64,000 bases of DNA. Origin: Centroscyllium fabricii (lineage: Eukaryota). Shown here in pieces: positions 1 through 64,000 of this stretch. The position numbers were made by a program, and so were the translations under genes. The notes beneath the pieces were generated by a model. It was given only the letters and a program-made list of their open reading frames with translations. It made no database searches and was not told the origin of the DNA. Numbering within the stretch: the stretch's first letter is position 1; the number at the start of each line of letters is the position of its first letter. The stretch covers positions 19,902,001 through 19,966,000 of the forward strand of contig JBNRSN020000017.1 in NCBI GenBank assembly GCA_051313645.2. Direction: 5' to 3'.

Positions 1-342
1 CATCTTAGTCTAGTATTATCTGCGAGTCTAACCAACCCAACCACCTTTTAAACCAGCTTTGACATTCAGTTATCCTCCCAGGGGAGTCAAACCCAAAAGC
101 TGCAAGACTGCCTCCCCCCAGGGGTGTCTCAGCACTTCTTTTTGGAATTGGGGTGGGTCCTAATTCTGGAGGCATACTGACTGTCACCAGGAAATGGAAA
201 CGGTTTTGTGGTAATGTTAAAGTTGCAGTATAAATGTATACTCAAGAGGCCTATTCTGCAGGAAAGTGCCTGTGTGTGGACAGCTGAGCACAGAATCTGG
301 CTCAGCTGTGATGCCATCCATGATCAGTACCACACTGCATTG

Positions 343-731
343 CAGGTTGAAGACCGTTTATCCGGTAACCGAAACGCCGGCAGCTTCAGTCGTCTGGCAT
401 AAATCGCCCCGACAGCCCTGCGCAGGTGCAAAATGGCCGCCGCGATCGAGGCTTCGGCGAATGATCTGCGCATGCGCCGCCGAACGGCGAGCGCATGCGC
501 AGACCATTCAAAACTTCCGCCGGCCATTTTGAATGATCTGCGCATGCGCTCGCCATTCGGCGGCGCATGCGCAGATCATTCAAAATTTCGCGGCGGCCAT
601 TTCCAATGTTATGCGCATGCGCGTGGCCATTTTGAATGGTGCGCGCACTGGCCGGCTTCATTCTTCTTTTTTTGTCGCTATACCGGCGCGGACCTGGTCC
701 CGCCCGTGCCGGTATAACGGTGTTCAACCTG
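343..731. mobile_element. TcMar-Tigger/pogo-type MITE, copy 1
   Basis: TIRs CAGGTTGAA...TTCAACCTG with right TA (left TG). Internal GCGCATGCGC palindromes and AAAATGGCC motifs. Confidence 0.85.
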
Positions 732-758
732 TATAATCCTGAAACTCCCTACCCGACA

Positions 759-872
759 GCATGGTGGGAGTACCTTCACCATGTAGACTGCAGTGGCTCA
801 CGAAGACCCGCCACCACCACCTCACGGGCAACTAGGGATGGCCAATAAATGCCGGCCTTGAGAATTCTTTTT
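759..872 (+). mobile_element. 3' tail fragment of a shark SINE/LINE family
   Basis: ctagggatggccaataaatgccggcc tail, shared with the elements at 26160 (-) and 36430 (+). Confidence 0.55.
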
Positions 873-1683
873 AAATGACCACGGTCCTCCATTACGTTCA
901 GTATCTTAGAAGTGCTTGGTCTATTAGTAAGCAGATGAGATCACTAAACAAAGTCTTTCAGTTGTTTCCACCATCTCATAGTTAATAGATTTCCCCTCTC
1001 ATTTCAACTGAAGTTTTTTTTTGACACCAGTAATAATTTACTTTGGTTCTTTTTACGAAGTTACAATTTATGTCCATCAACCGAGGTCAGCGAGAGGTCA
1101 ACACCATTTGATAAACTAACCCGGCTGACCATAAAAATGTGGTTAATCTTACCAGCAGTCCTACTGGAGTGCTAAAGCAAACAAAAGCAAGAACAGGCTC
1201 TTCATGGCCAGTGCCAGCCCCACTTCAGATGTGCTTCACTGCATTATGGCGCATAATGATGCTCTCAGTCAAATAGCAGATGTGTGAAAATAAGCCAGCC
1301 ATTCAGAAAACATTGCGGTCCGTTTTAATGCCAATAAGCTCAATACAAGTACGTGATGTGATGAGTTACTCAAAAATGAATGATCTCTGCAGAGAAATTA
1401 ACTGAAAGGAAGTTTCATTTAAAACAAATACATGTGTTAGAGTTTGTGCAGCAAATGACAACCTGTGAAAACTAAAGGTGAGGTTTTGTATGTGTTTACT
1501 GAATGTACAAAACTCAACAGCTACACTGCTGGTAACAATGAGGAGAATTAACCACAATGCTCACCTGCCACCTTCCTCCTCCACACCTTCCTCCTCCACC
1601 CTCACTGTTCAAACAAAGTGAGCTATGTGTGTTCAACATAATTTTTCTGGGTGTGGAGGAATTTTTCAAAGCTTTGCTCTCAA

Positions 1684-2090
1684 GGGCGGCACGGTGGCAT
1701 AGTGGTTAGCACTGTTGCCCCACAGCACTAGAGATCCGGGTTCAAATCCAGCCTCGGGTACTATCTGTGTGGAGTTTGCACATTCTCCCCGTGTCTGCGT
1801 GGGTTTCCTCCGGGTGCTCCGGTTTCCTCCCACAGTCCAAAGATGTGCGGGTTAGGTTGATTGGCCAGGATAAATTGACCCTTAGTGTTAGGGCGATTGA
1901 ATATGTGGGGTTACGGGGATAGGGTGAGATATATGTCGGTGCAGGCTCGCTAGGGATCGAGGGATATGGGGAGAGGGCAGGACGGGGTACTGGGTTTGGA
2001 TGATCAGCCATGATCTCATTGAATGGCGGAGCAGGCTCGAAGGGCCGAATGGCCGACTCCTGCTCCTATCTTCTATGTTTCTATGTTTCT
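1684..2090 (+). mobile_element. HE1-like V-SINE (tRNA head, V domain, CR1 tail), full length
   Basis: Box A tggcatagtgg and box B ggttcaaatcc; V domain tgtgtggagtttgcacattctccccg; CR1-shared tail ending (ttctatgt)n. Confidence 0.92.
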
Positions 2091-2142
2091 AAGAGGTCAT
2101 CCAAATCCTGAGTAATACTACTAGCCGTTGTTTATTCTCTAT

Positions 2143-2869
2143 GGGGGAAATATTCGGTGGCTTGCGCTTCCCGTTATCGCCCTAAGAGGGCTGCTAATGG
2201 GGCGCAAGGCACTTAGCGCCTGGGGCTGGCGCCTCCCGCGATATTCAGTGGGGCGCTGGTGGGGGCGGTAACCGGTAGCACCCCGTGACGCTGCACCACC
2301 ACTGATGACGTCATCGCAGCGCCCAGCGACCCGCTCACGAGCTTCAGTCGCGCCCGCTGCCATACCGCCGGCTGCCGTCACCGACAGGGTCAGGGGGGCG
2401 TACTTGCAGCAGGGGAGCGATATTTAAAGGGGGGGGTGCCGGGCGGCCATTTTTCTTGCTGGCCGACTGTCAGCACCTGCCCCCTCTGCCGTCCCCGGCC
2501 TTCCCCGATGACCCCCCACCCCCCCTACTTCCCTCGAGTGCCGGGCTCCTTTGGCGGCATTGCGATCCCCGGCGGGCCAACGGGGCTCCGGTACGAGCCG
2601 CGCTGGGCCACTCCCCTTTAATCAGGGGAGGAAGGCCTGCAGTACCGCGGCGCGGCACTCTGCGGAGCGTGGCGCAGCGACCCACAGCGCCCGAAATGGA
2701 GTGGTAGCGCCTAAAGAACGAGGTGGGGCGCCTGCAGTAGAGCCTCACCTCCGACTTGGGGCGCTAAAACCCAATTTCAGGAGGAACGGCGGTAACTTTT
2801 TTGGGGCGCTAAAAGGTGTGCAAATCCGAGATTAGAGCCACAAACGGGGCGCAACCCAATTTTTCCCCC
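2143..2869. mobile_element. PIF/Harbinger-type MITE
   Basis: TIRs GGGGGAAA(T)ATT / AATTTTTCCCCC with 3-bp TSD TAT; GC-rich and non-coding. Confidence 0.75.
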
Positions 2870-3271
2870 TATGAATTGTAGAAATTGTTAATCACATAAC
2901 TGTATTATATATGGGTATAATGTGTGTTAGGAAGCCCGTCACTTCACCACCTGGGAATGTAAGTTGTCACCTTGTAGTTTTGCACGACCTGACACATGAT
3001 CTGGTGACTCTGATAAAACTATTTAATAGAATTACTCAATGCTGTGCCTGGTAAAATACAACTCTGAAGGAAAGAATTTCTTTTTATTAACCTGATGTGC
3101 AAAATGGATACTGCGTGTTAAGAAATTGCCTCAAATCACAATGGACTATTGTGGCCTTTGCCATAAATTACATTCAAAAAGTCTCCATTTACATCAGTTT
3201 AGATAGCATCAGTACATTAAGAGTTTGGATTTAAAAATCACAAGTCCCATCACGGCCCTTCTGCCCTCACT

Positions 3272-4042
3272 GGGGGGGATTTTTCCGGAAGTGCGGGAAC
3301 CTGGCGGGGATTGGTCGGGGCGGGTTCCTGTCCCGCCTGCCCTAAGACCTGGGAACCCCACGCAATTTTCATTTAATTGGGTTCTTAAATCCCCGCCTGC
3401 GGCAGCCGGTGGTAATTGACTCAATCGAGTCGGGGCTCCAGCGGGGCTCGAGCAGTTTGATTGACAGTTCCAGCACTGGTTGTTGACAGTTCCCATGGAA
3501 ACGCTCCACTGTGACATCACAGTCGAGTGGAACCAATGGGAAAGGTCAAATGCTGGTGACTGACAGGTGGGCGGGCGGGCTCCGAATCCTTGACAGCTCG
3601 GCACTGGCTGTGAGGAAATGTGCAAAGCTGAGATTTCTCAGTTATTGCCCACAGCTGGTGCACCCACCACGGAGTCACTTACTCCTCTAAGGTGCTGGAG
3701 GCATGCCAAGCATTTGGCAGCATGTCCTTCCCCACCTTGAAGGAGAAAGTAATGACCAGCGCTGTGCTCCCACTGGGTTTCACCCAGCGGGGTTTAAGGT
3801 GGCGGAGAATGGGTGGGAAACAGCTAAAAATGGCTAAGGGCCCTTAAAATGGCATTAAACATACCAATTAAGGGCCCTTAACGAGATGACAACCCATCCC
3901 CGCCAGCCGCAAGGTTTCGGGGCGTGGAATCAGGGCGGAGGAATATGTTAAAGCGGTGGGGATCGCGACCCACTGGTTGCGCTATTTTGCCGGCCGACCC
4001 GCCGAAAACCCCGCCTCACGGGGACATGAAATCCCCCCCCCC
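3272..4042. mobile_element. PIF/Harbinger-type MITE (family also at 12319 and 18551)
   Basis: TIRs GGGGGGATTT / AAATCCCCCC; internal homology to 12319-13116 and 18551-18925 in reverse orientation. Confidence 0.7.
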
Positions 4043-4892
4043 GACTACTGTTTCCAATTGGAGTTTTAAAGTGGCTTTAAGTAAACTGTTTCGCCTTCAC
4101 TGTAGTCAGGTACTTTGAATAAAGGTCGGGTTCTGTTTAGCAATGTGTTCACTTGCTGGAATGGAAAAGCCAGCTGACGAAAAAAAAGTTTTCAAAATAT
4201 GACAATGGTCTTTTAAAAATATGTAATTAGCTGTTTATATTTAAGAAAAGGCTCATGAGTGGAATTTGAAATTGATCCAAAGCAGAAGCCATTTATAAGA
4301 GAAACAAACTATGAATGGAAAATCGGTATAAAGAGATGAGATAGCAAGACAGGAGAAAGAAAATAAACAAAGAAAAAAAGAGTAATGCCAAACAGAAAGG
4401 AAGCTACAAAAGTGACAGAGCAAATTACAGTACGCAAGGCAGGAGAAATTATGAATCATAAAAGTCAAGAATCTAAACCAGGGCAATAAAACCAAGAGGA
4501 AAAAGTCACAGGTAAACTTCACTTGCAGATTCTAGAAGTTATGGTCTGCAATGCTGGTGGAATGTAAAGAAAATGCAAGTGGATGGAAGGGGGAAAGTGT
4601 TGCATAACACTGGAAATAAAAGTATCTTCCAGGCAATGCTGGAGAACCCTTCAAAAACATTAAATTGAAGTAATCCAGGAGAATGTTACACTTTAAAACA
4701 CTTTCTCGTTGAGTTATATAGCTAACTTTTTGCATTCTATTATTTTGCCTCCCCAATTCTTCCTCGCACTGCTCATCAGATTTGGCCTAAAGGACATACT
4801 GGAGTCCCATCCTTCTCCCAGATCTTCACCAAGGCCACTCTATATCCAGATGCCAAGGCCATTCTATATCCAGATGCCAAGGCCACTCGAGA

Positions 4893-5087
4893 CCCCAGGG
4901 CTGTCAGCCTCCTGAACTCTAAAAAGAAACTCCGGTACCTGCACGCCTGATAATGTACTCTACTGTATGCATTTTGCATGTAATTTATTTATTTTATTTG
5001 CACTACTCTCGGGAGCGTCGAGTCTTCGTCTCGTTGTATTGTACTAGTACTCTGCAATGACAATAAAACTTGAATTGAATTGAATTG
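4893..5087 (+). mobile_element. 5'-truncated Rex1/Babar-type LINE 3' end
   Basis: Encodes PRAVSLLNS (Rex1-like C-terminus); tail caatgacaataaa...(ttgaa)n; perfect 21-bp TSD agatgccaaggccactcgaga (4872-4892 and 5088-5108). Confidence 0.75.
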
Positions 5088-5341
5088 AGATGCCAAGGCC
5101 ACTCGAGATCAAGATGCCAAGAAGTGCACAAGATAACCTCATGGTGACCAGATCTGACTTTGCACACCCCACCCCGCTTTTCCTGTGGGAAAGTGACAGG
5201 CCTTTACTCGGCATCGCCCCATGTTTGAGATCAGCTGTTGACAGTTTGTTGGAGCTCTGACACTGCACAAGTGTAGCACCCTCGAGCTACCTTCTTACAT
5301 AAACAACAATCATTTTTGCAACAGTTTTACGTTATCTACAC

Positions 5342-6086
5342 CAGCGGTCCCCAACCTTTTTTGGACCGCGGCCCATTTTGGGCTAGTCCATTTTTTCACT
5401 GACCGGGGGGGTGGGGGTGCTGGCGGAGTTTTTTTCACTGACCGGGGGGGGGGGGGGGGGGGGTGTGCTGGCGGAGTTTTTGTAACTTACCGGGTTGGGG
5501 GGGGGGGGTGCTGGCAGAGTTTTTGTGACTTACCGGGTTGGGGGGCGGGGGTGCTGGCGGGGTTTTTGTAACTTACCGGGGGGTGGGGGGGGGGGGGGTT
5601 GCTGGCGGAGTTTTTTTTCCCGCACCAGCAGCAGCCGCCGGTGACTCAGGCCGTAGCAGCGGAGGCGGCCGCTCGCCAGCCCGGCCCGGCTGCAGGCGCG
5701 GAGCTGCTGTTGCTCGGCCGCCAGGACAAGCCTCCCGGCCGCCTGTGTCCGCAGTAAAACCCCCAGCGCCCGGTACCCGCGGGGCAGCAACATGGCCGCT
5801 CACTCTGGCCCGGCTTCGAGCGCCCAACCCGCCGCCAGCTTCAGCAGCCGGAGCTCCAACTACAGCGCCACCTGCGGCGCAGCCGAGCGACTGCGTCATA
5901 AAGCAGTGTCTATATAATAGGCATGATGTGGAGGTGCCGTGTAGGACTGGGGTGGACAATTGTAAGAAGTCACGCAACACAGGTTTTTTCACTGACACGG
6001 GGGCGGGGGCGCAGACCCTTCCGCAGCCCGGTAACAATGTCCCGCGGACCGGTGCCGGTCCGCGGACCGGCGGTTGGGGACCGCTG
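5342..6086. mobile_element. hAT-Charlie/Buster-type MITE
   Basis: 15-bp TIRs CAGCGGTCCCCAACC; perfect 8-bp TSD ATCTACAC; internal G-tract tandem repeats and a Penelope fragment (~5921-5990). Confidence 0.92.
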
Positions 6087-7775
6087 ATCTACACCATTAA
6101 AAGCTCTTGCAAAGTACCTGTACTATAAGCCATTGCCCGTCAGATCTTCTATGCTTTTGCCAAATTAGATCATGTTGAAGAACATGTATAGTGGAAGCAA
6201 AATTTTAGCTAACCTATTCAAAAGGAGAAAAACAAATAAGAAATCTAATTTACTATTTACACAGTTGGGATGGCGATACCCCTGTACAAATATATTACAA
6301 ATCACTTCAACTCCCCGCTCCTATTACAAGGGGGAAATCTATATTAGCAAGAAAAACAAATAAAATAAATTATTTAAAATGTAATATATTTTGTCAAATT
6401 TGACCAGTGGCAATGGCTGGAATATAGAATATTTTACAGCAGTGTTTCATTTTACACTCTCCCCCTCTGACTCAGGGTCAGCCCTCTACCAATTATTTTT
6501 CAAACAAGCAACTACTGAATCCTGTTCAGCTTTTGAATTTGTGTGTTGACAGCTTCCAAGCATCAGTAGATAGGTTCTAGAAAGGATGCGGTATTGTATG
6601 CATCATAATATATACCCCTTCATCTTAATCTGCTAAGGCACTTAGGTTACAAACTCCCAAGTAGTTCAACCACGGTTAAGCTTCTCACTTCACATCTTGT
6701 GACCAGCTGAAATGCAACTCCACCAGTCATACAAGTTCAGCAGTTTTCATCTGGCATGCCAAAGGTAGTCACACCACTGGCACATTTTTACCTCTCGGGA
6801 AGGTAACCTGATGGAGCAAGCTATCTCAACTAACGCTCCATATAAGCTGCGCAGCCCGAGACCGGCTTTTTCAATATTAGGGTTTGCGCATGCACAAGAC
6901 GATGAATGGGCCGTGCAGTTAAACAGGCCGCGCACCCCAACAAATTTGGGGGGGGGAACGGAACGGCACATTGGTCTCAACCAAGGGCAAAGTGCACTCT
7001 CTGCATGGTAGAGTAGTACAGTCTCCTACTCCCAGCTCAATGAGATAAAAATTAGCAAAAAGGTTAGGGTGACAATAAAGCAGGGGGGAACTCATTTTAT
7101 ACTCATGCTGACTTTTTGCTCATGACCAAACAAATTATACTGCAATGTCTGAAGTCCATGAGAAGTTTGGGGGTGGGGAGAAAGCAGAAAAAAAAGGCAG
7201 GAAAATTAGGAATGTACATGAAACAGTCAGGGGAAGTCATACCAGCAATTACTTTATCCCTCTTAAATTTACTACTACTATAAGTGAGTGGATTGTTCCA
7301 GCAAACTAACAACACATCTTCACCTACTTTAATCCAAACATTCAGATAATACTATTTACTCCAGTTAACTGACTCATTCTTTAATTAAATCACTTATACC
7401 CTGGACTGGATCTGTGAACATCTATGCTGCAATGCAACTATTGTATTTATTTTTCAGGATATGGTCGCATTTTTTTCAGCTTTTACAAAATAAAATTCAC
7501 ACGGTCAAGATAAATTAATGCATAGAGCAAATCATGATTTCCATCAACTAATCAAACTGCCAACCTGATTCCTCCCCATCCTCCTACACTATATAAAGAT
7601 ATATATATATATATATACACATACACACACACGTTAGTGGGGTTACCAGTTTACTGTTTGTAGATCTATAGATCAGTTAATATTTTAAGGCTTCAGAACT
7701 AAGGTCTGAAGTGATAGAGTTTAATTCACAGCCAATACACAATAAGGATATAGTTTAGTCCTCTATGTTTATTAC

Positions 7776-7902
7776 CATGATGTGGAGGTGCCGGTGTTGG
7801 ACTGGGGTGGACAATTGTAAGAAGTCACACAAACACCAGGTTATAGTCCAACAGTTTTATTTGAAATCACAAGATTTCGGAGCGCTGCTCCTTCCTCAGG
7901 TG
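7776..7902 (-). mobile_element. Penelope pseudo-LTR fragment (family A)
   Basis: Homologous to 16003, 55748, 61210 and 63584; TSD tgtttattac. Confidence 0.8.
7868..7902 (-). ncRNA. Minimal type I hammerhead ribozyme motif
   Basis: CAC-CUGAGGA-A-GGAGC agc GCUCC-GAAA-UCUU-GUG: both core boxes and stem II present; one change in the stem III palindrome. Confidence 0.6.
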
Positions 7903-8509
7903 TTTATTACATAAGTAAGACCACCTAAAGGGCCTGATTTTCCCCCCCTCCTACTGACCAGAGAGTAATTCAGGTAATACGCTTTTTACGTGAAGCCCAC
8001 TTTAATCCAACAATATTATGCAAGATTTGCACTTTATCTCACCACAGCAGAGTGGCCAATATCTCGAAAAACTTAGAAACAAGGACAAATCAAGTATTAC
8101 ATTTACAAAACTACTTCAACCCTAAATGCTATTACTTTTAATAAGAAGATATTGAGCAAATTTATATTATATATGCACACACACACACACACACACACAG
8201 ATACAGAAATATATAGACACAAAATTGTCATAAGTCATCAAACAAAAACTTTAATTTCTTGCACGCCAGCTTTGTCTCAGCTGGAATCAAGATTTCTCCC
8301 CACTCCTATTTTGCACCTCCTCTCTCCCTTGAAAGTTGTGACTCTTGCTGGGATACAGTTCAGTGTATGCCGAAAACCCTCTCCTGTCTCGCAAAATTAG
8401 ATATCCCTTCATGTGCGAGATCAGGCCGCATTGACAGATTATTCAAACATGAACCGCATATCGCAGCCGAACTCAACCCAGCAGCCTCAATCAACATCCA
8501 GATAGGCAT

Positions 8510-9595
8510 ATAGAAACATAGAAACATAGAAGATAGGAGCAGGAGTCGGCCATTCGGCCCTTCGAGCCTGCTCCGCCATTCAATGAGATCATGGCTGATC
8601 ATCCAAACCCAGTACCCCGCCCCTGCCCTCCCCATATCCCTCCATCCCTATCGAGCCTGCACCGACACATATCCCACCCTATCCCCGTAACATAAGAACA
8701 TAAGAAATAGGAGCAGGAGCAGGCCAATCGGCCCCTCGAGCCTGCTCCGCCATTCAATAAGATCATGGCTGATCTGATCCTAACCTCAATTTTATTTTTA
8801 CTCTCCACCCCGCCCAGACCAATGTGATCACCTGGGAGAGGTGAAAAACCAGACATGGCCGATCTGAACCTAGCCTCACGTCCACTTACCAGCCCGTTCA
8901 CCATAACCCCTAATTCCCTTTAATTCCAGGAAACTGTCTATCTCAGTTTTAAATTTATTCAACGTAGTAGCTTCTACAGCTCTCTGGGGCAGCAAATTCC
9001 ACAGCCGCACCACCCTCTGAGTAAAGAAGTTCCCCCTCATCTCAGTTTTGAAATGGGAGCCCCTTATTTTAAGATTATGCCCCCTAGTCCTAGGCTCACC
9101 CACCATTGGGAACATCCTCACCGCATCCACCCGATCAAGCCCTCTCACAATCTTATATATTTCAATAAGATCGCCTCTCATTCTTCTGAACTCCAATGAG
9201 TAGAGGCCCAATCCACTCAGCCTCTCGTCATATGTTAGCCCCCTCATCCCCGGAATTAACCTAGTGAATCTTCTCTGCACTGCCTCGAGAGCAAGTATGT
9301 CCTTTCTTAAATAGGGACACCAGAACTGCACGCAGTATTCCAGGTGTGGTCTCACCAATACCCTGTACAACTGCAACAAGACCTCCCTAGCACTAAGGGT
9401 CAATTTATCCTGGCCAATCAACCTAACCCGCACATCTTTGTACTGTGGGAGGAAACCGGAGCACCCGGAGGAAACCCACGCAGACACGGGGAGAATGTGC
9501 AAACTCCACACAGATAGTCACCCGAGGCTGGATTTGAACCCGGGTCTCCAGTGCTGTGAGGCAACAATGCTAACCACTATGCCACCATGCCGCCC
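8510..9595 (-). mobile_element. HE1-like SINE interrupted by a CR1 3' fragment (8689-9384)
   Basis: SINE head 9595-9385; CR1 ORF2 end (LLQLYRVLVRPHLEYC...) with (ttcttatg)n tail; SINE resumes 8688-8510. Confidence 0.9.
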
Positions 9596-10407
9596 AACAG
9601 CAGTCACTGGCCAGTGAGGAGGAGCTTGAACCTTGGCATATACCCCCCCCCCCCACCGCCCCGCCATAGCTCAACTGCACAGAAGCCTGATTTCTTTTGC
9701 CTTCACTACAACATTGCTGAGGTCAGCTAATGCGGTAGAGGCCAGTAATCTTCTTGGTCAGTAAGGCTCACGCAGTAGATTTAGTCATTCACCATCAGGG
9801 GAGCTTGAACACGGGTTTGTGAGAATTGTGGAGAAAAATAGTTACAACCAGGTTAAGTGTGGGAACTTTTTCATTAGATTCATGGGGCGGGGGGTGGGGG
9901 GGGGGGGGGGGGGGGGGGAGATTTAAAATTAGCAGCACACCTTGTATAAATGGAAAACATTACACAAGTGACTGAGCTCATAACCCATAACTCAACATTC
10001 TTCTATTTTCACTTTACACATGTAAAAGATAGCTTCAAGACAATTAACAGTGCTAGCTTTAAGAAAGCTCAATGTTACAAAAGGGCATAGCAGCGCAACA
10101 ATGCTGTCAGATAATATGTGACATAAGGCTTGGTGCTTCAGGTAATGGATCATCCATCTTGTATTGCCACCTATGACAGTCTTGAACAGAAGCACAAAGC
10201 AGGTGCCATCTGCTGGGTATTATCTTCTGGCTTCATAGAACACACAGAATAAGAGAGATTAAGATAGCTTGATAAACCTCAACAGCAAAGCTCCAATAGT
10301 TTATCCAATTAATGTTCAGATTTTTCTTTCCCGCTGAAGAACACACTCCAGACTGTTGTCTTTTTCACTGTTCCGTTTATTTATTTTTTGTTATTATGGC
10401 AGATAGT

Positions 10408-11446
10408 ATGCAGGGCAGAGTTAGGCCAATACCCACTACTAATTAATATCCAAAAAAGAGCAATCAAATTCTGGAAACATCTAAAACTGAGCAACCCCCA
10501 CAGCTATCACTACAAAGCCCTGAAATGCCAAGAAGCGAACATAAAGAGAAGTCCCCTCAGCCAACTAGTCCTGGGACTTAGCGAAGTAACTACTAACACT
10601 ACTGTTAACAACCAACTTAGCGGAGTAACTACTAACACTACTGGTAACAACCAGCCCCAGGACAGTGACGTCCTAGCACTCAGAATCCGACCCAACACAA
10701 TTATTACTAAACAAAAAGAAAAATACTTGAATTACTGGACAGAAATGACAAAAACCCAAAACAAACTAGATTGTTATTTGGCCCTAAACAGACAGTACAC
10801 CATGGCTGATTACCTGTCCATGGTGAAAGATAGCAAACTGAGAAAAACCCTGACAATGTACAGACTTTGCGAGCACAGCTTAGCCATCGAAAAAGGCAGA
10901 CACAGAAAGACTTGGCTGCCCAGAGAGGAAAGGCTGTGCTCCCACTGCAGTCAGGGAGTGGTGGAGACAGAGCTGCACTTCCTCACAACTTGCGAAAACT
11001 ATCAGGGAATAAGGGGAAATTTCTTCCCAAAATTTGCAACAACATGCCCTGAATTCAAAAATTTGAACGACCACCAAAAACTCCCATATCTATTGGGGGA
11101 ACAGAGGGACTGTATAAAATTAGCGGCAAACTACGTCACAGCTTGCCATAAGCAGAGGGACAACCAGTGACCATTGAAGCTAGGAAGAGCATACAAGCTC
11201 TATATGCGGGTATATATGTATGTGTGTGCGTAGCTATTCATTCAATACGTCTGGTTATGCATTTGTATGTCCAATTGTATATGTTCTTTTTTAGATCTAT
11301 CTGCGGGTTTTTATGTGTATGCATAGTTATTCATTCAATACGTCTGGTTATGCATTTGTATGTCCAACTGTATATGTTCTTTTTCTGTGCTTTGGCAACA
11401 TAGGATGTATCTTGTCATGCCAATAAAGCAATTTGAATTGAATTGA
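10408..11446 (+). mobile_element. 5'-truncated RTE-X-type LINE with an open ORF2 C-terminus (stop at 11170)
   Basis: CRAELG...RLCEHSLAIEKGR...CSHC-X8-H-X4-C knuckle; 3' UTR with a ~96-bp duplication, AATAAA and (ttgaa)n; TSD ATAGT. Confidence 0.8.
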
Positions 11447-11573
11447 ATAGTGAGCTCCTTTCTATTTACCATATTTCAGGCTCGAAGCAGTATTATTTAT
11501 GATGGGATTTCCCAGCACATTACTGCTCCTAGCCTGAAATACAGTAAAAGCGGTTTGCTTCTATACATTAAAT

Positions 11574-12210
11574 CCAACAACAACTTGTATTTATATACAA
11601 TAGCAAAATACTGCCGATGCTGGAAATCTGAACTAACAACAGAAAATGCTAGAAATACTTAACATCGAGTTCAACAATTTCAGACAATAATCCCTGCCCC
11701 TATTTTTCAATGCTGTATGATTTTGTCATTCCCATTTGCACCATTTTATCTTTCCTGCCTCTTGCATAAGCACAGTATGTTCTTTCAATTCCTTCCTCCC
11801 CTCCTAACGCCGCCTCCCCCCGTCTCTGCACCTGCTTAATATCCGTTACATCTCCAGCTTTTTCCAGTTCTGATGAAGGGTCCCAGACCTGAAACGTTAA
11901 CTCTGTTTCTCTCTCCACGGATGCTGCCTGGCCTGCTGAGTATCTCCAGCATTTTCTGTTGTTATTTGTGTTTATATAGCGCATTTAACGTAGTAAAACG
12001 TCTCAAGGCGCTTCAAACAAAATTTGACACTGAGCCTCAGAGAGAGATATTGGGGCATATGAGGAGGTCGGTTTTAAAGTAGCATCTTAAAGGAGGAGAG
12101 AGGCAGAGAGGTTTAGGGAGGGAATTCCAGAGCTTAGGGCCTTGGCAGCTGAAGGCACAGCCACCAATGGTTGAGCGATTATAATCAGGGATGCTCAAGA
12201 GGCCACAGTA
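11574..12210 (-). mobile_element. L2-type LINE 3' fragment split by a Penelope family B insertion (~11598-11968)
   Basis: caacaacttgtatttatata...tttatatagcgcatttaacgtag L2-like tail, homologous to 26008 and 28592. The nested element has an inverted 5' piece. Confidence 0.65.
11866..11902 (+). ncRNA. Minimal hammerhead ribozyme motif (Penelope family B)
   Basis: AGUU-CUGAUGA-A-GGGUC cca GACCU-GAAA-CGUU-AACU, with palindromic AACGUU stem III. Confidence 0.65.
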
Positions 12211-12318
12211 TCAAGGTCAAAGTATAAAAATGCTGTTATTGGACATTGTGCAAGAATTTGATGGTGCACTGGTACGTATGTTTGAACATAAAGCTTAACT
12301 CTGAGTGAGGGAAACAAA

Positions 12319-13116
12319 GGCATCAAATTTCATTGAGCCGTGAGGCGGGCTTTTCAATGGGGCAGACCGCAAAATTGCAAAACCAGGGTGTCCAGACCCC
12401 ACCCCCCCCCCCGCACCGCTGTTTTGCGATTTCCTGCCGCCGTGTCAACGTGCCCTGAATCTTTCCCGCTGGCGGGGATGGTTGTTAGGCTCATTAGGGA
12501 CCTTTAATTGGCATGTATAATGGCATTTTAAGGCCCCCCGCGATTTTGAAGCATTTCCCACCCATAACCCGCCAGCCTGAAACCCCGCCAGTGAAACCTG
12601 GCGGGGACACTACTGACTTCCTGACTATCATTCAAGCAGCTGCAGCAGAAGCCGTCCCTGGACTCCAGCCTGCATTGGGACTAACTATATCCCGAGGATG
12701 AATAAGATCAGTGGGGAAAAAACCTTTCAAAAACTCACCTTCCAGCTGATTTCTACTGATTGACAGATAGGTCTTCCCTAACTGTCAAGAGGTTGCCAGT
12801 GAAACACACTACTTAGACTCGTCAATCAAGGGCTTGTGGTTAGAGGGTATTGTGACATCACAAAGCACTGAGTCAACAGATACAAGCACTCCAAACTGCT
12901 TAGACTCGTCAATCAAGGGCTCTTGTGGGTACACAGCGCGAACCCTGCCGGCTTTCTGTCTTAAATCAGTCAATTAGCAGGGGTTCCCGCATGCAGGGAA
13001 TTAATTGCCAATTGAGCCAAAATTGCGTGGGCCTCCCAGGCCCTTCAACATTCGGGTCAGAAACCTAACCCGCCCGAAACCCGCCAATTTCCCGCACCTA
13101 TGGGAAAATTGACGCC
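12319..13116. mobile_element. PIF/Harbinger-type MITE
   Basis: TIRs GGCATCAAATTT / AAAATTGACGCC with TSD AAA; related to 3272-4042. Confidence 0.7.
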
Positions 13117-13604
13117 AAAGTTTCTATCCCCTAATCTACTTGGGGTCTAATCTGAGCTGTGCCGAGCTGGAAGGTACCATATGGAGTTAAGAGAGTGAGT
13201 CTCTGCGTAGGGTGGGGTAGGGGAATCAGATAGGCTGTCCTTGCTAGATTATTGCACTAACATTGGTCTAGGAACAGTATGACTACCTGCCTTTCCCATC
13301 ACCAAGCTGCACTGTCTAGCAGAATCTATTATATATCAGGAGGTTTTTCTTTGCTATGCAGAGGGTTATTTACACTTGGAATAAGTTAATGGCACATGTG
13401 GCAACAGTTCAAAAAAGGAGATGGCCGAGTACCCTGCTGTGACCAATATCACTGGGTTTAAAAGGTAGGTGGGATGTTAGTTATGTACAAGGCCACGGAT
13501 TCCTGAACTCATTTTGATTGCATAGGGGGCATCAAAGAGGATTACTTTCCCCTGAATTGGCCTAGGTTTTTAAAAATCTGTCTTTTTGTCTTTCCCCAGG
13601 AGAT

Positions 13605-13989
13605 TAGAAGATAGGAGCAGGAGTAGGCCATTCGGCCCTTCGAGCCTGGTCCGCCATTCAATGAGATCATGGCTGATCATCCAAACCCAGTACCCTGTCC
13701 CTGCCTTGTCCCCATATCCCGATCGAGCCTGCACCGACACATGTCCCACCCTATCCCCGTAACCCCACATATTCAATCCCCCAAACACTAAGGGTCAATT
13801 TATCCTGGCAAATCAACCTAACCCGCACATCTTTGGACTGTGGGAGGAAACCGGAGCACCCGGAGGAAACCCACGCAGACACGGGGAGAATGTGCAAACT
13901 CCACACAGATAGTACCAGAGGCTGGATTTGAACCCGGGCCCCTAGCGCTGTGAGGCAACAGTGCTAACCACTATGCCACCGTGCCGCCC
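13605..13989 (-). mobile_element. HE1-like V-SINE
   Basis: Reverse complement of the 1684-2090 family. Confidence 0.92.
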
Positions 13990-16002
13990 TTATATGGCTG
14001 CTGGTAGAAAGGAACACTGGGATCATGATAGTTACGTTGTGATTGTTTGGGACAGGCTCGATGGACCAACTTTTTCTGTCCGTCTTTTCATATGTTTGTA
14101 AATCAATACAAAAAATATATTTTGAGTATTTCATGGGCATCTAATAAATTTAACAGCAGGTGCAGCCCTGTTAATTTAATAAAAATCATAAATAATTAAA
14201 ATTAATGAAAAAAACTTCCTGGTTTTCTGAGACTTCCAGGGTTAATGAAAGTATTTGGCTACTTGCAGCGCATCCATCAAAGAAGAAAAAAAAGCACTTT
14301 GTCCAATTTTCTTTAAGTTATTACAGCACTCAAATGTCTTGCAGCTATGAATCTGTTACTTCAAACACTGGCTGCTGTAATGTGTATTCAGTTATACAAT
14401 CAACCAATAACCATGATGCTGGAAACATAAGCCCAGCTCCACAAATAGATCAACTATTTGTTCAGTTATCAGGGCAGAAAAGTACAAAAGAGTGCACACA
14501 AATGTATTTTGTGAAAGCAAAAGGACAAATGATGTCCAAAATGTAACTTGAAGCTCTCTGCTTCGCTTAGTGAAATTGCGATTCTCATCAATGTGTTACT
14601 GTATTAACCTATACATACCCCGTACTGTTCAATCTTTTCTGACCGCGAATTCAGCGACTCAACGTTAGTGGGGTTTACATGGTCCGCTAACAATTTGAGC
14701 TAAAACATAGTAGGAGGGTCTGTAACCCTCGTTTGTAAAGCAGAAGTGGATCCTTCTGTATACATTGGGTCAAATATACCCCACCCCCACAGAGTTCTAT
14801 TGGATCACTGGCAAACCTTTGGATACGAATCCCTGTGTTACGAAACAAGGTTAACAGAATGCACAAGTCTCAAGGGGATGTAAATAACTGCACAGCAATT
14901 CCCACTACTGAATAACACACTCGCAGCAAGCAAATAACCTATTAGCGCAGCAACCTAATTTGTTTACTGGGGACTTTGTCACAGCAGCGCTGCAGGTCAG
15001 CTATGCGATGCGTTGAATGGATATCTTTAAATCATGGCGTGTCCTGCAAAGTCCACTTCCACCAACACATTTTCTTTACTAAACTCAATCAGCTACTTAA
15101 GTGACAAAAGGAACATGCAGATTTAAAAAAACTTCAATCTGAATAATAATCAAATACAGCAATCAAAAACATGTTATGGACTTGCATCCAGCGGATAGAA
15201 CACGTCATGCACCTCACTAAGCTCACGAATTACTTTATACAAATAAAGGAACAAAAACACCTGGAACTCATCTATGAGGTTTCCTCCACGGGCCGGATGG
15301 CTTCTGGGAGAACTATAAAATATTTTTATGCTGCATTTATGACACAGTTCTGGCACTTGCACCAGCCTGGACATCAGTAACAACTCTAATGCAAATGAGG
15401 CAGTGCTACTGTCTCTGGAAGGACAGAATACCACCTCGAGGAGGTGCTTTACGAGTCTCCCCTACCCCCAACATTGCCAGAGGCACACTGCCACAAACAT
15501 GCAAGTGTAAATGAAAGTTGCTAAAAGATACTTTTCTTGCATTGTTGGCACGCACGAACCAATCTCCAATCTCAGGGAAGTTCCGCAGCCGTGAAATTAA
15601 AGCAACTTTTAACAATTGCAACTTGTGTTTACACAGGTGGAAAATGCCCCAAGGTGATTCCCAAAGGTGTAACAGAAACCAAGCGCCTAGTCAAAGTAGA
15701 ATAGGAGTGGTGACCAAAAGCTTAGTCAAAGAGTTAATGGCAATATTTTCCCTTTATTTCATAAGTAGCAAATTTATAAATACCTTTCTCACTCATGAAA
15801 GAACAGTAAAGACAATGTACTGACAAGGTACCGGATGAATTCCAAAGAGTACATCAGTTAATTATGGAAGGATCGTTGCCACACAATGCTACTCTGGAAA
15901 GTTGATACTTCAATTACAACGACTCCAAGCACAAATCTTGCCCATTTTCAATAGTTAATGTAACTTAGATGTCATGATAAATCTACTGATTACTTGACAA
16001 TA

Positions 16003-16263
16003 CAAGAAGTCACACAACACCAGATTATAGTCCAACAGTTTTATTTTAAATCACAAGCTTTCGGAGCTTCTGCCCCTTCGTCAGGTGAAAGAGACTGACT
16101 TAAAGAACGCACATGTGCGTTCTTTAAGTCAGTCTCTTTCACCTGACGAAGGGGCAGAAGCTCCAAAAGCTTGTGATTTAAAATAAAACTGTTGGACTAT
16201 AATCTGGTGTTGTGTGACTTCTTGCATTTGTCCACCCCAGTCCAACACCGGCACCTCCACATT
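16003..16263. mobile_element. Fold-back Penelope pseudo-LTR pair with two hammerhead motifs
   Basis: Near-perfect 111-bp inverted arms centred at 16113/16114; 14-bp TSD attacttgacaata. Confidence 0.88.
16052..16087 (-). ncRNA. Minimal hammerhead ribozyme, intact core, on the BAIAP2 pre-mRNA strand
   Basis: CAC-CUGACGA-A-GGGGC agaa GCUCC-GAAA-GCUU-GUG, with AAGCUU palindrome. Confidence 0.7.
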
Positions 16264-16557
16264 ATTACTTGACAATAGGCACTGCAGTACAACACAGGGA
16301 TTTTGGAATATGGAGTATGCTGTAGTTGAAGTAAAAACCTTCATATATACTAACATATACTATATTAAAGGATGTGTTCTGCAACATTAATACACCAGGA
16401 AGCTTTTAATAGTGCCTTGATATTGGGATCTTTAAATATTAGTGTGTATTACTTAACACGGTCATATTCTAATATTGAAAGAGTCCAATTTCAAGGCACA
16501 GGTTTCTTTACAACATAATGATGCAGTTATCAGCTGTCTGACTAATTACAGAAGACC

Positions 16558-16966
16558 TAGAAACATAGAAACATAGAAGATAGGAGCAGGAGTAGGCCAT
16601 TCGGCCCTTCGAGCCTGCTCCGCCATTCAATGAGATCATGGCTGATCATCCAAACCCTCTACCCCGCCCCTGCCCTCTCCCCATATCCCTCGATCCCTAT
16701 CGAGCCTGCACCGACACATATCCCACTCTACTCCCGTAACCCCACACAGTCAATCGCCCTAACACTAAGGGTCAATTTATCATGTCCAATCAACCTAACC
16801 CGCACATCTTTGGACTGTGGGAGGAAACCGGAGCACCCGGAGGAAACCCACGCAGACACGGGGAGAATGTGCAAACTCCACACAGATAGTACCCGAGGCT
16901 GGATTTAAACCCGGGTCTCCAGTGCTGTGAGGCAACAGTGCTAGCTACTGTGCCACCGTGCCGCCC
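16558..16966 (-). mobile_element. HE1-like V-SINE
   Basis: Full-length reverse copy with a short flanking aagac duplication. Confidence 0.92.
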
Positions 16967-18550
16967 AAGACGACAGTTGCTTTCCTGTCAGTCTATTATC
17001 TACAATACAGATTCAAACTTAATGCATGAAAAGTATCTTTACACACACTGTAAAACTTTGTCTAAAGAAAACTCTCTTTACACCATCCACAAATCACCCA
17101 GTAACGTGACAGTTTTAAATGAGATTAAGATTTACACTGTACGTACAATGTAGTTTGATCAAAGTCTCCAAAGCCATTTATTTTTTTTATCATCCGACGG
17201 CATATGTTCTTAAACAAAAAATAAGTTAACGAAACAATCTTTTTTAAGAAATCGATGGAAAATTAAGCATGCAGTCACTAATTAGTGAATCTCGTCATGT
17301 TAGCCTGCTCGCATCAGAGTTTCTTTTATGTTAAATGCAGTGTGACGAGCTCCATAGCTACTGATTTCACTCAACTGTCATTAACAGGCCTAGGAAAACA
17401 CAGCTGGAATACAAGGAAATTGTCTGTTTCTGATTAGCTGTTCTGCCCAAAATGAAAGGGATTTGGACTGTGATGTCCTTACTTATCTGCACATCTTATT
17501 ATCAATGCTTGATGCAGTCACCACGTTTCACTCCAAACACTTCAGTGCATTTGCAGCACATTAGATTTTTCACATAGCTCGCTAATCAGTGTTTCAGTCA
17601 GTCGTTAACTTTCCTGCAAGCAAGACCCAGTATATAAAACAGAAAAGCAGGCCTCTTGCCAGCAAATGAACCAACCTGAAATACGGTAGAAAAAAACATG
17701 TTTTGCCAGAAGAGCCACAGGAATTGAATGTCATTTATGGGTTTGACTGGCAAATACTAAGGTTCTGTGACTGATCTTGTCAGGGTTGAACTAGAATTAC
17801 TAGACACACAGTCATTATTCTGCCGGTCAGAAGGTCTATTTTTGGAATTTTAAAGGAGAGAAAAATGTCAGCAGTTTCCACAAACAGGACAGCTGCTGCT
17901 GGCATCTCAAAACTGTTCAAAAGACAAACTGCTCGGACAGACAGTCATTACTCTCGCCCAATGCCATCAAAAAACAATTTTCCCCACTGAAAATAAGCTA
18001 AAATCAGGAATAAAATGTTACTTTCAGACAGCAGCAATATATTTTTTTTAACCACCGATTGCTTCAGCCAATTTAAAAGCTGGCTCGGACAAATAGGGAA
18101 CTTCGCAGGTGTTCAGAACCACTTAGTGTTGTTAGAACTTTTAACCTGTTCCAATATGTATCACACACATACACAAAAATACCTTCCCACTCCCTTCTGA
18201 TATTTCAGGTACAGTAATGCTTTCAAACACTGTACAACTGTTTAAAGCCCCAAGCAAATTCATATCCAACTCAACATAAACATCATAAATCTTCCCACTG
18301 ATCATTTAAAAGCACGGTTAATGGACACTTGGATGTATTCTTTAATGGAAGAAGACTTAAGAGGGCATCCAATATCCATTAACTTGCTGCAAGCTTCAGA
18401 TTCAATTTGAAATCAAACCACTATGTTCTGGTAAGTTGCAAATCCTATTGCTACTGCACTTGAAGATTTCAACTTCAAAATGGATGCAACTCAGACTACT
18501 CGTGATAAAGTTCATAACCAGGCTAATGCAATGTAACTGCTGTAGGCTTT

Positions 18551-18925
18551 GGCCTAAAGTTTCATGTCCAAGTGAGGCGGGGTTTTTGGCGGGTCGGATG
18601 GCAAAAATAGCGTAACCGGTGGGTCCCGACCCCCACCCCCCGCCGGATCCCTGCCGCTTTTCCATTTTCCGCCGCCCTGTCTCCCCGCCCCGAATCCTTC
18701 CTGCCGGCGGCGATGGTCACTAAGCTCATTAAGAACCCTTAATTGGCATCTGTAATGCCATTTTAAAGGCCCTTGGCAATTTTCAACCCCTTCCCACCCT
18801 AATCCCACCATCCTAAAACCCCGCTGGTGAAAACCCAGTGGGAGCACAGTGGTCTTGCTAACTTTCTCCTTCAAGGTGTTGAAGGACTTAGAGCAAAATG
18901 CTTCCCAGGCCGTCAACACCCTGCT
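18551..18925. mobile_element. Harbinger-type MITE half (one end only)
   Basis: Reverse homology to ~3700-4042. Confidence 0.65.
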
Positions 18926-19551
18926 AGTGCTCCAATGTCAATAATCAGGTCTTCATTGTCAGTGCAAATATGAAGTGCTATTATTGGGTACACGATTCAG
19001 GACAACCTATAAAATAAATTAAATACAAAAGGAAACTTTGATTCTGAAAAGAAATTCAAATAAAGCATCAGATACAAAGGGATAAGGTGGGTACAAATGT
19101 TACGGTTGGCTGTTTTACTTGAGAGAATGTCAAGTGAAATGAAAATAACGTCCAAAATACCAAACAGATAAGCTTCTGTGGTGAGAAGCTCATAAGGTAA
19201 AAGTAACAATAATTTTCCTTTTGATTACAATACGCTGCCCAAGCCAGTAATTCAAAGTTTTAGTTTTCCAGTTGATATTTCAAGAAAAAAATGTAATAAT
19301 GTATGTGATCGTAGTTTAAGTGATTCTGAAACGGACTTTTCCCACTTACAGAGCTACGTAATCAATGGTCATTTATCAGACTCTACAAACCCTTCCATTG
19401 CCCAATTGTGTGAAGGTTTGCATGGTGTCGGCCTAGAGCACGCAAAATACTAAACGTGCACGCCCACCAATCAGGAATAAGCTGCTACAGACAGAACACA
19501 GAGCAAGAAAAGAAAAGGCTTGGCACACATCAGCAACGATGTACGGGGAGA

Positions 19552-19580
19552 ACTCACCTGGAAATTACAAAAAAAAACAT
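19552..19580 (-). promoter_or_regulatory. Candidate recursive splice site in BAIAP2 intron 3
   Basis: Minus strand reads gtttttttttgtaatttcCAG|GTGAGT; junction at 19558/19557. Confidence 0.4.
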
Positions 19581-20473
19581 CATGCTCACAGAACATTAAA
19601 AAAAATACTGGGACAAAACTTTAAGAGCAAATAAATCCATCTAACCAAAAGACTGCTAACTGTTGTGGCCAGTTTCTGTTTCATATCCAACTTAGTAAAG
19701 ATGTTTGCATCATTCAAGTCAATCAGCTTTATTAAACTGTACTATCACCATTACATGTTTTTTAGCTCAAAGGTGATCGCTCTATTTGCAACAATCTTGC
19801 TAAACTATGGGAAAACTGTAAGGGTTAATGCTAAGAACCATGTGTACTTCACGGTGCAGCAGTAATACTGGACCAAAGAATCTTTCACGGTTAGCATCTC
19901 GTCCCAATTAATGTCCAACGCTAGGTATAACCAGGCTTGTCAATGTCAAATGGAAAGTAATGTTGTTGACAAGATAAAGGACCTTCAAGGGAGACATAAC
20001 TCTTATTGATCCTGTCTTCGTGTTGTCATTCAAAATGAAGGAAAGCTTTTTTTATGCAACTAATGAGCAGATCTATCCTTCGTCAAGTAATTAAAATGTG
20101 CTCATTATAAGTGTGCCTGCCTAAAGTATCAATATCAAAAAAGAGAATCCTTGCAATACAAAGCATCATTCAGATTGGTCAAGATAGCATGAAAGGTGGG
20201 AGAAGGAAGCTTACTTTGAGAATCAAATGCATCAAAGATGATATTTTGATGCAGATGATTAGACCGCTTCAGATGCACAGAAGGCTTTTGATAGAGGGTG
20301 AGTTTACAGGAGTTCAATGAGATTCTGATAAATCTGTAGATGAGTCCAAAAAGTTGAAGGAATGAACAGCTTCTGAAGCAGGACTTCTAAGCTGAGAAAG
20401 TGTTTAGAGTGAGACTTTAAAAACTGCAGCTAGAGATAGGCAAATGGTTCAGTGTATCACTTGTATATGTTAA

Positions 20474-21082
20474 TGCAGGGGGGAAAGAGTTGGGCTGACG
20501 TCACTGGCAGTTTCACCGAGTTGTGTAATAAAGACAATAATCTAATAGGTCTTTTGCAGTAGTAGGCTTTTTCTGGGTTGCTGAGCTGGCAGTTGAGATG
20601 ACCTAGCCGGACATGGAACCCTAAAGAGGCCTGGAGGATGTGGGTTCTGTTCTGGCAGGAAAGTGGAACAATGTGTTGGAAGTAAAGCGGCCTAGAGAGG
20701 CAGGAAAGGAGGACAATGAGTCGGAAGTACAATGTTGATGAGACCCCATCTGGCATAAACAAAGGTCATAGGTGCAACAACAGCTTGTGGGATAACGGAC
20801 ATATACCTTTTCGGTAATAAAGGCGGTACTTTAATGCAACGCGGCATAGGCAACCAATCAGTGAAGAAGCATGCGGGCCAAGGTCCAATCAGGTGGCAGG
20901 AATGAATTTTGAATGAGCTGGACATATGTGTCATAATGTATAGAAATGTAGTGTTTTCAGTACCAATTTGGAAAAGTCTGGCCAAGACAGAGCAGACTGT
21001 TTCCCCACCGGTGCAATAAAGACAATTTGACTATCGATCTAAAACCTTGTGTCAAGTGTTGGTTTTAAAATACTCCACTACA
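20474..21082 (+). mobile_element. Probable solo LTR
   Basis: Termini TGCAGGGG...CCACTACA; flanks GTTAA/GTTAC. Ordered motifs: CRE (20496-20503), two CCAAT boxes, TATA-like TATAGAA, AATAAA (~21015), then a GT-rich U5-like end. Confidence 0.55.
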
Positions 21083-22709
21083 GTTACATTTCCAAGAACA
21101 GAAGCAAAGTCATTTCTACTGAAAGTGAAATTAAAAAAAATAGGAGGGAAAATGCTACGACAGCAGATGGGCATTCACTGCGCTAACAACCCAGGGAATA
21201 GCACAACAATCCCAGAGGGAGGGGAGACCATCAACTCCTCTATGCCGATTCGGAAGGATAAGGTCGTATAAGATCTGAGAATCAAAGCTAAAAACTTCAA
21301 ACTTATTAGCAATAAGCTGAACTAACATTACCTTGTTAACTCGTCAATCTAACTTAACTAATCTTATGCCAATCTTGGATAATGAGCAGAATATCAAATT
21401 GTAATAAGGTAGAGCCCAGCTGTCACAGTTACAGAGATATATATACTTGCCTTTGTAACCTTGTATTAATTCAGTTACTGTACTAACATCTACTCAAGTA
21501 CCTTGGGTACTTTTAATGCTTATTAAAATGCTAAATATACTATCATAAAAGTGTGTTAATAAAGAAATGTTAGTTCATGATTTTGTTGTCAGACTTCCTC
21601 TTTGATGACTTTGGCAAGCAGAAGTTAACTCATTCATTCAGTAGTGTACTGGTTCTCTGAAGGGTGGTTGGTTATATTAGTTATAATTTGTACCGGTTAA
21701 TGCAAGACAGCTCAACTGAGCCACATCTAGCAATCCCTAGGCATGATGGTAAGTTGCCAAATGGTTCTATTGATGGGCAATTATGGTGAAGGAGTTAAAG
21801 ATCTGTCTGAACTTGGGTATAGGTTTACTCACCACAGTACACTGCATGTCAAATTTTGTATTGTCTTCAGTTAACCACATATGAACGCACACACTTGACA
21901 ACTAAATGATAACTGCAACCATCAGTTTTGGTACAAAATTAAATGTAGAATAATACAACATGGCTTTACAAAAGCATTGCAACTACTGAACTACACAAAC
22001 TGAAGTGTTTATTCTGCCCATTCAGGAAGCTTGAAATTATGGCCTTTTTCACCCCAGTTATAACTATGGACTTTAAAGTTAGAAGATCTTCTTGCCCTGG
22101 AATTAATATTGAATATTCTCAATTTATGAAACCATCATTCCGAGGTAAACTAGCTGCATTGTATTTCAAGTGCAAATATTCTGTAACGTTTGTTTTTCCA
22201 ATTTCTTTATGGATGAAAATACATCCACATTTCCTCAGAGCATGTACTTACTTACTAATTGGAGTGTACTCCGTGTTAAATACTCGTCCTTGATGCATCT
22301 CAGGTTATTTTTTTCCAACACAGTGTTTAGAAAGCTTTGAAAAAAAAGCATCTGAAGTGCTGGTGTGTGGAGAGCCCTGTTGATACGCCATGTGGTGTGT
22401 GGAAAGGAAAGCAGATGTGTCCCAGTGAGATCAGCCGAGGGGATTCCCATGGAGCAGGCCTGCTTCCTAGCATTGATTGCAAAGGGAGTACACCAACAAG
22501 AGGTTGATTTTAATTTTTTTTAAATTTGCTGTGCTTCAGCACAATTTTGGTGAACAGAAGGATGGATTTTATTCAGTGTGAAAACAGACGTCAATTCTAG
22601 GGCACGGAGTGCAAGAGCGGTCAGAGGGTTTACAGGAGGCCCAGGGAAAGATGATTTATAAAAGATTGAGAAAAATACCCGAGACAGAGCTGGGGGCAGA
22701 CACAAATTA

Positions 22710-23235
22710 CAGGTTGTGCACCATTAATCCGCCACGGGCGGGACCAGGCCCGTGCCGGGAAACAGAAAAAACCGGGAGAACGAGGTTGGACACTGCGCAT
22801 GCGCACCATTCAAAATGGCCGCGCGCATGCGCACAACATTGGGATTGGCTGGCGCGCGCATGCGCAGATCGGGCACGGGTCCACATTCCCTCTCCATCGC
22901 CTTTCGGGTTGCTGCTGCCGCCGAGCCGGACTCAGGCTGACAGCTGTTGCCTAGTGACTGTCCGCCTCAGTCACGGGGCTCAGCTGTCGGGAAAATAACC
23001 GGCGGCCGTATTGAATTATCTGCGCATGCGCTAACAGTCCGGCGACGCATGCGCAGATCATTCAAAACTCCCGCCACTGTTTTGAATGATCTGCGCATGC
23101 ACTCGGCGCATGCGCAGATCATTCGCTGAAGCCACGATGGCGGCGGCCATCTTGCGCATGCGCAGTGGGGGCAATTTGTGCCGGCAGACTGAAGCTGCCG
23201 GCTATTCAGGACACGGATTTTCGGTGCACAACCTG
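22710..23235. mobile_element. Tigger-type MITE, copy 2 (opposite orientation)
   Basis: TA|CAGGTTGTGCACC...GGTGCACAACCTG|TA, with the same internal motifs. Confidence 0.9.
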
Positions 23236-23924
23236 TATTTACATTTCTAAACAGATTCAATCGTGTTGATCTTTCAAATTTAAATGGATAGACCTCGAAT
23301 TGGTGGTGGTGGGGGGAGGAAAGAGAAGGGGTTGCAGATATTTTTCCCATTGGTGTGAATGTTTGCTGCCTTTAACAATATTGTCAACAAAAATCTATTT
23401 AGCAGTCTATCTTGATGACTATTAACGCATGGTGGCACCAACGAATGGCATTACTAATCTACCGTGACCAGAACTACCAATAATTTTGACCTAAACTTTA
23501 ATATATTCTTTTAAATTAATATCTATATTTAACACTAATGTCTGTAACCTCTGGTTGCAGCAGTTACCCTTTGTTCTGCTGATGGAGAGACTAAAAGCTC
23601 AACCCACCGGTACAGACAGCAATGCGGGGGTGGGGAATGTCCGATAACCAGAAATGAAAATCATGATGCATAATGTCTAGCTAACTGCATGCCTGATGCT
23701 TGTGAAATTTTTCAGACAAAGTAAATGAGCTAATTCCACTGCACCAGCCAAAATGGTTACGGATCAGCTTCATGTAGGAATGGCTGGCAAATGCCAAGCA
23801 TTGGGTAGCAGTGTGACTTGACCTGGCAACTACAGCGCCAAAAAGTGCATATCCTTAGCCACCTCAAGTTTAAACTTACTGTCAGGGAAGTCAAATTAAT
23901 TTGAAACAATTACATAGAAACATT

Positions 23925-24815
23925 GGGCCCCGTCTTCCTGTGGCCCGATTGCTGCGGGTGCGTGCAGACGTGCACCCGCGGCGCACCCGCACGTGATTTT
24001 TTTTTTTCTCAGCGGGACTTCCTGTGGGAAATCCCGTTTTTTCTTCGTTCGGAGTGGACGTCTTTTTTTTGGTCCGGGGTGAAAGCCACGCCCCGAGGTC
24101 GGCTTTACCCCCGAACGAAACACAGTATCGGCCAGCGGGATGAAGATTATCAGGTAGGGAAGCACCTTTTTTTTGTTTTTTTTAAGTTTGTAGGAAGCTG
24201 GGTTTTTTAAGTTTCTGCCTTTTTTGCTGATAGGGTTTTTTTTGCTCCAAGTAAAAAAAACAGGTTTAAAGTTATTTTTTTTTATTCCTTTGGAGATATT
24301 TGTTTGTGGTCTTACAGCTTGTAAATGTGAAGGTTTTTATATATTTTGGTGATAGTGAAAAAAATCGGGGATTTGAACGCGATGTCAGCCGCTCTGAGAG
24401 CTCTCAGAACGGCTGACATCGCGTTCAAATTCCCGATTTTTTTAACTATCACCAAAATATATATAAACCTTCACATTTACAAGCTGTAAGACCACAAACA
24501 AATATCTCCAAAGGAATAAAAAAAAATAACTTTAAACCTGTTTTTTCACTTTTCAAAGCTGCCTGCAGCTTCTTACGCCTCCTTTTTATATGGGCAGCAA
24601 AAGAGAGGCTTCCCCACGTTGTACACCCGTATATTGAGCAGCTGACTACAGGAAGTCTGCAACTCAAGGTCTTCATGGGGAGGAAGCTGAAGCCCCTTGC
24701 CCATCAGCACAGGAAGTTCACGTTTCTGGTAATCACCCGAGCTGCCCCCCACGAGGCATTTCTGACCCCCCTTCATGGGGGTGCAGCTCTTCTGGAGCAC
24801 AGGAAGACAGGGCCC
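23925..24815. mobile_element. Harbinger-type MITE with an internal ~292-bp palindrome, inserted in a SINE tail
   Basis: TIRs GGGCCCCGTCTTCCTGTG / CACAGGAAGACAGGGCCC; splits the atagaaacat|agaagatagg tail. Confidence 0.85.
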
Positions 24816-25053
24816 ACAGAAGATAGGAGCAGGAGTAGGCCATTCGGCCCTTCGAGCCTGCTCCGCCATTCAATGAGATCATGGCTGATCATCCAAACCC
24901 AGTACCCTACCTTGTCCCCATATCCCTCGATCCCTATCGAGCCTGCACTGACACATATCCCACCCTATCCCCGTAACCCCACATATTCTATCCCCCGATC
25001 ACTAAGGGTCAATTTATCATGGGCAATCAACCTAACCCGCACATCTTTGGACT
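24816..25053 (-). mobile_element. 5'-truncated HE1-like SINE
   Basis: 3' half of the family consensus. Confidence 0.9.
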
Positions 25054-25084
25054 GCCCTCAACTGCCCTGCATGGGAGAGCGGAC

Positions 25085-25156
25085 ATGAAGCAACACCAGC
25101 GAGTTCACACTGATGAGAGAGCGTTTACATGTTCCGACAGTGGGAAGAGCTTTAAA
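25085..25156 (+). pseudogene. C2H2 zinc-finger gene fragment
   Basis: MKQHQRVHTDERAFTCSDSGKSFK: HxxxH, a linker and a degenerate CxxC; isolated. Confidence 0.55.
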
Positions 25157-26007
25157 ATTGTAAAAGATTTTTTTTTAAAGTATAACCGATGTTCCAGTGT
25201 TTTTTAAACTATTAGAAACAAACAATGTAAGGCACACCTGGTAGAAAGGTCATAAATTAGTCAGCCTTAGGCCTATTTGAACTCCTTATGCTGCAGAAAA
25301 AAATAAATGAATGCCTTTTGTTCTTGCTGAGGATAGCTAAAACATCACGAGAGTTAGTTTCTCACTATTGTATTTCAAGTTTATTCCAAGGTTTCCTCTC
25401 AGGAACCAGCTGCTTTTGGCATATTTGTATTCTACAGACAACATAAAAAGCAGGCCTTTACTGGCCATAAACCCAATCAAAGTATTTACTGTTCACCATC
25501 CAATCACGGTTGACAAAGCTGTTGGCAGCAGCTATTACTTTCACTGTAAAACATGTCCTAATCTAGCACAGCTAGGAAAGACATAATAAAAAGGCCTTCA
25601 ACAAAAGTTACCAAACTGAAGCTTTATCAACACCTTTTCATAAGACCTACTGTCACTACCATCACCACTGCTATTGCTACTATCGCCACCACCACTACTG
25701 CTGACATTTACAAACAGAAGCCAATAAATTTAAGCTTATAATATACAATAGATATTTTTGTTTTCCTGAGCCAATCTGAATTGGCGATGGACTTCCTTTC
25801 CAATTTAAACAACTGTGTAATATTAACTGCTATTTTAAAAATAAGCCTCGACCTCTCTGAACTCAAAATAGAAGTGTTTGTGCAGTGGCTCCAGAAACAG
25901 AAAGATCTGGGACACAGGCTGAGTGCATGGATTGTTAGCAACTCTTATGCTGTTGCAGCTTGGGTTGTGATTATACTATTGATATGCAGCCAGCAGAACC
26001 AGAGTTA

Positions 26008-27190
26008 TACAACAACTTGCATTTATATAGCGCCTTCAAAGTAGAAAAACGTCCCAGTGTTTCACAGAGGTGTAATCAGATAAAAATGGACACCGAGCCA
26101 AGAGAGATATCAGGAGGGGTGACTGATAGCTTGGTCAAACAGGTGTTTTTTTGGGGGTTTTTTTTATTCGTTGATGGGATGTGGGCATCGCTGGCTGGCT
26201 AGGCCTGCATTTAATGCCCATCCCTAATTGCCCTTGAGAAGATGGTGGTGAGCAGCCTTCTTAAACCGCCGCAGTCCACATGGTGTAGGTACACCCACAA
26301 TGTTGCGCAGCAGTTGTTTACAACTGAGTGGCTTGCTCGGCCATTTCAGAGGGCATTAAGAGTCAACCACATTGCTGTGGGTCTGGAGTCACATGTAGGC
26401 CAGACCAGGTAAGGACAGCAGATTTCCTTCCCTAAAGGACATTAGTGAACCAGATGAGTTTTTGCAACAATTGACAATAGTATCATGGTCGCCATTACTA
26501 AGACTAACATTTAATTCCAGAATTAAATTGAATTGAATTTAAATTCCACCAGCTGCCATGGTGGGATTTGAACCCATATCCTCAGAGCATTTGACTGAGC
26601 CTCTGGCTCACTAGTCTAGTGACACAACCACTACGCCAGCGCCTCCCCTTGAAGAAACGTCTTAAAAGGAGAGGGAAGTAGGGAGAGGCAGAGTGGTTTT
26701 GGGAGGGAATTTCAGAGCATAAGGGCATCGACAGCTGAATGCACAGCTACCAATGTGGGGGATGCAAAAAAAGCAAGAATTGGAGCAATGCAGAGTTCGG
26801 AGGGTTGCAAGACTGGAGGAGGTTAAGCGATAGGAAGGGGCAAGGCCATGAAGGGGATTTAAACACAAAGATGAGAATTTAAATCTGAGGCGTGGGCAGG
26901 GGAGCCAATGTAGTTCAGAGTTTTGGATGAGCTGAAATTTAGAATGTGGAAAATGGGAGGCTGGTCAGGACAGCATTGGAATAGTCAAGACTTGAGGTAC
27001 CAAAGCCATGGATGAGGATTTGAGCAGCAGAAGGGTTGAGGCAGGGGCAAAGATGAGCAATATTGTAGAGGTGGAAATAGATGGTCTAAATGATTGAGCG
27101 CATATGATGTTGGAGGCTCAGCTCGGGGTCAGACAATCTGGTTCAACCCGAGATAGTGGCCAAGGAGAGGATGGGAATCGGTGGCAAGGG
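26008..27190 (-). mobile_element. L2-type LINE fragment with a nested tRNA-headed SINE (~26160-26648)
   Basis: L2-like tail caacaacttgcatttatatagcgcc. The nested element has a box B (gggttcaaatccc on minus) and is homologous to 36430-36990. Confidence 0.65.
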
Positions 27191-27224
27191 TACAGAGCTC
27201 AACTCCCAGGCAAGACATTTTAAA

Positions 27225-27306
27225 TAACAGAAAATGCCGGAAATGCTTAGCAGGCCAGAGGCAGCATACATGGAGAGAGAAAAACAGAGTTAACATTTCA
27301 GGTCAA
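27225..27306 (-). mobile_element. Penelope family B fragment
   Basis: Homology to 11880-11965. Confidence 0.55.
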
Positions 27307-27561
27307 ATACACTTTAAATGTTTTGAAAGTTTTAAAAGTAAGCCTTGACCTCTCTGAACTCAAAATGGAAGTGTTTGTGCAGTGGCTCTATAAACAGAAA
27401 GGTCTGGGACACAGGCTGAGTGCATGGATTGTTAGCAACTCTTATGTCGGGAACCGACTCTGGAGTTATACTGTCATTTTTGCAACACTTTGAAGGGGAA
27501 ATCGCTTTGCAGCAACACAAAATTGTCCACATCACTGCACCCTTAATACATGTGCATGGTA

Positions 27562-27850
27562 GTTCCTGGGACTAGGGACAGGGTCACTGGCAAGGCTTGG
27601 AAGCTAAGCAGAGCCAGGCCTGGTTAGTACTTGGATGGGTGACCACCAGGGAATACCAGGTGCAGAAGGTCACGAAAGGAGCCCCGGGGAGGGGCATTTG
27701 GCTGAAGATTGTCGGAATGATGGAAAGATGGAATGGTGGCGCGCACAGACGCAGCGGCTTTGCTGGACTCTTGGGAGCTTGCAAGATCACATTTCGTTGT
27801 TCATGTACTTGTACATTGTATAATGACAATAAAGTTGAATTATTATTATA
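27562..27850 (+). mobile_element. 5S rRNA-derived composite SINE, copy A
   Basis: 27599-27669 matches 5S nt ~47-117 (box A AGCTAAGCAG, box C GTACTTGGATGGG); Rex1-like tail aatgacaataaagttga(att)n. Confidence 0.88.
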
Positions 27851-28889
27851 GCAGGCGGCAGTCTCTCTCAAAATATTTAAATAAGCTTTTCAACTGTCAA
27901 GGAGGTCCAATGAACCACTTGAGCACTAAACTTGGCTTGACAGTGCACTGAAATTATATTCAATATGGGGCCATGCCCAGGCAATGAGAGATGGGTATCC
28001 TAGGGGTTTCATGCTGTTGCACACATGCCAGGTCGGGAACCGACTCTGGAGTTATACTGTCATTTTTGCAACACTTTGAAGGGGAAATCGCTTTGCAACA
28101 ACACAAAATTGTCCGCATCACTGCACCCTTAATACATGTGCATGGTAGTTCTTGTATTGAACCTCTAACCTGAGTAGCAGTATGACCATCTTTATACAAA
28201 GTGTAACAAATTCCCTGTGGAAAGGTTATTAAAAAAGTTGCAAAGGAAGTTAATATATTTTTCATGTACAAAACAGTACTTTTGGAAATCCAATATACAC
28301 AAGCTATCCAAAACAAATTTAGTTATTTTATTCAGTTGGGTTTTTAATTTTCATACCTTATGATGGCTGTGTCATTTTGAAACTATAGCCTTTTCATCAC
28401 AATGAATATTGCAAAATTACATTGCGACTTAGTGGCTGAATCAAAAGATGGATTATAATCAAATAGACACTGACAGAAAGACTTGTCCTATATCATAGGA
28501 CTATAAATGGCATTGCTCTCACGACAGACAGCAGAATTGTTAGTGAAGACAGAGCACAACCTATAAAATCACAATGTTTCGCATTGTTTAAGGATTTATA
28601 TAGCGCTTATTACGTAGTAAAACGTCTCGAGGCGCTTCACAGGAGTATTAAAAGACAAAAAATTAACAGCTCAACAGGGTATTTTGAAGCATACTATCTC
28701 AAGTATTAGCGGCCAATGCAATCTCAGATGTTCCTGGGATCCTTGATTAAAAAAAGTCCTTTTCATAAGATGTTATTTAGTTTCTTTCCTTCCCCCCCCC
28801 CATTTTTCAAAGGCAAATTTGGCCAGTTAATGATAATGATTCCATGTGTTCAAATAAAAGCTTAAAATGCACTAAAATGAAAATATATA

Positions 28890-29367
28890 CAGGTTGAGCA
28901 CCGGTAATCCGGTAACCCAAAAGCCGGCAACTTCAGTCGTCCGGCATAAATCGCCCCGACTGCCCTGCGCATGCGCAATATGGCCGCCACGATTGATGCT
29001 TCGGCGCATGATCTGCGCGTGCGCCACCGAATGCCGAGCGCATGCGCAGATCATTCAAAAAGGGCCGCCGGACGAGCCGGGCCTCCCGTGACGTCAGGGC
29101 GCGGCAGCCGCGCTTTTAATGTGCGGGTCCCGAGCGCCCGCTATGGTGAAGCGCGCGGTTCCCCGGAGCAGCCTACAGGCCGTCATCAGGAGGCACAAAC
29201 CGCAGCGGGGACTCAGCAAGGACGTTCGGCGGCCATTTCCAATGTTGTGCGCATGCGCGCGACCATTTTGAATGGTGCGCGCACTGGCCGGCTTCATTCT
29301 ACCGGTTTTTTCGCTCTACCGGCGTGGGCCTAGTCCCACCCGTGCCGGTAGAACGGGGCTCAACCTG
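28890..29367. mobile_element. Tigger-type MITE, copy 3
   Basis: TA|CAGGTTGAGC...GCTCAACCTG|TA; both ends closely match copy 1. Confidence 0.9.
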
Positions 29368-29620
29368 TATTGATAACTGAAGTATCAGCCGCACAAACGC
29401 AAGTAAATAATAGGCAGCTGCCAAAGACATCTGCCAGTCAAGATGACCACAGAAGTTCCTAAGGGAATGAAATCTCCTACTTTAATGTAGGACTGGGTGG
29501 CAAAATTGGTTAAAGCATGGCGGCCCTTTCAATACTCCATTTGTGTTAGTTTCCAAAGGTAATGTTGTTTGGAGAGCCTAGATGCAAGAACGGAAAAGCC
29601 AAATTAAGAGGGAAAAAAAG

Positions 29621-29945
29621 CAAGAATTGTATTTCTATCACACCTTTTCACAACCTCAGGATGTCCCAAAGCGCTTTACGGCCAATGAAGTACTTTCTGA
29701 AGTGTAGTCACTGTTGTAATGTTGGTAAACGCAGCAACCAGTTTCCACACAGCAAACTCCCACAAACAGCAATGTGATAATGACCAGATAATCTGTTTCA
29801 ATGATGTTGGTTGAGGGATAAATATTGGCCAGGCCGCCGGGGCTAACTCCCCTGCTCTTCTTCGAAATAGTGGCCGTGGGATCTTTAACATCCACTTGAA
29901 AGAGCAGATGGGGCATCGGTTTAACTTCTCATCCGAAAGACGGAT
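29621..29945 (-). mobile_element. Deu-domain SINE (SacSINE1/AmnSINE1-like) with an L2-like tail
   Basis: Contains ...gagggataaatattggccagg...aactcccctgctcttcttcgaaatagt...tcatccgaaagacgg motifs typical of the Deu domain. Confidence 0.65.
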
Positions 29946-31095
29946 CTGAAGAATTATGTCCTTTTTGTTCGGCAGCAAGTGATTAACCAGACAACTCAGA
30001 ACTGCTCAGGACATTATCAAAACTAACAAATGGATGAATCATTTGCATTTTTCCCCAGTAATGTCAAATTTGAAGAGTTTAAACAGAGCACTCTTCACAT
30101 ACAATAGAAAGTTTTCCAGGAATGGCTCACATTTTCAAATAAAATAGAACTGAGGAAATATGCAGCCTGTTGCCATGCTGCCTACTGCCAAGTGGGCAGT
30201 TTGTTTACCACAGAACAATACCCCTTGAAAGCAAAACACAATGAGCAAGTGTCAACACTGCCAATATCTTAATGATGCCTGCAACCTCAAGCATAATAGC
30301 AAAAATACTGTCAAACCTCGACAATCATCCATGCTAACTGTGTAGTCAAACTAGGGCACCTCAGCCAAAATATTTACAATGCACAAATGCAAGATGAAGT
30401 CTACTCTAGTAATACTGTCATTTCTCAAATGTGTTTGCATTAAAATGAAAGGAACACTGCAAGTTGTTCAAATTCATAGAGAATAGTTCTGATCACAATT
30501 TAAAAAGACAGCCTCGCATATACTTGTGTTCAAAAAGACAATTCTATCGGCTGTTATGCTGTTGATTGTAGTGGATTGTAATTGACTACAAAGCACTAGT
30601 TGTATTATCCTTAAACAACAGGTCACACTAATGGAGCTGTTGCTATAAATAGGCTCAGAAATAGTATTCAGTAGTCTAGCTGCCCGTTAGGCTATATAAC
30701 TCACTTTTCTTTATTTAACCAGTACACTGAATGACACTCACTGGAAGGAGACACTGTGGGACACACTCACTGGGAGGAGACACACTAGGAGGAGGTCGGG
30801 GCCCAGGGGCAGGGTCGGGGCCCAGGAGTAGCACAGCGTGGACCAGCAGCGGGGTCGGGAGGACCACAATGCAGCCTATGAAACCCAGGTAGAGAGGACC
30901 TGCAGGAAGGAGGGAGGAGGACAGTAGGAGTATGTTTGTGTGTGTGTGTGTGCTGGGCCGAAGGAGCAGAGCCTGGTCTCCAATCATCTTGGATCCCCTC
31001 GCCATTGGACCAAGATCTTGCTCTGTCAAGCCCATGTGGTAAAATTCACAGAACATCTATAGTCCAGTTACTGATTTAATTATTTTAAAACCGCT

Positions 31096-31552
31096 TCATA
31101 GAATCATAGAAGATAGGAGCAGGAGTAGGCCATTCAGCCCTTCGAGCCTGCTCCGCCATTCAATGAGATCATGGCTGACCTTTAGTAAGCTAGTACCCCG
31201 TCCCCGCCTTTTCTCCGTAACCTTTAATCCCTTTAGCTTGAAGAAATATATCTAATTCCCTCTTGAATATGTTTAATGAACTGGCCTCCACCGCCCTCTG
31301 TGGCAAGGAATTCCACAGGCCCACCACTCTCTGAGTGAAGAAATTCTTCCTCATGTCTGTCCTAAATGGCTTACCCCTTATTCTTAGACCGTGGCCCCTG
31401 GTTCTGGACTCCCCCGCCATTGGAAACATTCTCTCTGAATCTAACCTGTCCAGACCTTTCAGAATTTTATACGTCTCAATGAGATCGCCTCTCAATCTTC
31501 TAAACTCCAACGAGTACAAGCCCAGACTACATAATCTCTCCTCGTAGGTCAT
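31096..31552 (-). mobile_element. Young CR1 (HER1-like) 3' fragment
   Basis: Open ORF2 C-terminus (YSLEFRRLRGDLIE...); near-identical to the 47173 and 56101 copies. Confidence 0.93.
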
Positions 31553-33018
31553 TCTTGTGACAGACTTCTAAATTATACATCAGTTTTTACAGTATACTCT
31601 TAAAAATGAATAATGTGGCCTAAACTAATTTATTTACACTAAGCTGCAAACATAATTTAGTGTTCAATGGAGCGGTGCAGTATGCATGCAATGAAAAGAC
31701 AAACAGCTGCTGGGTAAAAAAAACTTGCCTTCGGTCCGGCAACGTGTGCTCCCACAGCATCATCTCTTGCTCCCTTACTAAATTAGGTGCAATATTAACA
31801 TAGAACACAGGGACCAAAAAACAGCTCATTCATCAGCAGCAATCAGATAACATGCTGTTGGGCAGGCAAATCAGCTGCCCATACTTGGAAATGCTGCCAT
31901 GCACCCAAGAGAACATCAGACCATATTTGTGTACAGGAGAACCCTGGAAATATCTCTCGTGGGAGCATGAGAACTAATAAAGGTTTACTGAAAATAAAAA
32001 TCAAGATAGAAATGAGAGTACTTGTATTTTAAAACTCCGACAAGTATTTGAAGAGAGATAATTGTAAAAGAACTTTAATAGAGCAAAAAAGCATTTAAAA
32101 TGGCTTTTTTTTTTAAAAAATTAAGCACAGCATGGGGTGGCTCTCAGCTTTGAAGACCAAGGCCCCAGATTCACAATCTAGTCTAAGCTAGCTTAGCAGA
32201 CCTCTGCCAAGGCAGCGAAAAGGCTACTGTAATTGTTCCTAGGCTAGGGAGGGGGAAAGAGGGCAGTGTTCCTGGGCTGGGGAGGAGTAAGGGATGAGGT
32301 TGAATGGGAAAAGAAAAAAAGAAAGTCAGGCAGCGATCCGGTTCCTGACTTCCAGACTGTGACCTCTCCTCGAACATTTTAGAGCATGGAATTAGGAGAC
32401 CAGGATTCAACCGTGATGCCTTCCACAAATCAGAACGCTTGCCAACGCCCATCATTTAGCCTCATATATGAAGAATGGTCAATGTTCAAGGTAGAAGAGT
32501 GCTGATGCTCATGTAACTATGGCAATTTTAACCTAACCCGCCCATCGGGAAACAGTGCGAGAAAATGCTTTCAATCATGAATCTATACTAGTAGATCGGC
32601 AAGTTTGATACAGGATAAGACAGAGCTCAAAACAATAGCAATTAGTGTGGAGAAATTGAGCAAGGCATCACCAATGTAGAATTGTCCACTTTGTAAAAAT
32701 TAGTTACCTCAGAAATATTGCAACTTGCCATTTATATGTATGAAACTTATTTTAATGGAAGTAAACAATTAAGGAAAATATTTACATTTCAGGAGCAGTT
32801 TTATGCTGTTCCAATGAACTCAAACTTCTCCAAAAATGTTTCTTGACTAAATTTCTGTTACTTGTCTAATCAAATTCTGTCTGGATTTGCTTAGCATGCT
32901 CTGGTTGCCTAAAACAAGTCAACTGATCCCATGACTCCAGTCACAAGATACATTAATTCACTTCATGCAGCAGCATGGAAATAATCTGTTTATCATACTG
33001 TGGCCACAACATCATCTA

Positions 33019-33404
33019 GGGCGGCACGGTGGCATAGTGGTTAGCACTGTTGCCTTACAGCACTGGAGACCCGGGTTCAAATCCAGCCTCGGGTACTATC
33101 TGTGTGGAGTTTGCACATTCTCCCCGTGTCTGCGTGGGTTTCCTCCGGGTGCTCCGGTTTCCTCCCACAGTCCAAAGATGTGCGGGTTAGGTTGATTGGC
33201 CAGGATAAATTGACCCTTAGTGTTAGGGGGATTGAATATGTGGGGTTACGGGGATAGGGTGGGATATGTGTCGGTGCAGGCTCGATAGGGATATGGGGAG
33301 AGGGCAGGGACGGGTTTTGGTTGATCAGCCATGATCTCATTGAATGGCGGAGCAGGCTCGAAGGGCCGAATGGCCTACTCCTGCTACAATCTTCTATGTT
33401 TCTA
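33019..33404 (+). mobile_element. HE1-like V-SINE
   Basis: Full-length family match. Confidence 0.92.
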
Positions 33405-33494
33405 TATTACTCAGATAGATGTGTCGCCATAAACTCCACCACTCTGGTCTATTCACTTTGAGGTCCTACAAATCTTGTTTAAAGTTTGTTTAAC

Positions 33495-34003
33495 CGTCGG
33501 GACCAGGCCAGTGCCGGACTAGTGAAAAATCGAAACAACTGAAGGCTTGGCGAGTGCATGCGCAGACCATTCAAAAATGGCCGCCGCGCATGCGCAGACC
33601 ATTCAAAAATGGCCGCCGCGCATGCGCAGACCATTCAAAAATGGCCGCCGCGCATGCGCAGACCATTCAAAAATGGCCGCCGCGCATGCGCAGACCATTC
33701 AAAATGGCCACCACGCATGCGCAGACCATTCAAAATGGCCACCACGCATGCGCAGACCATTCAAAATGGCCACCACGCATGCGCAGACCATTCAAAATGG
33801 CCACCACGCATGCGCAGACCATTCAAAATGGCCACCACGCATGCGCAGACCATTTAAAATGGCCACTGCGAATATGCAGACCAGTCATGGAGAGGCCTGC
33901 GCATTGCGAGCGTCCCTGGGATCATGTGGGCCGGCCAGACGGATTCATGCTGGACCACTGAAGTTGCCGGACCATCGGTCCCGGATTAACGGTGCACAAC
34001 CTG
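33495..34003. mobile_element. Tigger-type MITE, copy 4, left end lost, with an internal 10-unit 31/32-bp tandem array (33556-33869)
   Basis: Right TIR GGTGCACAACCTG; units gcatgcgcagaccattcaaaa(a)tggcc(g/a)cc(g/a)c. Confidence 0.85.
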
Positions 34004-34443
34004 CATACCCTATATGAGCAGTCACTTCAAACAAATTTGAAGTATAATTACATCACAAACCAAGCTCAGTTAGAAATGCTGTTAAGGAGATATTTTAATG
34101 CGTCTTTGCAGCATTTAAACTTCAAGACTGAGGAACAACTGACTTAATTGCCAATAAAAGATACTGATCCAATAGCAAAACTAAATGTCATGTCAATGGG
34201 TCAACATTCAGTTTGAAACCCTACAACCCAGGAAAAACACCAGCATCTAAAAACCCTACTTGATATTTCATAGATGCTACATACTGTGTATAATTAGTTA
34301 TGGTTGGACTGTCAGTGGAAAGCACCCAAGGCAGGGCACTTCCCCAGAGTCAGGGAGAATAGATCAAAATCAGCACAAAGCACTCTCGGCACATCCCAGA
34401 GATTGTTATAGAACAGTAATGACCCTCATGATCAGGATAGCTG

Positions 34444-35974
34444 GCAAGATGGCAGCGCGCATAGACGCAGCGGCTTTGCGTCTCCCAAGAAGATGATGTC
34501 CGCTGGACCCCGTACTGGTTCTGAAGTGGACGGCGGGGTCGGCGTGGTAGATCACCGGGATCTTTGTGATCTTTTGATCGGAGCACCGGGGTTGACGCAC
34601 CGAAGACGTCGTGCACAACGCATCGGGGCCGGAGCGTGGCCGGGCGCCGGTAACAACGAGGCCGTCGTGGCCGGAGCCTGCGTAGCCTGAGCATCGGGGC
34701 TGGAGCATCGGGGCCGTCGTGGCCGAGCAGCGGGAGCATCAGGGCCTGCGTGGCCCGAGCGTCGTGGCCGGAGCATCAGGGCCGGGAGCATCGGGCCTGC
34801 GTGGACTAAGCGTCGGGGCCCGGAGCATCGGGACCTGAGCATCGGGCCGTCATGGCCGGAGCTTCGGGGCCGTGAGCTTCGGGGCCGGGAGCTTCGGGGC
34901 CCGGAGCATCGGGGCCTGCGTGGCCTGAGCATCGGGCTGTCATGGTCGGAGCTTCGGGACCGTGAGCTTCGGGGCCATCGTGTCGGGCCTGGGAGCTTCG
35001 CGGCTGTGAGCTTCGAGGCCGTCGTGGCCGGAGCCTGACCTGGGCATCGGGGCCGTCGTGGCCGGAGCGCGGGGGCCATTATGGACCAGACTGGGACTTA
35101 TAGGAGAGGACATTTTAATATCTGTATTGTTTCTTGGGAGATTGCATGTGTGCATTTTGTTGTATTGTGTTTGTTCACTTTACAATGACAATGGCCCAGA
35201 AATTGCAGTGGAGCCTTCGTGCAGGTGCAGTACCTGCTTAACGCACTTGAACTGCCCATATTCAGGTTTGCTTTTTTGCACTCAGGAATTGCAGTTAGCC
35301 CAGCTTGTCAGAGCTCCGTGTGAGCTTCATGGTCATCTGAAGGGCGTAATTAGTGCGAGATGGCTTTTGAGACCACCTGATTGGCAGGGAGCCAATCAGT
35401 GGAGCCAATTCTCTGTTCAAAACTTCCACTGAGAAATCTGTGCAAGTTCTGAAAGGAGAGATTGCCCAAAAGACATCTAAACTCAAAAATAAAATTTTAC
35501 AAACACCACATTTTTTTAACATTACCCCAACTAACACAAATAACCTATTTTAAAGAAAAAATAAAAATTTACAGAAAACTTTTTCAACTTCCAACAGGTC
35601 TAAAAAAATACTTACCTGTCTTTAAAGTTATCAACAATTAAAAACCTGAAAAAACAACAATTAAAATCAATAAAATACACACTTACCAGATAAAAACGGA
35701 TACTCACAACTGCTTTTTCCCAGCAAATATCCGTAGAAAAAGTTTTTTTTTTTTTTTTTTTTATAAATCGGAATGACTGGACGCAACCCTAGTTCACTGC
35801 TTCCTGCGCTAGACCTTGCAGGAACTCCAACCCCCCCGCTAGCCAGCATAGGAAAACCCGAAGCAGCGCAAACGGCTGCTTCCTGCGGGTTTAAGCTCTG
35901 GTGCGCTCGCACCACAGTTTAAACCTGATATGGGCAGACTGCAATTTCTGGCCCATTGAATTGAATTGAATTGA
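34444..35974 (+). mobile_element. Non-coding bipartite Rex1-type retroposon with GC-rich internal repeats
   Basis: Starts gcaagatggcagcgcgcatagacgcagcggctttgc; degenerate gagcatcggggcc repeats at 34620-35070; tail caatgacaat...(ttgaa)n; TSD AGCTG. Confidence 0.7.
35193..35954. mobile_element. Harbinger-type MITE nested in the retroposon tail
   Basis: TIRs GGCCCAGAAATTGCAGT / ACTGCAATTTCTGGCCC. Confidence 0.8.
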
Positions 35975-36167
35975 AGCTGTCCACCTTCCCAGCCAAGGAG
36001 CTCAATACAGTATGTTTCATTTAATAAGATTCTACGCTTGAATAAGATTCAAATCTATTCCATTATTTCAAAAAAAGCCGTCATCAGCCAAGACTTCCCA
36101 CTCTACCCTATGGAGAATAATTAGATTAAAAAGTCTAATATATGGGTACGATAGTGTAATGGTTAAT

Positions 36168-36422
36168 AGTCCAAAGATGTGCGGGTTAGGTTGATTGGCC
36201 ATGATGGGTTGGCCCTTAGTGTTGGGGGGTTTGAGTGTGTGGGGTTGCGGGGGTGGGGTGGGATGCGTGTCGGTGGGGGCTCGGTGGGGATCGAGGGATA
36301 TGGGGAGAGGGCAGGGGCGGGGTACTGGGTTTGGATGATCAGCCATGATCTCATTGAATGGCGGAGCAGGCTCGAAGGGCCGAATGGCCTACTCCTGCTC
36401 CTAGTTTCTATGTCTATGTTAT
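36168..36422 (+). mobile_element. 5'-truncated HE1-like SINE variant
   Basis: End of the V domain plus CR1 tail. Confidence 0.85.
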
Positions 36423-36429
36423 GTTACTG

Positions 36430-36659
36430 AACAAGTAATCGACAGGCCAGGACTAATAATTCATGGAATGAGAGTTCAAATTCCACCATGGCATTTTGAG
36501 AATTTGGATTAAATAAAATCTGGAAATAAAAAGTGACCATGAAGCTATCGGTTATAAAAACCCAACTGGTTCACTAATGTCCTTTAGAGAAGGAAAGCTT
36601 CAGTCCTTACCCGATCTGGCCTATATGCGGCTCCAGTCCCACAGCAATGTGATGGACTC

Positions 36660-36694
<35 letters not shown>

Positions 36695-36990
36695 TCAACT
36701 TTATTGTCATTGTACAATGTACAAGTACATGAACAACGAAATGTGATCTCGCCATTCCATCTTTCCATCATTCTGACAATCTTCAGCCAACCGCCCCTCC
36801 CCGGGGCTCCTTTCGTGACCTTCTGCACCTGGTATTCCCTGGTAACTGCCCTCTGAAGCGGATTAGCAATCCATTCATTTGCATCAAACCACTTAAGGCG
36901 GCTCACCGCTACCTTCTCCGGGCTACTGGGGTGGGCAATAAATATCAGACATGCCAGCAACGCCCACATCCCCAGAAAGAATTTTTTTTT
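36430..36990 (+). mobile_element. tRNA-headed shark SINE, host of 5S-SINE copy C
   Basis: gagttcaaattcc box B; homologous to 26160-26648. Confidence 0.65.
36661..36843 (-). mobile_element. 5S-derived composite SINE, copy C (5'-truncated, internal deletion)
   Basis: (taa)n tail; reverse match to 51383-51598, lacking ~40 nt. Confidence 0.85.
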
Positions 36991-38173
36991 AAATTATGTC
37001 AAGTTCCATCTAAGTTTCTTCAAATTAATCTTATTTACCGCTTTACTTTAAGCTTTGGTCACAGTTCAGTTTATTTTTTTTTAAATGAAGGGGACTGGCA
37101 GATGGATCACTGTTTTATGGGGCAAAAATGTATTTGCTGCAAGGTGAAAATGTGACTTAAAAAGAGGACACAAGAATCAAAATCGATCTGGTCAATGTTC
37201 ATGTGCAAACTACAATCTCACACTCCAACCCTTTGGTATCCTGCGGGTGTAATGCACAAAACACTATCTAAAGATTCACATCACAGCTGCTGCTGTTGGG
37301 CATAAACTGCTCTGCAAGTTACAACAGTTCAAATATTTGAAGAATAAGCAGTCTGGCTACAGAAATTATTTATGTCATTACTTCAAGGCATATTTTGCTT
37401 TCAGGTGAAACACAGAGTACCTATTATCACCGTGAACTTAGAGCAGCATAATAAACACTTGCTCAGATCCAGTTAACCTGATCACAGCTAGTATTAATGC
37501 AGCTTATGACAAAATTAATATATTTGACAAATAAAGATTAATGGAGACTGGGAGAGAGCGTCAACACTGCATTTTAATCAATAAGCTCCAATATCAAACT
37601 GCTAAAATGAAGCTCAACTGGCTTAATGTCTGAATTAACTAGACTACAAAAGATAATGAGAGACTTGTGGCTTGTTTCCGTTGATTTATACCTCAAATAT
37701 CTTGAGGTTGCACACTTGGACTTCTTCTCATTTCAGATGCTGATCAACCTGCTGTGATTTTCAAGGAGTTTCTGATTCTACCGAAACTGAATTACTTCCT
37801 CATCTCCCTTCCAGCTCTGATAATTATAGATAGCATTTTATCTTAGCACTCAATATTAAAAGGATTTCATGTAAATTATCTTAGTCTGTTAAAACAAACA
37901 CCTGATCTGTTGAATCCTGCGATGACTTTCCAAAAGAGGGTAAAAAAATATATGCAAGAGAAACACCAGAAGAATACCATCACGTGACAGGCGGTACAAC
38001 TTTGGGACCATTCCTTTCCCCCAGCAATTTAAGTAACTAACAATGGAAAGCAGGGTACAGCAAAAAAAAGCAGCAGTCTAATGGAAGAGTTCAGACTACA
38101 GCATGAACCATCAGAGTGAAGCTAAAACAGCTTACAACAGCTATCTGTACCCAGAGATGAGAGATAACCTTAA

Positions 38174-38872
38174 TGCCCCGGTTTCACTGGAGGCTAAGAA
38201 TGTCAAGAATATCAAGAATCGTCACGTTTCGAAAATCGTGGCGATTCGGCAAAAAATGCGAAAATTCGTGGTTGATTCTTGGCGATTCTTGGTTAATTCT
38301 TGGCGATTCTGGACAAATTTACGAATCTATCACGAATTATTGTAGGAATGAGGTACGAATCACTCACGAATATGCAGAATTAATTTACGAATCCACTACG
38401 ACCTCCACGATGAAGTTACGAATTCTACGAATTATCTACGAATTGCATTCGTAGTGCATTCGTAGTGCATTCGTGGACATTCGTGGACATTCGTGATGAA
38501 TTCGGTGTGGTTCCACGAATTTGTGAAAATCAAGAATGCCCAAGAATAGGCAAGAATGCACTACGAATCGATTACGAAGCCGTTACGGACGGTAAGAAAG
38601 GGTAACGAACGATAAGAAAGGGTCACGAATTGTTTACGAATCTATCACGAATTGGACATTCGTGAACCCTCCCACGAAATTTTTTGACAAACAAAAACTT
38701 TCTTGAAAACTGAAAGAAATCACGCGAACTTCCGCGAACTCTACGAATCCGCTACGAATCCACTACGAATCAACCACGAATCAACCACGAATTGCAAGAA
38801 TTACCCACGATTCGGACAAATTTCAGAGTCGGGACGATTCGGCAATTCGTAGCCTCCAGTGAAACCGGGGCA
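38174..38872. mobile_element. Harbinger-type MITE with dense ACGAAT repeats
   Basis: 23-bp perfect TIRs TGCCCCGGTTTCACTGGAGGCTA with TSD TAA. Confidence 0.9.
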
Positions 38873-40022
38873 TAAGGTGCTTCCAAAGTGTACTTGGTGG
38901 TTTTACGCATTTTGTTGACATCAACTGCCACCGGTGCTATTGCCAAAAGCCAAATCAGAATGATCCATACTGATACACAATACCATCACTAAAACCTACA
39001 CCTGCACTGTAATCACTAAAAATTTGGAGAACTAGAATTACTTGAAAACTTGTGATTATAAACATGTACACATAAAATATAAACAAATGGATTTTTGGAA
39101 GGAAGGTATGAGGCTGTAATTGAATAAAGGGATTCCTATGACAGCTAACCACAACTATGAGAGTTTTTGGTTAATGGGTCTCTCGATTTTTTTATATATT
39201 AATCCTACTTTCCAGACACCACAGCAATATAACTGGGGCCCTCACCAAAATAAACGTTTATAAAAAAGATAAATTAAAAAGATATTAAGAATGTAGTCTC
39301 TTTTATCAAATTTTCACTAAGAGAGTGTGATGTATAAATACTGCTGTGTACTGAAACTCATTAGTTACAATATGGAAATCATTTGTGACCACATGTTAAA
39401 AATGCCAACTCCAGCATTACATCAACAAAATGGCATCCTGGATAGGAATAGTCAAGAAGATAAAATGCAGATGATCATGTTTTCTCCCCTCCTGTTCGGA
39501 AGGTGTTAATTTATGCCCCCGAGTTTGGTTCCATCCGTGCCGACAGCTCTGCAATAACTCACCTTAAATCATTCTTCGTGCACATACCTACACAGCGAGT
39601 TTGGCAAACCATTCAACTTCGAGGAGCATCACAGCCAACTTCAAACTTATCCTCACATAGCACATACTTTCCCCGCACAGGTCACTGGATAGCAATCAGC
39701 AGTGGGCAGTCCTGGGTGACTTATTTTCTTACCTTTCGCCTGGCGAGCTCAGAGATTGCCACTTATAAATAATATGGAGATTTTAAAACACTGAAGTGTT
39801 TACAGATACACTCCAGCCATTGTTCCATGGCACATCACCAACATCAATAAACTATTAAAGCAGGACTTCAATTTTTCACAAAATTACAAAAGGCAGGCTG
39901 TATTTTTTCCTATATGCCCATGAAGCAAATTAATGTACAAACACAAGCAGAGCTTCACCTTTACAACTAGCACAGACTTGCAGCTCGTTCTTATTCCAGT
40001 CACTTTGTAAATCATTACTTAC

Positions 40023-40109
40023 CCATCTCCTTGGAAGCTTGGCTGTCGCTGGCAAGTTCACCCATTTTCACCAGTGCCTCAAAATAGCCTTTTGCTGCAA
40101 AGGTCACAC
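40023..40109 (-). CDS. BAIAP2: BAIAP2 coding exon 3 (-SVTFAAKGYFEALVKMGELASDSQASKEM-G), IMD/I-BAR domain
   Basis: ttccag|GT GTG ACC TTT GCA GCA AAA GGC TAT TTT GAG ... GAG ATG G|gtaagt; 87 nt, phase 1-1. Matches human GVTYAAKGYFDALVKMGELASESQGSKELG. Confidence 0.96.
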
Positions 40110-41065
40110 CTGGAATATTGAGATTTTAGAAACTGTATTTGTAGATCGGAAGCTTAAAATGCTGGTGTACTTTAGCACCAAATAACCATTATAATTTACC
40201 ATATATTTTCCTCTTCTTTTGAACATTGTCAGTATATGTCGTCAAAATTTGACACTTCTACATTTTAAAGTAGCAATTTGGGATTACAAAATTTATTTTG
40301 GCAGTCTTCAAAAGAAAAGAGGAATATTTATGCAACATTTCAATGAGATTCTTAGGTTTCTACCAAAGATAAACTGGGAAATGGAAGAAATGGAAAAAAA
40401 TGAGAGCAAAGCAGCCAGTGATAGCAACTGTATTTCTAAACAATTTTGATACAGGTTTTATGAATTATAGGTGGGATATATATTGATCAGAGGATAGTAG
40501 CTCAAATAAAATCAAAGCATAGCAAGTTGTACATCGGTCTACTCACCATCATCTAGCAATCACATGTACAATTTGCAAAATAAAACACTACTTATACATT
40601 TAGATTTCTGTAACAAAAATATAAGCATGGCAGATCAAATTTTCTTTCATAATACATTATGTATGTGTTGCACATGCAAGGCTGTAGAGGGGATACAGCA
40701 GAATAGAACAAAACAATTTGGAGTACCTGAAGGGCTTCAATTAAACTATTATTGTTTTTGAAGTTTGATTTTGTTTTGTTTTTTAATTATTCCGGTGTAG
40801 TATTTACTGAACTCTTTAGAAAATACAAAACTGTCACGGTGAAATGAATCTGAACTTGTATTTAACAGGAGTTACGGCATCCAACCTTAAGACAGCTTGC
40901 CATTCATCACTGTCAATTTCATGTTTCCATTCATCTCACTAAGATGAACTGCAACCAATTTCAGGAAATGACTATTTCTTTGAAACAATAGTTTTAAAAA
41001 TCCAATTATCTAACCTAAATAAAAGCATCAAAGTTGAATTAGATTCTGAAGCGTACATTACCAAG

Positions 41066-42780
41066 ATCTTGTTGTGCAAGGTCCCTTGGGTCGGAGCGAT
41101 CATAATAAGATAGAATTGTTCATTAAGATGGAGAGTGAAGTAGTTGACCCTGCTAGGGTCCTGAATTTAAATAATGAAAACTACGATAGCATGGATGAAC
41201 TACAGAATTTGTTCATTCCAGTTTGGCATAAAAATAAAACAAAAAAGGTGACTCAACCATGGCTAATTAGGGATAGCATAAGATCCAAGGAGAGGACATA
41301 TAAATTGGCCAGAAAAAGCAGTAAACCTGAGGATTGGCGGAAGTTTAGGATTCAACAAAGGAGGGCAAAGGGATTAATTGATGGGAAATAGAGTATGAGT
41401 GTAAGCTTGCAGGGAACATAAAAACTGACTGCAAAAGTATTTATAGATATGTGAAGAGAAAAACATTGGTGAAGTTAAGCATAGGTCCCTCGCAGTCAGA
41501 ATCAGGGGAATTTATAATGGGGAACAAAGAAATGGCCGATCAATTTTTGGTTCTGTCTTCACAAAGGAGGACACAAACAACCTCCCAGAGTTGTCGGGGA
41601 ATATAGGGTCTAATGAAAGGGAGGAACTGAAAGTAATCAGTAGTTGTAGAGAAATGGTGTTAGGGAAATTGACGGAATTGAAGGCCAATAAATCACCAGG
41701 ACCTGATAATCTACATCCTAGGGTACTTAAGGAAGTGGCCCTAGAAATAGTAGATGCATTGCTGGTCATCTTCCAAAATTCGATAGACTCTGGAACAGTA
41801 CCCATGGATTGGAGGGTAGCTAATGTTACCCCACTGTTCAAAAAAGGTGGCAGAGAGAAAACGGGGAATTACATCGGTAGTGGGGAAAATGCTAGAGTCC
41901 ATTATAAAAGATGTAATAGCAAAGCACTTGGAAAACAGTGACAGGATCGGACAAAGTCAACATGGATTTACAAAGGGTAAATCGTGCTTGACTAATCCAC
42001 TGGAATTTTTTGAGGATGTAACTGGTAAAATAGATAAGGGAGAACCAGTGGATGTGGTGTATTTGGACTTTCAAAAGGCTTTCGATAAGGTCCCACATAA
42101 AAGGTTAGCGTGCAAAGTTAAGGCACATGGGATTGGGGGCAAGGTATTGACTTGGATAGAGAACTGGTTGGCAGACAGGAAGCAAAGAGTTGGAATAAAT
42201 GGGACTTTTTCCGAGTGGCAAGCAGTGACTAGTGGGGTACCGCAGGGATCAGTCCTTGGAACCCAGCTATTCACAATATATATTAATGATCTAGATGAGG
42301 GAACTAGATGTAATATCTCCAAGTTTGCAGACGACACAAAGCTGGGTGGGCATGTGTGCTGTGAGGAGGATACCGAGAAACATCAGTCTGATTCGGACAC
42401 GTTGGGTGATTGGGCAGAAACATGGCAGATGCAATAGAACGTGGATACATGAGAGGTTAACCACTTTGGTGTCAAAAGCAGGAAGGCAGATTACCTGAAT
42501 GGCAATAAATTGGGAGAAGGGGAAGTGCAACGAGACCTGGGTGTCCTTGTGCGCCAGTCGCTGAAGGTAAGCATGCAGGTGCAGCAGGCGGTTAAGGCGG
42601 CAAATGGTATGTTGGCCTTCGTAGCGAGAGGTTTTGAGTACAGGAACAAGGATGTCTTGCTGCAGTTGTACAGGGCCTTGGTGAGACCACACCTTGAGTA
42701 TTGTGTGCAGTTTTTGGTCACCTTATCTCAGGAAGGATGTTCTTGCCATGGAGGGAGTGCAGCGAAGATTCACCAGGCTG
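41066..42780 (+). mobile_element. Degenerate CR1 ORF2 fragment (end of EN, RT), lacking the 3' tail
   Basis: LDFQKAFDKV, GVPQGSVLG and FADDTKL motifs; frameshifts and deletions. Confidence 0.93.
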
Positions 42781-43120
42781 CATTCTCAGGTGCAGCAGCC
42801 ATCTGCTTTCTGCTGAGGAGAGAGGTCTTGGTGAGCCTGTGTGCAAGGGCTCACCTTAGAACAGAGATTGTCAGTGTTTGACAGCTTCGCAAAGCTTTCA
42901 AAAGCTGACAATTCATCCGTCAAAGAATTGTCAACAGATGAAGCGTCATATGCCGACCTCGTGGGTCACTGGCTTTCCCTTAACTGGCCGTTAAGCCCAC
43001 AGTTACAAGGCCAATCAAGGGAAAATAGCGTGGGTTCATCAGACGTCGCTGGGGGTGGGACTAGAACCTGGAAGGCAGCAATCCCGCCCCCAACTTGTCT
43101 CGGCTGGCAAAATCCAGCCC
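42781..43120. mobile_element. Harbinger-type MITE right half
   Basis: Ends ggcaaaatccagccc. Confidence 0.5.
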
Positions 43121-43194
43121 AGGTTGTATAGGCCATCAGAAGAGAGGCCATACTGATTTTTAAATTTACAGCTGTGATCAGCACTATAGTTATG

Positions 43195-43592
43195 GACGAC
43201 TCGGTGGCGTAGTGGTTAGCACTGCTGCCTCTCAATAAGGAGCTCCTGGGTTCGAATCCTGCTTGGCCTGGGACACCTCTGCGTGGAGTTTGCATGTTCT
43301 CCCCATGTTCGTGTGGGTTTCCTCTGGGTACTCCGGTTTCCTCCCATCATCCAATGACATGCAGGTTAGGTGAATTGGAGATACTAAAAATTGCCCGTGA
43401 GTATGTGTGTGAGATATAGTTCTTGGAGTTGGGGGTGTCGGGGGATATGGGGAGAGGGTAGGGAGGGGCTGGGGGGGGGGGGGGGGGGAGGGCTGGGTTT
43501 GGAGGATCAGCCATGATCTCATCAAAATGGTGGAGCAGGCTCGAAGGGCCGAATGGCCTACTCCTGCTCCTATCTTCTGTGTTTCTGTGTTT
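43195..43592 (+). mobile_element. V-SINE, divergent subfamily
   Basis: tggcgtagtgg / ggttcgaatcc boxes, V domain and CR1 tail. Confidence 0.85.
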
Positions 43593-43762
43593 CCAGGCTC
43601 ATGTGACCAAAAATTTATTTTATTTAGTGTACACTGGCACAAGTCCAGGTACAGTACAATCACTATGAAATAGAAAAGGCACAGCAATTATAAATTTGGA
43701 TCTGTACCAGGGTTTGTATTCTTACCTAAAGCGGTATGTGTAGATACCAAAATCAGAGACAC

Positions 43763-43920
43763 AAAGCAAAAAGCAAAATACGGCAGATGCTGGAAAACTG
43801 AAATAAAAACAGAAAACGCTGGAAACACTGCCGGTCAGGCAGCATCTGTGGAGCGAGAAAGGCAAGGTTAACGTTTCAGACTCTGATGAACGGTCATAGA
43901 CCTGAAACATTAACCCTACC
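43763..43920. mobile_element. Penelope family B inverted fragment with a hammerhead-like core
   Basis: ctgatgaacggtcatagacctgaaacattaac plus an inverted arm. Confidence 0.6.
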
Positions 43921-46774
43921 TTACTCAACCATCAATTTATTGTACTCTAGAATAGATTTTCAGCAAATTGCCACAGCTGCCATGTGTCCAAGGTCACTGG
44001 TTATTTATAGTGGTTTGTGTACCAATGCAACAAAAACAAAAAAAAATCAATGTAAAAGGGGTTTTTGACCTGTTGAATGTTCAAGAATACTCTCAACCAA
44101 TATAAAAACATTAGGGATAAAACATACTCAAGTGATTGTATCATTTTTGTTGACCTTTATAGCCTGTATTTTAAAATAATTCAAAGCCAGAGTTCTCTTT
44201 CACAATACATATCCCAGTCTTATAGCAATGATGCATGCTGCCACTTACTTTTAAAGATGGTTTTTAAAAACAAAAATAAAGAAAATGATTCCAAGCAAAT
44301 TACAACCAGTTATAAAAGACCGATAAAAGAGGAATATCAGATTTTAAACCGAGTTCCAAATATTTGTAACATGCAGAGATTTTATATGCTCCATTATAGC
44401 TGTATGAGCAGGACAGGAAGTTATTCACTTCTCATTTCCACTGAACTCAGAACATTGTCTCATGGGACCACAACTCTTAAATGGTTTTGCAAGTCAGTCT
44501 CAAGGAAACTAATGTTAATAAATTAAGCCAAACGTATCTTTTCAGTTACTGTGGAAACTATTTCTCTAAACAGATTTGTGTAAAGTTAAGAGATCAGCAG
44601 AAATGAATTAACTCCACATTTTTGACAATTCAGTACAGTAAATTATAACGAAATTATTCTAGATCACTCAGACTATGCAATAATATGAATATTTAACACA
44701 CAGAATGCTACTTAACCAAAAAGGGAAGACCACACTCAATTTAACTTCAAGGTGTGGACTTCCCCTACCTTGTTGCTCATTTCCACACAATCTCCTTCCG
44801 CCTGGAGAGTGGGTTAGTTAAGACCATGGCCTTCACCACTCTGATTGGCTGACAAGGATCTTCCGAGAGGCGAGACAGAATTCTTTTTGTCTTACTTTCA
44901 CATCTTGACGGGATGAAATGTTTTATTAGTGCAAGATGTTTCTTAACTTCAAAAGAATATTGTTGAAAACACTGGGCTGAAAGAGCCTAATATCAAGCAG
45001 CCCTAGGATTTGAACCAGAGTCAGCGATCAGTCTTACCACTGCACTACCAGGACGTCATATTCAGAATTTGCTTTTCAAGTAGCCCATGAACTACTTGCA
45101 TTTCTTTGTAGCGCAAAAGTAATTTACGTTTATCTCTACAGCACCTATTTACCGAGTCACATAGTACTGGTACTGCATATACCAGTGCTTTGTATAAGTA
45201 ACAACGGAAGTATTCATTACAATGAAAAGGGCCATATAAACAAAAATTCAGGGCTCGAATTTAATGCTAGCTGACTAACCTGGTGTTAATGAGCCTTCAC
45301 ATGTTGTCAAGTCAGCCTCAATTACCAGCTGAATATTGCCAGTAAGGATATATATATATATATATTTTTTTTTTAAATCACAGCTCAGCATGCCAGCATT
45401 CACTCTCCATTACTGTGGTGGCTTTTTCAAAAAAAATCAAATCAATCTCAGTAATGGAATGAGGTGGTGGAGCAATAATAAAATGCAGCTTCCGTACATG
45501 CACGAATATACTTCGATTCACTGCACATACGGTATGTATTTCTCACCTGTTCTAGCTTTCTTGATCCAGATTTTCTCTGCACCCCTGTGGCCTGAGGTAA
45601 TGATCCAACAAGGTTTGAGAAAAAACAGTAACAGTAAAAAAAAACAAAATTTAAGATGGTGTTCCCAGCAGAACTAGTGACAGCTACAACCACTAGTAAA
45701 AATTTACCATGGAGAGCCATTTTTATGTCGATGTTGTTTCAGTTTGGATTCCAGAAGATCGGCATCCATGAATCGGTTCCTGCCTCCAACACGGATAAAT
45801 CTGTCTCCCTTAACCTGATGGCAGACCTGTAGACTCAAAATATTGGAGCTACGAGCCTGTCATTAAGAGCAGGATTTCAAAGCGTCAATGTCGGAAACGC
45901 GCTCATTAAATCCAAATTAAAACAATGGCAATATAAAAGCAAGTTAAGAAAGATTTAGATTCGAGCCCCGAAATTACATTACAATTTTTTTCTGTATTAA
46001 AATCTGAGAATTAGTATTTTGGTGACCTCCCATAGTGCCAGTGGAAATTTCAATTTGACTAGCATTTTGTAATTTTTACGAGTAAATGTGCGACCACAAA
46101 TACCAGGTCTAACACTGAATCAAGTCAAAACGGATACATTGATTTCACTTTTGCAATATTTACCATTAAAGTAGAAAAAAAAACAGGTTGAGCATTAGTA
46201 TCTCACTAGAGTTACGACAAATGCTTTATAGCTGCCTGCATATACTTTAAAAATGCTTCTACTGGCCCTTTTTTTTTTTTTAAATGACTTCAAAATTTGC
46301 TGAACTCATTAATGGCTCGTCCGTAGAACACTTGTCAGTAATAATGATCTATGCTATTAGTTTAGTTGCTAACAGTAGGACCCTGGAAATTAAACACAAC
46401 CACACATTTGCTTGTCTATTTAAAATTTGCAGTTTAGTTCATGCAAACAGATGTTTTGGGTCAATCCGAATTAAGATACCAATGGACACCATTCTCTGTA
46501 CCTTAGCCGGTGCCAAAGAAAGTCAGTCTAAGAAATGCATCAATGAATCCTGTGGCTGCAACAAAGGCTCCAGATATCAATGTGTCTGCTGTGAGATACT
46601 CTGGCCATGGCAGAAAATCGCACATGGTATAAATGCTAAATCTAGATCTTGCTGACAAGATGTGGGATCCTTTGATGAAAGTGTCTCACCTATTGTTCAG
46701 GTGATGAAAGACTGGAGAAAAACATTTCCTTGCACATTGCAAGAATTATTTTTAAGATGCATTAAGTTTTACGT

Positions 46775-47030
46775 CACAGAATCTTACACCACAGGAGGAG
46801 GCATTCGGCCCATCATGCCTGTGCCAGCTCTTTTGAAAGAGCGATCCAATTCGTCCCACTCCTCTATCTTTTCCCCATAGCCCTGCAAATTATTCCATTT
46901 TCAAGTATATATCCAATTGCCTTTTAAAAGTCACTACTGAATCGGTTTCCACTGCCCTTTCAGGCAGTGCGTTCCAGATCATAACAGCTCGCTGCATAAA
47001 ACAATTTCTCCTCATCTCCCCTCTGGTTCT
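46775..47030 (-). mobile_element. Old CR1 3' fragment
   Basis: RRNCFMQRAVMIWNALP...FKRQLDIYLK. Confidence 0.75.
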
Positions 47031-47172
47031 ATTACCATGTCTCTTTGAACCAAGACTTATTACAGCCGTTGAACCTTTACTACATTGTATAGTTGCACCC
47101 ATTTTACACAATTATTATTGCTTCATTAGTATTATACTCAATGACTACTTGATATAGGGGATTCAACAATAA

Positions 47173-47715
47173 CTCATTGAGACGTATAAAATTCTGAAAG
47201 GTCTGGACAGGTTAGATTCAGAGAGAATGTTTCCAATGGCGGGGGAGTCCAGAACCAGGGGCCACGGTCTAAGAATAAGGGGTAAACCATTTAGGACAGA
47301 CATGAGGAAGAATTTCTTCACTCAGAGAGTGGTGGGCCTGTGGAATTCCTTGCCACAGAGGGCAGTGGAGGCCAGTTCATTAAACATATTCAAGAGGGAA
47401 TTGGATATATTTCTTCAAGCTAAAGGGATTAAAGGTTACGGAGAAAAGGCGGGGACGGGGTACTAGCTTGCTAAAGATCAGCCATGATCTCATTGAATGG
47501 CGGAGCAGGCTCGAAGGGCTGAATGGCCTACTCCTGCTCCTATCTTCTATGAACTTTCAAAAGGGAATTGGATAAATACTTGAAGTGGGAACATGTGCAG
47601 GGCTATGGGGAGAGGAGGAGGAGAGCGGGACTAATTGGAGGGCTCATTCAAAGAGCCGGCACAGGCACGATGGGCTGAATGGCCTCCTTCTGTGCTGCAT
47701 CATTCAATGATTCTG
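47173..47715 (+). mobile_element. Young CR1 3' fragment (47173-47552) followed by an older CR1 tail
   Basis: Near-identical to 31096-31552; a second tail starts at actttcaaaagggaattgg. Confidence 0.9.
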
Positions 47716-48595
47716 TGACGTGCACTTCACAGCTGCTTCGACATTGCTCTGACACCCACCTCAACGCTAGCCGCGGAAGAGACTCTCAACTGAAAAAGAG
47801 CAACTGTTCCACTCACTAAACTGACTGCAGCCTCTTCAAATGAGAAAGAAACTAGTTATCAAATGAGAAGTTCAGTTAATGCATTTGTATTCTTTATAGA
47901 TTAAATTGTGACCATGTAAACTCATTTGGCCAATGACCTGCTTACAGCCATCACAGTGGAGACTTTTAATAAATCTCAACCGAAATGTACTGATCATTTT
48001 GAGCCCCGTTTTCACTCACCAAATTTGCATTAATCGGCTTATCCTCTCCACCCCATTTTTCACCTACCTTTTTACGAGTGTAATTTTTTTATTTTTTTTT
48101 AAACGAGGTATTTTTGGTGAAACATCAACACAAGCAAACAGACTCACATACACTTAGCCAGTAATTGTCAGAATGAGCACACAGAGAAATCTTGCAGACT
48201 CACAAGGAAGCAACCCCAACCCAAAAAAAAAAATTCCCCCAAAGGAACCCACCCTACTTAGTGCCACACGCAAATATTTAAGTAGGCAAAAAAAAAAGTT
48301 GTTTAACATAACTCAGCAACATTCATCCAAATCCAGATGTGAAAAGATCAAGTGGACCACATCACTTGATGTGTTCCCTTCCAGAAAGACTTTCCCCCCA
48401 TCCTGCACTGCTAAAGGCATGCACTCTAAAATGTCTAGAAGTATACTTTCAGAAACTCTACTGCTCACTGAAACAAACAGAAAATGGCGTTTCCTCAGCT
48501 TTGCCACGCTGCTAAAGCAATTTCACTAGCACGTCAAAGTTACATTCCAGGCAGCAGAATCGGTGTTATTAAAATAGCCTTCTTGCTGGCTCTAA

Positions 48596-49037
48596 GGGCT
48601 GGGTTTTCCCGGGTCCCACCCGCACGGTGTAGGGAGGATCCGGGAAGCAGCAGGAAACCCGGAAGGTCAGATTTCCCGGCACGCTATAGAGTTTTAACTC
48701 CACAACATGCGTGCGACGGAAAGGGCGGGTCAGATCACTGACCCCCCAGGGGACGGGCAGGCTAATGGTGGGGGAGCTCGGGTGGGGGGGGGGGGGCCGG
48801 GAGAAAGGACTCCTGCTCCTCCCGGCCCACAAGCATTGCTCCCCGAGGCCGAGGCTGCCTCGTTGCAGCCACCGGAATCGCAAGCGCCGGGATCCCCGGC
48901 CGCCTGCAGTAAAACCTGCAAAATTGGTTAAAGTAGAGACTTTAGGCCGCATTATATTTAAATTGCTGTCCCGCCTCTTGGCAGCAGGTTGGCAGCCCGC
49001 GCCCCCCATCCTGCCTGAAAGGTGAAAGTGGGCAGTT
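48596..49037. mobile_element. Harbinger-type MITE left half, truncated by CR1
   Basis: Starts taa|GGGCTGGGTTTTCC; GC-rich. Confidence 0.55.
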
Positions 49038-52000
49038 CTCAAAGGTAGTAATCTCAGGATGGCTACCAGTGCCACGTGCTAGTCAGAGTAGAAATAGAAG
49101 GTTATTTCAGATGAATAAGTGGCTAGAGGAATGGTGCAAGGTGGAGCGATTCAAATTCCTGGGACATTGGAACCGGTTCTGGGGGAGGTGGGACCAGTAC
49201 AAACAGACAGTTTGCACCTGGGCCGGACTGGGACCGATGTCCTAGGGGAGTGTTTGCTAGTGCTGTGGGGGAGGGTTTAAACTAAAATGGCAGGGGGTTG
49301 GGAACCTGTGCATGGAGACAGGAAAGGGAAACAAGGATAGAAGCAACAGACAGGAAGGAGAAAAGCAAAAGTGGCAGTCAGAGAAATCAAGGGTTTAAAT
49401 CAAATGTGGCCACAGTAAAACATAATTCTAAAAGGTCTAAGAGTGTTAAAAAAAAGCCTGAAAGCGTTTTGTTTTAATGCGAGGAGCATTCGTAATAAGG
49501 TGGATGAATTAACTGCACAAATAGATGTAAATGGATATGATGTGATTGGGATTACGGAAACATGGCTCCAGGGTGACCATGGCTGGGAACTCGACATCCA
49601 GGGGTATTCAATATTCAGGAAAGACAGGCAAAAAGAAAAAGGAGGTGGGGTAGCATTGCTGGTTAAAGAGATTAACACAATAGTAAGGAAGGATGTTAGC
49701 TCTGATGACGTGGAATTTGTATGGGTAGAGCTGAGAAATACGAAGGGGCAGAAAACGTTAGTGGGAGTTGTGTACAGACCCCAAACAGTAATGCTGAGGT
49801 TGGGGATGGCATTAAACAGGAAATTAGAGACGCCTGCAATAAGCGCACAGCAATTATCATGGGTGACTTTAATCTACATATAGATTGGGCTAACCAAATT
49901 AGTAACAATACTGTGATGGAGGAATTCCTAGAGTGTATACGGGGTGGTTTCTGGACCAATATGTTGAGGAACCAACTAGAGATCAGGCCATTTTAGACTG
50001 GGTATTATGCAATGAGAAAGGATTAATTAGCAATCTTGTTGTGCGAGGCCCCTTAGGGCAGAGCGATCATAATATGATCGAATTCTTCATTCAGATGGAG
50101 AGTGAAGTATTTGACTCAGAGACCAGGGTCCTGAATTTAAATAAAGGAAACTACAATGGTATGAAGTGCGACTTGGGTAGGATTGATTGGGGAATGTCAC
50201 TCAAAGGGTTGACGGTGGATAGGCAATGGCAAACATTTAAAGATCACATGGATGAACTACAGAATTTGTTCATCCCTGTTTGGCATAAAAATAAAACAAA
50301 AAAGGTGAATCAACTGTGGCTAACAAGGGAAATTAGGGATAGCATAAGATCCAAGGAGAGGATATATAAATTGGCCAGAAAAAGCAGCAAACCTGAGGAT
50401 TAGGAGCAGTTTAGGATTCAGCAAAGGAGGACAAAGGGATTAATTAAGAGGGGGAAAATAGAGTATGAGAGTAAGCTTTCAGGGAACATAAAAACTGACT
50501 GTAAAAGCTTCTATAGATATGTAAAGAGAAAAAAATTGGTGAAGTAAAGCATAGGTCCCTTGCAGTCAGAATCAGGGGAATTTATAATGGGGAACAAAGA
50601 AATGGCAGACCAATTAAATACATACTTTGGTTCTGTCTTCACAAAGGAGGACACAAATAACTTCCCAGAGATGTCGGGGAACATAGGGTCTAATGAGAGG
50701 GAGGAAATGAAAGAAATCAGTATTTGTAGGGAAATGGTGTTATGGAAATTGACGGGATTGAAGGCCGATAAATCGCCAGGGCTGATAATCTACATCCTAG
50801 GGTACTTAAGGAAGTGGCCCGAGAAATAGTAGATGCATGGTTGGTCAGCTTCCAAAATTCTATAGACTCTGGAACAGTTCCCATGGATTGGAGGGTAGCT
50901 AATGTTACCCCACCATTCAAAAAGGGTGGTAGAGAGAAAACGGGGAATTATAGACCGGTAAGCCTAACATCGGTAGTGGGGAAAATGCTAGAGTCCATTA
51001 TAAAAGATATAATAGCAAAGCACTTGGAAAACAGTGACAGGATCAGACAAAGTCAACATGGATTTACAAAATGTAAATCGTGCTTGACTAATCTACTGGA
51101 ATTTTTTGAGATGTAACTGGTAAAATAGATAAGGGAGAACCAGTGGATGTGGTGTATTTGGACTATCAGAAGGCTTTCGATAAGGTCCTGCATAAGAGAT
51201 TAACGTGTAAAGTTAAGGCACATGGGATTGGGGGCAAGGTACTGGACTTGGATAGAGAACTGGTTGGCAGACAGGAAGCAAAGAGTTGGAATAACTCTGT
51301 TCCTGGGACTAGGGACAGGGTCACTGGCTAAGCTTTGGAAGCTAAGCAGAGCCAGGCCTGGTTAGTACTTGGATGGGTGACCACCAGGGAATACCAGGTG
51401 CAGAAGGTCACGAAAGGAGCCCCGGGGAGGGGCGGTTGGCTGAAGATTGTCGGAATGATGGAAAGATGGAATGGCGGCGTGCACAGACGCAGCTGCTTTG
51501 CTGGACTCTTGGAGGCTTGGAAGATCACATTTCGTTGTTCATGTACTTGTACATTGTATAATGACAATAAAGTTGAATTATTATTATTATTATTATTAAA
51601 CGGGTCTTTTTCCGAGTGGCAGGCAGTGACTAGTGGGGTACTGCAGGGATTGGTCCTTGGACCCCAGCTATTCAAAATATATATTAATGATCTAGACGAG
51701 GGAACTAGATGTAATATCTCCATGTTTGCAGATGACACAAAGCTGGGTGGGCGTGTGTGTTGTGAGGAGGATGCCGAGAAACTCCAGTATGATTTGGACA
51801 GGTTGGGTGATTGGGCAGAAGCATGGCAGATGCAATATAATGTGGATAAATGCGAGGTTATCCACTTTGGTGGCAAAAACAGGAAGGCAGATTATTATCT
51901 GAACGGCAATAGATTGGGAGAAGGGGAAGTGCAGCAACGCGATCTGGGTGTCCTTGTGCACCAGTCGCTGAAGGTAAGCATGCAGGTGCAGCAGGCGGTG

Positions 52001-52660
52001 AAGAAGGCAAATGGTATGTTGGCCTTCATAGCGAGAGAGCTCGAGTACAAGAACAAGGATGTCCTGCTGCAGTTGTACAGGGCCTTTCTGAGACCACATG
52101 TTGAGTATTGTGTGCAGTTTTGGTCACCTTATCTGAGGAAGGATGTTCTTGCCATGGAGGGAGTGCAGCGAAGATTCACCAGGCTGATACCTGGGATAGC
52201 AGGAATGATGTATGAGGAGAAATTGGATCGATTGGGCTTATACTCGCTGGAGTTTAGAAGAATGAGAGGGGATCTCATTGAAACTTATAAAATTCTAACA
52301 GGACTAGACAGACGAGATGCAGGAAGGATGTTCCCGATGGTCAGGAAGTCCAAGACCAGGGCTCACAGGCTAACGATAAGCGGTAAGCCATTTAGAACAG
52401 AGATGAGGAGGAATTTCTTCACCCAGAGAGTGGTGAACCTGTGGAATTCTTTACCACAGAAGGTAGTTGAGGCCAATTCATTAAATATATTCAAGAAGGA
52501 GTTAGATATATTTCTTAAGGCTAAAGGGATCGAGGGATATGGAGAGAAAGCAGGGACAGGGTACTGAATTTGGATGATCAGCTATGATCTCATTGAATGG
52601 CGGAGCAGGCTCGAGGGGCCGAATGGCCTACTCCTGCTCCTATCTGCTATGCTTCTATGT
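49038..52660 (+). mobile_element. Long degenerate CR1/HER1 LINE (ORF1 esterase end, APE endonuclease, RT, 3' tail)
   Basis: NARSIRNK, GITETWL, MGDFN, SDHN and FADDTKL motifs; several stops and frameshifts; interrupted by a 5S-SINE. Confidence 0.95.
51295..51598 (+). mobile_element. 5S-derived composite SINE, copy B (most complete)
   Basis: Inserted between CR1 ggaataa and acggg; 5S segment 51337-51407; (att)n tail. Confidence 0.9.
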
Positions 52661-53308
52661 TTGGAGCCGGGTTTTACATTTTTACAACTTTCACTTCCCT
52701 CCATGCCTCCAACCCACCCGTTCTTGCCTCTGAAAATTCCGGCCTACATCTTACACACATATCGAGTACAATGCCTGGCTACACTTTCCATGCAACTTTC
52801 TTCCTTTATTTCGCAACGTTACTTGACAGACAAACTCCCAACTAATGAATACAATCTCAGCTTGAGCACCCCGGTAGTGTAGTGCAGTAATTAAGACAAT
52901 CGCTTAAATCCACTGTGGTTGCAAGATTAAAATCCCAGCAGTGGCTGCTTCCGTTCAAAATCCTCCACCACACGGTGCACCTAGTTTCATCGGTTCTTAT
53001 TGGACTGCTAGACGGAACACATTGCAGAAGCAAAGTGCTGTAGTTTGGGGAGAAAACGGACACTTCTGTCTCGCCCCACAGCTATTGGCTGAGTAGACAA
53101 CAACATTCGGATCAGAAGCTGTGGAGGAGTCAGCGACCGGGTCACCCACCCAGCTGGAGGAGAATGCGTGGAGATGAGCAAACATATTTACATAAGCAAA
53201 AATAAAAAAAAGGACAAAACATATGTAGACATCAATAATATAAATGAATATTACAAATAAAATCAGGTTATAAAGCATGATTAATACCAAAGTGGACAAA
53301 TGACTTAC

Positions 53309-53384
53309 TGGAAAGTGTCTTTTCATAAGACTTTCCCATTGCAATGAAGTTTCTCAGGCTGGGGTTGAACTGGTCCATAATGGT
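53309..53384 (-). CDS. BAIAP2: BAIAP2 coding exon 2 (TIMDQFNPSLRNFIAMGKSYEKTLS-), IMD/I-BAR domain
   Basis: ttttatag|ACC ATT ATG GAC CAG TTC AAC CCC AGC CTG ... TCC A|gtaagt; 76 nt. Near-identical to human TIMEQFNPSLRNFIAMGKNYEKALA. Confidence 0.96.
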
Positions 53385-53843
53385 CTATAAAAATAAAATG
53401 GCAGAATGTGTTGCAGAATCAGTGCACTGCATACAATATATTTTTTCAAATCTCTAAAAATGTTTTCAGACAATACAAATTACAATACATATTTCCAGTT
53501 TGAACATACTTGAAACATAAAACAGTGCACATTATGTACAAAATAAAATCACTTTTGAAGTTAATTTTTGCAAACATTTTCAGAAAACATACACTTGGTC
53601 CAATTAACAATGGCAAATGTGTGAAGAACTACACAAGCTATCGTGTGTCATGCGATTTATCTCATTAAAAAAAAGGACATACTTACACACAAAGTCGCAT
53701 TTAATGTCATAAAACAAGTCAATATAACTTTACAGCACATATAGAAAGAACTATTACTGGAGCATGAGCGGTGCTTCCGCAACGTTCCAGCCATTCTCCA
53801 GTGTACAAGCAACTGAAGTAAGGCAGTGAACTTTCTATAATTG

Positions 53844-54026
53844 ATAATGCTGGAGATACTCAGCCGGCCAGGCAGCATCCGTGGAGAGAGAAACTGAGCT
53901 GACGTTTTGGGTTCTGGGCCCTTCATCGGAACTTTTTTCTCTCTCCACGGATGCTGCCTGGCCTGCTGAGTATTTCCAGCGTTTTCTGTTGTTATTTCAG
54001 ATTTCCAGCATCCGCAGTATTTTGCG
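53844..54026. mobile_element. Penelope family B inverted fragment
   Basis: Inverted ggcagcatccgtggagagag / ctctctccacggatgctgcc arms. Confidence 0.65.
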
Positions 54027-54342
54027 ATTATATTTCAATAATTGATACCTGGTAGAAACTGTTTTAAGTACAATCACAGAAGTGTAATCATACCAATAAT
54101 AGGTTCTGTTTGTAAAACTCAATCTGCAACAGTTCCATAGACGCCGTGGTTGATCATTGGGACCTTTAGAGTGATGGTATTCACACAACAGGGTAGCTGG
54201 AGCCGCAGTGGAACAGTGGCGATATGGGACGACCAATTTCACTGAGCTTGTCGGAGGTCACTGCAGTCTGCATCAATTAAGACCAGTTGGGGTCTTTTTC
54301 TTGTTAGCTTAGAAGTATTTTCATAGCTATTAGTTATACCGT

Positions 54343-54751
54343 GGGCGGCATGGTGGCATAGTGGTTAGCACTGTTGCCTCACAGAGCATGGGGCCCGGGT
54401 TCAAATCCAGCCTCGGGTACTATCTGTGTGGAGTTTGCATATTCTCCCTGTGTCTGCGTGGGTTTCCTCCGGGTGCTCCGGTTTCCTCCCACAGTCCAAA
54501 GATGTGCGGGTTAGGTTGATTGGCCAGGATAAATTGACCCTTAGTGTTAGGGGGATTGAATATGTGGGGTTACGGGGATAGGATGGGATATGTATCGGTG
54601 CAGGCTCGATAGGGATCGAGGGATATGGGGACAAGGCAGGGACAGGGTACTGGGTTTGGATGATCAGCCATGATCCCATTGAATGGCGGAGCAGGCTCGA
54701 GGGGCCAAATGGCCGACTCCTGCTCCTATCTTCTATGTTTCTATGTTTCTA
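54343..54751 (+). mobile_element. HE1-like V-SINE
   Basis: Full-length family match. Confidence 0.92.
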
Positions 54752-55747
54752 CCCATTACCGTCAGTCAGAGCTCATATGCCAAGTTAGATGTAGTAGTTC
54801 AGTAATTTGCCAAATTGATACAGAGTACAGGTACTAGTTATTCCCAACTATTATTAAACGGAATTCATCAAGTATGTGCTAACAAACATTTAGAATAATG
54901 ACTGTGGCAGCTTTGGGAAGACAAATGGCATTGGGCAACTTTCAGACATTGGAACCACACATTTGATACAAAAACAGGCCTCTTATTTAAAAGAAGCTGA
55001 TGTTGTGTTGGCCGACAAAGTGCTGATGATCAGAAGTTGATAATGCCACACTATTTGTCTGAATTTTCTGTGGCTTTTATATTGAGCTCTACCCACAGTT
55101 ACAATGGACTACATAACTTTATAACAAAGAACTTTGAAGTATTTTGAACAACTGTAAAATTCAGAATTATCACATTTGAACCAGATCATTGGTGTCTATT
55201 ATTCTAATTTTTCATGTGCATTACAGTCCAGTATCTATCAGTCATCGAGTTACCCAGATTCTCCCTTTACAATGCATGGCTATGAAAAAGTATGCACATA
55301 AACAAGTTTCAGTGTCAAATATTGGGCAGAAATCTACCCATCTTAGTTTCAGGGTGTGAAAGAGATAGTATTGCTTATCTCAGGCATCTACCTTCTTGGA
55401 AAAAAGACACATTACTCTCTTCCTTGTCCAATTTTCTTCGCTTGCCAGAACTCCTTTCTGCTTCCTGGGGCTACCATGGAGAAGCAGGTGGCCTCCCTCA
55501 GCACCTGCCCACCACATTGGGGCCAAGATTGAAAACTCAGCTGCTAAATAGTAAATCAGACTTTTGGATCACCACTCCGAGGTGGCTCATGTTAATGTTC
55601 TAACATGCTGCATCACAGCTCCAGGCAGATTCTGCGTAATAATTATAATTTGCATTCGATAGGCAATAACTTCATGCAAATGAATGCTAATTAATCTGGC
55701 TGACTATTAAAGCATCATTCACACTACAAGGTCAGTTACTTAAGATG

Positions 55748-55943
55748 CAAAAAGTCACACAACACCAGATTTATAGTCCAACGGTTTTATTTTAAATCAC
55801 AAGCTTTCGGAGCTTTTGCCCGACGAAGGGGCAAAAGCTCCGAAAGCTTGTGATTTAAAATAAAACCGTTGGACTATAAATCTGGTGTTGTGTGACTTTT
55901 TGCATTTGTCCACCCCAGTCCAACACCGGCACCTCCACATTAT
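55748..55943. mobile_element. Fold-back Penelope pseudo-LTR pair
   Basis: ~77-bp perfect inverted arms around gacgaa; 14-bp TSD agttacttaagatg. Confidence 0.88.
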
Positions 55944-56100
55944 AGTTACTTAAGATGGTACTGGAGCTCAGAGGGAAGGGAAATTGTGTTTGCAATTCCC
56001 CACATAATGAACACCAGGCCTCCATCAAACTGTGTGCGTATGTGAAATGATTCCCTGGATGGAAGGAAAGGGAGGCTGAGACTGTACAGATGTGCTTTAC

Positions 56101-56531
56101 CTGGGCCTGTACTCGTTGGAGTTTAGAAGATTGAGAGGCGATCTCATTGAGACGTATAAAATTCTTAAAGGTCTGGACAGGTTAGATTCAGAGAGAATGT
56201 TTCCAATGGCGGGTGTGTCCAGAACCAGGGGCCACAGTCTAAGGATAAGGGGTAAACCATTTAGGACAGACACGAGGAAGAATTTCTTCACTCAGAGAGT
56301 GGTGGGCCTGTGGAATTCCCTGCCACAGAGGGCGGTGGAGGCCAGTTCATTAAACATATTCAAGAGGGAATTGGATATATTTCTTCAAGCTAAAGGGATT
56401 AAAGGTTATGGAGAAAAGGCGGGGACGGGGTACTAGCTTGCTAAAGATCAGCCATGATCTCATCGAATGGCGGAGCAGGCTCGAAGGGCTGAATGGCCTA
56501 CTCCTGCTCCTATCTTCTATGATTCTATGAT
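56101..56531 (+). mobile_element. Young CR1 3' fragment
   Basis: Open ORF2 end; near-identical to the 31096 and 47173 copies. Confidence 0.93.
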
Positions 56532-57155
56532 ACCTTGAATTGCTGGCTATAGTGCACGTCGAAGGAGGTCACCTGCCTGTCCTCTCGGGCAGGGTATGAC
56601 CTGGTGGTGCTGCTTCCGACTATTTGGTTGTGATCAAGGTTGTCTGATGGGTTAACAGAAACCTTGCATTCCAACCTTAACATAATCAACTGATGGGAGG
56701 GTAATGCCAGCCAACAGTCAGCACACAGTAACTACAACAAACAATGCAATGTTTCTGAAGTCACCCAGTATGAATCACCCACAAGTTGACTGCATTCCAC
56801 GATGAATCCTTGCCAATTATTTTACAGTGAGCTTAAGACTCCTTGTTCACACTTGAAGGAAAGTGTTGATTTAATGACTCACTACACTGTGAAGAAAAAA
56901 ATATTCAGTGTTCAATGTGTGTGCACATCAATTTATCAGCACCTAAAGGCCACAGCCATCACTCTCCTCCCTGCTGATCAGTAAATTGAATTAAACTCAA
57001 GAAACAATCGCGTCAGGGTCAGACATGAAAATTAGAAATTGCACAAAGATGGTGCTTACAGTAGTGGAGAGGCAATGGAAAGACAAACCCAAAACGGTGT
57101 ACTATAATCCCTTACGAGCTGTTCAGAATAACCCTGAATGTATATCCATCAATTA

Positions 57156-57316
57156 AACATAGAAACATAGAAGATAGGAGCAGGAGTAGGCCATTCGGCC
57201 CCTCGAGCCTGCTCCGCCATTCAATGAGATCATGGCTGATCATCCAAACCCAGCACCCTGTCCCTGCCTTGTCCCCATATCCCTATCGAGTCTGCACTGA
57301 CAAATATCCCACCCTA
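57156..57316 (-). mobile_element. Truncated HE1-like SINE
   Basis: 3' tail region only. Confidence 0.85.
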
Positions 57317-60099
57317 TAAGTGTGAAATTTGACCCATAACTCAAAGAAAAAATTGGCATGTGATATTAATAACGAAGAATACTTTTTCTGCACTCATTTT
57401 TTAATGTCTGGCCTTCATCCATCTCGAACAGATTACAAACTGAAGTGTGAAGCACTTTAAAGCCTCATGGATCGAAATTTTGGCTCAAAGGCCTTCCACA
57501 GTTTCTTCACCTTGATTTTATTGGGTGACAAAAACTGGGAACTATGGGATGTCTCAGTTTGCCCAGCAGCTTGCTTGAAAGCCAAATTCAATTCAGACGG
57601 TCCTCTATAAAACTACCATTTCTTCTCCCCCAACAGCCACCCCCACCCCGAGGGACTTTGCTTCTCATTTTTGAGGTCTTTGATCCGCCACAGGGGCAGT
57701 TACACTATATTGGCTCCTGGTGATGAATGTTGTTTACTGTTGTTCTGTACATTTAGCAAACATTAGCACAAAACAAGCAATACCAGCATTCTTAATGTGC
57801 TGTACATGTTACATGTAGGAATAACACTTGCAGTCAGGAGTATGACGGGAATGGTATTTCCTAAAATCACAAAATTGACCAGTTGTCCTCCATTACAATG
57901 CATTTGTTCAAATTCCCCCATACAAAAAAACTGTATCTTTAAAAATTTACTTAGAAATGTTATTGACCCAACATAAATTACGATATTAGCCATTAAAGCT
58001 GGTTTGTTATTGGTTTTCTAGAGTCCAATTTACTGGTTTCACTTTAGGATTTGATTTTCTTCTAAAAAGGTGTTAGTTTTCAAATGAAAAGTAGCACAGA
58101 AAAAAAACACCTTGGAGGAAGGAAGTATTGATTTGTGGCAAAAATGGTAAAGACAAATGGCAAAGTAAGCAAGAACCAGAACTGCCAGAAAAGGGGGAAA
58201 CCAACAGACTTGAGTATTGTTAGGATTTTAGGATTTTAAAAATCCAGAAAACTTTTTAAAATACCCTCTGCTACTGCTCAAGACATTCTTCTGTTTCATA
58301 ACATGACCAAAAGCAAACTAACCTAATTGACTCTAGGTTTGATTCTGCAGCTGCTTAGGGACCAAACTGCTTAAAAAATAACTCGCTGATGTACAACGTC
58401 TGATCTTAGAATGGAAATGAGTTGATTAACATTGACCCCACCCCCACCCAGTGCTGCTCGTTTTACTGACTAAGATGCACCCTAACCACAACAAAGTGGA
58501 CAATTAATGCATCAATATTCTCCATTGTATTTGGTCCTAGCCTTTCCCTGTACTGCCACAAGCAGGGCCATGGAAGATGAGACAAGTATAAGGCAGCCAT
58601 TCCTTATTAAATATGGCAAGCATGTACTGCATGTGTGTTCATGGAGGAGAGATATTGCAGCGCCCATCAACCAACCAGGTGCCACAAAACTGCTATCCCT
58701 ATGCCAACTCCTGATTTGCACAGTGCCACCTGTGGTATGTCAGGACACCCATCTAAAGTGGTATGGCTAAAAAAAACAATGAAACACATCAGATATTCTG
58801 GGAAGGAGAATAAATCATTTGCCTTCAGCGAATCTCAAACCTACTGCATTTCAATAGTAGTACGAGGCAAATACTTCATCCCTGCTGCTCCCTTTAAATT
58901 GTGTCTTCAAGAAGAGATAAGCTGCATTTGAAATGTTATGCCCTTGAGATTATAACATGCTCCGTGAAATAGGACCTGAATACCATCACCAGTTTTCTGT
59001 TGCTGACAGTCATGATTACTCATCTATCATTTCAGTGCTGCTGTGGCATCTTTCTGCTGCCCGCCCACTGCACAACAGCAAGAAAGGCAGGCACCAACTG
59101 GCTTCTTCCGGAGAACCGGCACCTACAGGGAATTCAAGCCTGAATCTACGACAGCACAAATTTGACTGTACAACCCCCCCAATGCTTTTCTTTCATGCAT
59201 TTTGTTATGGAAATTGTGACAGCTTTGAATTCCTTGTAACAAGTTAAGCCAGCAGCAAGCTGATAATGTGACGATCCAAGTTTCGGTTGTACAGCTGACA
59301 TTTATGATGGCTGCATCCTTTTATAACGACAGGTTAATCAGAAAGCTCAAAGCCGGTTCTGCAGTCGGGGAAATGCATTCTACAAAGTGTGAAATAAGAT
59401 CCCAGGTTGGAGGGTGCAGAAACCACCCACTGCAGATCTGACGGGATAAAGTCTCGAAACCAGATCACCACCGATTCTAATTGCAGTAAACATCTTTCAT
59501 CCAATGTTGATGCTGCAGAGTTCACACACCACATAACGTGGAACAGAGCCAAAGTATGTGATAGGGTGGGGAGGGGGAGTATGGGCAGCATCAATGTAAA
59601 ACATTTTTGGGCAATCTTGAAAGAGTCCCTTAAGGCAACCCCTGGAGATCATATCTTCACGACAAAATGATTGCCTGCTGATAATTAAATTAACTCAAAG
59701 ATCAAGCTTGTAGGTATACAGTATTGGGTATATTGATTTTACTCAACAATAAATTCTTTAGCAGTTGATAAAAAATTAAATGGCCTACAACTGTACAAAA
59801 TACAAGTTAGCCACCAAAGTCATAAGCTGAGGAGCAAAGATCCCAAACTAGTTGGAAAATGTTAGTAGCTATTTAGATGGACTGATTGCTATAAGTCTCC
59901 AAGATAATCTAACATATTTTAAAAAACATTTCACACTGTAAAACTGACGTTTATTATTTTTAAATCACACAGGATAAACATAATATTATGCACACACACA
60001 CATTGACCTGACACGTCATCCTGGATCATAACACAGCTTGTGCAAAATTAGTGAACTCTACTGAATAAGCAGAGGGCAGCAATTCTCTTGCACTAACTG

Positions 60100-60626
60100 C
60101 ACACTGGGTCCGCAGCGCACACTGGGTCCGCAGTGCACACTGGGTCCGCAGCGCACACTGATGCCGCAGCGCACACTGATGCCGCAGCGCACTGATGCCG
60201 CAGCGCACACTGATGCCGCAGCGCACACTGATGCCGCAGCGCACACTGATGCCGCAGCGCACACTGATGCCGCAGCGCACACTGATGCCGCAGCGCACAC
60301 TGATGCCGCAGCGCACACTGATTCCGCAGCGCACACTGATGCCGCAGCGCACACTGATGCCGCAGCGCACACTGATTCCGCAGCGCACACTGATTCCGCA
60401 GCGCACACTGATTCCGCAGCGCACACTGATTTCGCAGCGCACACTGATTTCGCAGCGCACACTGATTTCGCAGCGCACACTGATTGCGCACACTGATTTC
60501 GCAGCGCACACTGATGCCGCAGCGCACACTGATTCCGCAGCGCACACTGATTCCGCAGCGCACACTGATTCCGCAGCGCACACTGATTGCGCACACTGAT
60601 TCCACAGCACACACTGATTCCACAGC
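60100..60626. repeat. 18-bp minisatellite (~29 units) in intron 1
   Basis: Unit gcagcgcacactgatgcc with variants gggtcc, gattcc and gatttc. Confidence 0.97.
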
Positions 60627-61209
60627 GTGGCCTTTGAAGGGACTGCGAATTTTCCAGAGCCTTCCATTGTAAATGAACTTTCTCTGGTACTGAGCTGCTA
60701 CAGATTAATAAAAATGCAAACTTTCATCAGAAAGGAGTGAACTACTTTTCACACACAAAAAAAACACATGCATGGGAACCTTTTATGCAGAGAAAAGCAA
60801 ATTCCTTTGCAATTAAACATCCAAAAGGCATTCGATACCCCATGGTATCACCAACAAAAGGTGAAAAGACCTTATAGATGTGTGCAAGGAACTAGAGGCA
60901 GTATTTCAGGTTAGGGCTCCGATGATTAGCAAACTGCACAAGCTTTGCTTTCGTATCTCATGACATCAGCTGGAGTCCACGCCTCAGACGCACTGCCTTG
61001 TTGGAATCCTCCCCCACCCAGCCAGCAGCTCCCATTCCTACACAGTGAACATTTATACTCCCAAGAATTGTCTAAAAGAGCAATTTTCAACTAAACATTT
61101 GCCAGTTTGGAAGGGGCAAAACAAAAACAAAAAAGTTTAAATACACTTGATCTTGCTCAACAGCACACGTGATTTAAAAAACAAAAATAAGGCAGGTTCC
61201 TTTAGATTT

Positions 61210-61358
61210 ATGATGATGTGGAGTTTGGACTGGGGTGGACAAATGTAAGAAGTCACACAAACACCAGGTTAGAGTCCCAACAGCTTTCCCCAAAGCTTGT
61301 GATTTCAAATAAAGCTGTCGGGACCTATAACCTGGTGTTGTGTGTGTTGACTTCTTAC
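61210..61358. mobile_element. Older inverted Penelope family A fragment
   Basis: gtaagaagtcacacaaacaccaggtt...aacctggtgttgtg...gacttcttac. Confidence 0.7.
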
Positions 61359-61737
61359 CTTTTAAGATTCAGTACAATTAAAGGATGAACACCACCAGTG
61401 CAAAAAGCCAGCAGGGCTGTCTGGAAACTTCTAAAAAAATAAATGTGAAGCAGAGACTAAAAAACTTTTTTTTTAAAAACACAACCTAGAAATCTGCATT
61501 ATTAGTATGTGGAGCATTATTAGTATGTGGAGCATTATTAGTAGGTGGAGGCATAGTTGTGAATCAATCAAAGAAAAGTCTCCAGTAAGTGGACACTGAC
61601 TGGGATTTTCAACAACAACAAAAAAGAGGAAAAAAAGTTAAGAAGTTAATGGTTGGCGTTAGATTCTAATACAATACATATATATATCTATATAATGTTG
61701 GAAGGTAGCCGGTGCCAACACTGGGACACTCACTCAC

Positions 61738-61785
61738 CTTGTAGACGTTCTCGGTCATTCGGTGCACCTCATCCGTGCGAGACAT
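61738..61785 (-). CDS. BAIAP2: BAIAP2/IRSp53 coding exon 1 (MSRTDEVHRMTENVYK)
   Basis: Minus strand reads agaccATG TCT CGC ACG GAT GAG GTG CAC CGA ATG ACC GAG AAC GTC TAC AAG|gtgagt. It matches the IRSp53 N-terminus (human MSLSRSEEMHRLTENVYK), has a phase-0 donor and lies in a CpG island. Confidence 0.95.
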
Positions 61786-62760
61786 GGTCTTCTCGGCGCA
61801 GATCACAAATGCAATCTCAAACTTACTCCACGGCGCCAATAAAAAGGCTCGCTCGCCCCCTGAAACTTTTTTTTTCTCTCACTTTCTCTCTCTCTCTCTT
61901 TGACAGTAATTCCCACCCACACACACACAGCGAGAGAGAACTTCGGCGCTTCTCCCACTTCAAAACGCCGACTCCAGCGCCCGTCGCCTAGGAACGCGGC
62001 TGAGGAGGACTCCCCGCTTTCGCTTGACAACCCAACCTGACGGCTGGGGCTGGGTTTGTGCGGCGGGGATTGGCCCGGGCTGGCGGAGTCCCCGCGTGGC
62101 CATTGGCCAATCTCAACGTCAATCACTCGTTAGTGCCCCCGCCCCCTCCCTTATGCGGCGGTGATTGGCCCGGGCTGGCGGAGTCCCCGCGCGGCCATTG
62201 GCTAATCCCAACGTCAATCACTTGTTAGTGCCCCCGCCCCCACTCTGCGGCGGGGATTGGCCCGGGCTGGCGGAGTCCCCGCGCAGCCATTGGTCAATCC
62301 CAACGTCAATCACTCGTTAGTGCCCCCGCCCCCCCCTATGCGGCGGTGATTGGCCCGGGCTGGCGGAGTCCCCGCGCGGCCATTGGCTAATCCCAACGTC
62401 AATCACTCGTTAGTGCCCTCGCCCCCTCCCCATGCGGCGGGGATTGGCCCGGGCTGGCGGAGTCCCCGCGCGGCCATTGGTCAATCTCAACGTCAATCAC
62501 TCGTTAGTGCCCACGCCCCCCCACCCCTATGCGGCGAGGATTGGCCCGGGCTGGCGGAGTCCCCATGCGGCCATTGGCCAATCCCAACGTCAATCACTCG
62601 TTAGTGCCCCCGCCCTCCCTCCCCTATGCGGCGGGGATTGGCCCGGGGCTGGCGGAGTCCCCGCGCGGCCATTGGTCAATCACAACGTCAATCATTCATT
62701 AGTGCCCCGCCCCCTCCAGTCGCGCTAGGTTGCCTCGGCACGGACTGACGTCACGGCCAC
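61740..62760 (-). promoter_or_regulatory. BAIAP2: CpG-island promoter and 5' UTR of BAIAP2
   Basis: CpG-dense and GC-rich, directly upstream of the ATG. Contains many ATTGG/CCAAT and CCCCGCCCC motifs, a full CRE TGACGTCA at 62746-62753 and an RFX X-box-like GTCGCCTAGGAAC at ~61983-61995. Confidence 0.8.
62059..62716. repeat. Promoter tandem array, 7 copies of a ~93-bp unit
   Basis: Unit tgcggcggggATTGGcccgggctggcggagtccccgcgcggccATTGGtcaatcccaACGTCAatcactcgttagtgCCCCCGCCCCtccct repeated 7 times. Confidence 0.95.
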
Positions 62761-63583
62761 CCTCTCCAGGGGACCTGGCCAGCAGATTTTGTTGCAGTGA
62801 AGATCAAAGAGGGATTTATTTAAAAAATATGCGTCTATACCTTAAAAGAAACGTAATTCACTTCCATAGCAACCAGTTAATAACGTGTTAGAAATCCCCT
62901 TTGCATTGTGCGGCATATACGTAATATTGGCAGCTCAGCTGGGATTTTTTTTCCATGCTCGTCATTATGCTGCAGTTTTTTTGGAAGCAGCCACTGAACG
63001 TTCATTGTAAAAGGGTAATTATTGCAAATTAATCCAATGTGAGCTCATCTGGTGGGCACGGTGAATCATTCTCAACCAGCGTTTGCTCAGATGCTCAGGG
63101 ATGACTTAGCCGAGCCTACTTTACATTAACACTGTTCCAAACTAATCACCATAAATGAGTTGCTGCCAGGGCTTCAGCCACAAAACCTTGCGCAGTTTGC
63201 AGCACTCTCTCCGAATCGTGATGTATAGCTTGCTGCTGCTGCAAATTTATACAAGGGTTTCCCCCCCTACTGTGAGTTACTCTTGTTTCCCTGAATGCAA
63301 GAGTCTAGACATTTATCCCATTCCATGGCTCCCTCTTGAAGGAGACTCCCCTGGTTTTTTTGGTGACAAAATATGCACAATCATCCGGACTAGGGACATT
63401 TTTGTCTTGTAAGGAAATTCCCTTTTTTTAAATCATTCTGTGTGTTTTGCAGCATTTGACCCCCCTTGCGACTGTGCCTCATTGCTCGCAGACTGAGGTG
63501 TTAAAATATGTTAATATGCCTTTGTGTCTCTAGGGTGAGATGTGGAAGAGATCGGATTTCTCCCTTCCTCCGATATGTGATCT

Positions 63584-63687
63584 TTAAGTCAGTCTCTGTC
63601 CACCTGACAAAGGGGCAGAAGCTCCGAAAGCTTGTGATTTAAAATAAAACCATTGGACTATAATCTGGTGTTGTGTGACTTCTTGCA
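63584..63687 (+). mobile_element. Penelope family A fragment with a mutated hammerhead (CUGACAA)
   Basis: Matches 16122-16225. Confidence 0.8.
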
Positions 63688-63943
63688 CAAATCTATGTAA
63701 CCGCTTTCCAATAGTCTTTTTCTGTTTTAAAAAAAATGCTTGCTGTACGTTTCAATGGACTTTTCATACCTCTTTTAGGAAAATAAATGTTTGAGGTTGG
63801 AAAATGTAAGTAATTGTACAAGTCTCCCACGGTCCCATCTTTTTCAAATGCATCCCTGAGAAAGATGAGTATCTGTCTGACTGCGTCCCTCAGGGGTTTT
63901 TAATATTCTGCCAGTTGCTGGCCATACAGTGGTGACATCAGGA

Positions 63944-64000
63944 ATACAGAAACACAGAAGATAGGAGCAGGAGTAGGCCATTCGGCCCTTCGAGCCTGCT
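63944..64000 (-). mobile_element. SINE/CR1 3' tail running off the window
   Basis: acagaagataggagcaggagtaggccattcggcc. Confidence 0.8.

What the first reader, a model, noticed from the sequence alone, without database searches (positions are those of the whole stretch)
51295..51598. Composite 5S-headed SINE family: foreign leader, 5S internal promoter and a bipartite Rex1-type body
Seen: three copies (27562-27850, 36661-36843, 51295-51598) of a ~300-bp element. Only 5S nt ~47-117 are kept (box A, IE, box C), and the first ~46 nt of 5S are replaced by an unrelated leader of at least 42 nt, which roughly preserves the spacing to box A. The body contains atggYggcgYgcacagacgcagcKgctttgc and a cttgg...cattt(c)gttg...aatgacaataaa tail. 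Both motifs recur at the two ends of the element at 34444-35974, and the tail motif recurs in the Rex1-like 3' end at 4893-5087. Known: described 5S-derived SINEs (SINE3, AmnSINE1) use CR1/L2-type tails. Inference: a TFIIIA-driven SINE mobilised by a Rex1/Babar LINE, built by fusing a 5S promoter to a LINE 5'/3' bipartite derivative. It is younger than the CR1 and SINE it sits in.
Basis: partly seen in the sequence, partly recalled or inferred. Interest (0 to 1): 0.75.

Follow-up and report, generated by a model that had tools for sequence, protein, structure and literature searches.

The report
5S-headed SINE built from Rex1 ends
A 300-base repeat in a cartilaginous-fish genome joins part of a 5S rRNA gene to the first ~30 and last ~80 bases of a Rex1 retrotransposon; it is likely a SINE copied by Rex1 enzymes, a known design so far described with other retrotransposon groups.

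Summary
The element is real. Two near-full copies (27562-27849, 51295-51596) differ at 10 of 278 positions. The third (36661-36843, minus strand) is 5'-truncated and also lacks 45 nt of the body. Order of parts: ~40-nt non-5S leader, 5S nt ~44-117, ~55-nt spacer of unknown origin, Rex1 5' end, Rex1 3' end, (ATT)n. The 5' motif is the first ten codons of the Rex1 ORF and opens named Rex1 consensus sequences, including skate and ray ones. The tail matches the 3' end of a full-length Rex1-type LINE (58/77). The two pieces meet in a 5-nt microhomology. A second, head-less bipartite Rex1 derivative lies at 34444-35974. Much of the design is known: 5S head plus bipartite RTE (CoeSINE5, Ped-1, SINE-1_Pmo, HaSE3), and 5S heads that diverge upstream of box A. 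New in what I could search: Rex1 as the donor; a 2018 Repbase survey found only RTE and Vingi in SINE middles. Not shown: genome copy number, Pol III transcription, the partner LINE in this genome, absence from Repbase/Dfam. Verdict: new variant of a known kind, interest 0.5.

The parts
51295..51596 (+). Most complete copy of the SINE (copy 3), inserted in a CR1 RT frame; 3-bp target duplication TAA at 51292-51294 and 51597-51599
   Evidence: empty paralogue 42154-42239
51295..51333 (+). Non-5S leader; 51295-51320 is an imperfect inverted repeat predicted to fold as an 11-bp hairpin with a 4-nt loop
   Evidence: (-14.7 kcal/mol; 16 of 1000 shuffles as stable)
51334..51407 (+). 5S rRNA-derived part, nt ~44-117, spanning the internal control region (box A, IE, box C; box positions recalled); the 5S terminator is absent
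   Evidence: (RF00001 37.0 bits), (no run of 4 T in any copy)
51408..51462 (+). Spacer of unknown origin, present in all three copies; no Rfam match, no other match in the window
51463..51501 (+). Rex1 5' terminus: AAGATGG, then the first ten codons of the Rex1 ORF from 51471 (reads MAACTDAAAL here, MVARTDAAAL in copy 1)
51497..51577 (+). Rex1 3' end with a predicted 7-bp stem; TTTGC at 51497-51501 belongs to both the 5' and the 3' piece (microhomology at the junction)
51578..51596 (+). (ATT)n microsatellite end (7 units here, 3 in copy 1, 11 in copy 2)
27562..27849 (+). Copy 1, near full length; its first 4 nt also match a nearby duplicated flank
36661..36843 (-). Copy 2: 5'-truncated, 45-nt internal gap, inserted in another repeat; possible 3-bp duplication TTA overlapping the tail
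34444..35974 (+). Head-less bipartite Rex1 derivative: Rex1 5' end (34445 on; reads MAARIDAAALRLPRR then stop), GC-rich tandem middle (34581-35077), Rex1 tail (35126-35192), (TTGAA)n end; 5-bp duplication AGCTG; 35193-35954 is a separate nested element
4893..5087 (+). 5'-truncated Rex1 3' end: last codons PRAVSLLNS, 3' UTR, tail, (TTGAA)n; 21-bp repeat on both sides
   Evidence: peptide exact in 3 of 120 Rex1-type proteins

Best explanation
This is a repeat family made of a 5S rRNA promoter region joined to the two ends of a Rex1 LINE, and it is likely a SINE3-type element that RNA polymerase III would transcribe and Rex1 proteins would copy. Steps: (1, shown) three related copies, two of them nested in older repeats, with microsatellite ends and at most 3-bp target duplications. 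(2, shown) The body is the Rex1 5' terminus joined to the Rex1 3' end through a shared TTTGC. (3, inferred) A Rex1 lost its whole interior by a microhomology-guided deletion or template switch, and this ~110-nt remnant came to lie behind a 5S fragment. (4, inferred) TFIIIA/TFIIIC bind the retained internal control region and set the start about 45 nt upstream, so the leader can be any sequence of the right length; the RNA runs through the body because no T4 run is left. (5, inferred) The Rex1 endonuclease/reverse transcriptase recognises the 3' stem-loop and primes reverse transcription at A/T sites that pair with the (AUU)n end. The Rex1 5' piece is likely a passenger or a helper, not strictly needed.
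For: 5' motif: in the supplement of PMC13343379, all 12 places with AAGATGGCGGCG and all 5 with GACGCAGCGGCT are in rows named Rex1, at or next to their start, including skate rows (LeuEri_Rex1-1, -2, -12); a ray row (HypSab_Rex1-5) opens with the shorter form; SolSen_Rex1-1 differs from copy 1 at 2 of 27 bases by eye. MAARTDAAA occurs in the first 100 residues of 5 of 120 listed Rex1-type proteins, MAAR.DAAA in 21 of 120, 16 of them at residue 1. The looser pattern occurs 3 times in the six frames of the window, only in these elements. Tail: a pattern scan gave 18 loci; in 10 of the 16 with enough upstream DNA the unsearched part of the tail also matched (at most 2 of 200 shuffles). L019 is a full-length LINE with one 994-aa ORF, carries both ends, and matches the SINE tail at 58/77 and the 5' end of 34444 at 35/48 (0 of 300 shuffles). 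L009 carries RVT_1 + PF09004. Both hold the peptides encoded by the published Rex1 primers 572 and 575 bp apart, against 573-575 bp published. Stem: 7 pairs, 101 of 101 cells paired in 15 sequences, 2 pairs with two-sided changes. Family status: 17 runs in 9 studies hold 0.27-0.95 of the sampled words of copy 1 plus flanks; the 13 rows outside the best-matching organism hold 0.27-0.46, close to the element's 0.49 share of the query, 12 of them in contig sets of only 37-407 Mb.
Against: The SINE's 5' motif alone does not match L019 better than chance (18 of 300 shuffles); the link runs through named Rex1 consensus ends and other proteins. The primers match L019/L009 poorly as DNA (6-8 of 21 and 11 of 24 mismatches), so these are other Rex1 lineages. 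No autonomous Rex1 from this genome was seen; the SINE ends in (ATT)n whereas the Rex1 ends seen end in (TTGAA)n or (AATCT)n, and the window's own Rex1 tails match less well (53/74, 46/62) than the teleost-like ones. Tail hairpins are not more stable than shuffles as single sequences (z -0.9 to +1.0), the 3' strand of the stem was fixed by the search pattern, and the sequences are related. The tail motif was not found in the Rex1 supplement (0 places), where cells are cut at 400 characters. Copy 2 lacks most of the 5' piece. The 0-of-120 CR1 control is weak, as those proteins are short fragments. No RNA evidence.
Confidence: 0.8

Rival explanations
1. The copies are truncated members of a longer element whose true head (for example a tRNA part) lies upstream, so the 'leader' is an internal piece.
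For: Only two 5' ends are known; the leader hairpin could stall reverse transcription at the same place; copy 1 joins its flank by 4-nt microhomology, typical of truncation.
Against: The two 5' ends lie 4 nt apart and within ~10 nt of where a 5S-type promoter would start; the empty CR1 site fixes the start of copy 3 at 51295.
Confidence: 0.1
2. These are a few chimeric retrocopies (5S fragment plus Rex1 ends) or local duplicates, not a self-propagating SINE family.
For: Only three copies seen, all in 64 kb; copy 1 sits in locally duplicated DNA; a SINE-specific 24-mer had 0 hits in metagenome contigs, a collection with little shark DNA expected.
Against: Copies share leader, spacer and junctions but have unrelated flanks, different strands and different tail lengths; many runs with other organism labels hold about the element's share of words.
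Confidence: 0.05
3. The element is moved by a LINE of another clade (L2, CR1, RTE/RTEX) and the Rex1 likeness is a relic.
For: Microsatellite differs from the Rex1 ends seen; CR1-group elements are very abundant in sharks and rays; no host partner shown.
Against: The terminal 80 nt are Rex1 3' UTR up to the microsatellite; the other LINE 3' end in the window (11340-11445) matches only 24/34.
Confidence: 0.04
4. It is a TRIM-like LTR element with a 5S promoter (Cassandra/Ajax type).
For: Ajax also keeps only box A, IE and box C.
Against: No terminal repeats, variable microsatellite end, LINE tail, 5'-truncated copy.
Confidence: 0.01

Closest known systems
CoeSINE5 (coelacanth), SINE-1_Pmo (python), HaSE3 (moth), Ped-1 (springhare): 5S head + bipartite RTE (PMC5786205; PMC3747384)
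   Same: 5S-derived head with a partly replaced 5' end; short body made of a LINE 5' piece and a LINE 3' end; microsatellite end.
   Different: Donor LINE is Rex1, not RTE; the 5' piece is the extreme 5' terminus with the start codon, not an inner 5'-UTR piece; more of the 5S 5' part (about 43 nt) is replaced; an extra ~55-nt spacer.
OS-SINE1 (salmonids): 5S head, Deu domain, RSg-1 tail (PMC3747384, PMC3272025)
   Same: 5S head in a fish; ~70-bp LINE tail. I recall RSg-1 as possibly Rex1-related, but could not confirm its clade.
   Different: OS-SINE1 is listed as a DeuSINE; here there is no room for a 330-bp Deu domain; no LINE 5' piece is described for it in what I read.
SINE2-5_NV (sea anemone), paired with Rex1-24_NV (PMC3747384 table)
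   Same: A SINE with a Rex1 tail, so Rex1-mobilised SINEs are known.
   Different: tRNA head; not among the bipartite SINEs tabulated in PMC5786205.
Zebrafish SINE3-1 / AmnSINE1
   Same: 5S internal promoter head.
   Different: Deu domain and CR1/L2-type tail there; none here.
Bipartite non-autonomous LINEs (RIME, Bov-A, RTESINE, WALLSI3)
   Same: 5' and 3' ends of one LINE with the interior lost; applies to the SINE body and to 34444-35974.
   Different: PMC5786205 lists only RTE, Ingi, Vingi and R2 as sources; this is Rex1.

Membership tests
SINE (SINEBase definition, PMC3531059) | short (<1 kb), interspersed, not tandem | tested here: met
SINE (SINEBase definition, PMC3531059) | [quoted passage not shown] | tested here: inconclusive
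   3 copies in 64 kb; one search suggests a high-copy repeat; no genome held, no read depth obtained
SINE (SINEBase definition, PMC3531059) | at least 60% identity to tRNA, 5S or 7SL over at least 60 nt | tested here: met
   Rfam 5S model 53-120 aligned over 68 nt; about 40/47 by eye to the 5S reference over nt 44-89
SINE (SINEBase definition, PMC3531059) | not an RNA pseudogene: extra body shared by the copies | tested here: met
SINE3 class (5S-derived SINEs) | retained box A, IE and box C; no internal Pol III terminator | tested here: met
   alignment covers the region (box positions recalled); longest T run is 3
SINE3 class (5S-derived SINEs) | transcribed by RNA polymerase III from the internal promoter | not testable with these tools
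   no raw RNA reads among the runs found
SINE3-1 / AmnSINE1 / OS-SINE1 (DeuSINEs) | Deu central domain | tested here: inconclusive
   no Deu reference to align; the only unassigned part is ~55 nt against 330 bp in vertebrate DeuSINEs, so a full domain is excluded
SINE3-1 / AmnSINE1 | CR1/L2-type tail | tested here: not met
   tail is a Rex1 3' end
Bipartite LINE-derived SINEs (PMC5786205) | a piece of a LINE 5' region in the body | tested here: met
Bipartite LINE-derived SINEs (PMC5786205) | 3' end of a LINE of the same clade | tested here: met
   L019 carries both ends
Bipartite LINE-derived SINEs (PMC5786205) | donor clade RTE or Vingi, as in all cases listed there | tested here: not met
   donor is Rex1; the Rex3 primer peptide QGCPLS is not in L019 or among the 81 such motifs of the 120 proteins
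Rex1 (as donor LINE) | 5' terminus of named Rex1 consensus sequences | tested here: met
Rex1 (as donor LINE) | single ORF with endonuclease and RT, no ORF1; conserved 3' UTR plus oligonucleotide repeat | tested here: met
   L019, L009; definition
Rex1 (as donor LINE) | RT phylogeny places the donor in the Rex1 clade | not tested
   no named Rex1 RT sequence was on hand in full; assignment rests on 5' ends, primer peptides and spacing
Rex1 (as donor LINE) | a contemporary autonomous partner in the same genome | not testable with these tools
   no genome held; tblastn of the window shows only CR1-level matches and the SINE codons (output cut at 5000 characters)
Cassandra / Ajax TRIM | two LTRs around an internal part | tested here: not met

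The most novel reading that the evidence does not exclude
Rex1 is a fifth LINE clade that spawns bipartite parasites, and its first ~30 nt, conserved from teleosts to skates and kept in two independent derivatives in this window, are a cis-acting RNA signal used in integration, as the 5' RNA is in R2. Bipartite derivatives would then be a general mark of LINEs that lack ORF1 (RTE, Ingi, Vingi, R2, Rex1), whose single protein must hold both RNA ends.
Probability: 0.3. Interest if true: 0.7.

Novelty: new variant of a known kind. Interest (0 to 1): 0.5.

Why it matters
A Repbase-wide survey (PMC5786205) found that only RTE and Vingi gave SINEs their middle parts, and that only four clades gave bipartite non-autonomous LINEs; it left open whether this was sampling bias or mechanism. 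A Rex1 case, seen twice in one window, argues for a wider rule, and Rex1 shares with those clades the lack of ORF1 (PMC13343379 for Rex1; the others recalled). The SINE cuts the Rex1 cis-elements down to about 30 + 80 nt, which makes them easy to test in a cell assay. As a young family that appears to be shared by several species, it may also give insertion markers for cartilaginous fishes and may cross-react with 5S rDNA probes.

Tried and rejected
SINE-specific 24-mer in metagenome contigs: 0 hits. Rex1 5' motif patterns in genome and viral contigs: 0 hits. Tail pattern in viral contigs: 1 hit, a chance match. Of 18 loci were dropped for too little upstream DNA (L008, L017) and 6 did not match beyond the pattern (L003, L004, L005, L007, L011, L014; L004, L005, L014 look like chance bacterial hits). 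DNA-level primer matching did not identify Rex1. The four rows with shares of 0.04-0.07 are not used. The LINE end at 10313-11448 was rejected as partner (24/34; no Pfam hit). Leader and spacer have no other significant match in the window (best E 0.09). Earlier findings of the scan: none. Literature: ten searches showed no paper on a 5S/Rex1 bipartite SINE or a shark 5S SINE; Repbase, Dfam and SINEBase could not be searched, the SINEBase supplement was not held, and one review was not held. The clade of RSg-1 could not be settled.

Full report
Setting. The window comes from a cartilaginous fish: the closest named relatives of the CR1 frame at 51599-52564 are from Mobula, Hypanus, Leucoraja and Callorhinchus (69-77% identity among the best named hits).

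Observation. Self-BLAST finds three copies. Copies 1 (27562-27849) and 3 (51295-51596) differ at 10 of 278 columns; copy 2 (36661-36843, minus strand) differs from copy 3 at 2 of 150 columns but is 5'-truncated and has a 45-nt gap. Copy 3 splits a CR1 reverse-transcriptase frame; the empty paralogue at 42154-42239 fixes its ends and shows a 3-bp duplication TAA. The CR1 host differs from its paralogue at 48 of 578 columns on the right and 18 of 377 on the left. Copy 2 splits another repeat, with at most a TTA duplication that overlaps its own tail. The copies end in 3, 7 and 11 ATT units.

Head. Rfam's 5S model hits copies 3 and 1 at 37.0 and 31.8 bits (gathering score 38); the alignment is good for model positions 53-120, skips 27 positions before them and is poor at the 5' end. 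By eye against the 5S reference in the supplement of PMC5786205, about 40 of 47 columns agree over nt 44-89 and 3 of 26 over nt 18-43. So the first ~43 nt of 5S are replaced. The two 5' ends fall at about +5 and +10 of a colinear 5S numbering. The first 26 nt of copy 3 are predicted to form an 11-bp hairpin (16 of 1000 shuffles as stable); its role is unknown. No copy has a run of four T. A spacer of ~55 nt follows, with no match in Rfam or elsewhere in the window.

Body, 3' part. A 25-letter tail pattern found 1 locus in genome contigs and 17 in metagenome contigs. In 10 of the 16 with enough upstream DNA, the 57 nt of SINE tail outside the pattern also matched (at most 2 of 200 shuffles). 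L009 has a 734-aa frame with RVT_1 and PF09004 upstream of the tail. L019 holds a whole LINE: one ORF of 994 aa starting a few bases from its 5' end, whose relatives are fish endonuclease/RT proteins. The SINE tail matches L019 at 58/77, L009, L002 and L013 at 44/51, the window's Rex1-like ends at 53/74 and 46/62, and the unrelated LINE end at 11340-11445 at only 24/34. A 7-bp stem is paired in 101 of 101 cells of 15 tails, with two-sided changes in 2 pairs and 3 of 500 shuffles reaching the score. This is suggestive only: the 3' strand was fixed by the search, the sequences are related, and single-sequence folds are not better than shuffles.

Body, 5' part. The motif reads MVARTDAAAL, MAACTDAAAL and MAARIDAAAL in copy 1, copy 3 and the element at 34449, the only three such places in six frames. 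Among the 120 listed of 428 relatives of the L019 ORF, 5 have MAARTDAAA and 21 have MAAR.DAAA in their first 100 residues, 16 at residue 1. In the consensus table of PMC13343379 (cells cut at 400 characters), all 12 places with AAGATGGCGGCG and all 5 with GACGCAGCGGCT are in rows named Rex1, among them skate rows, and a ray Rex1 opens with the shorter form; the shorter GACGCAGC also occurs in L2 and CR1 rows (5 of 13 places). AldAff_Rex1-15 opens much as L019 does (by eye). L019 and L009 encode FSSAFNT and RLFFLR at the spacing of the published Rex1 amplicon (572 and 575 bp against 573-575), though the primers match poorly as DNA. Against this: the SINE's 5' motif alone is not a significant match to L019 (18 of 300 shuffles), while the 5' end of 34444 is (0 of 300). 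The five bases TTTGC end the 5' piece (as in 34444) and open the conserved Rex1 3' block (as at 4998 and in L003, L006, L009, L019): a microhomology at the junction.

A second derivative. 34444-35974, flanked by AGCTG, has the Rex1 5' end, a non-coding GC-rich tandem middle and the Rex1 tail; a ~760-bp inverted-repeat element sits in its tail. It is a head-less bipartite Rex1 derivative, seen once. It is not the SINE's direct parent (46/62 in the tail).

Spread. Of 21 runs listed for copy 1 plus flanks, 4 from one organism label hold 0.52-0.95 of the words, 13 from five other organism labels, three unlabelled rows and a fish gut metagenome (8 further studies) hold 0.27-0.46, and 4 hold under 0.1 and are not used. 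The element is 0.49 of the query, and 12 of the 13 contig sets are only 37-407 Mb, where single-copy flanks of a large genome would seldom assemble.

Mechanism. Shown: the parts and their order, nesting, junction. Inferred: an internally deleted Rex1 came behind a 5S fragment; the internal control region sets a Pol III start at the leader; Rex1 protein binds the 3' stem and primes at A/T targets that pair with the (AUU)n end. That 5S promoters act from inside the gene and that LINE proteins recognise SINE tails is established; PMC3272025 notes that 5S-type promoters lean on upstream signals, so many copies may be silent. Whether the 5' piece does anything is open: copy 2 lacks most of it, but the gap may be later than the insertion.

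Comparison. Works like: CoeSINE5, SINE-1_Pmo, HaSE3, Ped-1 (5S + RTE pieces). Member of: the SINE3 class by head (copy number and transcription untested), but not of SINE3-1/AmnSINE1 and not of any RTE-type family. Rex1-tailed SINEs are known (SINE2-5_NV), and OS-SINE1 may be one if RSg-1 is Rex1 (recalled, unconfirmed). PMC5786205 states that only RTE and Vingi contributed to SINE middles and only RTE, Ingi, Vingi and R2 gave bipartite LINEs; 'Rex1' does not occur in its supplement. Ten searches found no description of this family, but Repbase, Dfam and SINEBase were out of reach and may hold it.

What I saw of each paper. PMC5786205: outline, parts 1-3 of 5 of the main text, supplement passages. 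PMC7245038: parts 1-2 of 4. PMC13343379: passages and supplement rows (first 400 characters). Passages only: PMC3747384, PMC10946416, PMC10886601, PMC5499810, PMC3531059 (supplement not held; its SINE table could bear on novelty), PMC6274825, PMC3728117, PMC4824008, PMC3272025. PMC3472496: term search, no hits. Recalled, from no call: positions of box A, IE and box C; R2 binding both RNA ends; lack of ORF1 in RTE, Ingi, Vingi and R2; the names HE1, SacSINE1 and RTEX for repeats in this window.

Verdict. A real, young SINE-like family; new variant of a known kind. Interest 0.5.

Noticed in passing
window 27330-27565 (left of copy 1), 25833-25949, 28032-28151: The 235 bp upstream of copy 1 are two local duplicates: one of DNA 1.5 kb upstream (6/117 differences) and one of DNA 0.5 kb downstream (2/120), the latter joined to the SINE by a 4-nt microhomology. 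Possibly a templated insertion made during integration.
   Followed up: partly
window 35193-35954: About 760-bp element with 17-bp inverted ends (1 mismatch) and AT on both sides, nested in the Rex1 tail; likely a non-autonomous DNA transposon.
   Followed up: partly
window 10313-11448: 3' end of another LINE: 285-aa frame with a cysteine/histidine motif, no Pfam hit, tail ending in (TTGAA)n; RTEX-like by recall.
   Followed up: partly
window 41066-42780 and about 49400-52660: Two long CR1 copies about 90% alike, the second reaching back into the endonuclease region.
   Followed up: partly
window 1680-2094, 13605-13991, 16558-16967, 33015-33415, 54343-54751 and fragments: A ~410-bp repeat with many copies at 91-95% identity that shares its 3' end with the CR1s (HE1-like by recall).
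   Followed up: no
window 343-734, 22708-23241, 28886-29370, 33498-34007: GC-rich palindromic repeats with GCGCATGCGC units, one as a ~30-bp tandem array.
   Followed up: no
window 7774-7902, 15990-16265, 55736-55946, 61225-61362, 63573-63687; 24351-24450: Palindromic short repeats (MITE-like) that give spurious microRNA hits in Rfam.
   Followed up: no
window 60099-60627 and 62056-62717: Two tandem arrays (about 18-bp and 95-bp periods).
   Followed up: no
L002 (contig of a Flavobacterium MAG), 3626-3724: Carries a fish-type Rex1 3' end, so the contig is likely host contamination.
   Followed up: partly
L019 1294-4275 (minus strand): Full-length Rex1-type LINE with an open 994-aa frame whose start codon lies a few bases from the 5' end; no clear target duplication.
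   Followed up: yes

Follow-up and report, generated by a model that had tools for sequence, protein, structure and literature searches.

Upstream of the BAIAP2 start codon of Centroscyllium fabricii lie seven head-to-tail units on the minus strand (62059-62718), each of which carries the sequence-defined features of a DECA-CCAAT element: GAnnGAC exactly 11 bp 5' of a same-strand CCAAT box, a second CCAAT box within 30-50 bp, a GC box close by and a likely promoter position. Judged by these features, the array would work like a DECA-CCAAT promoter. The explanation that we favour, and consider reasonably probable, is that a native TALE/NF-Y/Sp2-type module, likely the BAIAP2 proximal promoter, was multiplied stepwise by minisatellite duplication, is probably fixed and has a modest effect on output. 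The literature on DECA-CCAAT elements, in the parts drawn on here, describes single composites or a few CCAAT pairs, unlike the array, which repeats the whole module seven times. Among the matches listed in a limited open-access literature, no published report was found of a BAIAP2 promoter array or of a tandemly amplified DECA-CCAAT module. All positions are those of the 64,000-nucleotide stretch that was analysed (the window), and the main features are collected in Table 1.

Architecture of the array and its unit

The units begin at 62059, 62154, 62246, 62339, 62433, 62530 and 62627 and measure 95, 92, 93, 94, 97, 97 and 92 bp (mean 94), and TRF describes the array with a period of 97, 6.9 copies and 89% matches. 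The array starts 274 bp, and its first ATTGG lies 284 bp, upstream of the BAIAP2 ATG (61785). The first-pass annotation had already described a 7-fold amplified unit of ~93 bp with 14 CCAAT boxes starting ~270 bp upstream of the ATG, all of which holds, but it had carried the array on to 62760, whereas the repeats end at about 62718.

Along the gene strand, the order within a unit is GC box, 12 bp (unit 7: 11 bp), TGATTGAC, 11 bp, CCAAT and CCAAT. The two CCAAT boxes of a unit repeat at 33 bp in six of the seven units and at 34 bp in unit 7, so that the period of 33 bp previously given for each unit applies to all but the last; between units the CCAAT-to-CCAAT spacing is 59-64 bp. All 14 CCAAT boxes (ATTGG on the forward strand) and all seven DECA cores are intact across the array, and the GC box that had been called usual is present as exact CCCCGCCCC in four of the seven units and as CCGCCC in five, those of units 4 and 5 being degenerate. 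Every unit has a C-rich tail of 11-17 bp with a G-quadruplex score of -1.5 to -2.1, and the unit period is close to nine helical turns (8.8-9.3). Units 1 and 6 possess an additional opposite-strand CCAAT at 62107 and 62578, where ATTGG and CCAAT overlap as a palindrome; this plus-strand box has been lost from the other five units. Hairpin strength was inconsistent in four folds covering three of the seven units (z -2.66, -1.86, -2.07 and -0.42), and no Rfam match was found in the array, the five matches in 58000-64000 all lying below the gathering score.

Table 1 Features of the BAIAP2 gene start and of the upstream array.
Feature	Position	Strand	Remarks
BAIAP2 exon 3, 87 bp	40023..40109	-	
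BAIAP2 exon 2, 76 bp, IMD domain	53309..53384	-	
BAIAP2 exon 1 coding part, 16 codons	61738..61785	-	GT donor at 61737
Unique CpG-rich, ATG-free stretch; putative core promoter and 5' leader	61786..62058	-	CpG o/e, ATG count
X-box-like motif, not above chance	61983..61995	+	1 mismatch to RFX consensus
7-unit promoter-module array (92-97 bp units)	62059..62718	-	TRF, motif counts, alignment
Unit 1, most proximal: TGATTGAC core + 11 bp + CCAAT	62102..62125	-	second CCAAT 62069-62073
Unit 2 DECA-11bp-CCAAT composite	62197..62220	-	
Unit 3 DECA-11bp-CCAAT composite	62289..62312	-	
Unit 4 DECA-11bp-CCAAT composite	62382..62405	-	GC box degenerate
Unit 5 DECA-11bp-CCAAT composite	62476..62499	-	GC box degenerate
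Unit 6 DECA-11bp-CCAAT composite	62573..62596	-	
Unit 7, most distal, DECA-11bp-CCAAT composite	62671..62694	-	extra TGATTGAC abutting its CCAAT
Full CRE palindrome	62746..62753	.	single, outside array

We read TGATTGAC as a DECA core. GAnnGAC-N11-CCAAT is found in all seven units, always on the gene strand; when spacers of 6-17 bp were scanned the array matched at 11 bp only, and the pattern occurs at none of the 177 CCAAT boxes that lie outside the array in the 64-kb window. The spacer keeps its length in all units though 3 of the 12 variable columns fall within it. With the seven array copies counted as one observation, as in all chance tests here, the composite turned up in 11 shuffled units out of 100,000, a value that overstates significance somewhat because the pattern was searched, and chosen, after the sequence had been seen; a shuffled window is expected to contain 0.09 such composites. 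When unit 3 was dinucleotide-shuffled 100,000 times, 197 of the shuffles had two CCAAT boxes on one strand at a distance of 30-35 bp.

The published rule for the TALE/NF-Y/Sp2 composite is GAnnGAC-11bp-CCAAT, with GAC at nucleotides 15-17 and CCAA at nucleotides 29-32 of its model site (bioRxiv 10.64898/2026.02.16.706105), and the spacer was counted here by the convention of that preprint, whose structure models lose cooperativity at 13 bp and show clashes at 8-9 bp. Compared with the decamer motif TGATTGACAG (PMC6023610), the array decamer agrees at 8 of 10 positions, with a PREP half-site that ends in GT instead of AG; a natural Sp2-promoter site likewise departs from AG (GACgg; bioRxiv 10.64898/2026.02.16.706105). 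Tandem CCAAT boxes at Sp2/NF-Y sites are typically 30-50 bp apart (mean ~35; PMC4368557), a range that includes the 33-34 bp of all seven units. Pairing of TALE factors with NF-Y is known from zebrafish and mouse (PMC6023610, 10.1101/720102, PMC11802806). The further statement that a CCAAT spacing of ~32-33 bp typifies multi-NF-Y promoters is right for p300 recruitment at G2/M promoters, for which a review gives 33 bp (PMC9448500), but it is not general, as the spacings preferred genome-wide in K562 are 24-28 and 35-37 bp (PMC4889920).

In the first pass, ACGTCA had been read as a half-CRE. The hexamer is indeed present in all seven units, but is better read as part of the TGATTGAC DECA core 11 bp from CCAAT, whose PREP half-site overlaps the half-CRE. 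That CREB/ATF-type bZIP factors, and not TALE factors, read the site appears quite improbable, although such binding is compatible with the favoured explanation and the factors could compete. The positional bias of ATF2/ATF3 and FOS near CCAAT (PMC7793273), the presence of TGACG in every unit and the full CRE 28 bp beyond the array would fit bZIP binding. However, the 8-mer matches the CRE palindrome at only 6 of 8 positions, its end would lie 7 bp from CCAAT, less than the reported 10-12 bp, and the PBX half-site TGAT is perfect in the array units. TGACG by itself also arises in 10,981 of 100,000 shuffles, as against 11 for the composite.

The full CRE was annotated correctly and is one of four in the window, where 0.51 are expected. 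The X-box said to flank the array on its other side does not rise above chance: the window holds 10 one-mismatch matches to an RFX consensus against 5.57 expected, and 10 of 100 shuffles reach that number. A second X-box-like motif at 62729, beside the CRE, was rejected, having two mismatches and being one of 97 such matches against 70.9 expected. Beyond this X-box-like motif and the CRE (62729-62753) a TATA-like TATTTAAA is found at 62817 on the plus strand, which makes a divergent transcript possible.

The gene start and its predicted promoter

The gene had been named as BAIAP2, and this identity is borne out. Three ordered exons are collinear on the minus strand with canonical splice sites and matching phases, exon 2 matches Pfam IMD and is identical to IRSp53 at 21 of 24 residues (E=2.4e-9, vs E=0.024 for BAIAP2L2), and all four protein matches of a 47-residue exon-1 query are of the teleost BAIAP2 type. 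When 17 further long frames, out of 167 listed, were scanned against Pfam, they gave two reverse transcriptases and no second host gene. The in-frame leader at 61786-61809 on the minus strand is similar to the extended N terminus of teleost baiap2a proteins, whose Met lies eight codons earlier (18/23 identical over leader and exon 1). The codon of this upstream teleost Met is TTT here and is followed by GTG; translation may begin at a near-cognate codon in 61786-61809, or an upstream start may have been lost there. Orthologous leaders, sought via extended proteins, were matched by four teleost sequences only and by no chondrichthyan.

Between the ATG and the array there is one opposite-strand CCAAT and no GC box. 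Nearly every upstream element that can be recognised therefore comes from the array. CpG o/e reaches 0.95 in 61700-62058 and 0.87 in the array, while the flanks have 0.22 and 0.47; with a window mean of 0.54 and higher values in many repeats, however, richness in CpG is no diagnostic mark here. The interval from 62760 to 61786 has 11 ATGs on the gene strand, every one of them within the array, where the DECA-linked CCAAT of each unit overlaps one of them; they open ORFs of 3-47 codons, and no uORF of the array reaches the start of the BAIAP2 coding frame. The 316 nt before the start codon are free of ATG, as in 346 of 5000 shuffles (p ~0.07, borderline), and the same holds for the 273 nt of leader outside the array, as in 539 of 5000.

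The median distance of NF-Y upstream of start sites is 94 bp, and when NF-Y is lost initiation moves upstream into uORFs (10.1101/369389). From this median distance, transcription is predicted to start near 61970-62015. The array thus stands where a proximal NF-Y promoter would be expected, upstream of a CpG-rich, ATG-free leader, which agrees with the proximal-promoter position proposed earlier and makes the array the likely proximal promoter module of BAIAP2. Near the predicted start, TTTGAA, which we take to be the CHR consensus, occurs at 61964-61959 on the minus strand after a GC-rich stretch; the hexamer is at chance level, shuffled sequences containing it in 774 of 10,000 cases for 150 bp and in 3146 of 10,000 for 273 bp. 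The multi-CCAAT promoters of the G2/M genes cyclin B2 and cdc25C share the 33-bp CCAAT spacing with the array, but they have a few CCAAT boxes and a defined CDE/CHR (PMC9448500, PMC1802594), compared with the chance-level hexamer here.

Divergence of the units and origin of the array

Variation is found at 12 of 80 core columns, a count that omits the C-rich tails and a base inserted in unit 7; no two units are identical, and pairs of them show 1-7 differences (mean 4.5, 5.6%). Units two apart differ by 3.0/80 and neighbours by 5.0/80, and only 40 of 5040 orderings do as well. The units share substitutions in a pattern, with two linked variants common to units 2 and 4 and one variant common to units 3, 5 and 7, and units 2-3 differ from units 4-5 at 3 of 160 positions (1.9%), which would be the youngest dimer step. 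This alternating similarity suggests that monomer duplication was followed by dimer duplication and argues against assembly stutter. The sequence thus points to stepwise duplication of the array.

It is extremely improbable that the array is an assembly artefact in which the assembler, or errors in the reads, multiplied one unit. Sequencing indels are common in C-rich runs, and the length differences among the units fall in just such runs, but the substitutions are shared in patterns and all change G/C to A/T, no unit pair is identical, and the window is free of N. The assembly could still have under-called the copy number. Origin from a vector or plasmid was rejected, with no match among 72,556 plasmids.

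Unit divergence is ~28x, and the youngest step ~9x, the diversity of 0.002 (0.2%) in the epaulette shark (PMC10587355), a comparison that takes its value from another species and assumes that the array does not mutate much faster. As divergence far exceeds this allelic diversity, the expansion is likely older than today's alleles, provided that the array's own mutation rate is not much higher. It is probably a genuine, old event and not assembly stutter, and the label of a recent expansion is left without support. Dating by the pedigree rate of 7e-10 per generation (PMC10587355) gave an implausible tens of millions of generations, and the rate was used qualitatively only. Traces of older units were sought on both sides and were not supported: the left flank (61977-62041) weakly resembles a decayed 'unit 0', but its local alignment score was matched by 88 of 1000 shuffles, and for the right flank 604 and 435 of 1000 shuffles scored as well as the candidates.

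These values bear directly on the idea of a recent polymorphic promoter VNTR whose copy number tunes the IRSp53 level, possibly under selection, which we regard as unlikely. Here no two units are identical and even the youngest step exceeds shark allelic diversity by the factor given above. Support could be drawn from the ABO CBF/NF-Y minisatellite, where four repeats gave more reporter transcription than one (PMC2988417), but the four-repeat allele failed to explain the in vivo phenotype studied there. Likewise, association with expression is twice as likely for human VNTRs that lie no more than 100 bp from a start site, but only ~6% of the tested genic VNTRs show it (PMC8024321). Several CCAAT pairs are present in the strongest Sp2 peaks (PMC4368557), and a unit period near nine helical turns together with intact CCAAT boxes and DECA cores throughout would also suit a tuned array. 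However, retention of the motifs is not significant: no column varies among the 16 of the motifs (p=0.055) or the 23 of the extended motif (p=0.012), but purifying selection becomes non-significant once G/C columns are conditioned on (p=0.16).

The variable columns are all G/C (12/55 G/C vs 0/25 A/T, p=0.014), and each of the 13 derived alleles has A/T in place of G/C, six of them as CpG transitions (p=0.088 vs other G/C sites), which makes past methylation possible. Such a pattern might be expected if the proximal unit alone worked and the other six were inert passengers, partly methylated and decaying, a possibility that we consider rather unlikely. It would agree with the decay of two of the seven GC boxes (units 4 and 5), with unit 7 being furthest from the majority sequence (4/80), and with the GC-rich minisatellites found elsewhere in the introns, some of which carry NRF1/YY1-like motifs. 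However, CpG o/e of the array is still 0.87, every distal unit retains perfect DECA and CCAAT cores, and the excess of CpG transitions (6/126 per cell, vs 9/259 at other G/C sites) is smaller than the ~2.3-fold excess (15/250 vs 38/1439) of a control dispersed repeat family (9 copies of >=200 bp, shorter matches dropped). NF-Y is moreover reported to bind repeats even within unmarked chromatin (PMC12065363). The array lies 3.2% from its majority sequence, compared with 6.6% in the abundant dispersed family (9 copies, one outlier at 74% identity).

TRF lists 28 rows in the window; besides the array these include five minisatellites of high GC content (0.56-0.74), two of which are rich in what we presume to be NRF1-like motifs and lie inside a dispersed family. 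Amplification of motif-bearing units is therefore common here, which lowers the surprise of finding it at BAIAP2. The dispersed CpG-rich family (458-622, 33556-33887 and about 22700-23240 and 28880-29370) has internal 31-bp tandem units, 10.6 copies of them at 33556, with motifs that we name NRF1-like and YY1-like by assumption. Intron 1 has an 18-bp GC-rich minisatellite at 60099-60627 (30 copies, CpG o/e 1.08), some 1.1 kb away from exon 1. A short dispersed repeat occurs at 61225-61362, 15990-16265, 55736-55946 and 63573-63687, with some inverted pairs forming hairpins, and its copy at 61240-61364 gives weak Rfam microRNA matches below the gathering score. Two LINE reverse-transcriptase remnants lie on the plus strand (41066-42780 and 50247-52662), one with an open frame of 411 codons. 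The best named matches of the intronic LINE reverse transcriptase are to Chiloscyllium, Mobula, Hypanus and Leucoraja at 70-77% identity, against 51% for the best named teleost match (the top four matches, unnamed, are left out), which makes a chondrichthyan host likely.

Alternatively, a solo LTR or other element could have inserted here, its repeated U3 enhancer being co-opted as the promoter, as for human LTR12. LTR12 and other LTR families carry repeated NF-Y-bound CCAAT modules (PMC12065363), and a self-comparison of 64 kb has little power for a low-copy family. Still, this origin appears very improbable. No copy of the unit exists elsewhere in the window (best outside match E=0.051), the interval 61363-63572 is without dispersed self-matches, the longest flanking direct repeat is 4 bp (tested at the array edges; true element ends may differ), and no gene-strand AATAAA is found between array and ATG. 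The geometry differs too, as double CCAAT boxes in LTRs are typically 19 bp apart (PMC4889920) and the TALE sites of MER57 lie 3', about 50 bp away (PMC12065363). LTR12/ERV9 resembles the array in the tandem-like arrangement of repeated NF-Y modules, but it is a dispersed retroviral element that pairs CCAAT with MAF sites (PMC12065363), and no hallmarks of an element were found at the array.

Proposed mode of action and comparison with known promoter repeats

Parallels are found among minisatellites. Like the CBF/NF-Y minisatellite of ABO, the array consists of tandem units with an NF-Y site in each, and for ABO the copy number has been proposed to scale transcription (PMC2988417). The ABO repeat, however, has one or four copies about 4 kb upstream and has been shown to be polymorphic (PMC2988417), unlike the array at BAIAP2, which is proximal, has a 94-bp multi-factor unit in seven diverged copies and was read from one haplotype. 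The human promoter eVNTRs of AS3MT, ZNF232 and CSTB are similar start-site minisatellites with factor-binding motifs (PMC8024321), and the head-to-tail array adjoining a gene start shares this feature of promoter VNTRs; but a repeat counts as an eVNTR when genotyped differences in its length go with expression (PMC8024321), whereas the array represents one haplotype. Copy number could still vary by unequal exchange in the array. The array is probably a DECA-CCAAT promoter module enlarged by ordinary minisatellite processes and related in kind to the NF-Y minisatellite of ABO.

Under the favoured explanation of a native module multiplied stepwise, PBX/PREP would bind TGATTGAC in each unit, and NF-Y would occupy the CCAAT box 11 bp downstream of the DECA core as well as the second CCAAT box. 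Sp2 would bridge PBX/PREP and NF-Y, while Sp1/3 would bind the GC box. The array may in this way widen the stretch kept free of nucleosomes and hold the start of transcription to a point about 60-100 bp downstream of unit 1. Transcripts that begin within the array would likely be at a disadvantage, because every DECA-linked CCAAT overlaps an ATG that opens a short uORF. The proximal one or two units would then set the start site, and the distal copies would form a redundant, enhancer-like reservoir whose effect on output is less than proportional.

A bolder reading takes the array as a seven-fold multimer of the entire TALE/NF-Y/Sp2 platform, with a copy number that still differs among members of a shark lineage and sets IRSp53 dose like a rheostat. 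Such an array would be the evolved counterpart of a synthetic multimerised reporter, with built-in uATGs cancelling array-internal transcripts. We consider this reading decidedly unlikely.

If the module acts as proposed, the DECA-11bp-CCAAT rule would be extended from mammals and zebrafish to cartilaginous fishes, and the array would offer a natural 1-to-7 series on whether TALE/NF-Y/Sp2 platforms add, saturate or widen the open region. It would also mean that minisatellite processes can amplify a whole multi-factor promoter module, beyond a single site. Should the distal copies be neutral, the array would be a promoter minisatellite of the usual sort, built around a known element in good form.
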